A DNA stretch of 64,000 bases. Source: Cyanobacteriota bacterium (GTDB lineage: Bacteria > Cyanobacteriota > Cyanobacteriia > PCC-6307 > Cyanobiaceae). The notes below the pieces were generated by a model. It made no database searches. It saw only the letters and a list, made by a program, of their open reading frames with translations, and had not been told where the DNA came from. Where the stretch lies: positions 256,001 through 320,000 of the forward strand of contig JBJOMY010000001.1 in assembly GCA_046052125.1 (NCBI GenBank), given 5' to 3'. The translations under genes and the position numbers were made by a program. This document shows positions 1-64,000 of the stretch, piece by piece. Within the stretch, counting starts at the first letter, position 1. Each line of letters opens with the position of its first letter.

Positions 1-1110
1 ACGGGCCGCGCCGACTGGGAGAAGGGCGAGATCAAGCTCTACTGCAACCAGGTGTTCGTGAGCGATTCGATCAAGGAGGTGGTGCCCCGCTACCTGCTGC
101 CCCTGCGCGGCGTGATCGATTCGCCCGATATCCCCCTGAACGTGAGCCGTTCCGCTCTGCAGACCGACCGGCGCGTGCGCTCGATCGGTGGCTTCGTGGC
201 CAAGAAAGTGGCCGATCGGCTCAAGGAACTGCATCGCGATGAGCCGAAGCGCTACGCCGAGATCTGGGAATCCCTGGCGCCGTTCATCAAGATTGGGGCA
301 ATGGAGGATGAGAAGTTCGCCGATCAGGTGGCCGAGCTGGTGCTGTTCGGCACCACCGCTGCGGCGGGCGAGGGCGAGAACGCCGACCCGATCCCCGGCG
401 AGAACAACAAAACCTTCACCACCCTCTCGGGCTATCGCTCCCGCCTGAGCGCTGACAACGACAAGCGGATCCTCTACTGCACCGATGAAGCCGGCCAGGC
501 CGGTGCCCTCGCCCTCTGGAAGAGCCAGGGCGCTGAGGTGTTGCTGGCTGACACCTTCATCGACACCCAGTTCATCCCCTGGCTGGAATACCGCCACGAG
601 GAGCTGAAGTTCCAGCGCGTTGACAGTGAACTCGACGACTCCCTGCAGGAGAAAGAGAGCGAACTGAGCGATGCCGACGGCAAAGACAGCTCCGAAAAGG
701 TGCGCGATCTGTTCAAGAACGCGCTCAACAACGACAAGGTGACCATCCAGGTGCAGGCCCTCAAGGGCGACAACACCCCCGCCGCCCTGATCCTGTTGCC
801 GGAGCAGATGCGCCGCATCAACGACATGGGTGCCCTGATGGAGCAGCGTCTGCCCGGCCTGCCCGATCACCACGTGCTGCTGGTGAACCGTAAGCACCGC
901 CTGGTGGAAGGCCTGCTCAAGCTCTCCGCCGGCTCGGTGATCACGGGCGGCAGCGGCAGTTCCCCCAGCCAACAGTTGGCGGACGATCTCAGCCGCCATG
1001 TGTATGAAATGGCCCGCCTGGCAGTGGGTGGTCTGGAGCCGAACCAACTGGCCGGCTTCCAGCAGCGCAGCTGCGATCTGATGGGCAAGCTGATGGAGCG
1101 CGGCCTCTAG
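1..1110 (+). CDS. htpG: Molecular chaperone HtpG (Hsp90), C-terminal part; 5' end lies outside the window
   Basis: LRGVIDSPDIPLNVSRSALQ Hsp90 middle-domain motif; frame open from the window edge. Confidence 0.96.
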   Translation, partial: TGRADWEKGEIKLYCNQVFVSDSIKEVVPRYLLPLRGVIDSPDIPLNVSRSALQTDRRVRSIGGFVAKKVADRLKELHRDEPKRYAEIWESLAPFIKIGAMEDEKFADQVAELVLFGTTAAAGEGENADPIPGENNKTFTTLSGYRSRLSADNDKRILYCTDEAGQAGALALWKSQGAEVLLADTFIDTQFIPWLEYRHEELKFQRVDSELDDSLQEKESELSDADGKDSSEKVRDLFKNALNNDKVTIQVQALKGDNTPAALILLPEQMRRINDMGALMEQRLPGLPDHHVLLVNRKHRLVEGLLKLSAGSVITGGSGSSPSQQLADDLSRHVYEMARLAVGGLEPNQLAGFQQRSCDLMGKLMERGL

Positions 1111-1126
1111 ACCCGTTTCCGCTTCG

Positions 1127-2395
1127 TTGATCCCCTCACGGGCGCTGCGGCGCTGGGCCCTGCTGCTGGTTGCCCTGATGGGCAGCCTCAGCCTGGGCCT
1201 GTGGGTACTGGCGACTGAGCGTGTAGAGCCGGTGTCGGTGTTGATGCCGGCTCCGTTCGCTGATGCCACGGCGGAGTTGGTGAGCGCCTTCAACCGCAGC
1301 CATCCGCGCATTGCCCTGAGCGTCACCCGGGGGCCGCTGGAAACGGAGGCCGTGTCGGATCTGGCGATCAGCAGCCTGTTGCTGGGGGAGAGCCCCTACG
1401 ACCTACTGCTGATGGATGTGTCGTGGACGCCGAAATACGCCGCCGCCGGTTGGCTTGAACCACTGGATGCATGGCTGGGGCCGGATGCTCTGGCAGACCT
1501 GGCTCCTGGCGCGGATCTGGGCAATGCCTTCGGCGGTCAGCTCTGGCGGTTTCCGCTACTGGCGGACATGGGCCTGCTCTACTGGCGCACCGATCTGATG
1601 GAGGCGCCGCCGCGAACACCGGCGGAGCTGGTGGCGATCAGCCGGCGGTTGCAACGGGACGGCCGGGTGCCCTGGGGCTACGTGTGGCAGGGCAAGCAAT
1701 ACGAGGGCCTGAGCTGCGTGGTTCTGGAGCTGCTGCGCGGCTTCGGCGGCCACTGGCTCGTGAACAACGAACCGGAGCTGGATTCCCCAGAGGCCATTGC
1801 CGCCACGGGCTGGCTGCAGGATCTTGTGCGCCAGGGCATCACCCCTGCGGCGGTGGCCAACATGGGCGAACCGGAGGCGCTGCAGCTGTTTGAAGCCGGC
1901 GATGCCGCCTTCATGCGCAACTGGCCCTACGCCTGGGCGGAGCTCAACAAGCCGGGCTCTCCGCTGCGCGGCAAGGTGGCCTTCACCACAATGGTGAGCC
2001 AAGAGGGCGAGCCCCACGCCGCCACCCAGGGCAGCTGGGGCTTCTCGCTGCTCGCGGGCTCCAAGCACAAGGCAGCCGCGGTGGAGGTGCTGCGCTTTCT
2101 CACCAGCGCAGACGCCCAGAAACAGCTCAACCTGCGCTGGGGCTACACACCCACGCGGCTGAGCGTGTTTGAAGATCCGGAGCTTCTCGCCGCCAACCCG
2201 GCCCTGGCTGATCTGCAACAGGCGCTGGCCGCTGCAGTGCTGCGCCCATTGAGCCCGGTGTATGCCCAACTCAGCGATCTGCTCTACCGCGAGGTGAACA
2301 CGGCCATCACAGGTGATCAGCCCGCCTCAACGGCGATGCGGGAGTTGCAGAACAACAGTGAACGGCTCCTGCGCAGTAGTGGAGGCGAGGGCTAA
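1127..2395 (+). CDS. ggtB: Sugar/osmolyte ABC transporter substrate-binding protein (GgtB-like)
   Basis: N-terminal signal/TM; YDLLLMDVSW, GLLYWRTDL, FMRNWPYAW motifs of carbohydrate-binding proteins; first gene of a 4-gene ABC operon. Confidence 0.8.
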   Translation: MIPSRALRRWALLLVALMGSLSLGLWVLATERVEPVSVLMPAPFADATAELVSAFNRSHPRIALSVTRGPLETEAVSDLAISSLLLGESPYDLLLMDVSWTPKYAAAGWLEPLDAWLGPDALADLAPGADLGNAFGGQLWRFPLLADMGLLYWRTDLMEAPPRTPAELVAISRRLQRDGRVPWGYVWQGKQYEGLSCVVLELLRGFGGHWLVNNEPELDSPEAIAATGWLQDLVRQGITPAAVANMGEPEALQLFEAGDAAFMRNWPYAWAELNKPGSPLRGKVAFTTMVSQEGEPHAATQGSWGFSLLAGSKHKAAAVEVLRFLTSADAQKQLNLRWGYTPTRLSVFEDPELLAANPALADLQQALAAAVLRPLSPVYAQLSDLLYREVNTAITGDQPASTAMRELQNNSERLLRSSGGEG

Positions 2396-3270
2396 TGCGC
2401 TGGCGCCTGTGGCTGTTGATGGCGCCGGCCCTGGCGCTGTTGCTGGCGATCTTCGCGGCGCCGTTGCTGCATTACCTCTGGCTCAGCACCCAGGCCCAGA
2501 GCGTGCTCACCGGCCTACATCCGGAGCCGATCGGCGCGCAGCAATGGCTGCGGCTTTGGAACGATGGCCGCTTCTGGCAGGACACCTGGCAGACCCTGCG
2601 CTTCAGCGCCGTCTCAGTGAGCCTGGAAATGCTGTTGGGGGTGGCGGTGGCCCTGCTGCTGGATCAACCGCTGCGGGGGCGCGGCGTGCTGCGCACCATC
2701 AGCCTCTTGCCCTGGGCCCTGCCCACCACGGTGATGGCCCTGGGCTGGCGCTGGATCTTCAACGACCCCTACGGACCGATCAATCACGTACTGGCAGGGC
2801 TTGGGCTACCAGCCATCCCATTTCTCTCCAATCCGGCGATCACCTGGATGGCCACCGTGGGCGCCGACACCTGGAAAACCACCCCGTTTGTGGCCCTGCT
2901 GCTGTTGGCGGGTCTGCAAACGATCCCCGCGGATCTCTACGAAGCAGCAGCCCTGGAAGGAGCCACCCCCTGGCAGACCCTGCGGCGCATCACCCTGCCC
3001 CTGCTCACGCCGTATCTGCTGATCGCGTTGCTGTTCCGCCTGGCCCAGGCGCTGGGGGTGTTCGATCTGATCCAGGTGCTCACCGGTGGCGGTCCGGCCG
3101 GGAGCACCGAAAGCCTGGCGCTCTACGCCTACCTCAACGCCATGCGCTTTCTCGATTTCGGCTACAGCGCCACCCTGCTGCTTGGGTCCTTCGCGATCCT
3201 GTTGCTCCTCTGCGGGATGGTGGCGCTGGTGTGGCGCTGGGGCTCCCGCCTGCAGGGGGAGCTGCGCTGA
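2395..3270 (+). CDS. ggtC: Sugar ABC transporter permease
   Basis: EAA loop (LYEAAALEGATPWQ), multiple TMs, start overlaps upstream stop. Confidence 0.8.
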   Translation: MRWRLWLLMAPALALLLAIFAAPLLHYLWLSTQAQSVLTGLHPEPIGAQQWLRLWNDGRFWQDTWQTLRFSAVSVSLEMLLGVAVALLLDQPLRGRGVLRTISLLPWALPTTVMALGWRWIFNDPYGPINHVLAGLGLPAIPFLSNPAITWMATVGADTWKTTPFVALLLLAGLQTIPADLYEAAALEGATPWQTLRRITLPLLTPYLLIALLFRLAQALGVFDLIQVLTGGGPAGSTESLALYAYLNAMRFLDFGYSATLLLGSFAILLLLCGMVALVWRWGSRLQGELR

Positions 3271-4061
3271 TGGCCCGACTGCTCTTGCTGCTCTGGAGCC
3301 TGGGGCCGATGCTCTGGCAGCTCTATTCCTCCCTGCGGCCCAGCGAGGCCCTGAGTGGCACGGGGGCTGGCGGCTGGACCCTGGAGCACTACCGCCAGCT
3401 GTTGCAGGGCGATCCCCCCTTTCTCACCTATCTGCTCAACAGCGCGGTGGTGGGCATCTGCAGCACCGCTCTCACCCTGGCGCTGGCGGTGCCCTGCGCC
3501 TATGCCCTCACGCGATTGGGGCGCGGGCAAGCCCGAACGCTCACCCTGCTGGTGGCGGCGGCCGCTGCTTTTCCGGCGGTGTTGCTGTTTCTGGCCCTGC
3601 TCGAGCTGGCGCGCGACTGGCATCTGGCCAACCAGCTGCTGGCCTTGAGCCTTCCCTATGCGGGCCTGTGCCTGCCCCTGGCGATCCTGTTGCTGCAGGC
3701 GGCCTTTGCCGACATCCCGATCGAACTGGAGGAGGCGGCATTGATCGAGGGCATGGGCCTCTGGCAACGGCTGCGCTGGGTGTTGCTGCCGCTGATGGCA
3801 CCGGCCATGGCCAGTAGCGCCCTGCTGGTGTTCCTGTTCAGCTGGAACGAATATCCGATCGCCCTCACCTGGTTGAGCCGCACCGATCTGCTCACCCTGG
3901 CGCCGGCCATGGCCCGCATCGCCGGTTCATCCGTGTACACGATTCCCTATGGCGCCTTCGCTGCCGCCACGGTGCTCGGCAGCGCCCCGCTGATCCTGTT
4001 GATGCTCCTGTTTCAGAAGCAGATCATCAGTGGGCTCACCCAGGGAGCCATTAAGGGATGA
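3270..4061 (+). CDS. ggtD: Sugar ABC transporter permease
   Basis: ATG at 3270 overlapping previous TGA; IPIELEEAALIEG EAA loop; FLFSWNEY. Confidence 0.8.
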   Translation: MARLLLLLWSLGPMLWQLYSSLRPSEALSGTGAGGWTLEHYRQLLQGDPPFLTYLLNSAVVGICSTALTLALAVPCAYALTRLGRGQARTLTLLVAAAAAFPAVLLFLALLELARDWHLANQLLALSLPYAGLCLPLAILLLQAAFADIPIELEEAALIEGMGLWQRLRWVLLPLMAPAMASSALLVFLFSWNEYPIALTWLSRTDLLTLAPAMARIAGSSVYTIPYGAFAAATVLGSAPLILLMLLFQKQIISGLTQGAIKG

Positions 4062-5104
4062 ACCACTCCGGGTCTGCGGGTTTCAACGGCTTGGAGCTGC
4101 GAGCGCTCAGCCGCATGGTGGGCATCCACACGCTGGTGGATCAGCTCAGCCTCCAGGTGGGCCCCGGCGAAATCCTGGCGCTGCTCGGCCCCAGCGGCTG
4201 CGGCAAGAGCAGCACCCTGCGGCTGATCGCTGGGCTTGATCCAGCCAGCTCCGGTGAGATCCGCCTGGGAGGGCGCAGCATCACAGGGCTGCCGCCAGCC
4301 GAGCGGCAGGTGGCGATGGTGTTTCAGAGCTATGCCCTGTTTCCCCACCTGAGCGTGGAGCGCAACCTCAGCCTCGGCATGGAGCTGCGGGGCATGGGCA
4401 GGGCCGACATCCAGCGTGAGCTGGAGCAGGTGCTCGCCCTGATGCAGCTGGAGGGGTTGCGTCAGCGCAAACCGGCCGAGCTCTCGGGCGGGCAGCGTCA
4501 ACGTGTGGCCCTGGCACGGGCGCTGATCCGCCGGCCGGCCCTGTTTTTGCTGGATGAGCCAATGAGCAACCTCGATGCCCAGCTGCGCGACAACCTGCGC
4601 GCCGAGTTGCGCACCCTCTTGCGCAGCACGGGCGTTCCCGTGGTGTACGTGACCCACGACCAGCACGAGGCCATGGGGCTGGCCGATCGGATCGCCGTGT
4701 TGCGCGAGGGGCGGCTGCAGCAACTGGGCACAGCAGAAACGCTCTACCGCGATCCCGCCAATCGTTTCGTGGCCCGCTTCCTGGGCAGCCCCTCGATCAA
4801 CCTGATCGAGCGAGGCGAGGAGCAGCTGGGCTTACGGCCGGAACGGCTGGTGCTTGTGGAGGCGGGCAGCCCGGTGCCAGAGGGATGGGAGGCCCTGGAA
4901 GGACAGCTCAGCCACCGCGAGTGGCTGGGGGATCGGGTGATCAGCCATCTCACGTGCCCTGGGCAAGGCACCCTCAAGGTGCTGAGCAACACCCCCACGA
5001 GCGGGGACGTGCTCCAGGTGCGCTGGCGCCAAGCGGATGCGTTGCGCTTTGAAGCCCGCAGCGGCGAGCGGCTGCCAGGCTCAAGCCCCAGCCAACCCTC
5101 CTGA
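4058..5104 (+). CDS. ggtA: Sugar ABC transporter ATP-binding protein (MalK-like)
   Basis: Walker A GPSGCGKS, LSGGQRQR signature, LLDEPMSNLD, VTHDQ. Confidence 0.85.
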   Translation: MNHSGSAGFNGLELRALSRMVGIHTLVDQLSLQVGPGEILALLGPSGCGKSSTLRLIAGLDPASSGEIRLGGRSITGLPPAERQVAMVFQSYALFPHLSVERNLSLGMELRGMGRADIQRELEQVLALMQLEGLRQRKPAELSGGQRQRVALARALIRRPALFLLDEPMSNLDAQLRDNLRAELRTLLRSTGVPVVYVTHDQHEAMGLADRIAVLREGRLQQLGTAETLYRDPANRFVARFLGSPSINLIERGEEQLGLRPERLVLVEAGSPVPEGWEALEGQLSHREWLGDRVISHLTCPGQGTLKVLSNTPTSGDVLQVRWRQADALRFEARSGERLPGSSPSQPS

Positions 5105-5113
5105 TGTAGCCCC

Positions 5114-6115
5114 ATGGCGATGCCAGGACCCACCGCCGCCTTGCTCCCAGCGTTGCTCACCCTTGTGGGGGGAGGCCTGCTTGGGCTGCTGGTGGCGCGG
5201 CTGGTGCAGCGGGTCTTAAGCCGGATCACGCGCCGCACCGCCTCCACCACCGACGATTTCGTGGTGACGGTGCTGGTGGACACGATTCCACCGGTGGCCT
5301 GGGTGCTGAGCGCCAGCCTGGCCTGGCAGATCCTGCCCACGGATGCGGCCAGCGATCGGCTGGTCTACGGCCTGGCCAAGCTGATCCTGGTGGTTCTGAT
5401 CGTGCGGCTGGTGAACCGCATCGGTTTGCGGCTGCTGCAGCGCTGGGCCAACCGCGCCGGCGACCTGCAGGTGGCGAACCTGATTCGCTCACTGGCCCCG
5501 ATGCTGAAGGCCCTGGTGTGGTGCCTGGGGACGGTGTTCTACCTGCAGAACATCGGCGTGCAGATGGCGGCCATCTGGGCCCTGCTCAGCGCCGGTGGCA
5601 TCGGCGCAGGCCTGGCCTTGAAGGAGCCGGTGTCGCAATTTTTTGAATACATCACGATCCTGCTGGATAAACCGTTTCAGCCCGGTCAGCTGATCCATGT
5701 GGGCCAGGTGTGGGGCACCGTGGAAAAGGTGGGTGTGCGCAGCACCCGGCTGCGCAGCATCAACGGCGAAGCGATCGTGATGAGCAACAGCTCGCTCACC
5801 GGGGCTGTGGTGGCCAACTTCGGCGAAATGCAGCGGCGGCGGCTCACGCTGCGGCTGGGCTTGAAGCTCGACACGCCGGTGGAGCAGCTGCAACGGCTGC
5901 CGCAGCTACTCGCTGAGGTGGTGAAAAGCGAGGGCACGGCAGAGTTTGAGCGCTGCCATTTCGTGAGCCTGGAACACAACAGCCTCGATTTCGAGCTCGT
6001 GTATTACGTGCCGAGCAATGAGTTCAAGCAGGCGCTCGATGTGCAACAGCGCATCAATCTCACAATCCTGCGCCGATTCGCTGAGGAGGGCCTGGAACTG
6101 GCAGCCTCCAGCTGA
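5114..6115 (+). CDS. Small-conductance mechanosensitive channel (MscS family)
   Basis: GGIGAGLALK TM3, DKPFQPG, GTVEKVGVRSTRLRS. Confidence 0.9.
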   Translation: MAMPGPTAALLPALLTLVGGGLLGLLVARLVQRVLSRITRRTASTTDDFVVTVLVDTIPPVAWVLSASLAWQILPTDAASDRLVYGLAKLILVVLIVRLVNRIGLRLLQRWANRAGDLQVANLIRSLAPMLKALVWCLGTVFYLQNIGVQMAAIWALLSAGGIGAGLALKEPVSQFFEYITILLDKPFQPGQLIHVGQVWGTVEKVGVRSTRLRSINGEAIVMSNSSLTGAVVANFGEMQRRRLTLRLGLKLDTPVEQLQRLPQLLAEVVKSEGTAEFERCHFVSLEHNSLDFELVYYVPSNEFKQALDVQQRINLTILRRFAEEGLELAASS

Positions 6116-6195
6116 AGAGAGAAACGCCCGGCTGATAAGCTTTTGCCTTGGCTCCAAGCGGAGTCGAGTCGTCAACATCCTTTGAACGGTCGGTC

Positions 6196-6432
6196 ATGTC
6201 CCGGGTCTGCCAACTCACCGGCAAGCGCGCCAACAACGGCATGGCCGTGTCCCACTCCCACGTGCGGACCAAGAAGCTCCAGCAGGTGAACCTCCAGGAG
6301 CGCCGTCTGTGGTGGGCCGAGGGCAACCGCTTCGTGAAGCTGCGCGTGTCCACCCGCGCCCTCAAGACCATCCAGAAGAAGGGCCTGGGCGCTTACGCCA
6401 AGGAACTGGGCATCAACCTGGCCAAGATCTGA
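6196..6432 (+). CDS. rpmB: 50S ribosomal protein L28
   Basis: [34 protein letters not shown]. Confidence 0.98.
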
Positions 6433-6443
6433 ACGCCTTCACG

Positions 6444-7016
6444 ATGCAGCGCCGCCAGCTTCTGAGCGGGCTCTCCATCGCCGCATTGGGCCTGCTGGGG
6501 TTACCCCGGCAGGCCCTTTGCCTTGGTGGGGTTCTGCCCGAAACCGATCAGCCCGCGCCCGCGTTCCAGCTCCAGGGCGTGGTGCCCGGCAGTAGTGGTG
6601 AAGCGGAAGCTGCCGAGCGCAGCCTCAGCGATTTCGCCGGCCGCTGGCTGGTGCTCTACTTCTATCCACGCGATTTCACCGAGGGCTGCACGATCGAGGC
6701 GCGGGGCTTCCAGCGGGATCTGCAGGCCTTCCACCAGGCGGGCGCCGAGGTGGTGGGCATCAGCGCTGACAGCGCCGAATCTCACGCCGAGTTCTGCGGC
6801 AGTGAAGCCCTGGCCTACCCACTGCTCTCCGACCCGGGCGGACGGGTGAGCAAGGCCTATGGCAGCTGGATTTCACCCTTTTCGCAGCGGCACACCTTCT
6901 TGATTGATCCCGAGGGGGTGCTGCGCCAGGTGTGGGTGGCGGTGCGGCCGAGCGGTCACAGCCAGGAGGTGCTCGCCAGCCTCAAGCAGCTGGCGGCAAA
7001 CCATCCGAGCGCCTGA
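6444..7016 (+). CDS. Peroxiredoxin, BCP/PrxQ family, with Tat-like leader
   Basis: LYFYPRDFTEGCTIEA peroxidatic motif; MQRRQLL leader. Confidence 0.9.
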   Translation: MQRRQLLSGLSIAALGLLGLPRQALCLGGVLPETDQPAPAFQLQGVVPGSSGEAEAAERSLSDFAGRWLVLYFYPRDFTEGCTIEARGFQRDLQAFHQAGAEVVGISADSAESHAEFCGSEALAYPLLSDPGGRVSKAYGSWISPFSQRHTFLIDPEGVLRQVWVAVRPSGHSQEVLASLKQLAANHPSA

Positions 7017-7572
7017 AGGTCATTAACCAACCGCTACCGGGTCCTTCCACCTCCCAGCGAGGCAACCAGTGACGCCAGCTGTACACCACGTTGTGACCGC
7101 CTGAGCCCACGCGCACGTAGCCGCCATTGATGTTGTCGAGCTCGCCGTAGGGGTCGTTGAAGATGCCGGCGCCGGGCTCGAAACCCACCGCCAGGATCCA
7201 GTGACCGCCACCGCGCGGGGCAGACGAGGGCCCGTGGTGCAGAAAGCCGGTGCCCACGGGATAGCCGGCCTTGAGCTCAGCTTCCAACAGGGACCGATCC
7301 CCGTTGGTGCGATACCTGGCGATCACCCCGTAGTCGGCGCAGGCCTGAATCTGCGCCTGGGCTGAGGTGGTATCGCCGTAGCGGCGCAGGGTGTGCAGGT
7401 AGGTGTCGTCGGCGTTGGAGCCCTTCAGGGCAGCAGGCCGCAGATACTTCACCGCCATGGCGCAGGTACTGGAAAAGCACATGCGGTAGGCCTGGCCGGG
7501 AATGCGGCTGTCGGTTTGGACGTAGTACTGATGCACGGGCAGCAGGAGCCGCTGCCCGGTGGTGGTGGTCAT
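6982..7572 (-). CDS. C39-like (papain-fold) peptidase domain protein
   Basis: Q..MCFSSTCAM, GGGHWILAVG, FNDPYG give a Cys-His-Asp triad pattern. Confidence 0.75.
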   Translation of the reverse strand: MTTTTGQRLLLPVHQYYVQTDSRIPGQAYRMCFSSTCAMAVKYLRPAALKGSNADDTYLHTLRRYGDTTSAQAQIQACADYGVIARYRTNGDRSLLEAELKAGYPVGTGFLHHGPSSAPRGGGHWILAVGFEPGAGIFNDPYGELDNINGGYVRVGSGGHNVVYSWRHWLPRWEVEGPGSGWLMTFRRSDGLPPAA

Positions 7573-7578
7573 TGGCCT

Positions 7579-7812
7579 TCAGGCCGCTTCCCTCCTGGTA
7601 GCACGCTCCATCCGATTGAGGTGTGCCATGCCCACATGCAGGCTGTCGCAGTAGAGGCAGGTGCCTTGAAAGCACACCTGGAACAGCTCGCCTTCCCTGG
7701 AGTGGAGCTGATGGATCGTGCCGCCTTCCGCACCGATCATCACGGGTTCTGAGGCCATGCCACAAGCCTGAACGTCGGCCAGAGCGTGGCGCGTCAGCCG
7801 AGCGCTCACCAT
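7579..7812 (-). CDS. Small hypothetical protein
   Basis: 77-aa ORF in line with neighbours; QVCFQGTCLYC motif. Confidence 0.55.
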   Translation of the reverse strand: MVSARLTRHALADVQACGMASEPVMIGAEGGTIHQLHSREGELFQVCFQGTCLYCDSLHVGMAHLNRMERATRREAA

Positions 7813-7857
7813 CGGTAGAAATACCGCTGAGCAAACGCGGTGATCGCTGGCAACGGC

Positions 7858-8883
7858 TCAGGCCCAGCCGCTCAGCACCACCTTGCCAACGCTGCTGCCG
7901 CTCTCGAGGCGGCGATGGGCTTCGCGCAGGTTGGCCGCATTGATCGCACCCAATGGCTGGGTGAGGGTGGAGCAGATCCTGCCCGCATCCACCAGTGCGG
8001 CCAGCTCCTCCAACAGTGCCCCCTGGCGTGCCATATCAGGCGTTTGGTAGAGCGATCGGGTGAACATCAGCTCCCAGTGCAGCGACAAGCTTTTGCGCTT
8101 GAGGGCCAGCACATCGATCGATTGGGCCGGTGGATCGTCGATCAGGGCCAGGGCGCCCTGGGGTTCGAGCACCTCTACCAGCTGGGCGAAATGATCGCCG
8201 CTGTGGGTGAGCGAGATGGCGGAACGCAGGGGCGGCAGCTCCAGGCGGGCGAGCTGCTGCGCGAAGGGCTCGTGGTGGTTTATCACATGCTCCACCCCAA
8301 CCTGATGCAGCCAGGCCACGCTTTCGGTGCGTGAGGCTGTGGCCACCAAGCTGAGATCGGTGAGCTCCCGCACCAGCTGCACCAGGATCGAGCCCACACC
8401 ACCAGCCGCACCCACCACCAGCAGGGTCTGGGGCTCCTGGGTAGTGCCACGGAGGGGTAGCCGCAAGCGATCAAACAGCAGCTCCCAGGCCGTGATCGCG
8501 GTGAGCGGCAGGGCGGCAGCCTCAGCGGCGCTGAGGCTGGCTGGGGCATGGCCCACCAGGCGGTGATCCACGGCGTGCAACGCGCTGTTGCAACCAGGTC
8601 GCTGCAGCGCTCCGGCATACCAGACGCGATCACCAGGCTGGAAGCCCTGCACCGCTTCGCCGCAGGTGAGCACAGTGCCCACCGCATCCCAACCCAGCAC
8701 TCGCCATTGATCAGCTGCCGGTTGCTCTCGGCGACGCACCTTGGTGTCCACCGGATTCACGCTCACCGCCTCCACCGCCACGAGCAGATCGTTGGGCTCG
8801 TGAGAGGAATCCGGAAGCTCCACGTCAACCAAACAGTCGGCATCGTCGCTGGATCGCGAGCCGCTGTAGCCGATGGCCTTCAT
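7858..8883 (-). CDS. Zinc-type alcohol dehydrogenase-like / quinone oxidoreductase (MDR family)
   Basis: AVSVNPVDTKVR, LGWDAVG, LPLTAITAWELLF, GAAGGVGS. Confidence 0.9.
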   Translation of the reverse strand: MKAIGYSGSRSSDDADCLVDVELPDSSHEPNDLLVAVEAVSVNPVDTKVRRREQPAADQWRVLGWDAVGTVLTCGEAVQGFQPGDRVWYAGALQRPGCNSALHAVDHRLVGHAPASLSAAEAAALPLTAITAWELLFDRLRLPLRGTTQEPQTLLVVGAAGGVGSILVQLVRELTDLSLVATASRTESVAWLHQVGVEHVINHHEPFAQQLARLELPPLRSAISLTHSGDHFAQLVEVLEPQGALALIDDPPAQSIDVLALKRKSLSLHWELMFTRSLYQTPDMARQGALLEELAALVDAGRICSTLTQPLGAINAANLREAHRRLESGSSVGKVVLSGWA

Positions 8884-9962
8884 TCAGCGCACTCCAGGCT
8901 GTTGAGCAACTCGCGGTGGACGGCCGTGGCCTGGTTCATCGCCGCCAGGGCAGCACTGCTGGGGGGATGCTCCAGCGCATCAGCCCAGATGCTCATCAGA
9001 TCAGAAGCCGCCGGCGCCGGATCGGCCAGATCGATGCAGCCGCAACCAAGCTCGGTGGCACAGGCCTGCACCTTGGGGTCGTAGCTGAGGGCACTCACGG
9101 GGCTGCCGGAGAGGGCCGCCAGGATCAAGGCGTGCAGGCGCATCGCCAACACCAGAGAGGCGCTACGGAACAGGGCCATCGCCTCAGCTGGCGTGGTGGC
9201 CTCCACCACCCGGCTACGCCGCAACAGCGCCTCACCCACCAGCCCCTGCTGGTGAAGCTGGTCCAAGAGTGGGCCGTCCTGATCCCGGTGGAACGGCAGC
9301 CAGATCACCTCGCGATCGCTGCGTTCCGCCAACAGCTCTAGGGCGGTGAGGTAGGGCCTCCAGGCTTCGCCCTGCAGATGGGGGGTGGGCCGCCAACACA
9401 CCACGATCGGTCCGCCGAGCCCGAGCCAGTGCTGCCGGGGCAGGCTCCACACCGCATCGGTGCCGTGGGGTGCAGCCACGCCGAGTTGGCGGGCCAGGCG
9501 GGCAGAGGCGGGATCACGCCAGCTGATCCCCGTGGCCAGCGGCAACAGCAAGCGCACCAGGGCGCGGCTGCGCCGGCGGCGCAACGGCCCCAGGCCCTGG
9601 GCCCAGAGCAGCACCGGTTTGCCCTGCAGGCGCGCGGCGCTGATCAGGGCGGCGTAATAGAGGAGGCTTCGGAAACTGGTGGCGTCCTGGAGCAGGCTGC
9701 CGCCGCCGAGCACCAGGGCTCGGCTCTTGGCGAGGGCGGCGAGCACGGCCTTGAGGCTGCGCCGCTGCACGGTGCTCACGCCGTGGCGCTGCTCCACCTC
9801 CTGCTGATCGAAGGCGGTCACCAAAGCCGATGCACCCGTGGGCAACTGGGCTAAGAGTGCCTGCAGGAGTGCATCGTCACCGAGGTTGTGCTCGCCGTAG
9901 TAACCGCACAACAGCACGGGGTCAGACACACCACGGGTTCCAAGTGGGCCCCAGCTTCGCAT
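8880..9962 (-). CDS. csaB: Polysaccharide pyruvyl transferase CsaB (true start probably slightly downstream)
   Basis: GYYGEHNLGDDALL, GGGSLLQDATS, AMRLHALI, SYDPKV. Confidence 0.92.
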   Translation of the reverse strand: MRSWGPLGTRGVSDPVLLCGYYGEHNLGDDALLQALLAQLPTGASALVTAFDQQEVEQRHGVSTVQRRSLKAVLAALAKSRALVLGGGSLLQDATSFRSLLYYAALISAARLQGKPVLLWAQGLGPLRRRRSRALVRLLLPLATGISWRDPASARLARQLGVAAPHGTDAVWSLPRQHWLGLGGPIVVCWRPTPHLQGEAWRPYLTALELLAERSDREVIWLPFHRDQDGPLLDQLHQQGLVGEALLRRSRVVEATTPAEAMALFRSASLVLAMRLHALILAALSGSPVSALSYDPKVQACATELGCGCIDLADPAPAASDLMSIWADALEHPPSSAALAAMNQATAVHRELLNSLECAE

Positions 9963-9974
9963 CGGAGCCCGGGA

Positions 9975-10181
9975 TCAGGCAGCCGCCGCGAGGCGTTGGC
10001 GCAGCAGCTGAATCTGCTCGTCGATCAGCACCCGAGCGGCGCTGAGGCTGGAGGCGCGTCCGAGCACGGCGCCACTGCTGTGTTCAATCAGATAGGCCCC
10101 CTCACAGCGCGGGTAGCCCACCAACTGAATGCGACAGCCGCGATGCAGCCAGCAGGGGGGTGGAGCGGTTGCAGACATCAC
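9975..10181 (-). CDS. Small hypothetical protein
   Basis: 68-aa ORF directly upstream of csaB, host-like codon use. Confidence 0.55.
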   Translation of the reverse strand: MMSATAPPPCWLHRGCRIQLVGYPRCEGAYLIEHSSGAVLGRASSLSAARVLIDEQIQLLRQRLAAAA

Positions 10182-10556
10182 TCATGCAGCACCTGAACCA
10201 CTGGAACGCAGGCCATGGTTGAAGCAATGGGGCATGTGCCCATTGCTCAGGTGGTTATCACCAAGGCCATGGATCGTGATTAACGCTGACCAAGAAGATC
10301 AACCCAACTGAGAGCAGAGCTTGTGGCCTGATCAGACGAGAGGCCCCGGCAGGGAATCGTGATCAACCAATCCGTTGCGAGCGGCGCTGTGGGATCAACG
10401 ATCGCTGGGCAACCTTCAGCCGTGACAACAACCGGCATCGGCGCCTTGGAGCTTGGCTGCATCGGCAAGACAGCAACACGTCAATGCTGATGGAGCCGTT
10501 CCAAAGCAATGGCGATCTACAACGCAGAGGGATGTGCTGCAGCACACCGCGCGCAT

Positions 10557-10579
10557 AAAAAACAGCCCTGAGGGGCTGT
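10557..10579 (-). terminator. Rho-independent terminator downstream of the alpha/beta hydrolase gene
   Basis: Minus strand ACAGCCC-CTCA-GGGCTGT followed by a T-run. Confidence 0.75.
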
Positions 10580-10640
10580 GTGAGGAGGCTTCGGCATCAG
10601 CAAAGCGGCTGCATCTGCAGGCAGCCATGGGGATCAATAC

Positions 10641-12173
10641 TCAGCTGCCATGCACGCTGGCGGTGACATCCGCCATCGGCTTGCTCGGGCTGCCCCAGCT
10701 GCCTGGAGGCATCAGCACCGGAGCACCAGGAGCGGGCTTCACCGCTGATCCGGCTGCAAAGGCGCGGTTGGTCCACTCCACGATCATGGGGGCGAGCACG
10801 CCGCCATCCGCGGAGCGACCAGGCCGCAGGTTGAAGTGATCACCGCCCTGCACCAACACCAACTGGTTGCCCTTGGCGGGCGCATGTAGGAAAGGACCCA
10901 CCGCTTCCGGATCCGGGGGCACCACCCAATCGTGGGTACCGCTCACCAGGAGCACCCGGGCCTGCATCTGCTGCGACGATCCGCGCGGGAACAGCAACGA
11001 CAGCGGCGGGCTCACCGCGGCCACAGCGATCACTCGGGGATCGTCAATCGCCGCCTGGTTCACGCCGCTGATCCAGCTGCACTGCAGGGTCCAGCTGAGG
11101 TTGCGATCGGGATCGTTCACGTTGTCGCAGCGGGCCTGCAAGGCGCTGTCCTGCGGGCGCAGGCCCGCCAGTTGCAGGGCCGTGGTGGCGCCCCAGGAAT
11201 GGCCGATCACCACCACCCGGTTGGCATCCACCGCTGAACCGCTCATAAGGGTGCCGTTGGCGATGGCGTCGTTGATGGCACTCACATCGCGGGCCCGCAG
11301 GCCAAGCTCGGAGGCAGACGGTGGGGCGGCCTTGCCGGTGAGCACCTCGTGCTGCTGTTGCTGATCGCTACCGGGATGGCGGGGCAGCACCACGGTGTAG
11401 CCCTGGGCGGCGAGCTGGTTCCCCCAGCCTTCAAAGTTTTCAGGCCGATCCCAAAGGCCATGGGAGATCACCACCAGGTGGCCGTTGGCTCCGCTCTGGG
11501 GCTGAATCACAAGCAAATCGAGCGGTTCGCTGCGATGGCTCACCGGCAGCTGCACCGCCTTGGCGGCAGCCGGAGCCTCCGATGCGCTGGGAACCGCCAC
11601 GGGAGCCAGGGCCGCCTTGGCCATCAGGCGCTCTGCTTGGAGCCGCTGGCGCATCATCCGGCCCAACACCACCTGGGCGCGGCTGAGGTTGAGGCGCACC
11701 CGCTCCCCGGGAATCGCCAGCATCAGCTGCAGCAAGGTGGGCTGCCCATCCGGTGAGGCGGCCGAGGCTTTCTCCAGGGCGTGCTTGAGGGTTTCGCCGC
11801 TGAGGTCGGGGCTGCGGCCCTCCACGGTGCCGAACGACGACACCATCAGCAGGGTCTGCTCGAGCAGGGGTGAGCCCACAGAACTCTCCGCCAGCTGGCG
11901 GAAGCTCACGGGCAGCGGGTGGTTGAGCAGCTTGAGCAGGGAGCGGCCGAGCTGGCCGTCGCTGGCGCGATCGAGCTCGGCGAGGTCGCTGTCGCCAGCC
12001 ATCAGGGCACTGGGATTGCTCAGCTCCCGGAGGTTCACCTTGAGGGTGCTCTCCACCAGCGGCAACTCAACGATCACCTCCTCGATCGCCTGAGCCGGCG
12101 GGCAGAGCGGCAGTAAGCCCGCCAGCACCAGCGCAGCGGTGTGCGGTGCGGTGCGGCTCCAGGAGGGCATCAA
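10641..12173 (-). CDS. Secreted alpha/beta hydrolase with N-terminal DUF1400-like domain
   Basis: Signal peptide; VVISHGLW, GHSWG nucleophile elbow, GTHD, GGDHF. Confidence 0.85.
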   Translation of the reverse strand: MMPSWSRTAPHTAALVLAGLLPLCPPAQAIEEVIVELPLVESTLKVNLRELSNPSALMAGDSDLAELDRASDGQLGRSLLKLLNHPLPVSFRQLAESSVGSPLLEQTLLMVSSFGTVEGRSPDLSGETLKHALEKASAASPDGQPTLLQLMLAIPGERVRLNLSRAQVVLGRMMRQRLQAERLMAKAALAPVAVPSASEAPAAAKAVQLPVSHRSEPLDLLVIQPQSGANGHLVVISHGLWDRPENFEGWGNQLAAQGYTVVLPRHPGSDQQQQHEVLTGKAAPPSASELGLRARDVSAINDAIANGTLMSGSAVDANRVVVIGHSWGATTALQLAGLRPQDSALQARCDNVNDPDRNLSWTLQCSWISGVNQAAIDDPRVIAVAAVSPPLSLLFPRGSSQQMQARVLLVSGTHDWVVPPDPEAVGPFLHAPAKGNQLVLVQGGDHFNLRPGRSADGGVLAPMIVEWTNRAFAAGSAVKPAPGAPVLMPPGSWGSPSKPMADVTASVHGS

Positions 12174-12195
12174 CAGCTGGTGAGGGAGCGAAAGG

Positions 12196-12366
12196 CTAAG
12201 CGGGGTCGATCGCCTCGATCCGGTAGTACTCGCGATCGTCGGAGCAGCAAAGATCGGCGTAGTAGCGCTCGAGCACGGCGTAGGCCTCGTCGTAGCTGCT
12301 GAAGCATTGGCCGGCGATCTGGTCGCGCTGGCCGTCGTCGCGCTCGATTCGGTAGTGGCGGGTCAT
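12196..12366 (-). CDS. Small protein, 56 aa (MTRHYRIERDDG...YYADLCCSDDREYYRIEAIDPA); absent from the ORF track
   Basis: Hand-translated ATG..TAG ORF with strong GC3 bias. Confidence 0.65.
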   Translation of the reverse strand: MTRHYRIERDDGQRDQIAGQCFSSYDEAYAVLERYYADLCCSDDREYYRIEAIDPA

Positions 12367-12437
12367 CGCAGCGGAGCCGGATCAACAGCCGGCCCTTTCG
12401 GCTGGCTCTGGCTAGGGCCTTGAAGTGTGATGCATTT

Positions 12438-12523
12438 GTGTGAGGAGACGGCTCAGGCGGAAGTCGAAACAAGGACAGACGCTCCGCCTGATCCGACCAG
12501 CCCCGCTTTCGCGGGGCTTTTTT
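12438..12523 (+). ncRNA. yfr2: Yfr2-family small RNA
   Basis: 5' GTGTGAGGAG; long stem TCAGGCGGA/TCCGCCTGA with GAAACAAGGACA loop; terminator AGCCCCGC-TTTC-GCGGGGCT-TTTTT. Confidence 0.8.
12499..12523 (+). terminator. Rho-independent terminator of the sRNA
   Basis: Perfect 8-bp GC stem plus T-run. Confidence 0.85.
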
Positions 12524-12962
12524 ATGCCTCAGCAGCGAGCTGCACCAGTGCATCCGCGAGCTGCTCGCGGATGAGCCCCTCGCCCTGAGCCCGCAGCAAC
12601 GGCTGCAGCCCGATCGATTGCCGCTCCGCGTGAAAGCGTTGACGCGGCACCAGCCAGAACAGCCACTGGGCTGGATCCTGCGGATCAGCTACCGCCTCGC
12701 CGGGCTCGAGCAAACAGAGCAACAGGGCAGTGGCTGTCGAGCTGCCGAGGTTGAACACGGTGGGCCGATCCGGCTGCACCCGGGCGGAGCTGATCAACAG
12801 CGAGAGGCCGTTCCACGTGAGCGGGCTCACCGGGCCACGGGCCGGTGGCGGGACCGCCGCGGGATCGATCGCCAGGGCCTCGAGCACCTGCCAGATGGCC
12901 GCGCAATGCAGGAGTCGCTCTTCGAGCAGATCGGGGTGGCTCCAGCGCAGGAAGGTGTCCAT
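12522..12962 (-). CDS. Hypothetical protein
   Basis: 146-aa ORF, host-like codon use. Confidence 0.6.
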   Translation of the reverse strand: MDTFLRWSHPDLLEERLLHCAAIWQVLEALAIDPAAVPPPARGPVSPLTWNGLSLLISSARVQPDRPTVFNLGSSTATALLLCLLEPGEAVADPQDPAQWLFWLVPRQRFHAERQSIGLQPLLRAQGEGLIREQLADALVQLAAEA

Positions 12963-12978
12963 CAGGGTTGGGCAGCGG

Positions 12979-13395
12979 CTAGCGAAGCAGCAGCCAAAGC
13001 AAGGCCACCACCAGCAAAGCCGCCCCTGCCGCAGCGAGGGTTGCGGCGATCACCAGCAGGCGCCGGGTGGTGGCGGGCCACCAGAGCAGGCCGCACCAGA
13101 TCGGCACCAACAGCCAGAAGGGAGGCAGCAGCAGCGAGATCACCAGGAGCACCAGCAGCACGCGGCGCCGCTCGGAGCGGCGTTGCTGCTCCGCCAGCCG
13201 ATGGGCGCGCTCGTCGTCGCTGAGCCAGCGGCCCTCCTGGCGGGCCTGCTCCAGCTCGGCCTGCAGGCGCTGCTGTTGCGTGCGGCGCGGATCGGCCAGT
13301 TCCCCCACCGCATCGAGCACGCCCGCACTGGCCTCCCGCAGCAGCGAGGCCCCGATCAGCACCGAGCGCCGCACGCCCTCACGCAGCCGACTCAT
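12979..13395 (-). CDS. Hypothetical membrane protein
   Basis: Charged coiled N-terminus, hydrophobic C-terminal helices. Confidence 0.65.
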   Translation of the reverse strand: MSRLREGVRRSVLIGASLLREASAGVLDAVGELADPRRTQQQRLQAELEQARQEGRWLSDDERAHRLAEQQRRSERRRVLLVLLVISLLLPPFWLLVPIWCGLLWWPATTRRLLVIAATLAAAGAALLVVALLWLLLR

Positions 13396-13740
13396 GACTC
13401 AAGCCGTGGCAGAAGGATGCAAAAGCGAGGCATGGGCCTGTGCGCAGGAACACAGCTGCGCCTAGAAGGGCCGTGCTGAGCTGATGGCGTTGCGGAACCA
13501 GTTGTGATTCCAGCGGGTTTTCTGATTCTGGCGAAGTTGTTGCCCTGGGTTGGTGCCTGCACGGTGTTGGCCGCCGCCACGGCCTTGGCCATTGAAACGG
13601 CGATGCTCACGCTGCACTCCTAAAAAGTCGCATGGCACCTGCGGTGTGAAGAGATCCGAAGCCAGGCCGTCCTTCCGATCCAGAACAAGACAAACGAGGC
13701 TTACGTCGCTTAAGGTTGTCTCAAGGTTTGAAACCGATTG

Positions 13741-13899
13741 GTGAACGAGAACAATCCTGTGCTTCACGCCATGCGCCAGGAGCTGCAGGAACTGAAGGGG
13801 CGCTACTGCCGTCAGCCCAGCGATTTCAATCGCTATCAGCTGGTGCGTCATGAGCAGCGCCTGGCCCAGTGGGTACCCTCTGAGCTTCTGAGCGCCTGA
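13741..13899 (+). CDS. Small protein, 52 aa (MNENNPVLHAMRQELQELK...WVPSELLSA); absent from the ORF track
   Basis: Hand-translated GTG..TGA ORF ending 6 nt before the next gene; GC3-biased. Confidence 0.6.
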   Translation: MNENNPVLHAMRQELQELKGRYCRQPSDFNRYQLVRHEQRLAQWVPSELLSA

Positions 13900-13905
13900 G
13901 ATTCA

Positions 13906-14481
13906 ATGAGGGCCCTGCCCATTCACCTCGAGGCCGGAGCCGATCTGCGCGGCAGCCTTGAGGACTTGGCCCTCGAGCAACAAGCCAGCGGCTTTGTGCT
14001 GAGTGTGGTGGGCAACATGAGCCAGGCCTGCTTCGCCTGCCCTGGCCAACCGGAACCCACGGTGCTGCGTGGCGAGCTGGAAATCATCACCCTGCAGGGC
14101 ACGGTGTCACCCTCGGGGGTGCACCTGCACCTGAGTTTTTCCGATCCCGGCTGTCAGGTGTGGGGCGGCCACCTTGAACACGGCAGCCTCGTGCTCAAGG
14201 GCGCCGATCTGCTGGTGGGTGTGTTGCAGGAAGCACCGCAACCGCCCGCAGCGATGGCAGCCCCGTTGCAGGCGCGCGTGCAGGTGGCCCTGGCTCCAGG
14301 CTGTGCCTGGTCGCGCCGCACCGAGCGGCTGCTGCAGGGGCTGGGCGTGGCCTATGCGCCAATGGATCCGGAACCTGGTGCCCTGCCCCAGATCCGCATC
14401 GATGGTCAGCTGATCGGCGGCTATCCGGAACTGGCGGCACTGCACAGCAGCGGATCGCTGCAGGCCCTGCTCCGTGGCTGA
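13906..14481 (+). CDS. PPC/DUF296 domain protein with glutaredoxin-like C-terminus
   Basis: LEIITLQGT, HLHLSFSD, VWGGHL; C-terminal CAWS..LPQIRIDGQLIGGY. Confidence 0.85.
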   Translation: MRALPIHLEAGADLRGSLEDLALEQQASGFVLSVVGNMSQACFACPGQPEPTVLRGELEIITLQGTVSPSGVHLHLSFSDPGCQVWGGHLEHGSLVLKGADLLVGVLQEAPQPPAAMAAPLQARVQVALAPGCAWSRRTERLLQGLGVAYAPMDPEPGALPQIRIDGQLIGGYPELAALHSSGSLQALLRG

Positions 14482-15028
14482 GTGCCGGCTCGACACGCTC
14501 GCCGGCTGCGAGCTGGTGATCGCCGGCTATCCCCGCTTCAGCTACAACGCCCTCGGCGGCTGCGCGCCCGGGCAGTGCAACACCAACGCGGCCGGTGAGC
14601 TGGAGCTGCAGTTCGCGAGCGAGCGCACGGCGATTCCGCCGCTCAACTGGCGCAGCACGCGGTTTCTGGGCCTACCCCTGCCCCCAGGGCTCTCGATCAC
14701 CATCCAACCGGAAGCCCTGAGCGGCCGCGTGGACCCGCGCAGCGGGGAGGTGTGGCTGCAGTTCCGCTCCCGCTTCCGCTTTCAGCTGGGTGCAGGCGAA
14801 AACCTGCGCTATCAGGCGTCGGATCTGGTGGTGGACACGCAGCTCACCACCGAAGCGATCAGCAGCCAGCGCCACCAGCGCCAGGGCCGCCGCCTTGATC
14901 AGCACAACCGCGCCGTACTCGTGGGAACGGCGCTGATCCAACCCTGCGGCGAAGCCTGGCTGGATCGCTTTCTCGGCCTGCCCGATGAAGCGCTCGCCGT
15001 GCTCGAGTGCTGCCTCGCCCTGCCATGA
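14474..15028 (+). CDS. Hypothetical protein
   Basis: Overlaps both neighbours in an operon; FLGLPLPPGL motif. Confidence 0.7.
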   Translation: MAECRLDTLAGCELVIAGYPRFSYNALGGCAPGQCNTNAAGELELQFASERTAIPPLNWRSTRFLGLPLPPGLSITIQPEALSGRVDPRSGEVWLQFRSRFRFQLGAGENLRYQASDLVVDTQLTTEAISSQRHQRQGRRLDQHNRAVLVGTALIQPCGEAWLDRFLGLPDEALAVLECCLALP

Positions 15029-15597
15029 GCCAGAGCCTCGGCCAACGCCTCGACCAGAGCCTGGCGCGCCTGGGCACCAACCTGCTGATCCCACCGCTGA
15101 TCCTGCTGATCCCCTGGGGCCAGGAGCTGATCGATCAACTGCTGTTCCGCGGTGGCTGGAACCTGCCGATGGTGCCGGGGGGCTCATTTCTGGGGGTGCT
15201 CACCGCCCCCTTCAGCCACAGCGGCTTCGGCCATCTGCTGGCCAACAGCCTCACCTTTCTGCCGCTCTCCTGGCTGGTGCTCACGAAGGGCCGGCGCGAC
15301 TACCTGGCGGTGTGGCTCGGTGTGTATGCCATGGCGATTCCGGTGTGGTTGTTCTGGCCCACCGCCAGCCATGGACTCTCAGGAGTGGTGTACGGGCTGC
15401 TCGGCTACCTGCTGCTGATCGGCTGGCTGGAGAAACGGCCGCTCTCCCTGCTGCTCTCCGTGGTGTGCCTGATCGCCTACGGCGGCGTGTTGCCCAGCCT
15501 GATCCCCCTGTTTTCTCCGGCGGGGGTGAGCTGGATCGGCCACGCCAGCGGCTTCGCCGGCGGGATGCTCGCCGCCCGCTGGATGCGACAGCGCTGA
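15025..15597 (+). CDS. Rhomboid-family intramembrane serine protease
   Basis: HSGFGHLLANS, GLSG catalytic Ser, SWIGHASG catalytic His. Confidence 0.9.
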   Translation: MSQSLGQRLDQSLARLGTNLLIPPLILLIPWGQELIDQLLFRGGWNLPMVPGGSFLGVLTAPFSHSGFGHLLANSLTFLPLSWLVLTKGRRDYLAVWLGVYAMAIPVWLFWPTASHGLSGVVYGLLGYLLLIGWLEKRPLSLLLSVVCLIAYGGVLPSLIPLFSPAGVSWIGHASGFAGGMLAARWMRQR

Positions 15598-15611
15598 TCA
15601 GCCCTGGCAGC

Positions 15612-16733
15612 ATGGCGCCCATGCAGATCCTTGCTGGGCGCGTGGCACGGGGAGCGGCCACGGCAATCCTGGCCGCGGCGCTGATGCCGCTCGCCGCGCT
15701 GGCGCAGCCCTGGGCACCGGGGCAGGGCCCTCCGCCTGGCTTGCAATTGCCCTCAGCGGAAGAGGCGAAGCAAATGGAGCAGCTGCGCCAGCAAGGGGAA
15801 GCCGAGGGGCTGCGCCAGCGCTATCTGCGCAGCGCCCACCAACTGCTGCATCGCTTCTGGAACAGCCGCGAGCAGCCGAAGCTGCTGTTCGCCGGCGACA
15901 AGGCCGAGGGCTGCGGCGTGAAGCAGGTGGCCCATCCAATGGCCTACTACTGCCCGCCCAGCAAGGAGCTGGCCATGGCCCTGAACCTGCGGCGCAGCGT
16001 GAGCAGCGCCAAGGGCAAGGGCGATCGCGAGCTGTTGCTACTGGACCTGGCGGTGCTCGCCCACGAGTGGGGCCACCACGTGAACCAGGAGCAGGGGCGC
16101 GGCCCCTTCAAAGGGGGCCTGAGCCTCACCGTGAAGCAGGAGGAGCTGGCGGCTGATTGGCGCACGGGCGTGTTTCTCGGCTGGCTGCTCAACAACGGCG
16201 GCATTGGGGTCGACGACTTCACCCAGACCGCGAATCTGATGTTTGAGATGGGCGACTACGAACGTCTCGCCGCCCAACATCACGGCTACCCCAAAGATCG
16301 CTTTGAAGCCCTCACACGGGGCCTGGCCAGCCAGCTCACCGCAGGCCAGAAGCTCGGCGATTGGAGTATGGATACCCAGGAAACCTTCAGCCGGCCCTTA
16401 CCCGCCACCAGCGAAGACCAGCTGCTCGGGCGCCGCCGCTACGAGGTGCGCCGCTTCGAGATCGACCGCGGCCAACAGATCGCCACCAACCTGCTCGGCG
16501 GCTTACTCGGTGCGGCGAGCTGCATCTGGGGCAACCAGCAGCAGTGCATCGGCATGGCCACCCAACAGGGCAAGGGACGGGCTGCAGGCGCCTACACCCA
16601 GCGCACGCTCACGCTCCATTGCGCCAACAGCAGCTTCGATGTGAGCGACGACGAGTTCGAACCCCAACCGATCAGCCGCGACGGCAAAGGCCAGGCGGCG
16701 GTGCTGCTCAAGCGCGACTGCCCGAAGGGTTGA
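15612..16733 (+). CDS. Secreted neutral zinc metallopeptidase (YpfJ-like)
   Basis: Signal peptide; AYYCP, VLAHEWGHHV, ELAAD, HGYPKDR. Confidence 0.8.
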   Translation: MAPMQILAGRVARGAATAILAAALMPLAALAQPWAPGQGPPPGLQLPSAEEAKQMEQLRQQGEAEGLRQRYLRSAHQLLHRFWNSREQPKLLFAGDKAEGCGVKQVAHPMAYYCPPSKELAMALNLRRSVSSAKGKGDRELLLLDLAVLAHEWGHHVNQEQGRGPFKGGLSLTVKQEELAADWRTGVFLGWLLNNGGIGVDDFTQTANLMFEMGDYERLAAQHHGYPKDRFEALTRGLASQLTAGQKLGDWSMDTQETFSRPLPATSEDQLLGRRRYEVRRFEIDRGQQIATNLLGGLLGAASCIWGNQQQCIGMATQQGKGRAAGAYTQRTLTLHCANSSFDVSDDEFEPQPISRDGKGQAAVLLKRDCPKG

Positions 16734-17532
16734 TCGGCGTGTGGCGGGCCTCCAGCACCGCCTTGAAGAAGCGGCGCCGCTGGAAGCGGATCCACACATC
16801 GGCCGCTGAAAAAGCCGGACGTTGCTGCATGCGCTGCCACCAACCCTGCAGATCCGGGCGGCTGAGCAGAGCGATCTCACCGGCCATCTCCAGGCGGGCG
16901 CAGAGCACCGCGAGCACCACATCGGCGCTGCTCACCTGGCGGCCGAACAACCAACCGCCCGCCACCACCGGCGGCAGTGAGGCCAGATAGGCCGCCACCT
17001 GCTCTCGCTGCTCGCTGAGCACCTGCTGGATCGGGGCCTGGGTGAACACCGCCAGGCGCTCACGGTTCTGGGCCGCCTTGGCCAGCAACGGCTCCGCCTG
17101 CTCCGGGCAGCGCTTGGCCTGGCGCTCCAGGCTGCGGATCACACCGCTGAGCACCTTGTTCACCACCGCTTTGAACCAGGGGCGGCTGCTCAGCAGCTTG
17201 CTGAAGGTGAGGGTTTCGATCGAGATGCGGTAGTGGCCCTGCACCGCCTCAGCGATGCCTGCCTGGCGGGCTGGATCGGCATCGGCCCATTGCGCGCCGG
17301 CCTGCTGGGCCGCGAAGGCCAGGATCTCGGAGCTGTCGGTGAGCAGCAGATCGGGGCCCCGCAGGCTGGGCACGGTCATGTGGGGATTGAGCTGGCGGTA
17401 GGCCGGGCTGAGCTGCTGCTTGGCAAGGTGGATATCGAGCAGCCGGCTCACCGTGCTCACCCCGGCCTCGGCCAGGGCGAGGCGGGCCACCATCGAGTAG
17501 TAGGAGGGCGCGGCGTGGAAGAGTTCGGGCAT
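16708..17532 (-). CDS. Glutathione S-transferase family protein
   Basis: SYYSMVARLAL, LNPHMTVPSL, DSSEIL, VSSADV. Confidence 0.85.
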   Translation of the reverse strand: MPELFHAAPSYYSMVARLALAEAGVSTVSRLLDIHLAKQQLSPAYRQLNPHMTVPSLRGPDLLLTDSSEILAFAAQQAGAQWADADPARQAGIAEAVQGHYRISIETLTFSKLLSSRPWFKAVVNKVLSGVIRSLERQAKRCPEQAEPLLAKAAQNRERLAVFTQAPIQQVLSEQREQVAAYLASLPPVVAGGWLFGRQVSSADVVLAVLCARLEMAGEIALLSRPDLQGWWQRMQQRPAFSAADVWIRFQRRRFFKAVLEARHTPINPSGSRA

Positions 17533-17541
17533 CAGCCAGGC

Positions 17542-17700
17542 CTAGTGCAGGTGGAGCAGCAACTCGAGCTGCAGCTTCTCCGCCAGGGAGGCATCGATCG
17601 ATCGGAATTGAGCCAAAGCCTTGCGGCGCTGCTGCGGCTGCAGGCGGCGTAGATCCGCCAGGGCCAGCTCCAGGCAGCGTTGATCGAGCTCGCGATTCAC
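17542..17700 (-). CDS. Small helical protein, 52 aa (MNRELDQRCLELALADL...); absent from the ORF track
   Basis: Hand-translated GTG..TAG ORF ending 9 nt before the GST start. Confidence 0.5.
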   Translation of the reverse strand: MNRELDQRCLELALADLRRLQPQQRRKALAQFRSIDASLAEKLQLELLLHLH

Positions 17701-17875
17701 AGGGTGCTCTCAGCGCTCGGATCACATCAGGGCGCCGCAGCGGCAGCCAGTGGCGGGGGCCAGATCACGAGCCTGCCTGCAGCGGCTTGCGGGCGATTTT
17801 TTGCTACGAGCTGTGTCCACCCCCTCCGCAAAGGGGGCGCCATCTCCTAACAACGAGCTTGCCGCAGTCCGGCGG

Positions 17876-19351
17876 ATGGGCTTCTTCGTTCAACTCACCG
17901 AAGCCATCGCCGAGCGCCAGTCGCTCCTGGTGACCGGGCTCGACCCGAACCCGGAGATGCTGCAGAGCTGGGCCCTGCGCCACGGCATGGGCAACCGCTC
18001 GTTTCTCAGCCAGGCGCGGCACTGGATCAAGGCGGTGGTGGAGGCCACCAGCCCGCATGTGTGCGCGATCAAGGCCAGCCTCGGTTTTTATCAAGCCCTG
18101 GGGCCGTTGGGCCTGGAGCTGCTGCTGGAGGTGCGGGATCTGGTGCCTCGGGATCTACCGCTGATCATCGATGCCAAGCACGGCGATCTGAATTCCTCCA
18201 CGGCCCTGGCCCACTACCTGTTCAAGGATTTGGGGGTGGATGCGGTGACCCTCTCGCCCCTGGCCGGGCAAGACATCGCTGCGCCGTTTCTGCTCTACGC
18301 CGATAAGGCGGTGGTGATCACCTGCCGCAGCTCCAACCCGGCGGCCAAACGCATCCAGTACCACCCGAGCGAGGCCGATCCGCTGTTCCTGCAGATCGTG
18401 CGCGAAAGCCAGCTGTGGGGCACGCCCGATCAGCTGCTGCTCGAGGTGGGCACCAGTGATCCAAAGGTGTTGGCGCAGGTGCGCCAGGCGGCGCCGGAGC
18501 GGGTGTTGATGCTGCGCAGCATCTGGAGCGAAGAGGAACGGCTTGATGGATTACTGGAGGCGGGGCTCAACCAGGCGGCCGATGGCCTGCTGCTGCCCCT
18601 GCCCCAGAACCTGCTGGTGGAAGACGATCTGAGCGAGCAGGCCGAAGCGCTCAAGGGCCTGATCAACCGCCGCCGCCAACGCTGGCTCGAGCAGCAACCC
18701 ACCGAAGGCAACACCAGCTGCGACGTGTGGCTGGCACCGCCCACGGAAAAGCCCAACGATCAGGACCCACTGGCCGAGCTGATCCTCGATCTGTTCGACA
18801 TCGGCTGCCTGCTGTTTGGGGAGTACGTGCAGGCGTCAGGAGCGGTGTTCAACTACTACATCGACCTGCGCCAGATCATCTCCGACCCAAACCTGTTCCA
18901 TCGGGTGCTGCATGGCTACAGCGGCTTGCTGGAGCAGCTGGAGTTCGATCGCATCGCCGGCATTCCCTACGGCTCGCTCCCCACGGCCACAGGGCTTTCG
19001 CTGGCGCTGCACAAGCCGCTGATCTATCCGCGCAAGGAGGTGAAGGCCCACGGCGCCCGGCGCCTGATCGAGGGCGACTTCAACGAAGGCGATCGGGTGG
19101 TGGTGGTGGACGACATCCTGATCACCGGCGGCAGCGTGCTCGAGGGCATCGCCAAGCTGGAGAGTTCAGGCCTGGTGGTGAACGACGTGGTGGTGTTCAT
19201 CGACCACGGCGGCCGCAAAGACCGCAAGGCGCGCGAACGGCTGGAGAGCCAGGGCTACCGGGTGCATGCGGTGCTCGACATCGAGCGCATCACCCAGGTG
19301 CTCTTGCAAGCCGGGCGCCTCACGCCGGAGCAGGCGGCGGTGCTGGGCTGA
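17876..19351 (+). CDS. Bifunctional OMP decarboxylase / orotate phosphoribosyltransferase (PyrF-PyrE fusion)
   Basis: GLDP, IDAKHGDL (OMPDC); YYIDLR, PRKEVKAHG, VVVVDDILITGGS (OPRT). Confidence 0.92.
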   Translation: MGFFVQLTEAIAERQSLLVTGLDPNPEMLQSWALRHGMGNRSFLSQARHWIKAVVEATSPHVCAIKASLGFYQALGPLGLELLLEVRDLVPRDLPLIIDAKHGDLNSSTALAHYLFKDLGVDAVTLSPLAGQDIAAPFLLYADKAVVITCRSSNPAAKRIQYHPSEADPLFLQIVRESQLWGTPDQLLLEVGTSDPKVLAQVRQAAPERVLMLRSIWSEEERLDGLLEAGLNQAADGLLLPLPQNLLVEDDLSEQAEALKGLINRRRQRWLEQQPTEGNTSCDVWLAPPTEKPNDQDPLAELILDLFDIGCLLFGEYVQASGAVFNYYIDLRQIISDPNLFHRVLHGYSGLLEQLEFDRIAGIPYGSLPTATGLSLALHKPLIYPRKEVKAHGARRLIEGDFNEGDRVVVVDDILITGGSVLEGIAKLESSGLVVNDVVVFIDHGGRKDRKARERLESQGYRVHAVLDIERITQVLLQAGRLTPEQAAVLG

Positions 19352-19353
19352 GG

Positions 19354-19692
19354 ATGATGGTGGCCATGACCCACCGGCTCAAGCCGCTGCTGCTGGCCGC
19401 CCTGGCCCTCAGCCTCAGCGCCTGCGCACCGAAACCCCAGCCCCCGGCGCAACCGGCCAAGGATGCCGCGCAACCCATTACACCGAAATCAACCCCGAAC
19501 GCTGCAGCCACCACACCGCAGCTGCAGGAGGCGGTGCAGGCGGCCACCGATCTGTTCAACCGCGGCGAAAACGACCTGGCCTGTGAGCAGGTGAAGCGCG
19601 CCGAGGGGCTGAAGGGCTCCAGCGCATCCGCCGATGCCGCGCTCACCCAGCAACTGAACGACTACCGCCAGGCCTGCGAGCCCACCCCATGA
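19354..19692 (+). CDS. Small lipoprotein
   Basis: Signal peptide with lipobox LSAC, Pro-rich linker. Confidence 0.7.
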   Translation: MMVAMTHRLKPLLLAALALSLSACAPKPQPPAQPAKDAAQPITPKSTPNAAATTPQLQEAVQAATDLFNRGENDLACEQVKRAEGLKGSSASADAALTQQLNDYRQACEPTP

Positions 19693-20672
19693 GCGCGCCG
19701 ATCGTGCTCGCCGATGGGCTGAGCAAGAGCTTCCGCGTGGCCGATAAACAACCGGGCCTCTCGGGCACGATGCGCCACCTGCTGCGGCGCAGCTACCGCG
19801 AGGTGGAGGCGGTGCGGGATCTCCAGTTCACGATCCAGCCCGGTGAGGTGGTGGGCTTTCTCGGGCCCAACGGCGCCGGCAAAACCACCACGCTGAAGAT
19901 GCTCAGCGGCCTGATCCATCCCAGCGCCGGGCGGGTGGAGGTGGCGGGCTGCCTGCCGCAACGGCGGCAGGAGCGTTTCCTACAGCAGATCACCCTGGTG
20001 ATGGGGAATCGGCAGCAGCTGATCTGGGATCTGCCGCCGCTCGATTCACTGCGGGTGAATGCGGCGGTGTATGGCATCGATCCGATCGAGGCCAAGCGGC
20101 GCATCCACGAGCTGGCGGAGATGCTCGAGCTGGGGGAGGAGCTGCAACGCCCGGTGCGCAAGCTCTCGCTGGGCCAGCGCATGAAGGCGGAGCTGCTGGC
20201 GGCGCTGTTGCACCAGCCCTCGGTGCTGTTTCTCGATGAACCCACGCTGGGGCTGGATGTGAATGCCCAGGCGCGGGTGCGCGATTTCCTCGCCGACTAC
20301 AACCGCCGCACCGGCGCCACCGTGCTGCTCACCAGCCACTACATGGGCGACATCACGGCGCTATGCGAACGGGTGCTGCTGATCCACCAGGGCCGGCTGT
20401 TTCACGATGGCTCCCTCGACGCGCTCACCAGTCGGCTGGCGCCCTGCCGCGAGGTGCGGCTGGAGCTGCGGCAGGTGCATCCGCGCGAGGCGTTTGAGGG
20501 TTTCGGCACGATCGAGGTGCATCAAGGCCACCAGGTGCGGTTGCTGATCCCGCGCGAACAGCTCACCCAGCAGGTGGGTTTGCTGCTCTCACGCTTTGAG
20601 GTGGTGGATCTGGAGGTGAGCGATCCGCCGATTGAGGAGCTGATCGGCGGCCTGTTCCGGCAGCAGGGCTGA
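19689..20672 (+). CDS. ABC-2 type transporter ATP-binding protein
   Basis: GPNGAGKTT, LSLGQRMK, FLDEPTLGLD, TSHYM. Confidence 0.92.
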   Translation: MSAPIVLADGLSKSFRVADKQPGLSGTMRHLLRRSYREVEAVRDLQFTIQPGEVVGFLGPNGAGKTTTLKMLSGLIHPSAGRVEVAGCLPQRRQERFLQQITLVMGNRQQLIWDLPPLDSLRVNAAVYGIDPIEAKRRIHELAEMLELGEELQRPVRKLSLGQRMKAELLAALLHQPSVLFLDEPTLGLDVNAQARVRDFLADYNRRTGATVLLTSHYMGDITALCERVLLIHQGRLFHDGSLDALTSRLAPCREVRLELRQVHPREAFEGFGTIEVHQGHQVRLLIPREQLTQQVGLLLSRFEVVDLEVSDPPIEELIGGLFRQQG

Positions 20673-20673
20673 G

Positions 20674-21489
20674 ATGGCACGCCGCAACGCGCTCAAGCCA
20701 CTGCAACGCGCTCTGCGAATCGCCGCTGCGCTCCTCTCGAGCCAGTACGCATACATGCTCGAATACCGCGCCGAGATCGCCCTCTGGGCCCTCTCGGGTG
20801 TATTGCCGCTGATCATGCTGGCGGTGTGGCAGGGCTCCAGTGGAGCCGCAGCCGCAGGGTTCACGCCGCAGGCCTTAGGGCGCTATTTCCTGGCTGCGTT
20901 TGTGGTGCGCCAGTTCAGCGTGGTGTGGCTGATCCACGTGTTTGAGGAAGACGCGCTCCAGGGCAAGCTCTCGCCGCAGTTGCTGCAACCGCTTCAGCCG
21001 CTCTGGCGCTACCTGGCGGCCCATGTGGCGGAGCAGGCCACGCGCGTGCCGTTTGTGGCGCTGATGTTGGCGGCGGTGTTTGTGCTCAAGCCGGGCTTGC
21101 TGTGGGTGCCCTCACCCGGGCAACTGCTGCTTGGGATCGTGGCGATTCAGGCGGCGTTTGTGTTGCGCTTCCTGCTGCAAACGCTGGTGGCGATGCTCTG
21201 CTTCTGGACTGAGCGGGCCGCCGCCCTGGATCGGCTGCTGCTGATTCCCTACCTGTTTCTCTCTGGGCTGGTGGCGCCGCTGGAGTCGTTCCCGCCGGCG
21301 GTGCGGCAGCTGGCGTTGTGGACGCCATTTCCGGCGATGGTGTCGTTCCCCGCGAAGCTGCTGGCGGGCGAGAGCGTGGATATAGGCGCTGGATTTCTCA
21401 ACCTCGCCCTCTGGTGCGCCGTGCTGTTCCCATTGAGCCGGCTGCTCTGGCGGGCAGGTGTACGCCGCTATTCGGCGATGGGGGCGTGA
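20674..21489 (+). CDS. ABC-2 type permease (DUF990-like)
   Basis: Multi-TM protein; FLSGLVAPL, GVRRYSAMGA C-terminus. Confidence 0.85.
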   Translation: MARRNALKPLQRALRIAAALLSSQYAYMLEYRAEIALWALSGVLPLIMLAVWQGSSGAAAAGFTPQALGRYFLAAFVVRQFSVVWLIHVFEEDALQGKLSPQLLQPLQPLWRYLAAHVAEQATRVPFVALMLAAVFVLKPGLLWVPSPGQLLLGIVAIQAAFVLRFLLQTLVAMLCFWTERAAALDRLLLIPYLFLSGLVAPLESFPPAVRQLALWTPFPAMVSFPAKLLAGESVDIGAGFLNLALWCAVLFPLSRLLWRAGVRRYSAMGA

Positions 21490-22289
21490 TGGCTGGGCGC
21501 CTTCGCCGTTACTGGCGCAGCCTGCTCTGCTTCTGGGCCACCTCCCTGGAGGCGGAGCTGGAATACCAGCTGAACCTGGTGATCGAACTGCTGGCGGTGC
21601 TCGGCAACCTGGCGGGCAGCCTGTTTGTGCTGGTGCTGCTGGCTGGGCCCAGCGGGGAACTGGGGGGCTGGAGTTGGAACAGCGCCCTGGTGGTGCTGGG
21701 GATCTACACGCTGCTCGATGGCTTCACGAGCTGCGTGCTCCAGCCGAACTTGAGCAAGATCGTGAGCCACGTGCAGAACGGCACCCTCGATTTCGTGCTG
21801 CTCAAACCGATCGATAGTCAGTTCTGGCTGTCAACCCGCAGCTTCTCCCCCTGGGGGCTGCCGGGTGTGATCGCGGGCCTGGTGCTGATCGGCTGGGCCC
21901 TGGTGCAGAACGGGCAGCCGCTGAGCGCCGGGGGCTTCACCCTGGCGGTGGCACTGCTGCTGGCCGGAGGCCTGATCCTCTACAGCCTCTGGTTTCTGTT
22001 GGCGGGCCTCTCGATCTGGTTCGTGAAGGTGTGGAACGCCACCGAGGTGCTGCGCTACACGCTGGTGGCCGGCCGCTACCCGATCGGCGCCTACCCGCCG
22101 GCGCTGCGGGTGGTGTTCACGCTGGTGCTGCCGGTGGCGTTTCTCACCACGGTGCCGGCGGAGGCGCTGCTGGGGCGGGCATCAGCGGCCTGGGCGTTGG
22201 GATCACTTGCAGCGGCGGCAATCAGCCTGGTGGGCACGCGACTGTTCTGGCAGTTCGCGCTGCGGCATTACACGTCGGCGTCGAGTTGA
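21489..22289 (+). CDS. ABC-2 type permease (DUF990-like)
   Basis: GTLDFVLLKPID, GRYP, HYTSASS C-terminus. Confidence 0.85.
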   Translation: MAGRLRRYWRSLLCFWATSLEAELEYQLNLVIELLAVLGNLAGSLFVLVLLAGPSGELGGWSWNSALVVLGIYTLLDGFTSCVLQPNLSKIVSHVQNGTLDFVLLKPIDSQFWLSTRSFSPWGLPGVIAGLVLIGWALVQNGQPLSAGGFTLAVALLLAGGLILYSLWFLLAGLSIWFVKVWNATEVLRYTLVAGRYPIGAYPPALRVVFTLVLPVAFLTTVPAEALLGRASAAWALGSLAAAAISLVGTRLFWQFALRHYTSASS

Positions 22290-22365
22290 GGTGGGCCTTC
22301 AGGAATCTCATCAAGGCGACGACCAATGCAAACCTCTACCGCGACTACCGAGCGGATCGAGGCAA

Positions 22366-25300
22366 TCAAGAACCCCTTGCAGACTCCGCCTGAACATCTC
22401 CAGATGTCTGTTCAACGGATAGGCGGGTGAAGCGATCTTGTTCAGGCTGAGCAGCAATCCGGCACAACCGGTTGATCTGCTCCGCTTCTTCGATCGTGTT
22501 AGCCAGGCCGCTCGTTAATCCGGGGGAGCCCACCACGATCGACAGGCATTGAGCCCGACTGATCGCCACATTCAGGCGGTTTGGTGAGAGCAGAAAGCCG
22601 AGGCCTCTGGGTGCGTCATCGCCACTGCTCGCCGTGAGCGACAGGATCGCAACCGGTGCCTCCTGTCCTTGGAACTTGTCCACAGTGCCAACTCTGGCTT
22701 TGCCGTCCAAGCGCTGGCGCAGGCGGTTGACCTGCACGTTGTAAGGAGCGATCACGAGGATCTCTTCTGAGGTCAGCCTGCCGCTGCCCTTGGCATGGCT
22801 GTAGGAGCCACCAAGAAGTGCAGACACGATCTGATCGATCCGCTCGATCTCGGCCTCACTGGTCACGCTGCAGCCGCTGTGGTGCACCGGTTCAAACACC
22901 AAGCCTCGATCTGGCAGGGCACTCCCCGAGGCAGACAGGCAAGGTCTGGCCCACTGAATGGTGTTCACAGCGTTGGCCGGGCTGGCCTGCAGGCGCCCGT
23001 CATAGAAGAGCTCGGAGACCACCGCCGTGATCGAGGGCTCCATCCGCCAGCTGGTGGAGAGAAACACGCCCTGATCCGCAGGCACCACATGGGCGCCCTG
23101 CATCAGGTAGTCGAGGCAGGAATCCCCAGAGGAGCCGGGGTGATCAGCCTGGGAGGGCTGAGCCAGCTGCTGCTGATCACCCACCAAAAGAATGGAGCGG
23201 GCGCAGCGAGCCATCACCAGCAGATTCGCCAGTGACATCTGTCCGGCCTCATCCACCACCAGCAGATCGAACTGATCAGCCAACGCCTCACGGCAGAACA
23301 TCCAGGCGGTCCCGCCCACCACGGCCATCGCAGGGGTGTTGCCATCGGGATGCACACACGGAATCCCTTTACCAGTGAGTGCCTCCTCCTGTTTGCTGCC
23401 ACTGCACTTCACCACCGCGCCGCTGAGTCCGCGCTCCGCGCAGGTGGCCTTGGCCTTAGTCAGCAGATTGTTGATGGCTGCGTGGCTATTGGAGCTGATC
23501 GCCACCCGCTTGCCCCGCGCCACGAGATCTGCGATCACCTGGCCTGTCACGGTGGTCTTGCCGGTGCCAGGCGGGCCTTGCAGCGCAATGGTGCAGCCGC
23601 TGCGGTTCGCAAGGAAATCAGCCAAGCGTGCAGACACACAGGCCGGATCGGCCGCCACGGCGTCATTCAGCGGCTTGAGCTCCGGAAGGGTTTGGCGTTC
23701 GAGCAGCTGCACCATCGCCTGAGGAATCGGTGACGCACCGCTCAGCCAGGCATTGGCCTGCTCAAGCAGGCTGTCGCGCAACTTCTCGGTGATGTCGGCA
23801 GGAACAGCGATCAGGCTGCAGAGCTGTTCGGGAATGCCATCGCCGATGCCCTCAGCGCGCCTTTGATCCCGTTTGCTCCAGGGCAGCTTCAGGGTGACTT
23901 GGCCCCGTTCGGCGTCGAGCGCATCAATATCGAGTTTGAGGCCCGTGTCTGCAATTTCGAGCTGCGGGGCGCGATCGGGATCCCGCGCTCCGATCTTCAG
24001 GGGTTGGGATGGATCAAAGGAAAAGGTGTGATAGTCCGCGCCGGTGCGCTGGCTCTCGCGGGGCTGAACGCTGCGCCAGCGCGCTTCCGCGATGGATTCG
24101 CCGTCATCGATCAGATCAGCGGGGCTGAGTTCGGCCTTGTTGCGTCGATCGAAGTAGGCCCACCAGGCCACCTTGGCCTCACGGTGGTGAAAGGGCAGGA
24201 GCTGGGCGAGAAGCCTCTGAACACGCCAACTCAGTCCGCGTGGTCCGCACTCCTCTTGCGCCAACAGCAACGCTTCAGAGGCATTAGCCGCTGGATCGCT
24301 CTGCAGAGCCTCAGGAAGCTCGCCGATGAAATCCTCGCTCAGACGCTCCAGTGGCCAGGGTTCCTTTGCAGGCTGTTCTGCTTTGTCCTGCTCAAGTGGT
24401 TGCTCCGGTAGGCCTTGCCCACGCCGCAGATCGAGCAGCCAGTCGTGCAGAAAAACCGTGGACTCGCAGTCTTCCCGGTTGTAGTTCTCGATACCCAGAA
24501 GTAACGGGCTGCCTTCAGGTGCTTCACCCGGCAGGCGAGATTCGCCTGAGTTCTGCCAGTTGAGGTAGGCCACCAGCGAATCGCCGGCATTAGTCACCTC
24601 AGCCGCGCGCTGCTCCATGTAGAGGTGCTCCACCTTCTTGATCGAGTAGCTGGGCTCACCGAGCACGATCGAGCCGGTCACCGCCGGCAGCAGATCAACA
24701 AGCAGGCCTGAGCGCAGCCACTCATCGATCACCGCTTCTCGGGTGGAGTGTTGCTGCGCCAGCCGGCGCATGGCCGTTTTCTCGTAGCTGGCGTAGTGGT
24801 AGATCCTCAGGCCCGGATAGCGGCTTCGGCGTTCTTCCACCCAGTCCACCCAGGCTTCAAAGGCTTTCTTTTCTTCTGCTGGGGTGTGAGCCCACCAGGC
24901 CTTGAATTGAGGCGCGCTATCGGGAACCTCACGAAAGCAGGCACCGAAGAGGTACTCGAGCTTGGTGCCGGCCACCGCATCCTGAATCCCTTCCATGTCG
25001 AACCAGATGTCACCGGCATCGGCGGCTGGCAAAGCAGCCAGACCTTTGCCTGGGACAACCGGCCGCAGGCGATAGGCGGGACGGCCGTTGGCATCAGGGG
25101 GAGTGATCTGCAGCTGAGCCTGTTGGCGTAGCTCGTGCAGGGCTTCTGGATTCAGCCCAGGGACGGCGGTTCCTGCCGGTACAGCCGCCAGTTCTTCGAT
25201 GGTGGTGACGCCCGCAGCGCGGAGCTTGAGGCGCTGGTTCTGGCGCATGTTCGCCACCAGCATCAGGTCACGTTGATCAGCCAGTCGTTGCTCAATCCAC

Positions 25301-25953
25301 GCCGTCCAGCCGCCGTGATCTCCGGGCATGTCCTCAGGAACCTTCTGCGGATCAAACGCCTCTCGAAAGGCGCGGTAGCGCTGCCTCAGCGACTGATACC
25401 AGGCCCAGAACTGGTCGCTTCGGTAGCGCTGAAAGCGACCGCCGCCGAGGTAGAGCTCGAAGTGATCAGGCCGCTTGCCAAGAACTGGGGTGAGTAGTTC
25501 GCAGTAGGCCGAGGCCTGCACCAAGAAGGTCGTCTTGGGCTTTGAGGCGAGCTTGCACTCGATCGGGATGTAGCTCCACGCGCCTAAATCCGATGGCTCG
25601 TCGATGCGTCGTAGCAAGTCAGCGGAACCGCGCATCTCCTCGTTGCAGAGCGAGGCCTGATGGATGAAATCAAACCCCTCCGCCATCGCTGCTTTGGTGG
25701 CGGCATAGTCGGCTTGGTTTTGCTTCCCAGGTAGGCGAGCAACGCGATAGCCCTGGGCTTCGAGCTTGTCGAGCAACACCCGCTCGTGGCGGATGCCGTC
25801 ATCGAACAGTTGCTGATCGAGGGCACTGACTTCGGGCTTGACACCCGCAAATACTCCGCGAGCTTCGAGCTCCTCCCACCAAGCACCGATCACTGGGCTG
25901 CGGGAGAAGAGGGAGAGCTTGCTGGGGGTAATGAGAGGCTTGCGGACTTCCAT
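22366..25953 (-). CDS. TM0106-type RecB/Cas4-like nuclease fused to RNaseH-like domain and SF1 (DNA2/Upf1-like) helicase
   Basis: GSADLL..IECKL..QASAY (PD-D/ExK); FDMEG..YNREDC (DEDD-like); QGPPGTGKT, VDEAGQ, GDQQQL, TVDKFQGQE, NRLNVAISRA. Confidence 0.9.
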   Translation of the reverse strand: MEVRKPLITPSKLSLFSRSPVIGAWWEELEARGVFAGVKPEVSALDQQLFDDGIRHERVLLDKLEAQGYRVARLPGKQNQADYAATKAAMAEGFDFIHQASLCNEEMRGSADLLRRIDEPSDLGAWSYIPIECKLASKPKTTFLVQASAYCELLTPVLGKRPDHFELYLGGGRFQRYRSDQFWAWYQSLRQRYRAFREAFDPQKVPEDMPGDHGGWTAWIEQRLADQRDLMLVANMRQNQRLKLRAAGVTTIEELAAVPAGTAVPGLNPEALHELRQQAQLQITPPDANGRPAYRLRPVVPGKGLAALPAADAGDIWFDMEGIQDAVAGTKLEYLFGACFREVPDSAPQFKAWWAHTPAEEKKAFEAWVDWVEERRSRYPGLRIYHYASYEKTAMRRLAQQHSTREAVIDEWLRSGLLVDLLPAVTGSIVLGEPSYSIKKVEHLYMEQRAAEVTNAGDSLVAYLNWQNSGESRLPGEAPEGSPLLLGIENYNREDCESTVFLHDWLLDLRRGQGLPEQPLEQDKAEQPAKEPWPLERLSEDFIGELPEALQSDPAANASEALLLAQEECGPRGLSWRVQRLLAQLLPFHHREAKVAWWAYFDRRNKAELSPADLIDDGESIAEARWRSVQPRESQRTGADYHTFSFDPSQPLKIGARDPDRAPQLEIADTGLKLDIDALDAERGQVTLKLPWSKRDQRRAEGIGDGIPEQLCSLIAVPADITEKLRDSLLEQANAWLSGASPIPQAMVQLLERQTLPELKPLNDAVAADPACVSARLADFLANRSGCTIALQGPPGTGKTTVTGQVIADLVARGKRVAISSNSHAAINNLLTKAKATCAERGLSGAVVKCSGSKQEEALTGKGIPCVHPDGNTPAMAVVGGTAWMFCREALADQFDLLVVDEAGQMSLANLLVMARCARSILLVGDQQQLAQPSQADHPGSSGDSCLDYLMQGAHVVPADQGVFLSTSWRMEPSITAVVSELFYDGRLQASPANAVNTIQWARPCLSASGSALPDRGLVFEPVHHSGCSVTSEAEIERIDQIVSALLGGSYSHAKGSGRLTSEEILVIAPYNVQVNRLRQRLDGKARVGTVDKFQGQEAPVAILSLTASSGDDAPRGLGFLLSPNRLNVAISRAQCLSIVVGSPGLTSGLANTIEEAEQINRLCRIAAQPEQDRFTRLSVEQTSGDVQAESARGS

Positions 25954-25956
25954 GTC

Positions 25957-27789
25957 TCACAGATCCCAGATGCCCTTCAAAAGTGATACGTATTCACTCT
26001 GATTCTTGCGAACAACATCTGGGGTCCAGCGATCTCCTGCGTTGAGAACTTTCGTTACCGAGGGGAAGGCTGCAACTTTACCGGTTTCATCTTTTCCGGC
26101 TTCATCTTTTCCGGCTTCATCGTCGTTGGCGTTCTTTCGCGACCGGCCCGTAAAATATACCTCTTTCTTTGTTTTAAAGTCATAGTTTTGCGCTTGCGAG
26201 TTCTTCCGCCTGGAAAGCAGCACAAGGTTCCCTATCTTATTCTTTAACTCATCATGATCGTATTCATTCCACTCGGCTTTCCAGTCCCGACTGAGCGTCT
26301 GCGGTGCAACGTGCTCAATCGACGCACGGCGGTGAGAAAGGCTAACGCTAATCCCTCCATCCGCGAGAGCAGAATCAAGCCTTAGCATCACATAGAAAGC
26401 ATGGGGTTCACCATAAAGACTTCCACTAATTATTTCCAGAACTTGTTCTGCATCTTTCTGATTAATAGACTGGTGGAGTGCGGTCAAAGCCTCCTGCTGG
26501 CTTCCGTCAACGGCGGTTAGTGCGGTCAGTATTGGGCCATACCGCCTAGCTCGCTGATTAACATTCTCGCCCAAGATCAGCGAAACAGCAGCCGTGCGCT
26601 CCAGTAGCCTGAAAAAGTCATGAACACCACCCATTTGATAGCGATTTCGACTTAAGAACGAGATAGCGGCGGGTTGCCAGTCTGAATTCCCAATATTCTC
26701 AAGAAGTGGTAAGTAAAGGCGATTAACCTTCTCCCTCCCATCCGGGTTGGGAGTCTCAATGGCCCTCTTTAGAATCAACTCATAGGCATCCGAACTCTCG
26801 ACCAGCACGCTTTCAACGAATTCTTTTGCCACGGCTGGCGTCAAGCTACCGCGGCCTTGGCTTCCGATTTGCAAAACGTCTTTCTTAAAATCGTCAAAGA
26901 GATTCTTGGTGGAGCGTCGCTTAGACTTGATTCGGTGTATGTGCGAGAAGAGAAGCTCGAAATATCGCCTCGACTCTGTGGGGTCATCAGATCCCGATGA
27001 AGCAAGCCTCGTGAGATCCGCTTCTTCTTGCTCCCAAATCTGATTTATATACTCGCGCTCTGTATCGTCGCCAAACTGCTCTAGTATCAAAGCTTTGATT
27101 AGGTCTGAGACTCCCAAAGAGAGCCCTCTATTATTCATCGTCGAAAAAATACGATAAGCACTTTCGAAGTCGGTGCTTGCAACTATTACAAGGCATGCCT
27201 TGTGCTTGACGAAGCCCAGAAAATCTCTGAGTCGGCATGTATCAATCCTGTCTTCAGAGGTAAACTCTTTTTGGATTTCATCCCGCATCAATAGCGCATT
27301 TGAGCGCATGCATTTCTGGCTAGAGGGGAGAACCGCCTCCATCTGGCCTAGAGAGTCAAACTCCTCTGCGCTCCGAATGAACTTATTGAAGAACCAATCG
27401 TCAGAGTTCTTGCCAGTAGATCTGAGCCTGAGGCCAGCGTACCTGCTGTTCGCAGATTCGCTGATTAAAAGAGCAGAAAGGTCAGGCCGATCTTTAACGT
27501 CCACGAGGCTTCGAATAGCGGCTAAGAGTATCGACAGGGTCGTCAGCCTTTGCTGGCCATCAACCACTTCTGCTTCGACTGACGACGAACTTCGCTTGAC
27601 AACAACAATGCTTCCCAGAAAATACTCTTGCTCTGGAGATTCCTCGAAAGCATCAAGAAGATCTTGAACAAGAGACTTTGCCTGCTCTTTCCCCCAGGCG
27701 TAAGGCCTTTGGTAAGCAGGAATAACAAACTGATAATGGCTTGGGCTCAGAATCTCATAGATCTTCTTATGCGCAGCCGAGATTGACAT
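25957..27789 (-). CDS. GmrSD-family modification-dependent (Type IV) restriction protein, DUF262-DUF1524
   Basis: IPAYQRPYAW, VVDGQQRLTT, FSTMNNRG; C-terminal SIEHVAPQ..IGNLVLL..N (HNH-like). Confidence 0.9.
   Translation of the reverse strand: MSISAAHKKIYEILSPSHYQFVIPAYQRPYAWGKEQAKSLVQDLLDAFEESPEQEYFLGSIVVVKRSSSSVEAEVVDGQQRLTTLSILLAAIRSLVDVKDRPDLSALLISESANSRYAGLRLRSTGKNSDDWFFNKFIRSAEEFDSLGQMEAVLPSSQKCMRSNALLMRDEIQKEFTSEDRIDTCRLRDFLGFVKHKACLVIVASTDFESAYRIFSTMNNRGLSLGVSDLIKALILEQFGDDTEREYINQIWEQEEADLTRLASSGSDDPTESRRYFELLFSHIHRIKSKRRSTKNLFDDFKKDVLQIGSQGRGSLTPAVAKEFVESVLVESSDAYELILKRAIETPNPDGREKVNRLYLPLLENIGNSDWQPAAISFLSRNRYQMGGVHDFFRLLERTAAVSLILGENVNQRARRYGPILTALTAVDGSQQEALTALHQSINQKDAEQVLEIISGSLYGEPHAFYVMLRLDSALADGGISVSLSHRRASIEHVAPQTLSRDWKAEWNEYDHDELKNKIGNLVLLSRRKNSQAQNYDFKTKKEVYFTGRSRKNANDDEAGKDEAGKDETGKVAAFPSVTKVLNAGDRWTPDVVRKNQSEYVSLLKGIWDL
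26081..26121. repeat. 15-bp tandem repeat (CCGGCTTCATCTTTT, about 2.7 copies) encoding DEAGK-DEAGK-DETGK
   Basis: Directly visible in the sequence. Confidence 0.9.
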
Positions 27790-27814
27790 AAATAGCTTTG
27801 GTGTTGGATGAAGG

Positions 27815-28450
27815 CTAGATCGAAAGCGTCAGGGCTGCGAGTTTTCCACTAACAAACGCACCTGTATCAATTCCTATCCGATAGGGGTAGCGAGCCACTG
27901 AGTAATCGCTCCGGTAGGTGTGCCCATGCACAACGGTGAACGGCAGACCGTGATCACCCTTCAGAAACGGGCTGCGTATCCAGAGGAGATCTTCAGGCCG
28001 TTGAGCGGTCAGAGGCACGCCAGGACGGACACCCGCATGAACAAACAGGTAGGAACCGCGCTGCGTGACCAGCGGCAGGCGCTGCAGCCAATCACGGTGG
28101 TCTCGGGCTACGGGCAGGAACGCCACATCTCCACCGTTCCATTCCCAAAGCTCCGTGGCTTCGCCTGGGGTGTCCTCCGCAAGTGCGTCAAGCAGCATCT
28201 GCTCGTGGTTGCCCCGCAGCACCGTGACTCCTGCCAGCCCATAGGCCGCAGCGTTGTCCTGGAGCTCGCGCACGAGCTCAATCACCTCCAAGTCACCATT
28301 CGGCTCAGGGGAACGGTCGATCAGATCACCGAGCAGGATCAGCTCTGCTCCGCTCCCGAGGTGTGGCCAGAGCGCCTCGCGCAGCAACGTCGCGCAGCCA
28401 TGCACATCCCCGATCGCCACCACTGGGGTGTTGGTCTCAGTCGTTGTCAT
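27815..28450 (-). CDS. Calcineurin-like metallophosphoesterase (PPP/PrpA/ApaH-like)
   Basis: GDVHG, GDLIDR, RGNHE, HAG, HGHT, IDTG motifs. Confidence 0.9.
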   Translation of the reverse strand: MTTTETNTPVVAIGDVHGCATLLREALWPHLGSGAELILLGDLIDRSPEPNGDLEVIELVRELQDNAAAYGLAGVTVLRGNHEQMLLDALAEDTPGEATELWEWNGGDVAFLPVARDHRDWLQRLPLVTQRGSYLFVHAGVRPGVPLTAQRPEDLLWIRSPFLKGDHGLPFTVVHGHTYRSDYSVARYPYRIGIDTGAFVSGKLAALTLSI

Positions 28451-29690
28451 CAACCGCCTCCCACACGCTGAGGCTGGAGCGCAGCGATTCACGGCGCAGG
28501 CGCTTACGGCTGAGGTTGCGGTCCTGCTGCATCAGCGCACGTTTCTCGGCCAGGAGTTGCCGTTCGCGCTGGATCGCCGCGCTCTGAGGGAGGTCCGCGA
28601 GCCGTTCATCCATGGAGGCAAGGCTGAATAGCGCGCCCTGGAGATCGCCTTGATCCAGGGCCTCGATGGCCTGGCGGCGTTCACGGTTGGCCTGGAGCAG
28701 GGCGAATTGCTCAGCCACAACTGGATCGCACTCCAGATCCAACAGTTCAGCCTTCGGTTGCACCGGCAGGGTGAGGTGCTCCACCAGGCTCTGGCGACCC
28801 TGTTGCTCAGGGCTATCCCAGGCCAGGCGCACGCTGGCGATCTCCTGATTCGCGGCCCAGGCTGGAAGCTCCAGGCGCACACCCACGTGCAGCTCCTGGC
28901 CATGGCGCAGGTTGGGGAGCTGGAAGTTCCCGGCCACGGTCTGCGGCAGATCATTGAGCACATCGACCAGCTCGGCGCCGTGTTTGGCGCGGATGCCGAG
29001 GCTCACCTTGCGGCCGATCGTGCTCGCCAACCCCTGGAGCTCGCTGGCGTAGAGATCGGCAAGCTGCCTGGGGGATTCGATCTGCGCGAGGGTCCCGTCA
29101 CCTGCGGCGGCGATCGCACCCATCAGGTCTTCATCGAACCCGCTGCCCAGGCCAAAGGCGCTGGTGCTGATCCCCCGCTGCGTCAGCCCCTCCACCTTGG
29201 CGGCGATGGCGCCTGCCTCGGTGAGGCCTTCGTTGGCCTGACCATCGGAGAGCAGCATCACCCGGTTGAGCGCTGTTGGATCCAGCTGCTGCGCCACCTG
29301 GGTGGCACCGGCCAGCCATCCGTCGAACAGGGCCGTGCATCCACCAGCGTCGATCGTGTTGATTGCACTGATGAAGGTCAGCGGATCGCGCACCGGTTGC
29401 GAGGGCACCAGCACGTTCACCTCATCGTCAAAGGTGACGATCGCCAGCCGGTCACGCGCCGTGAGCTCACCGGCCAGGAAGCGGGCCGCTTTGCGGGCAT
29501 AGCTGAGCTTGCTCCCGGCCATAGAGCCGGAGCGATCGATCACCAGCGCCAGATTCAGCGGTGGCCGCGGGCGGGTGGACAGCTCTGGCGGCAACGGCGG
29601 AGCGCTGATCTGGATCAGCAGATCCAGGGTGGTGGCGCCATCAGCCGCCACCGCCGGCCGCAGCGGCCGGAAGTACAGGGAGGGTTGCAT
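28437..29690 (-). CDS. von Willebrand factor A domain protein (cytoplasmic)
   Basis: MIDAS DRSGS, GCTAL, LLSDGQAN; no signal peptide; helical C-terminus. Confidence 0.9.
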   Translation of the reverse strand: MQPSLYFRPLRPAVAADGATTLDLLIQISAPPLPPELSTRPRPPLNLALVIDRSGSMAGSKLSYARKAARFLAGELTARDRLAIVTFDDEVNVLVPSQPVRDPLTFISAINTIDAGGCTALFDGWLAGATQVAQQLDPTALNRVMLLSDGQANEGLTEAGAIAAKVEGLTQRGISTSAFGLGSGFDEDLMGAIAAAGDGTLAQIESPRQLADLYASELQGLASTIGRKVSLGIRAKHGAELVDVLNDLPQTVAGNFQLPNLRHGQELHVGVRLELPAWAANQEIASVRLAWDSPEQQGRQSLVEHLTLPVQPKAELLDLECDPVVAEQFALLQANRERRQAIEALDQGDLQGALFSLASMDERLADLPQSAAIQRERQLLAEKRALMQQDRNLSRKRLRRESLRSSLSVWEAVDDND

Positions 29691-29749
29691 GATTTTGGTT
29701 GAGAAAAACGTTGGGTGATCGGTTCTGCTCGGCCGATCAGAGGAGGAAT

Positions 29750-30403
29750 TCAGTCCTGGTGATCGAGTTGCTCGCGCAGGCGGTCGATCAGTCGATTGAG
29801 CCAGGCCTCACGGCGGGAGCCCGCTGGCGGGATCGAGGCCGATTCGCTGAGGTGCAGCTCCACACCCGGCGCCAGGGAGAAGCGATGCCAGCGGCTCGAG
29901 GACGCACTGCTGCGGCCTGACATCCGGCTGGCCCGCAGCGAGGGCGAGCGACTGCTCAGCGGTGAGCCGAGCAGTGGCAACAGCGACGCTGATGCCTCGC
30001 TCTCGCCACTCGGGTCCGCCTGCAAGTTCTGCAGATAGGCCAGGGCATCGTTGCTGGGCTCCACGGATGAGGCGAGCTGAGCGCTCTCATCGAGTTGGCT
30101 CCACTGCTGCTGAAGTTCAGCGTCACTGCCCACCACCAGGGGGGCAATGGCCGAGAGGCTCAATCCGCGCCGGGCCAGGGTGCGAACCAAGAGCAACTGC
30201 AGCAGATGGCGCTGGCTGTAGAGCGCACGGCGCCCGTCTTTGCCGGGTCGATCGATCAGACCCTCTGTGGCATAGAGGCGCACCGTGCGCGGCGTGATCT
30301 CCTCTCCCAGCCGTTCTCCCGCCAGCTCGAGCAACTGGTCGAGGCCATAAGCAGCCTCATCAGCGCCGTGAGCGGAAGCAGAACCGGAGGGGAGCCTCGC
30401 CAT
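29750..30403 (-). CDS. MerR-like HTH transcriptional regulator
   Basis: ITPRTVRLYATEGLIDRP..ALYSQRHL..GLSLSAI; C-terminal WHRFSLAPGVELHL. Confidence 0.85.
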   Translation of the reverse strand: MARLPSGSASAHGADEAAYGLDQLLELAGERLGEEITPRTVRLYATEGLIDRPGKDGRRALYSQRHLLQLLLVRTLARRGLSLSAIAPLVVGSDAELQQQWSQLDESAQLASSVEPSNDALAYLQNLQADPSGESEASASLLPLLGSPLSSRSPSLRASRMSGRSSASSSRWHRFSLAPGVELHLSESASIPPAGSRREAWLNRLIDRLREQLDHQD

Positions 30404-30409
30404 GCCCGA

Positions 30410-30455
30410 ATGATTACACGCTTGCACTGCAACTGTCAACATCCTGAGTAGGATG
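30410..30455 (-). promoter_or_regulatory. Putative sigma70 promoter/operator of the MerR-vWA operon
   Basis: Minus strand TTGACA-18 nt-AATCAT, 6 nt before ATG; dyad TTGCA-N-TGCAA (30422-30432) in the spacer; second dyad CATCCT-N4-AGGATG (30440-30455). Confidence 0.6.
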
Positions 30456-30475
30456 GGTGTCTCCACTCGTCTTCC

Positions 30476-30703
30476 ATGCCTCCCCTTCTTGCTTCCCTGG
30501 CCGCTGCTGCTCTGCTCGCGCAGGCCAACCCCCTGATGATCCCCGCCAAAAACGGCAACACCTGCCCGGGCGGCACCAGCTACGCCGGTGCGGGCTACTG
30601 CAAGGTGCGCGGCAATGTTCAGTACTTTCCTGCCAAGAACGGCACGACCTGCCCGGGCGGTAGTTCCTATGCCGGCGCTGGCTATTGCAAGGTGCGCCAG
30701 TGA
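30476..30703 (+). CDS. Small secreted protein with two tandem Cys-pair repeats (PAKNGxTCPGGxSYAGAGYCKVR)
   Basis: Hydrophobic leader; internal duplication with synonymous divergence. Confidence 0.8.
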   Translation: MPPLLASLAAAALLAQANPLMIPAKNGNTCPGGTSYAGAGYCKVRGNVQYFPAKNGTTCPGGSSYAGAGYCKVRQ

Positions 30704-31365
30704 GCGCCTCAACCCCGGTGATCAGCGCCCGCTACGGAGAGGCCCTGCTCTGGGCAGAAGCGATCCACCGCGACCAGCGCCGTAAGGGCAAAGCCGTGCC
30801 CTACATCTCCCACCTGATCAGCGTCAGCGCCCAGGTATGGGAAGACGGCGGCACGGAAGATCAGGCCATCGCCGCCTTGCTGCACGACGCCATTGAGGAC
30901 GCCGGCCAGAGCCATGCCTCCATTGCAGAACGCTTTGGAGAAGCCGTGGCCGACATCGTGCGCGATTGCACCGACACCAGCGACAACGCACCACCGGGCG
31001 AGAAGGAGCCGTGGCTGCTACGCAAAACCCGCTACATCGCCTCCCTCGAGCACAAGCCCGAGGCCTCTCTGTTGGTGACAGCAGCCGCCAAGGCCCACAA
31101 CGCCGGCGACATGGTGCTCGACGCCAGGCGCGATCCAGCGATGTGGAGCAAGTTCAACGCTGGGCTCGAGGGATCGGCTTGGTATCTGCTGCGGATCCAC
31201 CAGCAGTTGAAACGCCAGCTGCCTCAGAGCCGTTCGGTGGAACGGCTCGGGGAAGCCGTGAGTGAAATCCTCGTGATGGACAGCTACAAACGCCTCGTGC
31301 CAGAGGGGTTCGCACCGGCTGTATGGGCAGCGGGATATGCGGAGCGACTAGGGGCGCAGGAGTGA
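30700..31365 (+). CDS. HD-domain hydrolase, SpoT-HD/Mesh1-like (small alarmone hydrolase-like)
   Basis: HRDQRRK, PYISHL, ALLHDAIED, CTD; last motif reads AAAKAHN rather than ADKxHN. Confidence 0.85.
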   Translation: MSASTPVISARYGEALLWAEAIHRDQRRKGKAVPYISHLISVSAQVWEDGGTEDQAIAALLHDAIEDAGQSHASIAERFGEAVADIVRDCTDTSDNAPPGEKEPWLLRKTRYIASLEHKPEASLLVTAAAKAHNAGDMVLDARRDPAMWSKFNAGLEGSAWYLLRIHQQLKRQLPQSRSVERLGEAVSEILVMDSYKRLVPEGFAPAVWAAGYAERLGAQE

Positions 31366-31982
31366 TTCCCCTGTTCTTGCCTCTAGCAGCCGTTGCCCTA
31401 CTGGCCCAAACCCGCACCGCCACCGTGCTCTCCATCGGTGATGGAGACACCCTGCGGGTGCGCGAGGGCAGCCGCGTCCTGAACGTGCGCCTGGCCTGCA
31501 TCGATGCGCCGGAAACCAGTCAGGCACCCCATGGCGCCAGCGCCCGAACGCAGTTGCAGGTTCTTGCACCGGTTGGGTCAGCCGTTGAGCTGCGGATCAA
31601 AGCCACCGATCGCTACGGCCGCTCTGTGGCAGAGCTGAGCAGGAGCGGCCGCAACCTGAACCAGGCCCTGGTGGCAACCGGTGCAGCGTTTGTGTATTGG
31701 CATTACATCCAAGGCTGCGACCGCCAGACCTACAGCCGCCTGGAAACCGAGGCGCGGCTCAAAGGGCTGGGGGTGTGGTCCGTAAAGGGTGGAGTCCTGA
31801 GGCCATGGGACTACCGCTCGAAACAACGCCAACCCAGCAGCAATTCCTCTATCCCCTCAGGTCAGAAGTACACCTGTAGCCAGATCGGCTCGTACGACCG
31901 AGCACAGGTGCTGTTGCAACAGGGCCACAGCTATCTCGATCGCGATGGCGACGGCGTGGCTTGCGAGGGCTTACGGGGATAG
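31362..31982 (+). CDS. Secreted thermonuclease (SNase) with C-terminal Excalibur Ca-binding domain
   Basis: GDGDTL, VRLACIDAPE, DRYGRSVA; C-terminal C..LDRDGDGVACE. Confidence 0.9.
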   Translation: MIPLFLPLAAVALLAQTRTATVLSIGDGDTLRVREGSRVLNVRLACIDAPETSQAPHGASARTQLQVLAPVGSAVELRIKATDRYGRSVAELSRSGRNLNQALVATGAAFVYWHYIQGCDRQTYSRLETEARLKGLGVWSVKGGVLRPWDYRSKQRQPSSNSSIPSGQKYTCSQIGSYDRAQVLLQQGHSYLDRDGDGVACEGLRG

Positions 31983-32006
31983 GGGAGACCCGCCAGAGGG
32001 CATCCA

Positions 32007-32306
32007 TCAGCTGAGCTCTTGGTTGGCCACCTTCTCCCGGATCGCACGCAGCAACCGCCGCACCGCAGGTTCAACGTCCGCTAGTCCGCCACTATGACGA
32101 TCACGGCGGGCTTCAAAGAACAGGACGCAGCGCAGCTCCGTCAGGGATATCGCTGGGCCTGCATTGGCTAGATCCGCGCAGGCCTCGAAACTGCCTGCCA
32201 CCTCATAGCCATTGATGGTGTGGGCAAAGGATGGCCAGTCGCTGAAGTCACCCTCGGGGTCAGGGATCAGCTCCAGCTTGAGCTGGTTATTGGGAATCGT
32301 GCGCAT
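32007..32306 (-). CDS. Hypothetical protein (~99 aa)
   Basis: ORF from MRTIPNNQL; FAHTINGY, LFFEARRDRH look protein-like. Confidence 0.6.
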   Translation of the reverse strand: MRTIPNNQLKLELIPDPEGDFSDWPSFAHTINGYEVAGSFEACADLANAGPAISLTELRCVLFFEARRDRHSGGLADVEPAVRRLLRAIREKVANQELS

Positions 32307-32478
32307 CGTTGAGCAGCGTGTCTTGATCCAAGGGTTGCGACCGCCCCCAGAACTAGAACCTTCGGGAGCTCCCTGCAGCCTGACAACACAAGCCAGCTGG
32401 ATTAATCCCCTAAGTGGGGGATAGAACAAGCGTGTCAACCCAGGAGAATTCGCCTAGAACGCAGCAAGGGGCATCTCC

Positions 32479-33864
32479 TTGATGGGCCACAGAGTTTTTC
32501 GGCAATTGCTCGCAGGAATTTGGCTCGCAGGAGCCGCGCTGCAGGTGCCGCTACCAGCTCGCTCAGCGGACGATTGCAAGAACCCCGCTCGGCTGGATCC
32601 CCAGGAACGCACACGCTGCTCTCTGCAAGACGGTGATGGCGGAGGGAAGAAGGCGGTGGATGGTGGCACTGGTCTCCAGGTCATCGAGCTCACCACTGAC
32701 CTGGACTGGAAGAACGCCAACAAGGCCTCCATCCCCTGGTCAAAGGTCGTCAAGATCCGCTCCGCCCTCGATGGCACCTACGAGCTGGCGGTGTTTGATC
32801 GCGATTACACCTCCGACTTCAGTTCAGGCGCTAAGGAAGGGGTCGCAACCAAGTGGACCGTCGACACCCTCAAAGGTGTGGTGTTCACAGCAGGTGGCTG
32901 CGGCTTTTGGACCTGCACCTACGGCCGCGGAACGGTGGCTGACCTGCCAGATGTCGTGGAACTGCACACCAGTGGCAAGAGCTATCGGCTCTATGGCTCG
33001 AGCGGTGAATTCCCCATCCCGCAGGCCTTCATCGATGACCTGCTCGCAGCAGGTGCCGGGGCCTCGCTCAATCTGAAGCTGATCCGCGGATCCACTGGCG
33101 GCTCAGTGGTGCCCGTTGGCAAAGGAACGGTGGCGGCTCTCCAGCAGCTGTACAGCAAAGCCATTCAGACATGGGAGAAACCGGCCATTGCTTTGACGCC
33201 TCAAAACGTGAGCGGTCAGCCGCTACTGGTGGAGACCGTCGCAACCAGCTCCCTTCCCTCGGTTGTGATGCTCAAGAACGATCGAAGCATTGGCAGTGGC
33301 TTCGTGATCGCAGCCAATGGCCTGATCCTCACCAACCGCCATGTCACAGCCGGCGGTAGCCGTCGTTTCCAGATCAGCGCCGAAGGTGGTCTGAAAACAG
33401 AGGGCGAGGTGATTTATGTGGATCGCAAGCTTGACTTCGCCTTGGTGCGGGCGGATGGGCTCAGTCGCCTTAAGCCATTACCGCTTTGCTATGCGAGCTA
33501 TCCCAAACCAGGCCAGGCTGTGGTGGCGCTGGGATCACCGTTGGGGCTAGCCGGAACGGTGACCCAAGGGATCGTCAGCGCCGTGCGCGCCCCGAGCGGT
33601 GACCTCAAAGACACGGCTCCCAACTACGTCACCCTGATCCAAACGGACGCCTCGATCAGCCCCGGTAACAGCGGTGGGCCGTTGCTCAACAGCAGCGGCG
33701 AGGTGGTGGGCGTCAACACCTGGGCGCTGCGCGGTGATGACGGCCGCGCCCAAAACGTGAACTTCGCGATCTCCATCGTCGACGTGCTCAAGTCGCTGGA
33801 AGCACGCAGCCCTGGCCTGATCAAGGGCGCCAACGCCTGCGGCAATCAGATCGCCTCTAAGTGA
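32479..33864 (+). CDS. Exported trypsin-like (S1C) serine protease without PDZ, with uncharacterised N-terminal domain
   Basis: Signal peptide; GSGF, LTNRHV, DFAL, IQTDASISPGNSGGPL. Confidence 0.9.
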   Translation: MMGHRVFRQLLAGIWLAGAALQVPLPARSADDCKNPARLDPQERTRCSLQDGDGGGKKAVDGGTGLQVIELTTDLDWKNANKASIPWSKVVKIRSALDGTYELAVFDRDYTSDFSSGAKEGVATKWTVDTLKGVVFTAGGCGFWTCTYGRGTVADLPDVVELHTSGKSYRLYGSSGEFPIPQAFIDDLLAAGAGASLNLKLIRGSTGGSVVPVGKGTVAALQQLYSKAIQTWEKPAIALTPQNVSGQPLLVETVATSSLPSVVMLKNDRSIGSGFVIAANGLILTNRHVTAGGSRRFQISAEGGLKTEGEVIYVDRKLDFALVRADGLSRLKPLPLCYASYPKPGQAVVALGSPLGLAGTVTQGIVSAVRAPSGDLKDTAPNYVTLIQTDASISPGNSGGPLLNSSGEVVGVNTWALRGDDGRAQNVNFAISIVDVLKSLEARSPGLIKGANACGNQIASK

Positions 33865-34373
33865 GCAAGTCCCCCGATCAGGGGATGAAGAGCACCAGCC
33901 GTTCCGGCAACGCTGTATCCAGGCACGAACAAGCCATGACCAACAGTTCAGCAACACGATTCCCGATCAGCCCCAGCGATGAGCAACTCCGGGACACCCA
34001 CAACGCGATGCGCTCTGCCCTGATCAGCGTGAACATCTCCCGCGGGATCTTCCGGAGCCAGAGCGAGAAGCGCGGCGTGGTGATCACCGAGCTGCAGCGG
34101 GAGCTCCAGGAGCTGGAGGCTGCCCTCGGCAATGAGGCCAGGGCCAAAGCACGGCTGCATGCCATGAACAGCCGCCTTGTGGAGGTGATCCGAGAGCTGG
34201 AAGCCACCGGTGACGCCATTGCCGAAGCGGTTGAGGAAAGCCAGCAGCAGAGCGGCTTCTGGCTGGTGCGGATGTTTCAACAGCTCGTACAGCTGGCACG
34301 CCAGTGGCGATCGGTGAAGGCCAAGGCCGCTGCGATCGCGAGTGAGACCGGCCAGATCGAACCCGAGGGGTGA
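33861..34373 (+). CDS. Hypothetical coiled-coil protein (start uncertain)
   Basis: Heptad-rich ORF overlapping the protease stop. Confidence 0.65.
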   Translation: MSKSPDQGMKSTSRSGNAVSRHEQAMTNSSATRFPISPSDEQLRDTHNAMRSALISVNISRGIFRSQSEKRGVVITELQRELQELEAALGNEARAKARLHAMNSRLVEVIRELEATGDAIAEAVEESQQQSGFWLVRMFQQLVQLARQWRSVKAKAAAIASETGQIEPEG

Positions 34374-34376
34374 TCG

Positions 34377-34757
34377 ATGACCAGCCCCTCAATCGCGGAT
34401 CTACTCGAAGCAACTAGCCGCGAGCTCGCCGGCACCGATGCCCGTGTCTACCGGCGGGTCGGTGAGCACCTGCAGCGCACCGCTAAGGCCATCGAAGAGC
34501 TGAGCGCACCCGCGGAGCCAAGTCCTAGGGCACTGGCCTTGCTGGGGAAGGGAAGCTTCCTGCAGCAGAGCGTGGCCACCCTCAAATCGCTCTGCAAACA
34601 ACACGGGATACCGGGCTACAGCAAGTTGAAGAAGGCTGACCTGGCAAGGGTTTTGGAGCAGCATGGGCTCGAGCCACCGCCTCGGCCATTGGAAAGCTTC
34701 AGCAAGAAAGAGCTGATTGGGTTGGTGAAGCAGCTTCTCAACCAAGAACGTCGATGA
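34377..34757 (+). CDS. Protein with Rho-N/HEH-like nucleic-acid-binding motifs
   Basis: SVATLKSLCKQHGIPGYSKLKKADL and a second FSKKELI motif. Confidence 0.7.
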   Translation: MTSPSIADLLEATSRELAGTDARVYRRVGEHLQRTAKAIEELSAPAEPSPRALALLGKGSFLQQSVATLKSLCKQHGIPGYSKLKKADLARVLEQHGLEPPPRPLESFSKKELIGLVKQLLNQERR

Positions 34758-34911
34758 CCGCAGCCGTGCTCGAAACAAAGAGAGAATCAATCACCCCACC
34801 ACAAGACAACTGGAGGACCGAGCTTGGAGGGCTAAGAGATGGAAAATCAGAGCAATATGGACCGAAGGCATATCAGGTACGTCACTTAGAGATTTCAACC
34901 TCGACAAATAC

Positions 34912-37900
34912 ATGAGACTAGTCAGAAATACCGGCCAAGACCGCGTCGCCGAGATAGTCCGGCGATCGCTTCAAAAGAGCGTGGGATTAAGCGTGGTCAG
35001 CGAGAGCCTATCCATATTTGGTTTTGCCGACCTCCTCGCTGAACTCAATAGCGTGGACTCTTGTCAGCTCATACTGCCACCAAAGGAAACGGATCTTGAA
35101 ATACTGGGAACCACAGCAGATAGACCTGCACGGAACCGCCTTCAGAGTCGCTGGCTAGCAAGTCGTCTCCTGCAATGGATAACAGAGAAAGGGAATATTC
35201 GACGTGCGGCAACAAAAGTTCCTCAAGGTGCAATCGTTGTTCGGGATGGCGACCTTCAGCCAGTGCAGGCATTGATCGGCGCTCTCTCCTTGAGCAGCCA
35301 CGGACTGGGCCTCACACCAGGCAATCCACTGAGCTTGATTCAGGCTTCAGAGAACAAAGAGGAAGCTCAGTTAATCGATAGTTGGCTGAATGCACAATGG
35401 AACTTGCTCGCAGAAGATGAACAAGCTAAGGCCTCACTGCTAGACCACCTACGTCCCATAACAGAGCACCGTGCGCCCATACTGATTTATGCGCTGATTC
35501 TTGAAAAGCTTTTTAGCGGTCAAGAAGGTCAGTTAGACGAAGATCAGATCGTTAATGCCGCGACAGGAATCCGCAAGACCGTCGTCTGGAACAAGCTTTA
35601 CAAATTCCAGCGTGATGGCGTGATCGGCGCAATCGACAAACTCAACAGGTTTGGAGGATGCATCATTGCCGATAGCGTTGGGCTCGGCAAGACATTCGAG
35701 GCACTGGCCATCATCAAGTACCAGGAATTGCGCAATGACCGCGTTTTGGTGCTCTGCCCTAAGCGACTTCGCGACAACTGGACGCTCTACACAGCCAACG
35801 ATCGTCGGAATGTCCTTGCTGCGGATCGCTTCAACTATGACGTTTTGAACCACACGGACCTCTCACGCGATGCTGGGCTCTCGGGCGATATTGACCTTGC
35901 CCATGTGAACTGGGGCAATTACGACCTCGTCGTCATCGACGAATCACATAACTTCCGAAACAAGAAGACGCCCCAAGCGGAAGGTGAGACCCGCTACGAC
36001 CGGTTGATGCGCAAGATCATTCACGAGGGGGTGAAGACACGGGTGCTCATGTTGTCTGCTACCCCGGTTAACAATCGCCTTGCTGATCTGCGCAACCAAA
36101 TTTCATTCGCGACGGAAGGTGACGACAGAGCCCTGATCGACCATGGCATCAACAGCATCGACGCCACCACTCGCTTAGCGCAGAAGCAATTCAACCGTTG
36201 GCTCGATCTGGAGGAGGCGGACCGTACGCCGTCTCTTTTGGTCGAGATGCTGGGCTTCGACTACTTCACGCTGCTTGACCATCTAACGATCGCGAGATCC
36301 AGGCGCCACATCGAGAAGTACTACGGCACTGCCGAAACCGGCCGTTTCCCCGACCGACTCAAGCCAATCAATATCAAGGCAGATGTGGACAGTGCAGGGG
36401 CTTTCCCGCCCATTGCCGACATCAATCGAGAGATCCGCCGATTGAACCTGGCTTCCTATGCACCATTGCGCTATGTGCTCCCACACAAGCAGGCGGCCTA
36501 TGACCGCAAGTACAGCACCGAGGTCAAGGGCGGGAGCGGGTTCTTTCGCCAGGCAGACCGCGAGGAAAGCCTGATCCATCTTCTGCGCGTCAACGTTCTC
36601 AAGCGAATGGAGAGCGCTGTTTCCTCCTTTGCGCTGACGTTGCAACGCCAGCTCTCTGACGTAGAAGCCACTCTCGCTCGCATCGAGGCACAAGCTGATG
36701 AGCTCGAGGAAGTTGATATCGAGAATGTGGACCTTGACGATCCAACTTTTGAGAGCCTTCTCGTGGGCCGCAAGATCAAGGTCCTGCTAAAGGATGTCGA
36801 TCTTGTTCGTTGGAAGCAGGACCTGAGCGAAGACCGCGACAGGCTGGTCAAGCTTGTCGCAGCTGCCCAAGACGTTGAGCCAGAGCGGGACGCCAAGCTC
36901 CAGGCCTTGCGCGAGCTGATTGCTCAAAAATGCCAACAGCCAATCAATCCCGGCAACCGCAAGCTGATTGTCTTCACAGCGTTTGCCGATACCGCCAGGT
37001 ATCTCTACGAGCAGCTTGCTCCGTGGGCGAACAAGACGCTTAGTCTCCATGCGGCATTGGTCACAGGCACCGGTAGCAACCAAGCCACGTTGCCGCTTCT
37101 GCGAAAGGACCTGGCGTCGATCCTGTCTGCTTTTGCGCCACGCGCAAAGGAACGGCCTGCGGATCTTGCGAGCGAGGGTGAACTGGAACTGCTCATCGCC
37201 ACCGACTGCATCTCTGAGGGGCAGAACCTGCAGGACTGCGATTGGCTGATCAACTACGACATCCATTGGAATCCAGTACGGATCATCCAGCGTTTCGGTC
37301 GTATCGACCGCCTTGGCTCACCAAACGAGCGGATTCAGCTGGTCAACTTCTGGCCAAACATGGAACTTGAGGAATACATCAACTTGGAACAGCGCGTCAG
37401 CGGGCGCATGGTCTTGCTCGACATCTCCGCCACAGGCGAGGAGAACCTGATCGAGCAGCAGTCGGGCAACCCGATGAATGACCTTGAGTACCGGCGTAAG
37501 CAGCTCCTGAAGCTCCAAGACGCGGTCATCGATCTCGAGGACCTCTCTACTGGCGTTTCCATCGCCGACCTGACGCTGAGCGACTTCCGCATCGACCTCG
37601 CTGAGTACAGGCGGGCACACCCCGAGGCGCTGGACTCGTTACAGCTGGGCACGATGGCTGTCACGACAACGGCTGAGGCCGATCTTCCCCCCGGCATCAT
37701 CTTCTGTCTTCGTTCGGAGAGCGAGGCTGCCAAGCAGGCGTTCGAGCCTGGATACCCCATGGCACCCCATTACCTCGTGCATATGGGCGATGACGGTGCC
37801 GTGCTGCTGCCCTTTACCCAAACCAAACGCATCCTTGACCGGCTGAAGCGTCTATGCGGGGGACGGGACCAACCCGACCAAGCGGCTTGTGCTCGCTTTG

Positions 37901-38109
37901 ACAAAGCCTCGAAGCAAGGCGCGGACATGCGTCACGCGCAGCGCTTGCTGGCAGCAGCAGTGGGTTCCGTTGTCGGCAAGACGGAGCAACGTGCCGTCGC
38001 CAGCTTGTTCGCCCCGGGTGGCACGCACATATTGGCTGGCGAGTTTGCCGGGATCGATGACTTTGAGGTGATTGCCTTCCTCGTCATCCTTCCGGAGGCG
38101 GCGCAATGA
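34912..38109 (+). CDS. SNF2-family helicase/ATPase with degenerate PLD-like N-terminus
   Basis: ADSVGLGKT, VIDESHNFR, LSATP, SEGQNLQ, QRFGRIDR. Confidence 0.9.
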   Translation: MRLVRNTGQDRVAEIVRRSLQKSVGLSVVSESLSIFGFADLLAELNSVDSCQLILPPKETDLEILGTTADRPARNRLQSRWLASRLLQWITEKGNIRRAATKVPQGAIVVRDGDLQPVQALIGALSLSSHGLGLTPGNPLSLIQASENKEEAQLIDSWLNAQWNLLAEDEQAKASLLDHLRPITEHRAPILIYALILEKLFSGQEGQLDEDQIVNAATGIRKTVVWNKLYKFQRDGVIGAIDKLNRFGGCIIADSVGLGKTFEALAIIKYQELRNDRVLVLCPKRLRDNWTLYTANDRRNVLAADRFNYDVLNHTDLSRDAGLSGDIDLAHVNWGNYDLVVIDESHNFRNKKTPQAEGETRYDRLMRKIIHEGVKTRVLMLSATPVNNRLADLRNQISFATEGDDRALIDHGINSIDATTRLAQKQFNRWLDLEEADRTPSLLVEMLGFDYFTLLDHLTIARSRRHIEKYYGTAETGRFPDRLKPINIKADVDSAGAFPPIADINREIRRLNLASYAPLRYVLPHKQAAYDRKYSTEVKGGSGFFRQADREESLIHLLRVNVLKRMESAVSSFALTLQRQLSDVEATLARIEAQADELEEVDIENVDLDDPTFESLLVGRKIKVLLKDVDLVRWKQDLSEDRDRLVKLVAAAQDVEPERDAKLQALRELIAQKCQQPINPGNRKLIVFTAFADTARYLYEQLAPWANKTLSLHAALVTGTGSNQATLPLLRKDLASILSAFAPRAKERPADLASEGELELLIATDCISEGQNLQDCDWLINYDIHWNPVRIIQRFGRIDRLGSPNERIQLVNFWPNMELEEYINLEQRVSGRMVLLDISATGEENLIEQQSGNPMNDLEYRRKQLLKLQDAVIDLEDLSTGVSIADLTLSDFRIDLAEYRRAHPEALDSLQLGTMAVTTTAEADLPPGIIFCLRSESEAAKQAFEPGYPMAPHYLVHMGDDGAVLLPFTQTKRILDRLKRLCGGRDQPDQAACARFDKASKQGADMRHAQRLLAAAVGSVVGKTEQRAVASLFAPGGTHILAGEFAGIDDFEVIAFLVILPEAAQ

Positions 38110-38864
38110 ATGCCACAGACCTGATCGCCGCGTTAGATCTACCGGCCAACTCACGGGTGGACCGGCGCGTGCCCAAGACGTTGCTGTTGGAGCATGGAGC
38201 TCCCACGGCTTCGGACAAGCGCCGCATCAGGGATGGCATTGAAGAGGTGCAGTGGGTAGCGACGCTCAAGCCCACGACTATCGGTGTGCCTGCTTTCCGT
38301 GATGCAGCGCGCGAATACCCGGAGATTTCAGTTCTGACGGTGGCCTTGCGAGCGGGCGCCAAAGCCGAGAGGCTGTCAGAGCTGCTGCACCGTGCCGTGC
38401 CCTACCCGCTGTTCCTGCTCTTGGACGTGGGCACAGGGCTCACCCTCTCACTGGCCCACAAGCGCTGGTCGCAGGGCGAGGCGGGTGCCACTGTGCTGGA
38501 TGGAGACCTGGTTGCGGCGTCTGTAGCTCCGGCCAGCTCCACCCAGGTGACCACGTCGTTCCTCGAAGCGCTCTCGCTGAGCGCACAGCCGCGAGCTGAC
38601 CTGTTCAAGCTTTACCAGGGCTGGATCGATGCGGTGCTAGCCCTGCTTGCGGCTCAGCTAACAGGGCGCTTCAGCCTGCCAGGGTCGCTGGCACATGCCA
38701 ATGCCAGACGGGAGGCGTTGCGCGAATCCGCCCAGCTGGAGGCCGAGATCACCCGCCTGCGGGCTGCCGCTGCCAAGGAGAAGCAGGTGTCCCGCCGGGT
38801 AGAACTGAACATGGCACTGAAGCACGCAGAGGCGGCCCGAGCCTCCGCGCTGACACGCCTCTGA
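38106..38864 (+). CDS. DUF4391-like protein
   Basis: Position between SNF2 and Mod; LHRAVPYP and KEKQVSRRVELN motifs. Confidence 0.75.
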   Translation: MNATDLIAALDLPANSRVDRRVPKTLLLEHGAPTASDKRRIRDGIEEVQWVATLKPTTIGVPAFRDAAREYPEISVLTVALRAGAKAERLSELLHRAVPYPLFLLLDVGTGLTLSLAHKRWSQGEAGATVLDGDLVAASVAPASSTQVTTSFLEALSLSAQPRADLFKLYQGWIDAVLALLAAQLTGRFSLPGSLAHANARREALRESAQLEAEITRLRAAAAKEKQVSRRVELNMALKHAEAARASALTRL

Positions 38865-38877
38865 GGCCTAAGACACG

Positions 38878-40878
38878 ATGAAGAAACTGACTGCCGGCGA
38901 TCCCGAGACCATGAGCCCAGACCTGGTCGCGGCGAATCTCGAGCGGCTCAAGGCACAGTTTCCAGAACTGGTCACGGAAGGGCCGAATGGTTCTGCCGTG
39001 AATGTGGATGTCCTGAAGGCGCTGGTCGGCGATAAAACCGTGACGGATGCTGACGAGAAATACGGCCTCAACTGGCATGGAAAACGTCAGGCCCGGCAAC
39101 TGGCGCTCATGCCCTCGACTGGCACATTGCGTCCCTGCCCGGAAGAGAGCGTGGACTGGGACACCACGCAGAACCTGATGATCGAAGGGGACAACCTGGA
39201 GGTGCTCAAGCTCCTGCAGAAGAGCTACGCGGGAAAAGTTAAACTCATATATATTGACCCTCCATACAATACCGGCAATGATTTCGTCTACCCGGACGAC
39301 TATGTTGACTCAATAAAAAACTATCACGAGCTAACAGGCCAAGTCGAGGGCGGAGCAAGAGTATCAACAAATACAGAGGCGTCTGGCCGTTTCCATACTG
39401 AATGGCTAAACATGATGCTACCCAGACTTCAGCTTGCAAGCCAATTGCTGAGCAAAGACGAAGGGGTGCTCATGGTATCTATTGGCGACCACGAAGTTCA
39501 TCACACAAGACTGCTTATTGACACGGTACTTGGCATGGAGAACTTCATTGGAAGCTTTGTATGGCAAGGAGGCAGAAAGAATGATGCCAGGCTAATTTCC
39601 AATAGCCATGACTATATCCTGGTTTACGCAAAAAATCTTGCCGCTATCCGGAGCGCAGACTCTCGCTGGCGAGAGAAGAAAGATGGACTCGATCCCGTCT
39701 ATGAAAAAGTCGCGGAACTGCGCTTGCTACACGGGGAAGACTTTGCAGCCATGCACAGCGAGATGCTTCGATGGTTTCGGGAGCTTCCCGAAGGGCATCC
39801 TTCAAAGCCACACGCTCATTTTAATTATATTGATAGCAGAGGAGTCTTCTTTCCTGATAATCTTCGCAGCCCCAACCCAAGGCCAAATCTTGTTTTCGAC
39901 TGGAAAGGATACCAGCCACACCCGAATGGGTGGGCATACAGCAGAGAGAAGATGGAACGCCTCGATGCAGAAGACAGGCTTGTTTATCCAGCATCTAAAA
40001 CGCAAAGGGTTAAAATTAAGTCCTATCTTCATGAACACGAAGAGTGGGCTCCAGGGTCCGTCTTTTACAAGGACAGAAGAGCTGCTTCAAAAGCCCTGAC
40101 CAGCTTAATGGGGGAAGAAGTATTTAGCTATCCCAAGGACATTGATGTTCTTGCAAGGTTCATCTCCGCAATCACAAAAGATGGCGATATAGTGATGGAC
40201 TTCTTCGCGGGTTCGGGCGCGACGGGGCATGCTGTTATGAAGGCCGAATCGCAACGACCTCTTAAGAGACGCTATATACTTGTCCAGCTCCCTGAGCAGC
40301 TAGAAATCAGTAATAGCGAGCAAGAGAAGGCAGCAAGATTTTGCATTGATATCGGCAAGCCGTGCACCATTGCAGAGCTCACAAAAGAGGGGCTTCGCCG
40401 TGCAGGCCAGTCTGTTCAAGGTTACAACCCGCTGTTGGCAGGCGATCTTGGCTTTCGGGTCTTCAAACTCGATTCCAGCAACATCCGCGCATGGGAGCCA
40501 GATCCTAACAATCTTGACCAGACAGTCCTTGATTACACGAACCATATCAAGGATGGTCGCACCGAGCAGGACATTCTCTACGAACTGCTTCTCAAGCTGG
40601 GACTTGAGTTGTGCGTGCCGATCGAACAAAAAGACATTGCTGGCAAAACCGTGCACAGCATTGGCGGCGGTGTCCTGATGGCCTGCCTTGCGCCTGAGAT
40701 TGCAAGTGAAAATGTGGAGCATCTTGCACAAGGACTGGTGGCCTGGCATCAGGTCCTTGCTCCAGCAGGCGACACCACCTGTGTGTTTCGCGACAGCGCT
40801 TTTGCTGATGATGTGGCCAAAATCAATCTCGCAGCCATTTTGAATCAGCACGGTCTAATGAACGTGCGGAGCTTGTGA
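38878..40878 (+). CDS. mod: Type III restriction-modification methyltransferase (Mod)
   Basis: IEGDNLEVLK, IYIDPPYNTG (motif IV), DFFAGSG (motif I), GFRVFKL. Confidence 0.95.
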   Translation: MKKLTAGDPETMSPDLVAANLERLKAQFPELVTEGPNGSAVNVDVLKALVGDKTVTDADEKYGLNWHGKRQARQLALMPSTGTLRPCPEESVDWDTTQNLMIEGDNLEVLKLLQKSYAGKVKLIYIDPPYNTGNDFVYPDDYVDSIKNYHELTGQVEGGARVSTNTEASGRFHTEWLNMMLPRLQLASQLLSKDEGVLMVSIGDHEVHHTRLLIDTVLGMENFIGSFVWQGGRKNDARLISNSHDYILVYAKNLAAIRSADSRWREKKDGLDPVYEKVAELRLLHGEDFAAMHSEMLRWFRELPEGHPSKPHAHFNYIDSRGVFFPDNLRSPNPRPNLVFDWKGYQPHPNGWAYSREKMERLDAEDRLVYPASKTQRVKIKSYLHEHEEWAPGSVFYKDRRAASKALTSLMGEEVFSYPKDIDVLARFISAITKDGDIVMDFFAGSGATGHAVMKAESQRPLKRRYILVQLPEQLEISNSEQEKAARFCIDIGKPCTIAELTKEGLRRAGQSVQGYNPLLAGDLGFRVFKLDSSNIRAWEPDPNNLDQTVLDYTNHIKDGRTEQDILYELLLKLGLELCVPIEQKDIAGKTVHSIGGGVLMACLAPEIASENVEHLAQGLVAWHQVLAPAGDTTCVFRDSAFADDVAKINLAAILNQHGLMNVRSL

Positions 40879-40885
40879 CATCGCG

Positions 40886-43858
40886 ATGATGAAGCTCCAT
40901 TTCGAACCTGATCTCGACTATCAGCTCACAGCGATCGAATCTGTCTGTGATCTATTTCGTGGTCAGGAGACCTGCCGTACCGAATTTACCGTCACCAAGA
41001 GTGCACTTGGTGGGGCGTTCATACCCGGTCTTGAGAGTGATCTAGGCGTCGGCAACCGCCTGACGCTGCTTGAAGACGAGCTGCTCAAAAACCTCAGCGG
41101 CATCCAACTCCGTCATGGCCTACCACCTTCTGTTGAGCTCACCTCACGCGACTTCACTGTGGAGATGGAGACTGGGACCGGTAAAACCTACGTCTACTTG
41201 CGCACCATCTTCGAGCTGAATAAGCGCTATGGCTTCAACAAGTTTGTCATCGTGGTCCCTTCAGTGGCGATCAAAGAGGGGGTCTATAAATCACTGCAGA
41301 TCACTGAGCAGCACTTCAAGGGCCTCTACGCAGGAGTTCATTGCGACTACTTTCTCTACGACTCAAACAAGCTTGGCCAGGTTCGCAATTTCGCAACCAG
41401 CGCCAGCATCCAAATCATGGTGGTCACCGTTGGGGCTATCAATAAGAGGGACGTCAATAACCTCTACAAGGAGAGCGAAAAGACAGGTGGCGAAAAGCCG
41501 ATTGACTTGATCAAGGCAACAAGACCCATTGTGATTGTTGATGAGCCTCAGAGCGTCGATGGTGGCCTGCAAGGGAGTGGGAAAAGAGCGCTTGAGGCAA
41601 TGAGTCCACTTTGCACATTGCGCTACTCCGCCACCCATGTGGATCGCCATCACATGGTCTATCGCCTAGATGCGGTCGATGCCTATGAGAAGCGACTTGT
41701 CAAGCAAATCGAAGTGGCCTCAGCCACCGTAGAAGATGCTCACAACAAGCCCTATGTGCGGCTCTTGTCGGTGAAGAACCAGCGAGGAATGATTAGCGCT
41801 CAGGTTGAGCTTGATTTGCAGACAGCCACGGGTGGTGTTCGACGTCAGACAGTCACCGTGCAAGATGGTGACGATCTCGCGCAGACCACTGGTCGCACTA
41901 TCTATGCCAACTGCCGAATCGGAGAGATACGAGTCGCCAAAGGCGGTGAATATTTAGAACTACGCGTTCCCGGCGCGGACCAATATCTGCAGATCGGACA
42001 AGCCTGGGGCGATGTTGACTTGCTAGCTGTTCAACGTGAGATGATTCGCCGCACGATCCGTGAGCATCTCGACAAGGAAAAGCGGCTGCGTCCACAGGGC
42101 ATCAAAGTTCTCTCTCTCTTCTTCATTGATGAGGTGGCGAAATACCGCTCCTATGACAGTGAGGGTAATGCCGTTAAAGGCGACTACGCGCGCATCTTTG
42201 AAGAGGAGTATCGGCGTGCAGCGGCACTGCCTGACTACCACACACTGTTTCAAGAAGTTGATCTTTCGCATGCAGCCGAAGATGTCCACAACGGCTACTT
42301 CTCGATTGACAGGGCTGGGGGCTGGACAAATACCGCCGAAAACAATCAGACGAACCGTGACAACGCAGAACGCGCCTACAACCTGATCATGAAGGAGAAG
42401 GAGAAGTTGTTGTCATTGCAAACTCCTTTGAAATTCATTTTCTCGCACTCAGCCTTGAAAGAAGGCTGGGACAGTCCCAATGTGTTCCAAATCTGTACCC
42501 TGCGCGATATTTCAACTGAACGTGAGCGTCGACAAACCATTGGCCGTGGTCTCCGCCTGTGTGTAAACCAGCAAGGCGAGCGCCGCCGCGGTTTTGACGT
42601 CAATACCTTGACCGTCATTGCGATGGAGAGCTACGAGCAATTTGCTGAACGCTTGCAGAAGGAAATTGAAGAAGACACTGGCATTCGCTTTGGTGTCGTG
42701 GAATCTCATGAGTTCGCAAGCATCGCGGTCGTCAGTTCTGACGGCAGCATTGCTCCGCTGGGGGTTGAACAGTCCAGAGTTTTGTGGGATCACTTCAAGG
42801 CAGAAGGCCATCTGGATAACCGCGGCAAAGTTCAGGATTCGCTCAGGGATGCCCTGAAGAGCGGCTCACTCACCGTGCCTCAGCCATTCGAGGCGCAGCG
42901 TGACCAAATCACGGCCGTTCTCAAAAAGCTGGCAGGACGTCTTGAGATCAAGAATGCCGATGAGCGCCGTCAGGTGCGTACCCGACAGGCGGTGCTGCAC
43001 AGCCCTGAGTTCAAGGCGTTATGGGATCGCATCAAGCACAAGACCACCTACAGGGTGGAATTTGACAACGAACGGCTGATTGAGACCTGTATCCGTGCTG
43101 TGCAGGCAGCGCCGCCGATTCCGAAAACCCGCCTGCAATGGCGCAAGGCTGACCTCGCCATCGGACAGGCGGGTGTCGAGGCTATAGAGCGTGAGGGAGC
43201 AGCCACAGTGGTGCTTGACGAAAGAGACATCCAGCTTCCCGATCTACTCACAGATCTCCAGGACCGCACACAGCTCACCAGACGCAGCCTGCAGCGCATT
43301 CTGAGCGGCAGCCTGCGGCTCGATGATTTCAAGAGCAATCCGCAAGCCTTCATTGTGCTCACCGCCGAGGCGATCAATCGGTGCAAACGCCTTGTTGTAG
43401 TAGATGGGATTAAATATCAGCGCCTTGGCGATGAACACTATTACGCTCAGGAACTCTTCGAGAAAGAGGAGTTGACAGGCTATCTAAGAAATCTTCTGGA
43501 TACCACCAAGGCTGTCTATGAGCAGGTGGTTTACGACTCGGAGATTGAACGAAGCTTTGGAGACCAGCTCGAGAAGAACAGTGCGGTCAAGGTCTATGCG
43601 AAATTGCCAGACTGGTTCACTGTGCCGACACCGTTAGGCGGCTACAACCCAGATTGGGCCGTCCTCATTGAGAAGGACGGAACTGAGAGGCTCTATTTCG
43701 TGGTGGAAACAAAAAGCAGTCTTTTTACAGATGACCTGCGAGACAAGGAGCGAGCAAAGATTGAATGCGGCAAGGCTCACTTCAATGCTCTGAGACAGGG
43801 CGAAACATCCGCCACTTACTTGGTCGCGAGAACTCTTGAAGAAGTCCTTGGGGATTAG
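40886..43858 (+). CDS. res: Type III restriction endonuclease (Res)
   Basis: EMETGTGKT, IVDEPQ, RYSAT, EGWD, QTIGRGLR; C-terminal YNPDW..VVETK. Confidence 0.95.
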   Translation: MMKLHFEPDLDYQLTAIESVCDLFRGQETCRTEFTVTKSALGGAFIPGLESDLGVGNRLTLLEDELLKNLSGIQLRHGLPPSVELTSRDFTVEMETGTGKTYVYLRTIFELNKRYGFNKFVIVVPSVAIKEGVYKSLQITEQHFKGLYAGVHCDYFLYDSNKLGQVRNFATSASIQIMVVTVGAINKRDVNNLYKESEKTGGEKPIDLIKATRPIVIVDEPQSVDGGLQGSGKRALEAMSPLCTLRYSATHVDRHHMVYRLDAVDAYEKRLVKQIEVASATVEDAHNKPYVRLLSVKNQRGMISAQVELDLQTATGGVRRQTVTVQDGDDLAQTTGRTIYANCRIGEIRVAKGGEYLELRVPGADQYLQIGQAWGDVDLLAVQREMIRRTIREHLDKEKRLRPQGIKVLSLFFIDEVAKYRSYDSEGNAVKGDYARIFEEEYRRAAALPDYHTLFQEVDLSHAAEDVHNGYFSIDRAGGWTNTAENNQTNRDNAERAYNLIMKEKEKLLSLQTPLKFIFSHSALKEGWDSPNVFQICTLRDISTERERRQTIGRGLRLCVNQQGERRRGFDVNTLTVIAMESYEQFAERLQKEIEEDTGIRFGVVESHEFASIAVVSSDGSIAPLGVEQSRVLWDHFKAEGHLDNRGKVQDSLRDALKSGSLTVPQPFEAQRDQITAVLKKLAGRLEIKNADERRQVRTRQAVLHSPEFKALWDRIKHKTTYRVEFDNERLIETCIRAVQAAPPIPKTRLQWRKADLAIGQAGVEAIEREGAATVVLDERDIQLPDLLTDLQDRTQLTRRSLQRILSGSLRLDDFKSNPQAFIVLTAEAINRCKRLVVVDGIKYQRLGDEHYYAQELFEKEELTGYLRNLLDTTKAVYEQVVYDSEIERSFGDQLEKNSAVKVYAKLPDWFTVPTPLGGYNPDWAVLIEKDGTERLYFVVETKSSLFTDDLRDKERAKIECGKAHFNALRQGETSATYLVARTLEEVLGD

Positions 43859-44065
43859 CGCTTCTGGCCCTGGAGAGAAGGCTTGGCTTTATCCAAAGCA
43901 TTATACATCCCCTGCACTGGAGTCTTTTCAGTATGGTTCTTGAGCGCCACGGGGTTGAATCTCTACCTCATTCAGCACTCAGACATCTCAACCTCTGACA
44001 CCCAAATCAAAAACAAAGCAAAGAAAAAGCCCGTTTGTTCGACGACTAAATAGCGCGACCCCCGC

Positions 44066-44356
44066 TCAGCGCTCCTGCAGAACCACCCCAGACCTGAGCA
44101 CGGAGACACGATCCACCGCTAGGTCCTCCGCCGCTGGGTGACTGCGCCGGAGTTCCTGCAGCAGGAGCGACTCAAGCTGCTCTCCTTCCAGCCAGGCGGG
44201 GACCCATTGGGTTCGGCTCATGGACAGCCAAGCCGGCCACCGCTCGGTCACGGTGTCACCGGCGGTGGTTCCCGCCACCCAGACCGTGGCGGTCTCGCCC
44301 TGCTGCAGAACGCGGTAGTGCACCCTCAGCTTGTTGTGGGGAAGGGCTGAGTTCAT
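44066..44356 (-). CDS. Hypothetical protein
   Basis: ATG overlaps the stop of the Nif11-like gene. Confidence 0.6.
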   Translation of the reverse strand: MNSALPHNKLRVHYRVLQQGETATVWVAGTTAGDTVTERWPAWLSMSRTQWVPAWLEGEQLESLLLQELRRSHPAAEDLAVDRVSVLRSGVVLQER

Positions 44357-44550
44357 CCCTGGGCCGCCTGCTCCTGTTCCCGCTGCTCCTCCTGCCACGC
44401 ACGCTGCAGATCGATCCGCGTGATCCGGTAACCGAGGCGCCGTGCCGCAAGGATCAGCTCCTTACGGGAGCGGCAGTGCTTGAGCGCCCGTTGGAGGGCG
44501 CTATCGGCCTCCACGTCGTCCACAAAACGCTCCAGCTCGGACCAGCTCAT
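44353..44550 (-). CDS. Nif11-like leader-peptide domain protein (65 aa)
   Basis: MSWSELERFVDDVEADSALQ..LILAARRLGYRITRIDL pattern. Confidence 0.8.
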   Translation of the reverse strand: MSWSELERFVDDVEADSALQRALKHCRSRKELILAARRLGYRITRIDLQRAWQEEQREQEQAAQG

Positions 44551-44714
44551 CGGAGGGAAAGCCCTGGATCTCTCACCATGCCAAGGGTGTCTGAGCTGCG
44601 CCAGGTTCCGTGGATCACACTCCTCCAGACCCCGCGTCAGCACTGAGGAAACCGGCCGGAACACCGGCCGGCGGGAGGTTCAAAAGATCGAGCCGTGGTC
44701 CCTTTGTTCCCGGC

Positions 44715-45158
44715 TCAGTCCGCAGAGCTTGAACCATCCCAATTGGAGCTGTGCTTGATCACAGCGGTGCAGAAATTCAACAACTCCCGGGGGGTCATGT
44801 CGTGCTTGGCGTCATTGGTGCGCCAAGCGCAGATCACGAAGTCCGGTTCCGGTTGGTTGGTGCGGTGATCAATGGTGGGGAGCATCGCGTAGCGCTTCTT
44901 GTGCTCGCCTTTGCCCTCGGCGGCTTCACGATTGTCGTAAGTGCCGATCAGCTCCCACTCGAGCCACTCGCCGGTCCAGTGGTCGAACCCCTGGGAAGCC
45001 AGCACCGCTTCATGGATCGCCAGCCGGTACTGCTGCACATTGCCAACGCCGCCACGTTTCTGATCTCGCTTGGACAACGTCACCGCCTTGCGCTGCACCC
45101 AGCCGGGGTAGGTGGCTTTGGAGACGTCCGGCATCCAGTCAGGGGCGGGGGTGTTCAT
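44715..45158 (-). CDS. Hypothetical protein with HNH-like motif
   Basis: PTIDHR..FVICAWRTNDAKHDM. Confidence 0.6.
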   Translation of the reverse strand: MNTPAPDWMPDVSKATYPGWVQRKAVTLSKRDQKRGGVGNVQQYRLAIHEAVLASQGFDHWTGEWLEWELIGTYDNREAAEGKGEHKKRYAMLPTIDHRTNQPEPDFVICAWRTNDAKHDMTPRELLNFCTAVIKHSSNWDGSSSAD

Positions 45159-45200
45159 CGAGATGGGGTGCTCCGGAAGAAAGATCGTTTCACTGCGTGC

Positions 45201-45914
45201 TCAAGCCAGCCCCAACCCCTCAATCCCCTGCCAACCCAGATAGAGCCCGAGAGCAACGCCCACCAGACCTACCAGCAGATCGCCTTTGGCGAACAACCAC
45301 TGCTTCCCGCGCTCCAGGATCGCCAGCACGCGCTCAGGGCCGGCCAACACCAGAGCCAGCAGTGGGATTAGCAACAGGCTTGCGCTCACCAGGCTGAACA
45401 CGCCTGTGGCCAGGAGTTCGCTGGCAGTGCCAAGGCCTGACGCCAGCAACGTGCCGGCCGTCTTGGTGAACAAAAACAGCGCGTCGGGTCGCACCACCTC
45501 CAGGGCCGCACTGATCGCGAGGAGCAGCGGAAGCGGCATGGCGCAGAACTGATCGAGCTTGCGGGTCCAACCCGGTGGCTCTGCGCTGCCATCCCCTTTG
45601 TTGAGAAGTTCCTTCAGGCCCAGCCCCAACAGCACGCCGGCGGCCACCAGATCCAGGCCGGTGCGGTGGCTGCTGCCCTTGTCCATGCTCAGAAACAGCC
45701 CATGGCCCACGGTGGTGAGCAGCGTCACCGCAACAGCGGCGGTGATCAGCCAACCGGCCACAAACCAACCCCCGCGGTGCAGAGGCTTCGGCCCGAGCAG
45801 GATCAGCAGCAGCAGGCCGATGTGCAGCGGCGAGAGCCCAATCGCCAACCCAAAGGCGGCCAGCTCACCAAGCAGGGAACCAAGGCCCTGGCTTGCGGCC
45901 ACGGGATCAGCCAT
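45201..45914 (-). CDS. GAP/Sap-like (LysE superfamily) membrane protein
   Basis: GLAIGLSP N-terminal motif, about 6 TMs. Confidence 0.75.
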   Translation of the reverse strand: MADPVAASQGLGSLLGELAAFGLAIGLSPLHIGLLLLILLGPKPLHRGGWFVAGWLITAAVAVTLLTTVGHGLFLSMDKGSSHRTGLDLVAAGVLLGLGLKELLNKGDGSAEPPGWTRKLDQFCAMPLPLLLAISAALEVVRPDALFLFTKTAGTLLASGLGTASELLATGVFSLVSASLLLIPLLALVLAGPERVLAILERGKQWLFAKGDLLVGLVGVALGLYLGWQGIEGLGLA

Positions 45915-46018
45915 GGGAAGGATCAGTGATGCAGTGGATCTTCCCCCCATGGACCGGAATCGGGAAGGTGTAGCGCTTGCGCATCAGCCCGATTCGAAGC
46001 TGCTGGACAATGCCATCC

Positions 46019-46510
46019 ATGGCACAAACCTCTCCCCGTCAACCCCAGCTCTTGCGCCTGCTCCACGGCGCGATGGTGGTGTTGGTGCCTTTGGCCTGGC
46101 TGAGTGGTGCAGTGGTGTTCTCCAATCACGACGGGCGCTGGCTGCGCCTACCCGTGCAGGTGCCTGGCAACTGGATCGACATCCACGGAACGATCGGCGT
46201 GCTGCTCTGGCCGCTGGCCGCCCTGTTTTTGATCTATGCCCTGAGCGTGGGGCGCTTCCGCTTGCGCCAGGGCGCCAATGCCGCCGCCCTGATCGCTCTG
46301 GTGCTGGCGGTGGGCAGCGGCAAGTTCATGCAGGAAGACTGGCTGCGCAACGGCGATCTGAATCACGTCGTGTATCACCTGCACGTGCTGGCCTGGCTGT
46401 TGATCGCAGGAGCCGTGGCCTGGCACATCGCGGGTGTGTTCTCCCGTGGTGGCGTGCCGTTGGCGAGCTCGATGTTTCGGCTCAACACGGTCAAAGGCTC
46501 GTCGAAGTGA
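46019..46510 (+). CDS. Cytochrome b561/Ni-hydrogenase cytochrome b-like membrane protein
   Basis: Four TMs with His residues (RLLHG, DIHG, YHLH, AWHI). Confidence 0.75.
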   Translation: MAQTSPRQPQLLRLLHGAMVVLVPLAWLSGAVVFSNHDGRWLRLPVQVPGNWIDIHGTIGVLLWPLAALFLIYALSVGRFRLRQGANAAALIALVLAVGSGKFMQEDWLRNGDLNHVVYHLHVLAWLLIAGAVAWHIAGVFSRGGVPLASSMFRLNTVKGSSK

Positions 46511-46521
46511 GCTGATAGGCG

Positions 46522-46908
46522 ATGCGCAACCTCACTTGGGACGAGTTTGAGCTGGCGGTGAACCGCATCGCGGAGCACTGCCGTGATGGCCAATTCAGCG
46601 GGGTGTACGGCATTCCCCGAGGCGGCCTGGTGCTCGCAGTGACGCTCAGCCATCGGCTGAATCTGCCCCTCCTGCCCAGCGCCCAACCCGGTTGCCTGCT
46701 GGTGGACGACGTGTACGAAACCGGGCTCACCCTCGAGCGCTATCGACAGCTCGAGCACTGCACGGCGATGGTGTGGGTGAGCAAGGCCGAGCCGCAGTGG
46801 TGGCAGGCGGTGGAGGTGGTGCAATCCAGCGAATGGATCGTGTTTCCGTGGGAAAGCGCCGCTGCCGCCGCCGCGGATGAACAGGCCTATCGAGCCTCCC
46901 GGCCATGA
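46522..46908 (+). CDS. Minimal type I phosphoribosyltransferase (Gpt-like)
   Basis: LTWDEF, GIPRGGL, LLVDDVYETGLTL, WIVFPWE. Confidence 0.88.
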   Translation: MRNLTWDEFELAVNRIAEHCRDGQFSGVYGIPRGGLVLAVTLSHRLNLPLLPSAQPGCLLVDDVYETGLTLERYRQLEHCTAMVWVSKAEPQWWQAVEVVQSSEWIVFPWESAAAAAADEQAYRASRP

Positions 46909-47384
46909 CGCGTCCCACCCTTTATCTGGCCTCCCCCTACGGCTTCTCTCCCCACTGGCGTGAGCGGCTGCTTCCCGATTTCGTTCAAGCCCTCGAGGCT
47001 CTCGGGCTGGAGGTGTGGGAGCCGTTCACACGCAACGGCCAGGTGGATCTGGCAGAACCAGGCTGGGCCTGGCGGGTGGCCCAGGCCGACCTGCAGGACA
47101 TGCGTGATGCCGATGCGCTGCTCGCCATCGTGAACGGAACGCCTCCTGATGAGGGCGTGATGCTCGAACTGGGCGCGGCGATCGCGCTCGGCAAACCCGT
47201 GTTTCTCTACCGCGACGACTTCCGCCGTTGCAGTGATTCTGAGGACTATCCCCTCAACTTGATGGTGTTCAGCGGCCTGCCGCAACAGGGCTGGCAGGAG
47301 TGGCTTTACGGCTCGATCCACGAGCTCAGTGATCCCGGCAAGGCCCTGGTGCGCTGGATCCAGGGCACCGCAGAGCAGCAGTGA
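46905..47384 (+). CDS. Nucleoside 2-deoxyribosyltransferase / nucleotide N-hydrolase family
   Basis: LYLASPYGFS, PDEGVMLELGAA, LNLM. Confidence 0.88.
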   Translation: MTRPTLYLASPYGFSPHWRERLLPDFVQALEALGLEVWEPFTRNGQVDLAEPGWAWRVAQADLQDMRDADALLAIVNGTPPDEGVMLELGAAIALGKPVFLYRDDFRRCSDSEDYPLNLMVFSGLPQQGWQEWLYGSIHELSDPGKALVRWIQGTAEQQ

Positions 47385-47393
47385 AGGCCTGCC

Positions 47394-48083
47394 ATGGCTG
47401 AAGCGGCTGTGCGCGTAAAAATCTGCGGCGTGCGCCGCCCGGAGGATGCCCGCCTAGCGGCCCACCTTGGCGCCGATGCGGTTGGCGTGCTGGTGGGCCA
47501 GAGCCATCCCAGCGGCGACTTCATCGAACCGTCCACCGCATCCGCAATCCTGCGGGAGCTGCCAAAGCAGGTGACCGGAATGCTGGTGAGCCACCTCGAG
47601 GATCCAGCCGCCCTGTTGGAGCTGATCGATCTACTCCACCCAGGGGCCCTGCAACTGCACAGCGCCATTCATCCAGAGGCCGTTCGACAGATCCGCCAGG
47701 CCAGACCGGATCTGCTGCTCACCAAGGCCGTGCACGGCAACGCCGGCAATCCGCTGGAGACGATCCGGCAGTACGGCCAGCTGGTGGATGGCTTCGTGGC
47801 CGACAGCTGCAATCCCGCCACGGGCCAGGTAGGCGGCACAGGCCTCACCCACGATTGGGCCATCAGCGCCGATCTCGTGCGGCAAGCCCCCGTGCCGCTC
47901 TGGCTAGCGGGGGGCCTGACACCACACAACGTGGCGGTGGCAATCGCGCAGGTGCAGCCCTGGGGCGTGGATGTGAACAGCGGCGTGAAGGGCCCCGATG
48001 GCTTCAAGTGCCCGCAGCTGCTGCAGGCATTCATCCAAGCCGCCAAGGGGAACGCCAGTTCAAGCCCCCGCTCGCCAGGATGA
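47394..48083 (+). CDS. Phosphoribosylanthranilate isomerase-like (TrpF family)
   Basis: VKICG, LQLH, VADS, GGTG..DW, LAGGL, VDVNSGV. Confidence 0.88.
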
Positions 48084-49786
48084 GCCCAGGCCACCCTGAA
48101 GCCGGATCTGCCGTGTCGACCACCACCTTCGCGGAGTTCGCGCAACGGGCCGACTATTCGCTGCTGGAGACGCTGCAGCCGGATCCCAAGGCCACCAGCG
48201 ATGGCCAGGACCATCAGCCGCGCCAGGTGTTCTCGGGGCACTACGTGCCGGTCAAGCCCACGCCGATTCCGGCGCCGGAATACGTGGCCCACAGCCGCAT
48301 CTTGTTTGCCGAGCTGGGGCTGAGCGACTCACTCGTACACGACGACGCGTTCCAGCGGCTGTTCTCCGGCGACAGCAGCGTGGCCACCGGGCCGATGCGG
48401 CCGTTTGGCTGGGCCACCGGTTACGCCCTCTCGATCTACGGCACCGAATACATCCAGCAGTGCCCCTTCGGCACGGGCAACGGCTATGGCGACGGCCGGG
48501 CCATCTCGATCTTTGAAGGACTGTTTGAAGGCCAACGCTGGGAACTGCAGCTCAAAGGAGGTGGCCCCACCCCCTACTGCCGCGGCGCCGATGGCCGCGC
48601 TGTGCTGCGCTCCAGCGTGCGCGAGTTTCTGGCCCAGGAGTTCATGCACGCCCTGGGGGTTCCCAGCTCCCGCTCGCTCACGCTCTACATGTCGCGCGCC
48701 GAAGCGGTGCGGCGGCCCTGGTATTCGCCCAACTCCCGCTCGTTCGATCCCGATGTGATGGTCGACAACCCAGCGGCGATCACCACACGGGTGGCGCCCT
48801 CGTTCCTGCGGGTGGGGCAGCTGGAGTTGTTTGCACGCCGGGCCCGCAGCAATGGCCATGCCGCCGCCTTGCGCGAGCTGCAGATGATCACGGCCCATCT
48901 GATCGAGCGCAACTACCGCTCGCAGATCAATGCGTCTCTGCCCTTCCACGAGCAGGTGCTGGAGCTGGCCCGCTTGTTCCGCGAGCGGCTCACCACTCTG
49001 GTGGCGAACTGGATGCGCGTGGGCTACTGCCAGGGCAACTTCAACAGCGACAACTGCGCCGCCGGTGGCTACACCCTCGATTACGGCCCCTTCGGCTTCT
49101 GCGAGCTGTTCGACCCACGCTTCCAGCCCTGGACCGGTGGCGGGGAGCACTTCTGCTTCTTCAACCAACCGGCGGCCGCTGAGGTGAATTACGGGATGTT
49201 CGTGAAATCGCTGCGGCCCCTGCTGGAAGGCGACAGCGAGGCCATGGCCGAACTGGATGCGATCCAAAGCGGCTTTGCCGAAGCCATGGCACAGGCGATG
49301 GAGACGATGTGGGCCAGCAAGCTCGGACTACCCCGCTACGACGGCGAGCTGATGCAGGAGTTTCTGCAGCTGCTGGTGAATTCCAGGGCTGATTACACGA
49401 TCTTCTTCCGCCGCCTGTCAGAGATCCCCGAGCAGCTGGAACCCCTCAAGGAGAGCTTCTATCTGCCCAGCTCAGAGGAGCTCGATGCGCAGTGGAGCAG
49501 CTGGCTGGTGCGCTGGAGGGAGGCGATCAAGTCGAACGGCAACCTTGAGGAGACATCCGCTGCGATGAAGCGGGTGAACCCCGCAATCACCTGGCGCGAA
49601 TGGCTGATCGCTCCCGCCTACGAACGAGCGGCCCAGGGCGACACCCAGCTGATCCAGGAACTGCAGGCGCTGTTCAGCGATCCCTACAGCGACTGCCCCC
49701 CAGAGCTGGCCGCCAAATACGACCGGCTCAAACCCCGCGAGTTCTTCAACGCAGGAGGCGTGTCGCACTACAGCTGTTCGTCGTGA
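48080..49786 (+). CDS. SelO/YdiU protein adenylyltransferase (alternative start 48113)
   Basis: [44 protein letters not shown]-terminal SCSS. Confidence 0.92.
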
Positions 49787-49790
49787 AGCA

Positions 49791-50612
49791 TCAACCGAGC
49801 ATGCGCATTCGCACAAGTGAATCCCACAAACGCGTGGGCATGAGCCGCTGCACGAGCACCGCCTCAGATTCGCTGCCGCAGCGGTAGCGGGGATTGGGAT
49901 CGCTGGCCTGTAGAGCAGCTGCGATGGTGCGAGCCACCACCTCAGGCTCTGAGCCCCTGCGGAATCCATCGGCCCAGCCGGCGGCAACCCGCCGCATCAT
50001 CGAACCCCAAACAGGGTCGAGCCCTTCGCGCTGCATGGCATCAGCCGTAACGCCCTCAAAGCCGGTGCGGATCAAGCCGGGCTCCACCAGCACCACGTGA
50101 ACGCCGAACTGGTGCAGCTCCAGGCGCAGGGCATCACTGATCGCCTCCACGGCGTGCTTGCTCGCGCCATACCAACCGGCCCCGGGTGTCACGAAGCGGC
50201 CGGCGATGGAGGAGAGGTTCACGATGCAGCCGCGGCGCCGTTCGCGCATCGCCGGCAGCAGCAGCTGGGTGAGGCCCACCAGGCCGAACACATTCACTTC
50301 AAACATGGCTCGGGCCCGATCGAGAGCCATTGTTTCCACCGGGCCCACATCGCCATAGCCGGCGTTGTTCACCAACGCATCGAGCGCGCCGACGCGTTCG
50401 CTAATGGCATGAGCAAGCGCATCGCGTGAGCTCGGGTCGACCAAATCCAGGGGGAAGATCTCAGCGCCGCGGCTGCGCAGCGGCTCCATCGCTTCAACCC
50501 GGCGCGCTGCAGCCAACACGCGCCAGCCCTGATCGATCAGGCGATGGGCCGTGGCCAAGCCAATGCCGCTGGAGGCACCGGTGATCAACACACTGCGGCG
50601 GGCGTCAGCCAT
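49791..50612 (-). CDS. Short-chain dehydrogenase/reductase
   Basis: ITGASSGIG, NNAG, YGASK. Confidence 0.92.
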   Translation of the reverse strand: MADARRSVLITGASSGIGLATAHRLIDQGWRVLAAARRVEAMEPLRSRGAEIFPLDLVDPSSRDALAHAISERVGALDALVNNAGYGDVGPVETMALDRARAMFEVNVFGLVGLTQLLLPAMRERRRGCIVNLSSIAGRFVTPGAGWYGASKHAVEAISDALRLELHQFGVHVVLVEPGLIRTGFEGVTADAMQREGLDPVWGSMMRRVAAGWADGFRRGSEPEVVARTIAAALQASDPNPRYRCGSESEAVLVQRLMPTRLWDSLVRMRMLG

Positions 50613-50696
50613 CGGATTCCAAGCGACGGTTGCACTGTGGCGGATGAAGACTGCAGCTAGGGTCAAAAACGAGGCAACCCCTGCGCGACAGAGCCT

Positions 50697-51509
50697 GTGA
50701 ACAGCAATCAGGGCTGTCTTCTGCTGGTGGGCCTGGTGGTGGGGTTGCCGATCCTGATGGCGCTCTGGCCGCTTGTGGTTGTGGTGGGCGTGTTGGGCCT
50801 GGTGGTGTGGGTCGTGCAGATCTACAGCCAACAAGTCACCGCGCTGGAATTGAAGAACTGGAATTCCAGGCACGGGCAGGCCATCTGCCGCTGGAAGAAC
50901 CAGCACGGTGTGATTCAGGAGCTAGTGGGCAGCCAACAGATCCTGGAACTGAAGGTGTCGCTGCTCGATCAAGACAGCGGCCGCGCCATGTTGGTCGACG
51001 AGCAGATCAAGCTGGCACCTGCGCCTGGAGCAGGGTTATGTTCGGCCCGAGACATCACAACACGCCTCGAGCGAACCGGCATTGAACTGATCGGCGAGCT
51101 TTCGGTGGAAGCCAAAGCGATGCGAACTGCCCTGCAGTGTGTTGAGGAAATTCTCTGGAGCAGCCATGCCCTCGAGGATTTGCAGCAAATGGGGCGAGAC
51201 GCAGAGCACACGATCACGATCGCGCCGGGAAATGAACTGCTGGAGCCAGCCATTCCACAGCTGCTGAAAGCCAAAGCGAATGTGGAACGTGAAATCGAGC
51301 TGATTCAGAACGCCGTTCGCGAGAGCAGCGCGATGTTGAACGACCTGGGGGAGTTTCTTTCCGTGCCTGCGAGCATCAGACCTGTACTCAACTTCGACCC
51401 CACAACGAGGCACCGGCCCGAGCGGCTGCAGGAATTACAAGCCTCGTTCGAGGAGGTGGTGCTACTGAATCAGGTGTATCGCGAGCTATCCGAAAACAAG
51501 CTGATCTGA
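50697..51509 (+). CDS. Hypothetical membrane-anchored protein with helical C-terminus
   Basis: N-terminal hydrophobic hairpin; 270-aa ORF. Confidence 0.7.
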   Translation: MNSNQGCLLLVGLVVGLPILMALWPLVVVVGVLGLVVWVVQIYSQQVTALELKNWNSRHGQAICRWKNQHGVIQELVGSQQILELKVSLLDQDSGRAMLVDEQIKLAPAPGAGLCSARDITTRLERTGIELIGELSVEAKAMRTALQCVEEILWSSHALEDLQQMGRDAEHTITIAPGNELLEPAIPQLLKAKANVEREIELIQNAVRESSAMLNDLGEFLSVPASIRPVLNFDPTTRHRPERLQELQASFEEVVLLNQVYRELSENKLI

Positions 51510-51518
51510 AGCAGGCTC

Positions 51519-52304
51519 ATGACTATCTTGAAACGTTGGATACTGATTCTTTTGGGGGTTGCAGGCGCCAGCAGCCTTGCCCTCATGGCGGTCTTTCCAG
51601 GGCCTAGAAGCATGATCGCGTTCACTCTGCTTACAGGAATTGGACGCGACCAGTTCCAAGCCATCATCGACGAACTGGAAAACAATGCTATTCAGAACAA
51701 GGAACCGACGAAGCATCAACGCGAATTCTTAGAACACTTTTACTGGACCCTCGCCGAAGGAGGAAAGCTGAGTGGCTTCGCACGACAGTCTGGCGAGCTG
51801 ATGAGCCACTACCTCAACAGAAGCGGCGTTGATTTCAAGCTCAACAGAACGATATTTACCGACAATTCCAACGTGATGCTTCAGGCCCACCTGATCAAGG
51901 GAAAGATTAGTGCTGCGCAGTGCCCCAATAATCAGGTGTTCAAAACAGATGAGTTCTACATGCCACACCCGTCCAGCCCCGACAGCGTATTTGGCCTGTA
52001 TTACGGCACATTGGAGGCACGCACCCATCGAGCAGGCTCTGATTGCGAAATCCACTGGAGAGCAGAAGTTCCCTGGATCTGGCCCAGTTACACAGACATC
52101 ACGAAGAAAACAGGAACACCCCATGGCGAGAGCTTCCCACTTCCGAGCCTTCGCTCCATCCTACTAGGAATCGACCATTCTCTCTATGTCGACAACGGCC
52201 TTGGTCGCTATATTGAAGACCACGGACTAGCAAAAAGATTTGTCGCATATGGCGAATGGCATGACAAGGAAAGCCTCCAGGAACTGCCACAGCCTGGCAA
52301 CTAA
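51519..52304 (+). CDS. Hypothetical exported/membrane-anchored protein
   Basis: 261-aa ORF, N-terminal TM, AT-richer codons. Confidence 0.65.
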   Translation: MTILKRWILILLGVAGASSLALMAVFPGPRSMIAFTLLTGIGRDQFQAIIDELENNAIQNKEPTKHQREFLEHFYWTLAEGGKLSGFARQSGELMSHYLNRSGVDFKLNRTIFTDNSNVMLQAHLIKGKISAAQCPNNQVFKTDEFYMPHPSSPDSVFGLYYGTLEARTHRAGSDCEIHWRAEVPWIWPSYTDITKKTGTPHGESFPLPSLRSILLGIDHSLYVDNGLGRYIEDHGLAKRFVAYGEWHDKESLQELPQPGN

Positions 52305-53091
52305 GCAGCCAGCGCACGATGAAAGCTACTGGGGCAAGCACCTGAAAACGCTCCTCAGCCGCATCAACCGACCCTATCCCAAAACACAATTTCCCGAATC
52401 TTTAAGCATTCTCCAGAAAAGACGCCTTGGCTGCTCCATCGCGATATTTCAAGCTGGAGAAGCTGGGGAGGGACGCCTAGCACGAGAAATCAACGGATTC
52501 AAGACTCCCTACATCGACGAGACCTATCGAGAGGCGTGTCGACTCTTTGTTGCGGAAGAAGGAAGACATGGAAGGATTCTTGATGACATGCTCAAGGAAT
52601 TAGATACGACGAGAAAGCGTGACAGCCGAACAGAACATTTATTTATCCATGCCAGGAGGCTTGCTGGCATTCGCATCAAGCTTCTTGTTCTACTTCTAGC
52701 GGAACTGGTGGGATTTTCTTACTATTCGGCACTCGTCAATCTACTGGATGAGTGCCCAGCGAAAGGCGCCTTATCCGAGATACGGGACGACGAGCACGAC
52801 CATTTGCGATTTCATCTGGACTTTTTTAGGTGCATGAGCAGGCACAGCGGCATAGCCGGTGCGCTTAGCGCGCTTCTTTGCTTAGTCATTGGATTGAGCA
52901 GCTTTGCTTTAGTTGCAGCGGAACATCGAGCAGCACTGGCCTGTATGGGTGGTAATGCGTGGGGTTTTGCTTTAGAAGGCTGGCGGCGCGTAGTCTCCTT
53001 AAGCTTTTTAATTCTCCCAATATCAAGCACTCATTCCATGGCTGGCGAGAAATGGTTGGAGTCCATTCAGACATCCAACACCAACCCTTAA
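52240..53091 (+). CDS. Ferritin-like diiron-carboxylate protein (start uncertain)
   Basis: FQAGE, EEGRH, AELVG..YY, DEHDH paired ExxH motifs. Confidence 0.7.
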   Translation: MSHMANGMTRKASRNCHSLATKQPAHDESYWGKHLKTLLSRINRPYPKTQFPESLSILQKRRLGCSIAIFQAGEAGEGRLAREINGFKTPYIDETYREACRLFVAEEGRHGRILDDMLKELDTTRKRDSRTEHLFIHARRLAGIRIKLLVLLLAELVGFSYYSALVNLLDECPAKGALSEIRDDEHDHLRFHLDFFRCMSRHSGIAGALSALLCLVIGLSSFALVAAEHRAALACMGGNAWGFALEGWRRVVSLSFLILPISSTHSMAGEKWLESIQTSNTNP

Positions 53092-53192
53092 CCCAATACC
53101 ATCAGATCAGAAATGGATGCCTGGCATCTGAAAACTGAATTGTTATTGGGATGGGGACCCATCAGTGATCCACCACAGACAACAGCTCAACA

Positions 53193-53632
53193 GTGGCAAT
53201 CTTTCCTGTTCTGGTGATCGTGCATGCCCTGGCGGCCACGGTGTGGACCGGCGGGCACCTGGTGCTGGATCTGCGGGTGTTGCCCAGAGCACTCAAGGAG
53301 CAGAGCGCCCAGGCCATCCGTGACTTCGAAGAGCTGTTTGAACCCCTCGCCCTCACGGCCTTGGCGATTCAGGTGATTACGGGCCTGTGGATGGGCTCGA
53401 TGTACCTCCCTGACTAACAGGGCTTGTTCCACCCAGCAACCCAATCGTGATCATTATCGGTACCAAGCTCGTGCTGCTCGGCGGCACCGCAGTATTAGCC
53501 GTGCATGCGCATCTGTGCTTGATCCCCCAGCTTAGCGACAGCAAAATCAGCGGGCTGGTCTGGCATAACCACGCAATCACGGCATTGGCGATTGCGTTTG
53601 TGGTTGTGGGTGGGCTGATCCGAGTGGGTTGA
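53193..53632 (+). pseudogene. CopD-like membrane protein, disrupted
   Basis: HALAATVWTGGH N-terminus; in-frame TAA at 53415 and a frameshift near 53432; C-terminal half (TKL..HAH) is in another frame. Confidence 0.7.
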
Positions 53633-54090
53633 GAGAGGCGAATTAGCTCTGCACCAGTACGGGAAGAGGAAGCTCAACGCGCTAACACAGGGCCAATCGT
53701 GGGATTACAGAGAAGGGAAGTGAGCACCCCCACCTTCACCCAGAGGGAGATGCGCCGACGATGCGTGAACCCCACAGTGAACTCGGTGATGTGGCGCAGA
53801 CATCGCCCCGTAGCCGCAAGAGCAAGACGCCGCCTTGGATACCTTGATTGATGATCCACAGGGCTGCATAACCCTGACTGAGATAACAACTGCTGCGCTC
53901 AAGCCTCGAGCATCTCTCAGCAGAGACGTGAACGCTTTCCTTGCCTGCCAGGTCCTAAATAGGTGAATCGTGAAACCGACCGACACCAGAGCAAGTCGAC
54001 CACGAGATGCCAGCGGTGAACACTTGCAACCGGTGCCAAGGCGCTCATTAAGGGCGCCTTGTTTGATAATGGGCATCCAGTGGTGGGTTG

Positions 54091-54249
54091 ATGCCTTCTC
54101 TTCTTTCCACCATCACCGCAGCAGCTCTATTGGCGCCAGCCAATCCACTGATGATCCCCGCCAAAAACGGCAACACCTGCCCTGGCGGCACCAGCTACGC
54201 CGGTGCGGGCTATTGCAAAGTGCGCTATCGAGCGAGTCAATCCCGGTGA
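54091..54249 (+). CDS. Single-repeat paralogue of the secreted Cys-repeat peptide (52 aa)
   Basis: MPSLLSTITAAALLAPANPLMIPAKNGNTCPGGTSYAGAGYCKVRYRASQSR. Confidence 0.6.
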   Translation: MPSLLSTITAAALLAPANPLMIPAKNGNTCPGGTSYAGAGYCKVRYRASQSR

Positions 54250-54895
54250 TCAGCGATCGCTATAGCGGGGCCTTGCGCGGGACAGAGGAGCTCCACCGCG
54301 ACCAGCGCCGCAAGTGCAAAGGTGTGCCTTACATCTCCCACCAGATCAGCATCAGCGCCCTGGTATGCGAAGACAGCGGCACAAAAGATCAGCCATCGCC
54401 GCCTGGCTGCGCATCGCCATTGAGGACGCCTGCCAGAGCTCTGGCTCTATTGCCGAACGCTTCGGAGAAGCCGTGGCCGATATTGTGCGCGAATGCACTG
54501 ACACCAGCGACAACGCACCACCGGGCGAGAAGGAACCGTGGCTACTGCGTAATACACTCAACATCGTCTCACTCGAGCACAAGCCCGAGGCCTTGCTGTT
54601 GGTGAAGGCCGCCGACAAGGCCCACAACGCCGGCGACATGGTGCTCGAGGCGCGGCGCGATCCCGCTTTGTAGAGCAAGTTCAACGCCGGGATTGGGGGA
54701 TCGCCCAGGTATCTGCTGCGGATCTACCAACAACTTCAACACCAGCTGCCTCAGAGCCGTTCGGTGGGACGGCTGGGAGAAGCCGTGAGTGGAATCCTCT
54801 CGATGGGCGGCTTCAAGAAGGGCCTAGTGCCAAAGAGGTTCGCCCCAGCTGTGTGGGCAGCGGGGTACGCAGACCGCATCGGGACGCAGGAGTGA
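54230..54895 (+). pseudogene. HD hydrolase pseudogene
   Basis: Frameshift near 54390; HD replaced by RI; TGG>TAG at 54671. Confidence 0.85.
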
Positions 54896-55390
54896 TTCCC
54901 CTGTCATTAGCTCTGGCAGCCGCTGCCCTAGTGGCCCAAACCCATCCCCGCCACCGTGGTGTCCATCGGCGACGGCGACACCCTGCGCGTGCGCGAAGGC
55001 AACCGCACCCTGAATGTGCGCCTGGCCTGCATCGATGCCCCCGAAACCAGCCAGGCGCCCCATGGCGCCAATGCCCGAACCCAACTTCAGGCCCTGGCCC
55101 CGCTCGGCTCCAGCGTGGAGCTGCGCATCCAAGCCACCGACCGCTACGGCCGCTCCGTCGCCGAACTGAGCCGCAACGGCCGCAACCTCAACCAAGCCCT
55201 GGTGGCCTCGGGCGCCTCCTTTGTGTACTGGCAGTACATCGCCGGCTGCGACCGCCAGACCTACAGCCGCCTCGAATCCCAGGCCCGCCTGCGGGGACTC
55301 GGGGTATGGAGCGTGCCCGGCGGGGTGCGTCGGCCGTGGGATTTCAGGGCAGGGAACCGGCGCCCGAAGACCACCGGTGTTGCTCAGTGA
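54892..55390 (+). pseudogene. Thermonuclease copy, frameshifted after the signal peptide and lacking the Excalibur domain
   Basis: One extra base near 54945 relative to copy 1; catalytic region open 54956-55390. Confidence 0.75.
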
Positions 55391-55450
55391 CTCAAACAAT
55401 CCACCCTGCCAACGGCCAGTCCAGATAAATTTGAAAAGCCGTGGTTGTGA

Positions 55451-55699
55451 GTGCTCGTGACCACCATTGAGATCACCCTCCCAGACGCTCTCGCTGAAGA
55501 AGCCAAAGGTGCCGGCCTTCTCTCTGCCGAGGCCATCGAAGATCTCCTGCACACCAAGCTGATGGAAGACCGATTGACACGTCTTCAGCAGGCGCGAGAT
55601 CTGCTTTCAGCTCAGCCAGTGGAGGCGATGACCCAGCAGGAGATCAACGCCGAGATCAAGGCGTACCGCCAGGAACAGCGGTTTGCGGCTCGTTCTTGA
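55451..55699 (+). CDS. Putative antitoxin
   Basis: TIEITLPDALAEEAKGAGLL..EINAEIKAYR; overlaps the PIN gene start. Confidence 0.75.
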   Translation: MLVTTIEITLPDALAEEAKGAGLLSAEAIEDLLHTKLMEDRLTRLQQARDLLSAQPVEAMTQQEINAEIKAYRQEQRFAARS

Positions 55700-56067
55700 C
55701 ACCAACACTGCACTGTCAGGCCTGATCTGGCACGGTTCAACTGCTTTCCTCTGTGCCTTTGTTGGCGGAGCTAGAGGGAGTGCTGCAACGGCCAAAGTTT
55801 CGAGAGGCGATTCAGCGGCGTGGCGTAAAGGTGAGCGATCTCTTTGATGGCTATGCCGCGCTCGTGCGTTGTGTGGAACCGGCTGAATTGCCCAACCCCG
55901 TATGCCGTGATTCCGATGACGATCAGGTGCTGGCTGCAGCCATCAGCGGCAAGGCCGACCTGATCGTGTCTGGCGATGATGATCTCCTCGCGCTGCGCAG
56001 CTTTCAGGGGATTGAGATCGTGTCAGCAAGGCATGCCCTGACGCTGCTTGGTCTGGCCCAAAGCTGA
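55683..56067 (+). pseudogene. PIN-domain toxin, frameshifted by an apparent internal deletion
   Basis: TTG RLVLDTN..SGLIW in one frame; LLAEL..CRDSDDDQVL..IVSGDDDLL in another. Confidence 0.8.
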
Positions 56068-56308
56068 TCCATTGACTGCAAGCGGTGGCCATAGGGGCCA
56101 CGACGGCCAACGAGGGGAAAACAGCCTGGGAAAGATCTGATCCCTGGCCCGCAGCGTTGGCCAGTTGCGATGAGATTTCGTCCAACAGGCCCAGGCATGT
56201 CTCGACGCAGATGCGCATGAGGGAGTGTGCGAGCTGCAGCGTGGTTTGTCGGCCCGGCCCTCAGACAGGCGAAGTTGTGAAGCACGCCAGCTGGCCCAGA
56301 ATGAGTCG

Positions 56309-56656
56309 ATGGCCATCGTGAAAAACACACCGATCGAACAGCGCCTCGCGCAGATGGCGAGCGGGATCCAGCAGTTGATCCCAGCTGCTGAGGTTCGGCT
56401 TTTCGGCTCCCGGGCCCGCGGCGATGCACGCCCCGATTCCGATGTCGACCTGTTGATCACCGCCCCAGACGCTTGGCTTGCAAGTCGGGATCGCTTTGCT
56501 CTGCTGAGTGATCTCTGGGGGGCGGTTGCCCAACCCGATCTTTCGGTGGACCTGGTGCTGCATTCCACCAGCGAAGCGGCCCGCCGCGCGAAGGAACCGG
56601 GATCCCTAGTTCATGAGGCCATCCACGAAGGCGTTTTGCTCCATGGCAGCCCCTGA
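56309..56656 (+). CDS. Minimal nucleotidyltransferase (MNT) antitoxin
   Basis: LFGSRARG...DSDVDLL. Confidence 0.9.
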   Translation: MAIVKNTPIEQRLAQMASGIQQLIPAAEVRLFGSRARGDARPDSDVDLLITAPDAWLASRDRFALLSDLWGAVAQPDLSVDLVLHSTSEAARRAKEPGSLVHEAIHEGVLLHGSP

Positions 56657-57017
56657 AGCCGAGCGATTGCTGCGAGTAGCTCTCCGCGACCTGAAGATGG
56701 CCCGCCACCTGCTGGATCCCGAGGTGGATGAGGCCAGCTGGGGCTGGGCAACGCAACAGTGCCTTGAGAAAACTCTCAAAGCCTGGCTTCACGTCGTTGG
56801 GATCAAACCACCCCAAACCCACGATCTGGCGCGTCTTCTGATGCTGCTGGAAGAGGCCAACGTCGACATCTCCACTCTTCTGCCGCTTCGGGCTTTCACC
56901 GCCTTCGCAGTGCAGTTCCGCTACGACGACGAACCTGAGCTGCTCGGTTTGGAGCGCTCCGTTTGGACCGACCGCGCACAAGCCCTGATTGAAAACGTTC
57001 AGAGCCTGATCAGCTGA
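56643..57017 (+). CDS. HEPN domain protein
   Basis: QQCLEKTLKA, THDL, QFRY; overlaps MNT. Confidence 0.88.
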   Translation: MAAPEAERLLRVALRDLKMARHLLDPEVDEASWGWATQQCLEKTLKAWLHVVGIKPPQTHDLARLLMLLEEANVDISTLLPLRAFTAFAVQFRYDDEPELLGLERSVWTDRAQALIENVQSLIS

Positions 57018-57121
57018 AGCTTGAATCTCTACGGGCCTCCATGTGAATCCCGGTGAACACCAGTTGCCGGTGGCCCGCGGCCGATCGAGCCTGCTGGTGT
57101 CAGCCCGCCCGGTGGGAAGCC

Positions 57122-57361
57122 ATGCACAGCGCAGAGGCGTTACGCGATCGCTACCTCAAGCGAGAGAGCAGCCCCGGAGAGATCAACGCCATCGCCCGCA
57201 CCTATGCGGCGCTGCGCTCGATCCCCTTCCAGCAGGCGCTCGAGGAGGTGCACGACGGCATCGGGTTCGAACTCAGTGATGCCTCCCAGCAACCCTTCCC
57301 CTGGGGGGAGGTGAGCCGGTCGCTGGTGCCGCTGGGGCGCCAGTGGATCAACGGCGTTTGA
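57122..57361 (+). CDS. Small hypothetical protein
   Basis: 79-aa ORF with host-like GC3. Confidence 0.6.
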   Translation: MHSAEALRDRYLKRESSPGEINAIARTYAALRSIPFQQALEEVHDGIGFELSDASQQPFPWGEVSRSLVPLGRQWINGV

Positions 57362-57404
57362 GTTCGCGTACGGTGAGGCCACCGCAATGACGGGCAGGCC
57401 TCCG

Positions 57405-57662
57405 ATGAGCGACAGCCAAGGACTCACCATCGCTGAATTGGAGGCCAAATACTTTCTGTACCGCAAGGCCCTCAAGCAGTTGCTTCTGGAGGGCAGGCCC
57501 CCCGCCAACATCGAAAAAACGCTCTGTTGGAGCCGGCTCGAAACCCTCCACAACTGCCTGCCACGCCAATACAAATCCCCTGATCACATCCGCCATCAGT
57601 TGCGGCGGGAAATCGAGCGGGAACAGGGCGAAAGCCTCGAGCGCAGCACCGTGGCGCGCTGA
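57405..57662 (+). CDS. DUF3136-like protein
   Basis: LTIAELEAKY..YRKALK..TLCWSRLETLHNCLPRQYKSP. Confidence 0.8.
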   Translation: MSDSQGLTIAELEAKYFLYRKALKQLLLEGRPPANIEKTLCWSRLETLHNCLPRQYKSPDHIRHQLRREIEREQGESLERSTVAR

Positions 57663-57743
57663 TACCAGCGGACGTTCTGGCCTCCAGCGGAGGCCCGCTG
57701 CTGCGGGCCGGTGTCAGCGTGAGACCTGGCTGCGACCCGCCCG

Positions 57744-58883
57744 TTGGCTCAACGATCCGATGCTGAGCTGATCGCGATCGCCGAAGCCTTCCACGGGCCT
57801 GGCTCGGTGTGCTCCGTTGCACCCCTGGGCAACGGCAATGTGAATGACACCTATCTGGTGCGCACCCAGGGCGAACCAGCCGTGTTGCAGCGGCTGAACA
57901 CGCGGGTGTTCAACCAGCCGAAGCTGGTGCTTCAAAACCTGCAGGTGCTCGGCGAGCACATCCAGCAGAAGCTCGAGGGCTCAGAACGCCATCCCGTGCT
58001 GAGTGGCCGCCGCTGGCAATTGCCCCAGCTCGTGTGCACCGTCGATCAGCAGCAAAGCTGGCACTGCTGCGAGGCCGGCGAGATCTGGCGCACGATCACC
58101 TACGTGCCTGACGCCGACTGCGTGGATGTGGTGGAGGGTCCGGCCCAGGCGCGGGAGCTGGGCATCGGCCTCGGACTGTTTCACCAGCTGATCAGCGATC
58201 TGCCCCCAACCGCTCTGGCCGACACGCTGGAGGGCTTCCACATCACGCCCCTTTATTTGGAGGCGTATCACAAGGCGCTGGTGAACACCGAGCAGCAACC
58301 CTGTGAAGCCAGCGAGCGTTGCATCGCCTTCATTCGCGAGCGCGAACAGCTCTGCGATCTGCTTGAGCGGGCCAAGGAGCGCGGTGAGCTGCCCCTGCGC
58401 CCGATCCACGGCGATCCGAAGATCAACAACGTGCTGCTCGATCGCGAGTCCGGCCAGGCGGTGGCGCTGATCGATCTCGACACCGTGAAGCCCGGCCTGG
58501 TGCATTACGACATCGGTGATTGCCTGCGCTCTTGCTGCAATCGCCTCGGCGAGGAAACCCTCGACTTCGACGCCGTGCACTTCGATCTGGAGCTGGCCGA
58601 GGCGATCCTTGAGGGCTACCTGGGCGTGGCCGGAAGCTTCCTCAGCGAATCCGAGCTGCGCTACATCCCCGATGCGGCCCGGCTGATCAGCTTCGAGCTG
58701 GGGCTGCGCTTCTTCAGCGATTACCTCTGCGGCAGCACCTACTTCAAGGCCGATCGCCCCCGCCACAACCTCGATCGGGCCCTGGTGCAGTTCGCGCTCA
58801 CCGCCAGCATCGAAGCGCAATTGCCGGCACTGCGGCAGCTGGTGGAGCGCCTCGCCGCCCAACCAATCGCCAGCCGCAGCTGA
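57744..58883 (+). CDS. APH/choline-kinase-like phosphotransferase (N-acetylhexosamine kinase-like)
   Basis: LGNGNVNDTY, LQRLN, HGDPKINN, IDLDTV. Confidence 0.88.
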   Translation: MAQRSDAELIAIAEAFHGPGSVCSVAPLGNGNVNDTYLVRTQGEPAVLQRLNTRVFNQPKLVLQNLQVLGEHIQQKLEGSERHPVLSGRRWQLPQLVCTVDQQQSWHCCEAGEIWRTITYVPDADCVDVVEGPAQARELGIGLGLFHQLISDLPPTALADTLEGFHITPLYLEAYHKALVNTEQQPCEASERCIAFIREREQLCDLLERAKERGELPLRPIHGDPKINNVLLDRESGQAVALIDLDTVKPGLVHYDIGDCLRSCCNRLGEETLDFDAVHFDLELAEAILEGYLGVAGSFLSESELRYIPDAARLISFELGLRFFSDYLCGSTYFKADRPRHNLDRALVQFALTASIEAQLPALRQLVERLAAQPIASRS

Positions 58884-59422
58884 TGGAGGCGTTGCACCCG
58901 TTCGAGCCACAGCCATGGCTCACAGGCACCGAGCTCAAAGCATCTGCCAAGTGGTTGCCAGGGCAGCTCGAGGTGAGCTTCGCGCTGCACACACCGGCCG
59001 AATCGCTGGTGCGCCCTCGAGCCTGCGCGCAACTCCAGCGGCGCGATGAGCTCTGGCAGAGCACCTGCTTTGAAGCGTTTTTCGCCGAGCCCGGCCAGGA
59101 GCGCTACTGGGAGATCAACCTCGCTCCCAACGGCCACTGGAACGTGTATCGCCTCGATCGCTACCGCCAGGGCCTGCGCCCCGAACCGCTGGTGAGCGGG
59201 CTCACCTACGCCCTGCGCCGGAGCGCCACGGAGCTACAGCTCAGCTTCAGCCTCAACCTGCAACCACTGCTCGCTGAGAGCGCTGGCCTGGAGTGCTCAC
59301 TCACCGCTGTGCTCGATCACCCGCAGCATGGCTGCAGCTTCTGGGCTCTGCACCACAGCGGCGATCAGGCGGACTTCCATTGCCGCGACAGCTTCAGGCC
59401 GCTCCTGCCCGCCCAAGGCTGA
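58883..59422 (+). CDS. DOMON-like domain protein
   Basis: RRDELWQSTCFEAF, YWEINLAP, FWAL.H..ADFH. Confidence 0.8.
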   Translation: MEALHPFEPQPWLTGTELKASAKWLPGQLEVSFALHTPAESLVRPRACAQLQRRDELWQSTCFEAFFAEPGQERYWEINLAPNGHWNVYRLDRYRQGLRPEPLVSGLTYALRRSATELQLSFSLNLQPLLAESAGLECSLTAVLDHPQHGCSFWALHHSGDQADFHCRDSFRPLLPAQG

Positions 59423-59515
59423 ACACCACGGCTGTAAGGCGCTGATCTCAAGCTTCAGACCTTGATCCCAAAGCGGAAATGAAACCGTGCATTTCGGCAG
59501 ACTTGATTGAGATCC

Positions 59516-59529
59516 GTAGCGTGCGATAC
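59516..59529. promoter_or_regulatory. Candidate NtcA-binding site
   Basis: GTA-GCGTGCGA-TAC (GTA-N8-TAC), followed by A, in intergenic DNA. Confidence 0.45.
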
Positions 59530-59545
59530 ATCCAGAGCAAAGTCC

Positions 59546-59731
59546 TTGCACGTCACCCACTGCGGCGAAGAGCATCTGCTTCAGCTCAGCAGCGCTGAAG
59601 CATCAACCCTGGTGGATGCCTGCGCGCTGCTGCTGCTGGCCTCGAGAAGCGCTCCGGGCTGCGCCCTCAACCACGACATGAGCGCCCTGCTGCAAACCCT
59701 GTTCGAACAGTTCAGCAGCCACAGCGTGTAG
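59546..59731 (+). CDS. Small hypothetical protein (~61 aa)
   Basis: TTG-started ORF ending 10 nt before ycf49. Confidence 0.55.
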   Translation: MHVTHCGEEHLLQLSSAEASTLVDACALLLLASRSAPGCALNHDMSALLQTLFEQFSSHSV

Positions 59732-59741
59732 AACCGAGGGC

Positions 59742-60035
59742 ATGCATGCCCTCACGCTGCCCACCTGGTGGATTCATGTGGCCTCGGTGATCGAGTGGGG
59801 CCTGGCGATGCTCGCGATTCAACGCTTCGGGCAACAGCGGCACGAGCCTGAATGGAATTGGCTGGCCCTAGCGATGCTGCCGGCCTTCGTGAGCGCCATG
59901 GCCGCCTGCACCTGGCACCTGTTTGACAACGCCGCAGAACTGCACGGTCTGGTGGTGCTCCAGGCCGCCTGCACCACTCTCGGCAACACCGCCATGGCAG
60001 GCGCCGCCTGGAATCTGGCCCGACGCAGCCCATGA
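59742..60035 (+). CDS. ycf49: Ycf49/DUF2499 family membrane protein
   Basis: MHALTLPTWWIHVASVIEW..SAMAACTWHLFDN. Confidence 0.9.
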   Translation: MHALTLPTWWIHVASVIEWGLAMLAIQRFGQQRHEPEWNWLALAMLPAFVSAMAACTWHLFDNAAELHGLVVLQAACTTLGNTAMAGAAWNLARRSP

Positions 60036-60361
60036 GTGCGCTTGATCCAGCGGGTTGGCTGCAGGCCCTGGGCGGGATTGATCCGGCTCCCTTCTTCGGG
60101 CTGTCGTTGTTGCCCTATCTGGCCTTTCTCTGGTGGAGCTGGAAATCGGGCCGCATGCCACGGCTGGCCCTCTGGGGCTTTGCCCTCACCCTGCTGTTTG
60201 TGGCCATCACCATCGCCGCAGCCCTGATCGCGGAGGGTGTGTACGGGAAGCAGCTGGCAGATGTAGATCCGCTCCATGGCGGAGCTGAACTCTTTCTCAC
60301 CCTCAGCAATGTGTTGGTGCTGCTCGGATTCAGCCGCGCCAAATCCGATGCGCAGCAGTGA
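60032..60361 (+). CDS. DUF3593 family membrane protein
   Basis: SLLPYLAFL, LADVDPLHGGAELFLTLSN. Confidence 0.88.
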   Translation: MSALDPAGWLQALGGIDPAPFFGLSLLPYLAFLWWSWKSGRMPRLALWGFALTLLFVAITIAAALIAEGVYGKQLADVDPLHGGAELFLTLSNVLVLLGFSRAKSDAQQ

Positions 60362-60429
60362 ATAAGTCTTAAGCGGCGCGTGTCAAAGCGCGGTGGCACT
60401 CGGAAGATGAAGCGTCGCCCGAGAATTCG

Positions 60430-60687
60430 ATGCTCGCCTCCCTGCTGGCTATCGCCCCCGCATCTGTGTCCTGGTCGCCCAAGGTGGGCCTGGTGATGAT
60501 CGTTGCCAACGTGATCGCCATCGGCATCGGCAAGGCCACCATCAAGTACCCCAACGAAGGCGCTCAGCTCCCCAACGCCGCGATGTTCGGCGGCATGAGC
60601 CACGCCTCCCTGCTGGCCACCACCTCCTTCGGCCACGTGCTCGGCATGGGCGCCATCCTCGGCCTGGCTGCCCGCGGCGTGATCTGA
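60430..60687 (+). CDS. psaK: Photosystem I subunit PsaK
   Basis: WSPKVGLVM..ATTSFGHVLGMGAILGL. Confidence 0.96.
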   Translation: MLASLLAIAPASVSWSPKVGLVMIVANVIAIGIGKATIKYPNEGAQLPNAAMFGGMSHASLLATTSFGHVLGMGAILGLAARGVI

Positions 60688-60694
60688 GCCCAGC

Positions 60695-61894
60695 TCAGCG
60701 CCAGCCCAGCAGATAGGGCAACGCTTTGAAGCCATAGCGCTCAAAGCGGTAATCGAACAGCAGCGCCGAGAGATCCTCGGCGCTGCGTTCCGCTTCCAAA
60801 CCGTGCAGCAACCGCTGCAACCGGTTGTCTCCCCGCTCCCCGTGCAGGCTCAGCCAGGTGCGCCGGGCTAGACGACCACTGAGTGACCAGCGCCAGCCCA
60901 GCCGCCGCCGCAGCTTGGGGGCATAGCTCCGCAGCAGTTGGGGCTTGCCGGCCAGAGCTTCAAGCAACAGCGGCGCGAGCACCTCACTGCTGGCCATCGC
61001 GTGGCGAATGCCTTCGCCGCCCAGCAAGTTGCCGGTGCTCACCGCATCGCCAAGGCCAAGCAAACATCCGCGCTGATGGGGCTCCCGCCGGCGGATCGTG
61101 CTCCGGATCAAGCCCCCATGGCGATCGAGCACCACCGCATCGCTGAGATCAAGCCGTTGCTGCAACCCGCGCAGCAGTCCGTGCAATGGCGGTTGAGCAC
61201 GCGCAGCGTCGTGCAAGCGGCACACGCCCAGCTTCAACTGGCCTGGCGCCATCGGAAACACCCAGCCGTAGCCCTGGGGCACCCAGCCGCTGCCGAGACT
61301 GAAGCTGAGCTGGTGCGCCCAGGCCTGCCAGCTGGCCTGCGGCACCTGCAGCAACCACTCCACCCCCTCACCACTCACCAGCTCTCCCGCCGCTGCGGGC
61401 GGCTCACCGATCAGCGCCCGCCGCTGGCCCGTGGCATCCACAAGCCAACGGCATCGAATCTCGCGCCGATCACCACCCGGGCCTCGCAGCGAGGCCATCG
61501 CACCACCAGCGGCGCCGGGCTGCCACCGCTGCACGCTCCAGCCGAGCTGCACCCTCACGCACTGGCCAACGGCTCGCTCCGCCAGCCACTGGCGCAGGCT
61601 GCCGAAATCCAGCACCGCCCCCAGAACGTGATCGGCCTGCCACTGGCGCCGCTGATCATCCGGGCCGAACAACTGCCAGCTGCGCCACTGCGCCGCCTGC
61701 ACCTGCGCAGGCAACTCGAACTCCTGCACGGCCTCCATCGGCAGGGCCGCACTACTGAACGCGCTGTGGCGCAGATCCAAGAGCGGATCCACCACCTGCA
61801 CCGAGGCCCCGGCCTGAGCGAGCAAGCGGGCCAGATGCAGCCCGGCCGGCCCGGCGCCGGCAATCAGAACATCAACGCTCTGCGGATCAGACAC
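60695..61894 (-). CDS. FAD-dependent oxidoreductase, geranylgeranyl reductase family
   Basis: [27 protein letters not shown]. Confidence 0.88.
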
Positions 61895-63794
61895 CCACAG
61901 CCTGACGGCGCAGGGAGCCGAAGCGCTTGAGGATGCTGTCCGCCATCTGGGTGGGGGTAAGGCCGAGGGCCTGCTTGCTCTGATCCGGGGTGGCGTGATC
62001 CACGAGCACATCGGGGATACCGATGCGGTGCACCGGCACGAGCACGTCGTGGTCGTTGAGGGTTTCCACCACGGCGGCACCGAAGCCACCGGCGAGGCAA
62101 CCTTCTTCCAGGGTCACCACCCGGCCGATGCGCTTGGCCATCGGCAGGATCAGCGCTTCATCCAGGGGCCGCAAGAAGCGGGCGTTGATCACGGCGGCCC
62201 GAACACCCTGCTCCTGGAGAAGTCCGGCGGTGGCCATGGCCGGATACACCATGGCGCCGTAGGCCACGATCAGCAGATCGTCGCCGTCGGCGAGCAGTTC
62301 GCCGCGCCCGATCTCCAGGGGCTCCCAGCCCTCTTCCATCAGGGCAGCGCCTTCGCCTTCGCCGCGGGGGATCCGCAGTGCGGTAGGGCCGTTGTGCTGC
62401 AGGCAGGTCACCATCATCCGCTGCAGTTCCGCCTCATCCTTCGGTGCCATCACCGTGAAGTTGGGCACGCAGCGCAGATAGCTGATGTCGTACTGACCCT
62501 GGTGCGTGGGGCCATCGGCGCCCACCACGCCAGCGCGATCGAGCACGAAAGTCACGGGCAGGTTCTGAATGCCAACGTCGTGGATCAGTTGGTCGTAAGC
62601 GCGCTGCAGGAAGGTGCTGTAGATCGCGCACACCGGCCGCAGGCCTTCGCAGGCCATACCGGCGGCCATGGTCACGGCGTGCTGCTCGGCGATGCCCACA
62701 TCGAAATATTGATGGGGCCGGGCCTTCTCCAGCAGATCGAGCCCCGTACCGGTGGCCATGGCGGCGGTGATGCCCACCACACGCGGGTTCTGCTCACACA
62801 GCTTCACCAACGTTTGGCCAAACACCTTGCTGTAGCTAGGGGGTTTGGGCTTGCTGGAGGGGTAGGCCTTACCGGTGGCCAGATCGAAGGCGCTCTGGGC
62901 GTGGTAGCCCACTTGGTCTTCCTCGGCGTAGGCATAGCCCTTGCCCTTGGTGGTGGCCACATGCACCAGCACCGGCCCCTCGTGGGCGTGGGCCTGCTGG
63001 AACACCTGGATCATCCCGGCCATGTCGTGGCCATCCACCGGGCCCATGTAGGTAAAGCCCAGCTCCTCAAACACGGCGCCCACCTTGGGCACCGCCAGGC
63101 GCTTCATGCTCTCTTTGAGGTTCTTCAGCTCGGTGGGCAGCTCACCGTGCATGAAGGGCAGATGCTTGATCGCCTCTTCGGCGTTGTCCTGCAGAAACTG
63201 CAGCGGCTTGCTGTGCCGCATGCGGTTGAGGTGGGTGCTCAGCGCGCCCACGGGCGGGCTGATCGACATGTCGTTGTCGTTGAGCACCACCAGCAGGCGG
63301 GTGTGCGGCAGGTGGCCGGCGTGGTTGATCGCCTCCAGGGCCATGCCGCCGGTGAGCGAGCCATCGCCGATCACCGCCACACATTTGAAGTCTTCACCGC
63401 GCTGATCGCGGGCCAGGGCCATGCCCAGGGCAGCTGAGATCGAGGTGCTGGCGTGGCCGGCGCCGAAATGGTCAAAGCTGCTCTCGCAGCGCTTCAAGTA
63501 ACCCGCCACGCCGTTTTGTTGGCGCAGCGTGTGGAAATCGTTGTAGCGGCCGGTGATCAGCTTGTGGGGATAGGCCTGGTGGCCCACATCCCACACCACC
63601 CGATCGTGGTCGAGATCGAGGGTTTGGTACAGCGCGAGGGTGAGTTCCACCACCCCGAGGCCGGGGCCGAGGTGTCCACCGCTGGTGCTCACCACTTCCA
63701 GATGCCGCTCACGGATCTGGCGGGCGATGCCCTCGAGCTCGGCGATGCTCAGGCCATGCAGCTGATTCGGATGCGTCAGCTCGCTGAGATGCAT
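61887..63794 (-). CDS. dxs: 1-deoxy-D-xylulose-5-phosphate synthase
   Basis: [41 protein letters not shown]. Confidence 0.98.
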
Positions 63795-63912
63795 GCCCTG
63801 GGCCTTGATTGGGGTTCAGCCTACGGTCTCAACTCAGGCCGTTGGTGCCTCCTGGCACGAATCGCGGATCGATGTCAGAGGCTTGTCACACTGGGGAGGT
63901 GAGTCAGGGGCG

Positions 63913-64000
63913 ATGAGCGACACCAACACCGTGCCCATGCTGCTGCGCATCCTGCGGGCCCGCGTGTACGACGTGGCGATCGAATCGCCGCTCGACCCCG
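63913..64000 (+). CDS. ilvA: Threonine dehydratase, N-terminal fragment (runs off the window)
   Basis: ILRARVYDVAIESPL. Confidence 0.8.
   Translation, partial: MSDTNTVPMLLRILRARVYDVAIESPLDP

Follow-up and report, generated by a model that had tools for sequence, protein, structure and literature searches.

Gene content and organization of the locus

The locus described here lies in a genomic contig of a member of the family Cyanobiaceae (Cyanobacteriota). In the following, the window means the whole analysed stretch of 64,000 nucleotides. The features considered are:

22366-25953, minus strand: nuclease-helicase, 1195 aa
25957-27789, minus strand: GmrSD, 610 aa
27815-28450, minus strand: PPP-family metallophosphatase, 211 aa
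28437-29690, minus strand: ArnB-like vWA protein, 417 aa
29750-30403, minus strand: MerR-like regulator, 217 aa
30410-30439, minus strand: promoter with embedded putative operator (motif match)
30476-30703, plus strand: secreted repeat peptide, 75 aa (translation)
30685-31365, plus strand: HD_4 RelA/SpoT-type hydrolase (Pfam)
31323-31982, plus strand: secreted SNase + Excalibur nuclease (Pfam)

A preliminary description had reported five tightly packed co-directional genes with intact motifs, and all five ORFs were found on the minus strand. A list of longest ORFs places the starts of the MerR and phosphatase genes too far upstream; they were reset to the ATG at 30403 and at 28450, respectively. 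With these corrected starts the close spacing is reproduced: 59 nt between the MerR and vWA genes, a 14-nt overlap between vWA and phosphatase genes, 25 nt between phosphatase and GmrSD and 3 nt between GmrSD and nuclease-helicase. The vWA MIDAS, the phosphatase motifs GDVHG, GDLIDR and GNHE, the DGQQR motif of GmrSD and the helicase motifs GPPGTGKT and DEAGQ are all present. Also the reported absence of a kinase or MoxR partner holds for the block and its adjoining genes. No ADP-ribosyltransferase gene is encoded near the block, and a Pfam search of the window revealed neither an ADP-ribosylglycohydrolase nor a Macro domain.

Of the single obvious promoter proposed earlier, the strong site before the MerR gene stands (30439-30410, minus strand; TTGACA-18-AATCAT, 10/12 consensus matches), its 18-nt spacer containing the palindrome TTGCAgTGCAA; it is not the only candidate, however, as a weaker promoter-like site (9/12) within the 3' end of GmrSD (26183-26154) could drive the nuclease-helicase independently. 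The sole minus-strand terminator-like site past the promoter occurs within the helicase gene (23085-23066), a second one is located upstream of the promoter (30566-30554), and none was found between the five genes. Judged from these signals, transcription of the block from one promoter is plausible.

Whether the divergent plus-strand genes belong to the block is uncertain. The start codons of the small ORF and the MerR gene are 72 nt apart, a homologue of the HD_4 protein (38% identity) is found two genes away from the MerR-vWA pair in the related locus L001, and SNase + Excalibur genes occur near the module in L004 and L019.

The MerR-like regulator and its putative operator

The regulator contains a MerR_1 domain (Pfam, E 3.6e-10) and is composed of a winged helix-turn-helix, a helix of the type that builds the dimer coiled coil of MerR proteins, a further helix with the conserved pattern N.AL.YL, a linker at residues 133-166 that is disordered and rich in serine, and a C-terminal unit of conserved beta-hairpin and helix (W.R...PG.ELH). 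Residues R39, R42, Y44, G57 and E182 are invariant (alignment A2, 19 partners). The structure model reaches a pLDDT of 78, with 88-94 per 10-residue block in the C-terminal unit.

A search of the window and of 1.31 Mb of loci found the word TTGACA..TGCA.TGCAAG at three places only, the MerR promoters of the window, L004 and L005, which thus share a clade-specific operator variant. More distant relatives show TGACA-N8-TGTCA, which overlaps the -35 box TTGACA; each of its 10 occurrences in the 1.31 Mb of loci precedes a MerR gene by at most 110 nt, and the motif is present in 10 of the 21 MerR upstream regions checked. The promoter spacers of these genes measure 17-18 nt, unlike the long spacer of classical MerR activators. 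We suggest that the protein is a repressor of its own gene, where it would bind the dyad that covers the -35 box and the spacer.

The vWA protein and its conserved pairing with the regulator

The VWA domain (Pfam, E 4.7e-15) carries MIDAS residues D52, S54, S56, T119 and D149 that are invariant in 50 sequences. According to the structure model (pLDDT 94, pTM 0.88), the protein is built from a split beta-sandwich, the vWA domain with intact MIDAS and a C-terminal four-helix bundle. Its top fold match is ArnB (8S05_A; E 1.5e-22, TM 0.66/0.71), and a profile comparison matched it to 8S05 with E 2e-24 (profile positions 48-403).

For comparison, 85 related loci were considered, 83 of which were searched by tblastn, with genes called as greedy ORFs. 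In 33 of the 83 the 1.5 kb before the vWA gene contain a same-strand match to a MerR profile; 18 of these 33 were built into the profile and 15 are new. These loci span Cyanobacteria, Deinococcota, Acidobacteriota, Chloroflexota and Gemmatimonadota, and the pair is annotated on the plasmids pDFI1, pAQ7, pSYSA, pCHL69-1 and pCHL69-2. The association of the vWA protein with the regulator is much more constant than that with any hydrolase. In many MerR-vWA loci (e.g., L008, L009, L015, L020, L033, L046) a recognisable removing enzyme and a downstream nuclease are both missing, and the core probably works without either. By sequence comparison, a MerR-like regulator together with an ArnB-like vWA protein represents the conserved core of this family.

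Such a core might simply control an ordinary stress regulon (HspR-like heat, redox or metal), unrelated to phages and located near defence genes by way of a variable island. The nearest NCBIfam models of the MerR domain are HspR and CueR, though both far under cutoff; more than 120 vWA relatives at ≥71% identity in Synechococcus and Cyanobium suggest a stable lineage gene; and several loci (e.g., L012, L046) have housekeeping neighbours only. On the other hand the family recurs on plasmids and in an integrative conjugative element, and its neighbours include CRISPR, BREX-like, restriction and toxin-antitoxin genes. Moreover, a transposase and an integrase flank L005, and the third enzyme described below is swapped among functional equivalents. 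Taken together, we regard a pure stress regulon as distinctly unlikely.

The phosphatase and the variable third enzyme

The phosphatase possesses a Metallophos domain (Pfam, E 3.6e-13), and its NCBIfam matches are far under cutoff. Among solved structures it is closest to 2qjc, a putative Ap4A hydrolase (E 2.8e-7), and to the lambda phosphatase 1g5b (E 1.8e-6). With a putative nucleotide hydrolase and a protein phosphatase among these structures, a nucleotide substrate is as possible as a protein. GC3 drops to 0.43 in the last full 30-codon block of its gene. In L004 and L005 the phosphatase is kept after the vWA gene (64% identity), and in both the complete MerR-vWA-phosphatase triad is found; homology to the window extends as far as the stop codon of the phosphatase gene and ends there.

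In other loci this third place is occupied by PARG (L001), ADP-ribosylglycohydrolase (L025, L030, L058, L073), ARPP-1 (L021) or Macro proteins (L003, L007, L010-L012, L050), whereas Metallophos proteins are found in L004, L005 and L028. Fusions among 30 long members of the vWA family include Macro (11), ADP_ribosyl_GH (11) and FHA (1). In the vWA tree the phosphatase-linked sequences form one clade with 100% support, nested in a clade of 48 sequences (96%) with Macro, ADP-ribosylglycohydrolase, PARG and ARPP representatives. The third part thus varies, a PPP phosphatase being used in the window and its two nearest relatives among the loci retrieved and enzymes of these other families elsewhere. 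The triad would be the picocyanobacterial form of the widespread MerR-vWA family, and its third part an enzyme that strips a covalent protein mark. A hint on this mark may come from the MerR linker, with 30-37% Ser+Thr in the 3 phosphatase-linked loci vs 7-27% in 16 others, a contrast that stems from one clade and counts as one evolutionary event.

The same variability can be read as mark removal and repair: the vWA protein would be a peptide-binding chaperone that recruits host proteins modified by a phage enzyme, and the phosphatase would either take the mark off these proteins or act on the nucleotide set free, while the MerR-like protein would set expression only and the nucleases would be a second line of defence or unrelated. 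The parts of Iyer et al. 2022 bearing on this (PMC9503650) predict ADP-ribosylglycohydrolase host systems without a linked writer, vWA relatives have ADP_ribosyl_GH, Macro, PARG and ARPP-1 either as fusions or as neighbours, and an HD_4 gene lies beside the module in the window as in L001. However, the window lacks the ADP-ribosylglycohydrolase and Macro domains, its regulator is MerR-like and not of the Nudix or WYL type described in those parts of PMC9503650, and the ArnB regulatory architecture, with a pairing more constant for the regulator than for any hydrolase, fits signalling better than a chaperone role. We consider this reading unlikely.

GmrSD and nuclease-helicase as probably separate acquisitions

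GmrSD comprises GmrSD_N (E 1.2e-35) and GmrSD_C (E 2.3e-20; both Pfam) and matches the PADLOC models Orf5 (E 1.5e-120) and HEC-06. Its GC content is 49% vs 62-66% in the neighbouring genes (ranges 0.46-0.51 vs 0.59-0.69), its GC3 about 0.5 vs about 0.8, and among the matches listed only 7 relatives besides the protein itself have at least 70% identity. Low GC and scarcity of close relatives both indicate that GmrSD, a type IV restriction enzyme, is a recent insert directly after the phosphatase.

The nuclease-helicase shows RNase_H_2 (E 1.5e-16) plus AAA_11, AAA_12 and AAA_30 (Pfam), the RecB-like nuclease model TIGR03491 (E 8e-58), and a helicase part that matches IGHMBP2, Upf1 and Dna2 structures. 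From these matches it can be classified as a TM0106-family RecB-like nuclease with an RNase H-like domain and an Upf1/Dna2-like SF1 helicase. It is 87% identical to a protein of Synechococcus sp. LA31. Its plasmid neighbours are McrBC + HsdR, a divergent WYL gene or a DUF2357 protein, and MerR, vWA and phosphatase genes are absent around it in all three plasmid loci inspected; it belongs to a stand-alone family that is widespread and occurs in defence islands. The match lists of vWA and nuclease-helicase have six apparently matching sources in common, none of them in the GmrSD list, which suggests, indirectly and with one chance coincidence seen between lists of different sources, an older MerR-vWA-phosphatase-nuclease-helicase arrangement without GmrSD.

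In the preliminary description all five genes formed one candidate undescribed defence operon, with co-occurrence in other genomes among its tests. None of the 85 other loci holds all five, and the window GmrSD and nuclease-helicase gave no tblastn match in the 83 loci. From the proposed sensor or regulatory head with two nuclease effectors, the MerR-vWA-phosphatase head is conserved (L004, L005) but the five-gene unit is not fixed. An obligate system, in which this head senses infection and the nucleases are dedicated effectors, would agree with the tight packing of the genes on one strand, uninterrupted by terminator-like sites and preceded by a strong promoter-like site, and also with other MerR-vWA or vWA modules that precede GmrSD-like or helicase-nuclease genes. 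Same-strand GmrSD-like, helicase, PLD-helicase, HNH or HsdR genes follow in L084, L085, L027, L028, L030 and L031. Examples of such arrangements are:

pCHL69-1: MerR-vWA, then a 764-aa GmrSD homologue
pCHL69-2: MerR-vWA, then two other genes, then helicases
L027: vWA, SNF2/NOV_C, GmrSD_N
L028: vWA and PLD-helicase
L030: vWA, then an ORF without family, then a methyltransferase/HNH gene
L031: vWA and HsdR

With at least six other loci in which defence genes follow the module, the module may be a sensor head with nuclease cargo. Nevertheless, besides the missing co-occurrence, the downstream genes of other loci belong to different families each time, in L004 and L005 the triad occurs by itself and is followed by unrelated genes, GmrSD is foreign in composition and rare among relatives, and the nuclease-helicase occurs on the inspected plasmids without the other partners. 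We consider an obligate five-gene system highly improbable. The locus is best read as a composite of a widespread regulator module and two separately acquired DNA-cutting defence genes.

Proposed function of the composite locus

We propose a self-regulated, modification-gated MerR-vWA-phosphatase switch, joined by the recent GmrSD insert and the stand-alone TM0106 nuclease-helicase as inducible cargo, and assign to this explanation a probability of roughly 0.55. The module would work as a transcription switch modelled on the archaeal ArnA/ArnB/PP2A switch, with MerR-like and vWA proteins binding each other. A hypothetical writer encoded outside the locus, be it a kinase of the host or an enzyme of an invader, would mark the vWA protein in its helical bundle or the MerR-like protein in its serine-rich linker and so alter repression, and the phosphatase would reset the switch. 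Because of the short gaps after the phosphatase and GmrSD genes and of the missing terminator-like sites between them, transcription from the MerR-controlled promoter probably continues through both nuclease genes, which would therefore behave as inducible cargo. The locus may also have an anti-phage effect.

Comparison with known systems

The closest counterpart is ArnA/ArnB/PP2A from Sulfolobus acidocaldarius (PDB 8S05). In the relevant parts of PMC12852372, ArnB is a protein with vWA domain, beta-sandwich and helical bundle acting in gene regulation; ArnC phosphorylates the bundle, and the PPP enzyme PP2A takes the phosphate off again. ArnB has a small protein as its partner in this role (same source and parts of PMC7472852). 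The window vWA protein shares the ArnB architecture, and, as ArnB is reset by a PPP-family phosphatase according to that text, the window also encodes one. In contrast, its partner is a MerR-type DNA-binding protein instead of a zinc-finger + FHA protein, its phosphatase is encoded in the operon with no kinase linked, and modules of its type are bacterial, often mobile and in relatives equipped with ADP-ribose-removing enzymes instead of a phosphatase.

The TerY-P triad, as presented in the corresponding section of PMC11090510, consists of vWA protein, PP2C phosphatase and Ser/Thr kinase, acts in stand-alone defence and is also embedded in CoCoNuT type IV restriction operons, where a phosphorylation switch is proposed. 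Common to both, as far as that section goes, are a vWA protein and a protein phosphatase beside type IV restriction and Upf1-like helicase genes. The window differs by a phosphatase of PPP and not PP2C type, by the lack of a kinase and by its MerR regulator, and its vWA protein and phosphatase match no PADLOC model, any TerY-P model included, at E <= 0.01.

Section 3.8 of Iyer et al. 2022 (PMC9503650) predicts that ADP-ribosylglycohydrolase host systems counter viral ADP-ribosylation. The parts it names comprise vWA chaperones, calcineurin-like, HD (alarmone-type) and HAD phosphatases, and restriction-fold nucleases with helicases. The window resembles these systems, as portrayed there, in its vWA protein, calcineurin-like phosphatase, alarmone-type HD protein and restriction-fold nucleases with helicases and in having no linked writer; the defining ADP-ribosylglycohydrolase domain is missing, and the regulator is MerR-like, not Nudix/WYL. 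A word search for "MerR" in PMC9503650 matched author names of the reference list only. The preliminary description had not recognised the combination as a named system, which agrees with our searches: PADLOC models gave no match to the three head proteins at E <= 0.01, and a literature search found no paper naming a MerR-vWA-phosphatase module.

With GmrSD, BrxU and SspE the window GmrSD shares a DUF262 domain with DGQQR and a DUF1524 nuclease domain, but it is only about 35% identical to its best plasmid homologues among the matches listed. The WYL regulators BrxR and CapW and the CapH/CapP pair are regulators that travel with varied defence systems, and the module described here resembles them as a portable regulator upstream of changing defence cargo. 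WYL genes also adjoin the nuclease-helicase on pC33 and vWA genes in L051 and L052. In contrast with these regulators, the unit in the window would comprise two or three proteins (MerR, vWA and a mark-removing enzyme), with a putative control over its cargo.

The five-gene block

The block consists of five genes on the minus strand of a window with a GC content of about 66%, and the closest proteins to the window's own are found in freshwater Synechococcus and Cyanobium. It is not one fixed system. We read it as a module (MerR-like regulator, ArnB-like vWA protein and PPP phosphatase) followed by a recently inserted GmrSD gene and an older neighbouring nuclease-helicase gene, and these last two are called its cargo here.

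22366-30403, minus strand: five-gene block, co-directional open reading frames
ATG at 30403, minus strand: start of the MerR-like protein, 217 aa (corrected from an over-extended longest ORF)
ATG at 28450, minus strand: start of the phosphatase, 211 aa (corrected in the same way)
25957-27789, minus strand: GmrSD

With the corrected starts the tight packing proposed in the preliminary description holds (59 nt, a 14-nt overlap, 25 nt and 3 nt). All domains it named are recovered by Pfam and NCBIfam, and the motifs it took for intact are so, i.e. the MIDAS of the vWA protein, GDVHG, GDLIDR and GNHE of the phosphatase, DGQQR of GmrSD and the Walker A motif of the helicase. Its single obvious promoter survives in part, because besides the strong promoter-like site at 30439-30410 a weaker one lies inside the 3' end of the GmrSD gene. 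Terminator-like sites were not seen between the five genes, and a Ser/Thr kinase gene is indeed absent among them and their neighbours, as was claimed.

GmrSD and nuclease-helicase as separate units

The GmrSD protein carries both domains that define a GmrSD type IV restriction endonuclease: DUF262/GmrSD_N (PF03235, E 1.2e-35) with VDGQQRL in the translation and a C-terminal DUF1524/GmrSD_C His-Me nuclease domain (PF07510, E 2.3e-20, residues 462-599). It also matches PADLOC Orf5 (E 1.5e-120), and cutting of modified DNA is predicted from these domains. The composition of its gene is foreign to the block, with a GC content of 0.46-0.51 versus 0.59-0.69 in the surroundings and a GC3 of about 0.5 versus about 0.8 in the MerR and vWA genes; the fall starts already within the final 30 codons of the phosphatase gene. 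At the stop codon of the latter also ends the homology of the window to L004 and L005, the nearest fetched relatives with the same MerR-vWA-phosphatase triad. Besides the window's own protein, seven proteins at least 70% identical to GmrSD are among the matches listed. Around the insert only short repeats of chance level were found, and the window contains no tRNA genes as island borders.

A fixed co-occurrence of the five genes, as first supposed, has to be abandoned: in tblastn both the GmrSD and the nuclease-helicase of the window are absent from the 83 loci with vWA relatives (L001-L083). The nuclease-helicase is conserved among picocyanobacteria, with 87% identity to the protein of Synechococcus sp. 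LA31, and its family is widespread on plasmids (240 matching records, 56 of them with at least 80% coverage), where its neighbours are McrBC and HsdR, a divergent WYL gene or a DUF2357 protein. A stricter view, that it never accompanies the module, is softened by six size-matched contigs from matching sources that the vWA and nuclease-helicase hit lists apparently have in common; none of them is in the GmrSD list, which stems from a search with residues 250-610, and one short size match (1981) between lists from different sources is due to chance. Indirectly, this points to close relatives that carry vWA and nuclease-helicase genes on one contig without GmrSD.

The last ~24 residues of the nuclease-helicase (22366-22440, minus strand) overhang the homologue of Synechococcus sp. 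LA31, the GC3 of the last codon block being 0.38, and this 3' end may be a second recombination border. Identity with Mokosh (MkoA/MkoB or MkoC) was considered and rejected: the helicase match is partial (residues 877-1169 against MkoA positions 771-1099 of 1112), the PADLOC matches to MkoA and MkoC centre on the C-terminal helicase part, and the protein has no PLD domain. Literature searches on TM0106 or TIGR03491 yielded nothing relevant.

The conserved core and its operator

The conserved core is formed by the MerR-like regulator and the ArnB-like vWA protein. The model of the latter (pLDDT 94) comprises strands at 4-29 and 224-307, the vWA domain at 45-222 and helices at 323-406. Its best fold match is ArnB of Sulfolobus (8S05_A, E 1.5e-22, TM 0.66/0.71), and among solved structures ArnB again gives the best profile match (E 2e-24). 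In a profile search 1410 clusters at 50% identity match at E <= 1e-30, and all 120 listed matches to the vWA protein are at 71% identity or above. At least 80 loci were obtained from one genome scan with the family alignment (two close relatives are among the matches listed), three plasmid loci having been added first and two more later; genes in the loci are greedy ORF calls. Many of the inspected relatives are plasmid-borne, part of mobile elements or neighbours of defence genes. Phage records gave two matches, both weak and partial.

The MerR partner has four parts, namely a winged helix-turn-helix, a coiled-coil helix, a disordered linker and a conserved C-terminal beta-hairpin plus helix with an invariant Glu. 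In the window the N-terminal domain matches PF13411 (E 3.6e-10), and the model shows helices at 21-90 and 94-113, corresponding to the winged helix-turn-helix followed by the coiled-coil helix. A look-up in a protein atlas returned generic MerR clusters only. Matches to the MerR profile occur on the same strand within 1.5 kb upstream of the vWA gene in 33 of the 83 loci (18 used to build the profile and 15 new). The two proteins would bind each other; a complex prediction of the vWA protein (alignment A1), MerR residues 160-217 (A2) and Mg, made for the idea that E182 enters the MIDAS, scored 0.23, with the mark at 0.32.

The promoter-like site at 30439-30410 on the minus strand encloses the palindrome TTGCAgTGCAA. 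A clade-specific variant of the operator word is common to the window, L004 and L005 and absent elsewhere in the 1.31 Mb of loci. More distant relatives have TGACA-N8-TGTCA instead, which occurs 10 times in these 1.31 Mb, each time at most 110 nt upstream of a MerR gene; it was found in 10 of 21 MerR upstream regions checked and overlaps the TTGACA box. Judged by sequence, the putative operator thus has the dyad placed inside the gene's own promoter that is a trait of the MerR family. MerR activators use an over-long promoter spacer of 19-20 bp; here the spacer is 17-18 nt in the window and 17 nt in relatives read by eye, so it is not of the long activator type.

An exchangeable third enzyme

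Among 30 long members of the vWA family, 11 have a C-terminal Macro domain, 11 an ADP-ribosylglycohydrolase and one an FHA domain. Together with genes linked to vWA in the loci, the following third parts were recognised, and many MerR-vWA loci have no recognisable third enzyme.

Third part of the module in the loci with vWA relatives
Microbial PARG: L001
Macro fusion: L003, L007, L010-L012, L050
ADP-ribosylglycohydrolase, fused or adjacent: L025, L030, L058, L073
ARPP-1: L021
Metallophos: L004, L005, L028

The vWA tree comprises 99 rows (the window, 75 of the 83 loci, two plasmid copies of Cyanobacterium sp. HL-69 and 21 representatives); the eight remaining loci have no intact vWA gene in the ORF calls. 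The three rows linked to a phosphatase group as one clade (100% support), nested in a clade of 48 rows (96% support) that also takes in Macro, ADP-ribosylglycohydrolase, PARG and ARPP rows. We read the third part as exchangeable, an enzyme for taking off a protein mark, either phosphate or ADP-ribose. The linker of the MerR partner contains 30-37% Ser+Thr in three phosphatase-linked loci versus 7-27% in 16 others, a contrast confined to one clade, which gives a hint on the identity of the mark.

L005 (CALRJS020000038.1) is labelled Sphingobacterium thalpophilum, has 61.5% GC and carries the picocyanobacterial triad with 66% vWA identity, so a binning error is possible for this contig; the triad is followed by a transposase and an integrase. 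A separate branch of the vWA tree (L036, L040, L056, L061) is fused to FHA and has an ABC-type ATPase ahead; in L036, L056 and L061 CBS genes are also present upstream, and in L036 and L056 vWA-FHA is followed by a phosphoribosyltransferase gene. This branch seems to be a different system, one that reads phosphorylation. In L065, L079, L080 and L083 a distant vWA gene stands ahead of genes for a histidine kinase and an OmpR-type response regulator, a three-gene set that recurs in these four loci.

Cargo and island context

What follows the module differs from locus to locus. On plasmid pCHL69-1 of strain HL-69 (L084) MerR-vWA precedes a 764-aa GmrSD homologue (36% identity), and on pCHL69-2 (L085) a near-identical module precedes a hypothetical gene, a pentapeptide-repeat gene and helicases. 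These near-identical MerR-vWA copies with different downstream genes in one strain are a natural experiment for the cargo idea. A conjugative element (L027) has vWA, SNF2/NOV_C and GmrSD_N; L028 shows Metallophos, an ORF without family, vWA and a PLD-helicase; L030 has an ADP-ribosylglycohydrolase, an opposite-strand ORF, vWA, an ORF without family and a methyltransferase/HNH gene; L031 has an Hhe-like protein, vWA and HsdR; and in L019 BREX-like genes precede MerR-vWA.

The window itself is a defence island, including a low-GC island:

34912-43858, plus strand: four genes, type III restriction-modification system and two extra genes
within it, plus strand: SNF2/HKD-type helicase (PADLOC C3a139, E 2.7e-111)
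within it, plus strand: DUF4391 gene
within it, plus strand: type III methyltransferase (E 4e-201)
within it, plus strand: type III restriction enzyme (E 0)

Several further genes surround the module. Divergent from the MerR gene is a 75-aa ORF (30476-30703, plus strand) with a signal-like N-terminus and two Cys-containing repeats (PAKNG.TCPGG.SYAGAGYCKVR), and the two may have the MerR operator region in common. An HD_4 (RelA/SpoT-type) hydrolase gene (30685-31365, plus strand) also lies divergently beside the module, as an HD_4 gene lies near the module in L001, and a secreted SNase plus Excalibur nuclease gene comes after it (both at 30685-31982, plus strand). A second SNase-like ORF (54824-55552, minus strand) matches the SNase of L004 in tblastx; SNase and Excalibur genes are near the module in L004 and L019, too. 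At 32479-33864 (plus strand) there is a trypsin-like protease with a C-terminal part weakly matching the protease part of PADLOC RT-Protease_XI models (E 1.3e-15), and no reverse transcriptase was seen adjoining it. Genes for a phosphoribosyltransferase-like protein, a nucleoside 2-deoxyribosyltransferase and the SelO protein adenylyltransferase are located at 46522-49786 (plus strand), 17-20 kb from the module; SelO is a writer of a covalent protein mark.

Proposed function

To our knowledge, it is largely unknown how infection is sensed and how costly nucleases are controlled in defence islands. The module would regulate itself through its own operator, and GmrSD and nuclease-helicase are both probably read through from its promoter, the block then being co-transcribed. 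We propose that it acts as a modification-gated switch, on the model of ArnAB/PP2A and given that the third enzyme is in every case one that takes off a covalent mark; the writer of this mark would be encoded outside the locus, and the marked protein would be the substrate of the phosphatase. To the more far-reaching reading we give a chance of only about one in five: MerR and ArnB-like vWA protein would constitute a portable self-regulated sensor of protein marks written by an invader that switches on whatever cargo is docked, with the linked enzyme resetting it. The marks on host proteins would be ADP-ribose in the Macro, ADP-ribosylglycohydrolase and PARG forms and phosphate in the phosphatase form, and the cargo switched on in the window, with presumed anti-phage activity, would be GmrSD and nuclease-helicase.

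If this sensor reading is true, a new class of infection sensor and regulator is common to many defence islands. Reading of phage-made protein marks would connect induced restriction with the ADP-ribosylation and phosphorylation that phages carry out on host proteins, and would provide a bacterial counterpart to the archaeal ArnAB switch. If no phage marks are read, the locus is still a clear case of a GmrSD gene inserted into an older operon. In either case the analysis separates a widespread module from its cargo, and the operator is conserved and therefore a clear handle for experiments.

Comparison with known systems

The three head proteins match no PADLOC model, in line with the earlier impression that the combination is not a named system, and literature searches found no paper on a MerR-vWA module by name. 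Searches on slr7059 and slr7060 found only one passing mention of Synechocystis slr7060, where it is called a vWA-type (YfbK-domain) protein with a YmdB-like domain fused to it.

ArnB combines a vWA domain with a beta-sandwich and a helical bundle. ArnC phosphorylates this bundle, the PPP enzyme PP2A reverses the reaction, and ArnB acts with its partner ArnA in gene regulation (PMC12852372). The modelled vWA protein of the window shares this architecture, with a split beta-sandwich, a vWA domain with MIDAS and a C-terminal helical bundle. It differs in its partner, which is MerR-like instead of an ArnA with zinc finger and FHA; in the vWA family FHA is seen only in fused form, on a tree branch of its own. 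Of the Hanks-type kinases and PPP phosphatase that make phosphorylation of the ArnB bundle reversible, the locus has a PPP phosphatase gene and no kinase, and any phosphorylation of the bundle here would depend on a kinase encoded elsewhere.

TerY-P triads likewise occur inside type IV restriction operons that also encode Upf1-like helicases (PMC11090510). Assignment to them was rejected: at E <= 0.01 no PADLOC family matches the vWA protein (TerY-P included if the library holds it), the phosphatase is of the Metallophos/PPP and not the PP2C type and has no PADLOC match, and the operon and its neighbours lack the Ser/Thr kinase gene.

Iyer et al. 2022 predicted host systems built on ADP-ribosylglycohydrolase against viral ADP-ribosylation (PMC9503650, section 3.8), with vWA chaperones, calcineurin-like and alarmone-type HD phosphatases and restriction-fold nucleases with helicases as parts; the regulators in that paper are of Nudix or WYL type, not MerR. 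Of the accessory parts, vWA, Metallophos, TIGR03491 with SF1 helicase and the HD_4 gene at 30685-31365 are present in the window. The ADP-ribosylglycohydrolase without linked transferase is absent from it and appears in relatives (11 of the 30 long family members and L025, L030, L058 and L073). Instead of a Nudix-HTH or WYL regulator there is a MerR-like one, and among the vWA loci WYL regulators are limited to L051 and L052, where the vWA genes next to them are distant ones. The module's parts and its theme were partly foreseen by the work on ArnAB, by the TerY-P triad and by the prediction of 2022.
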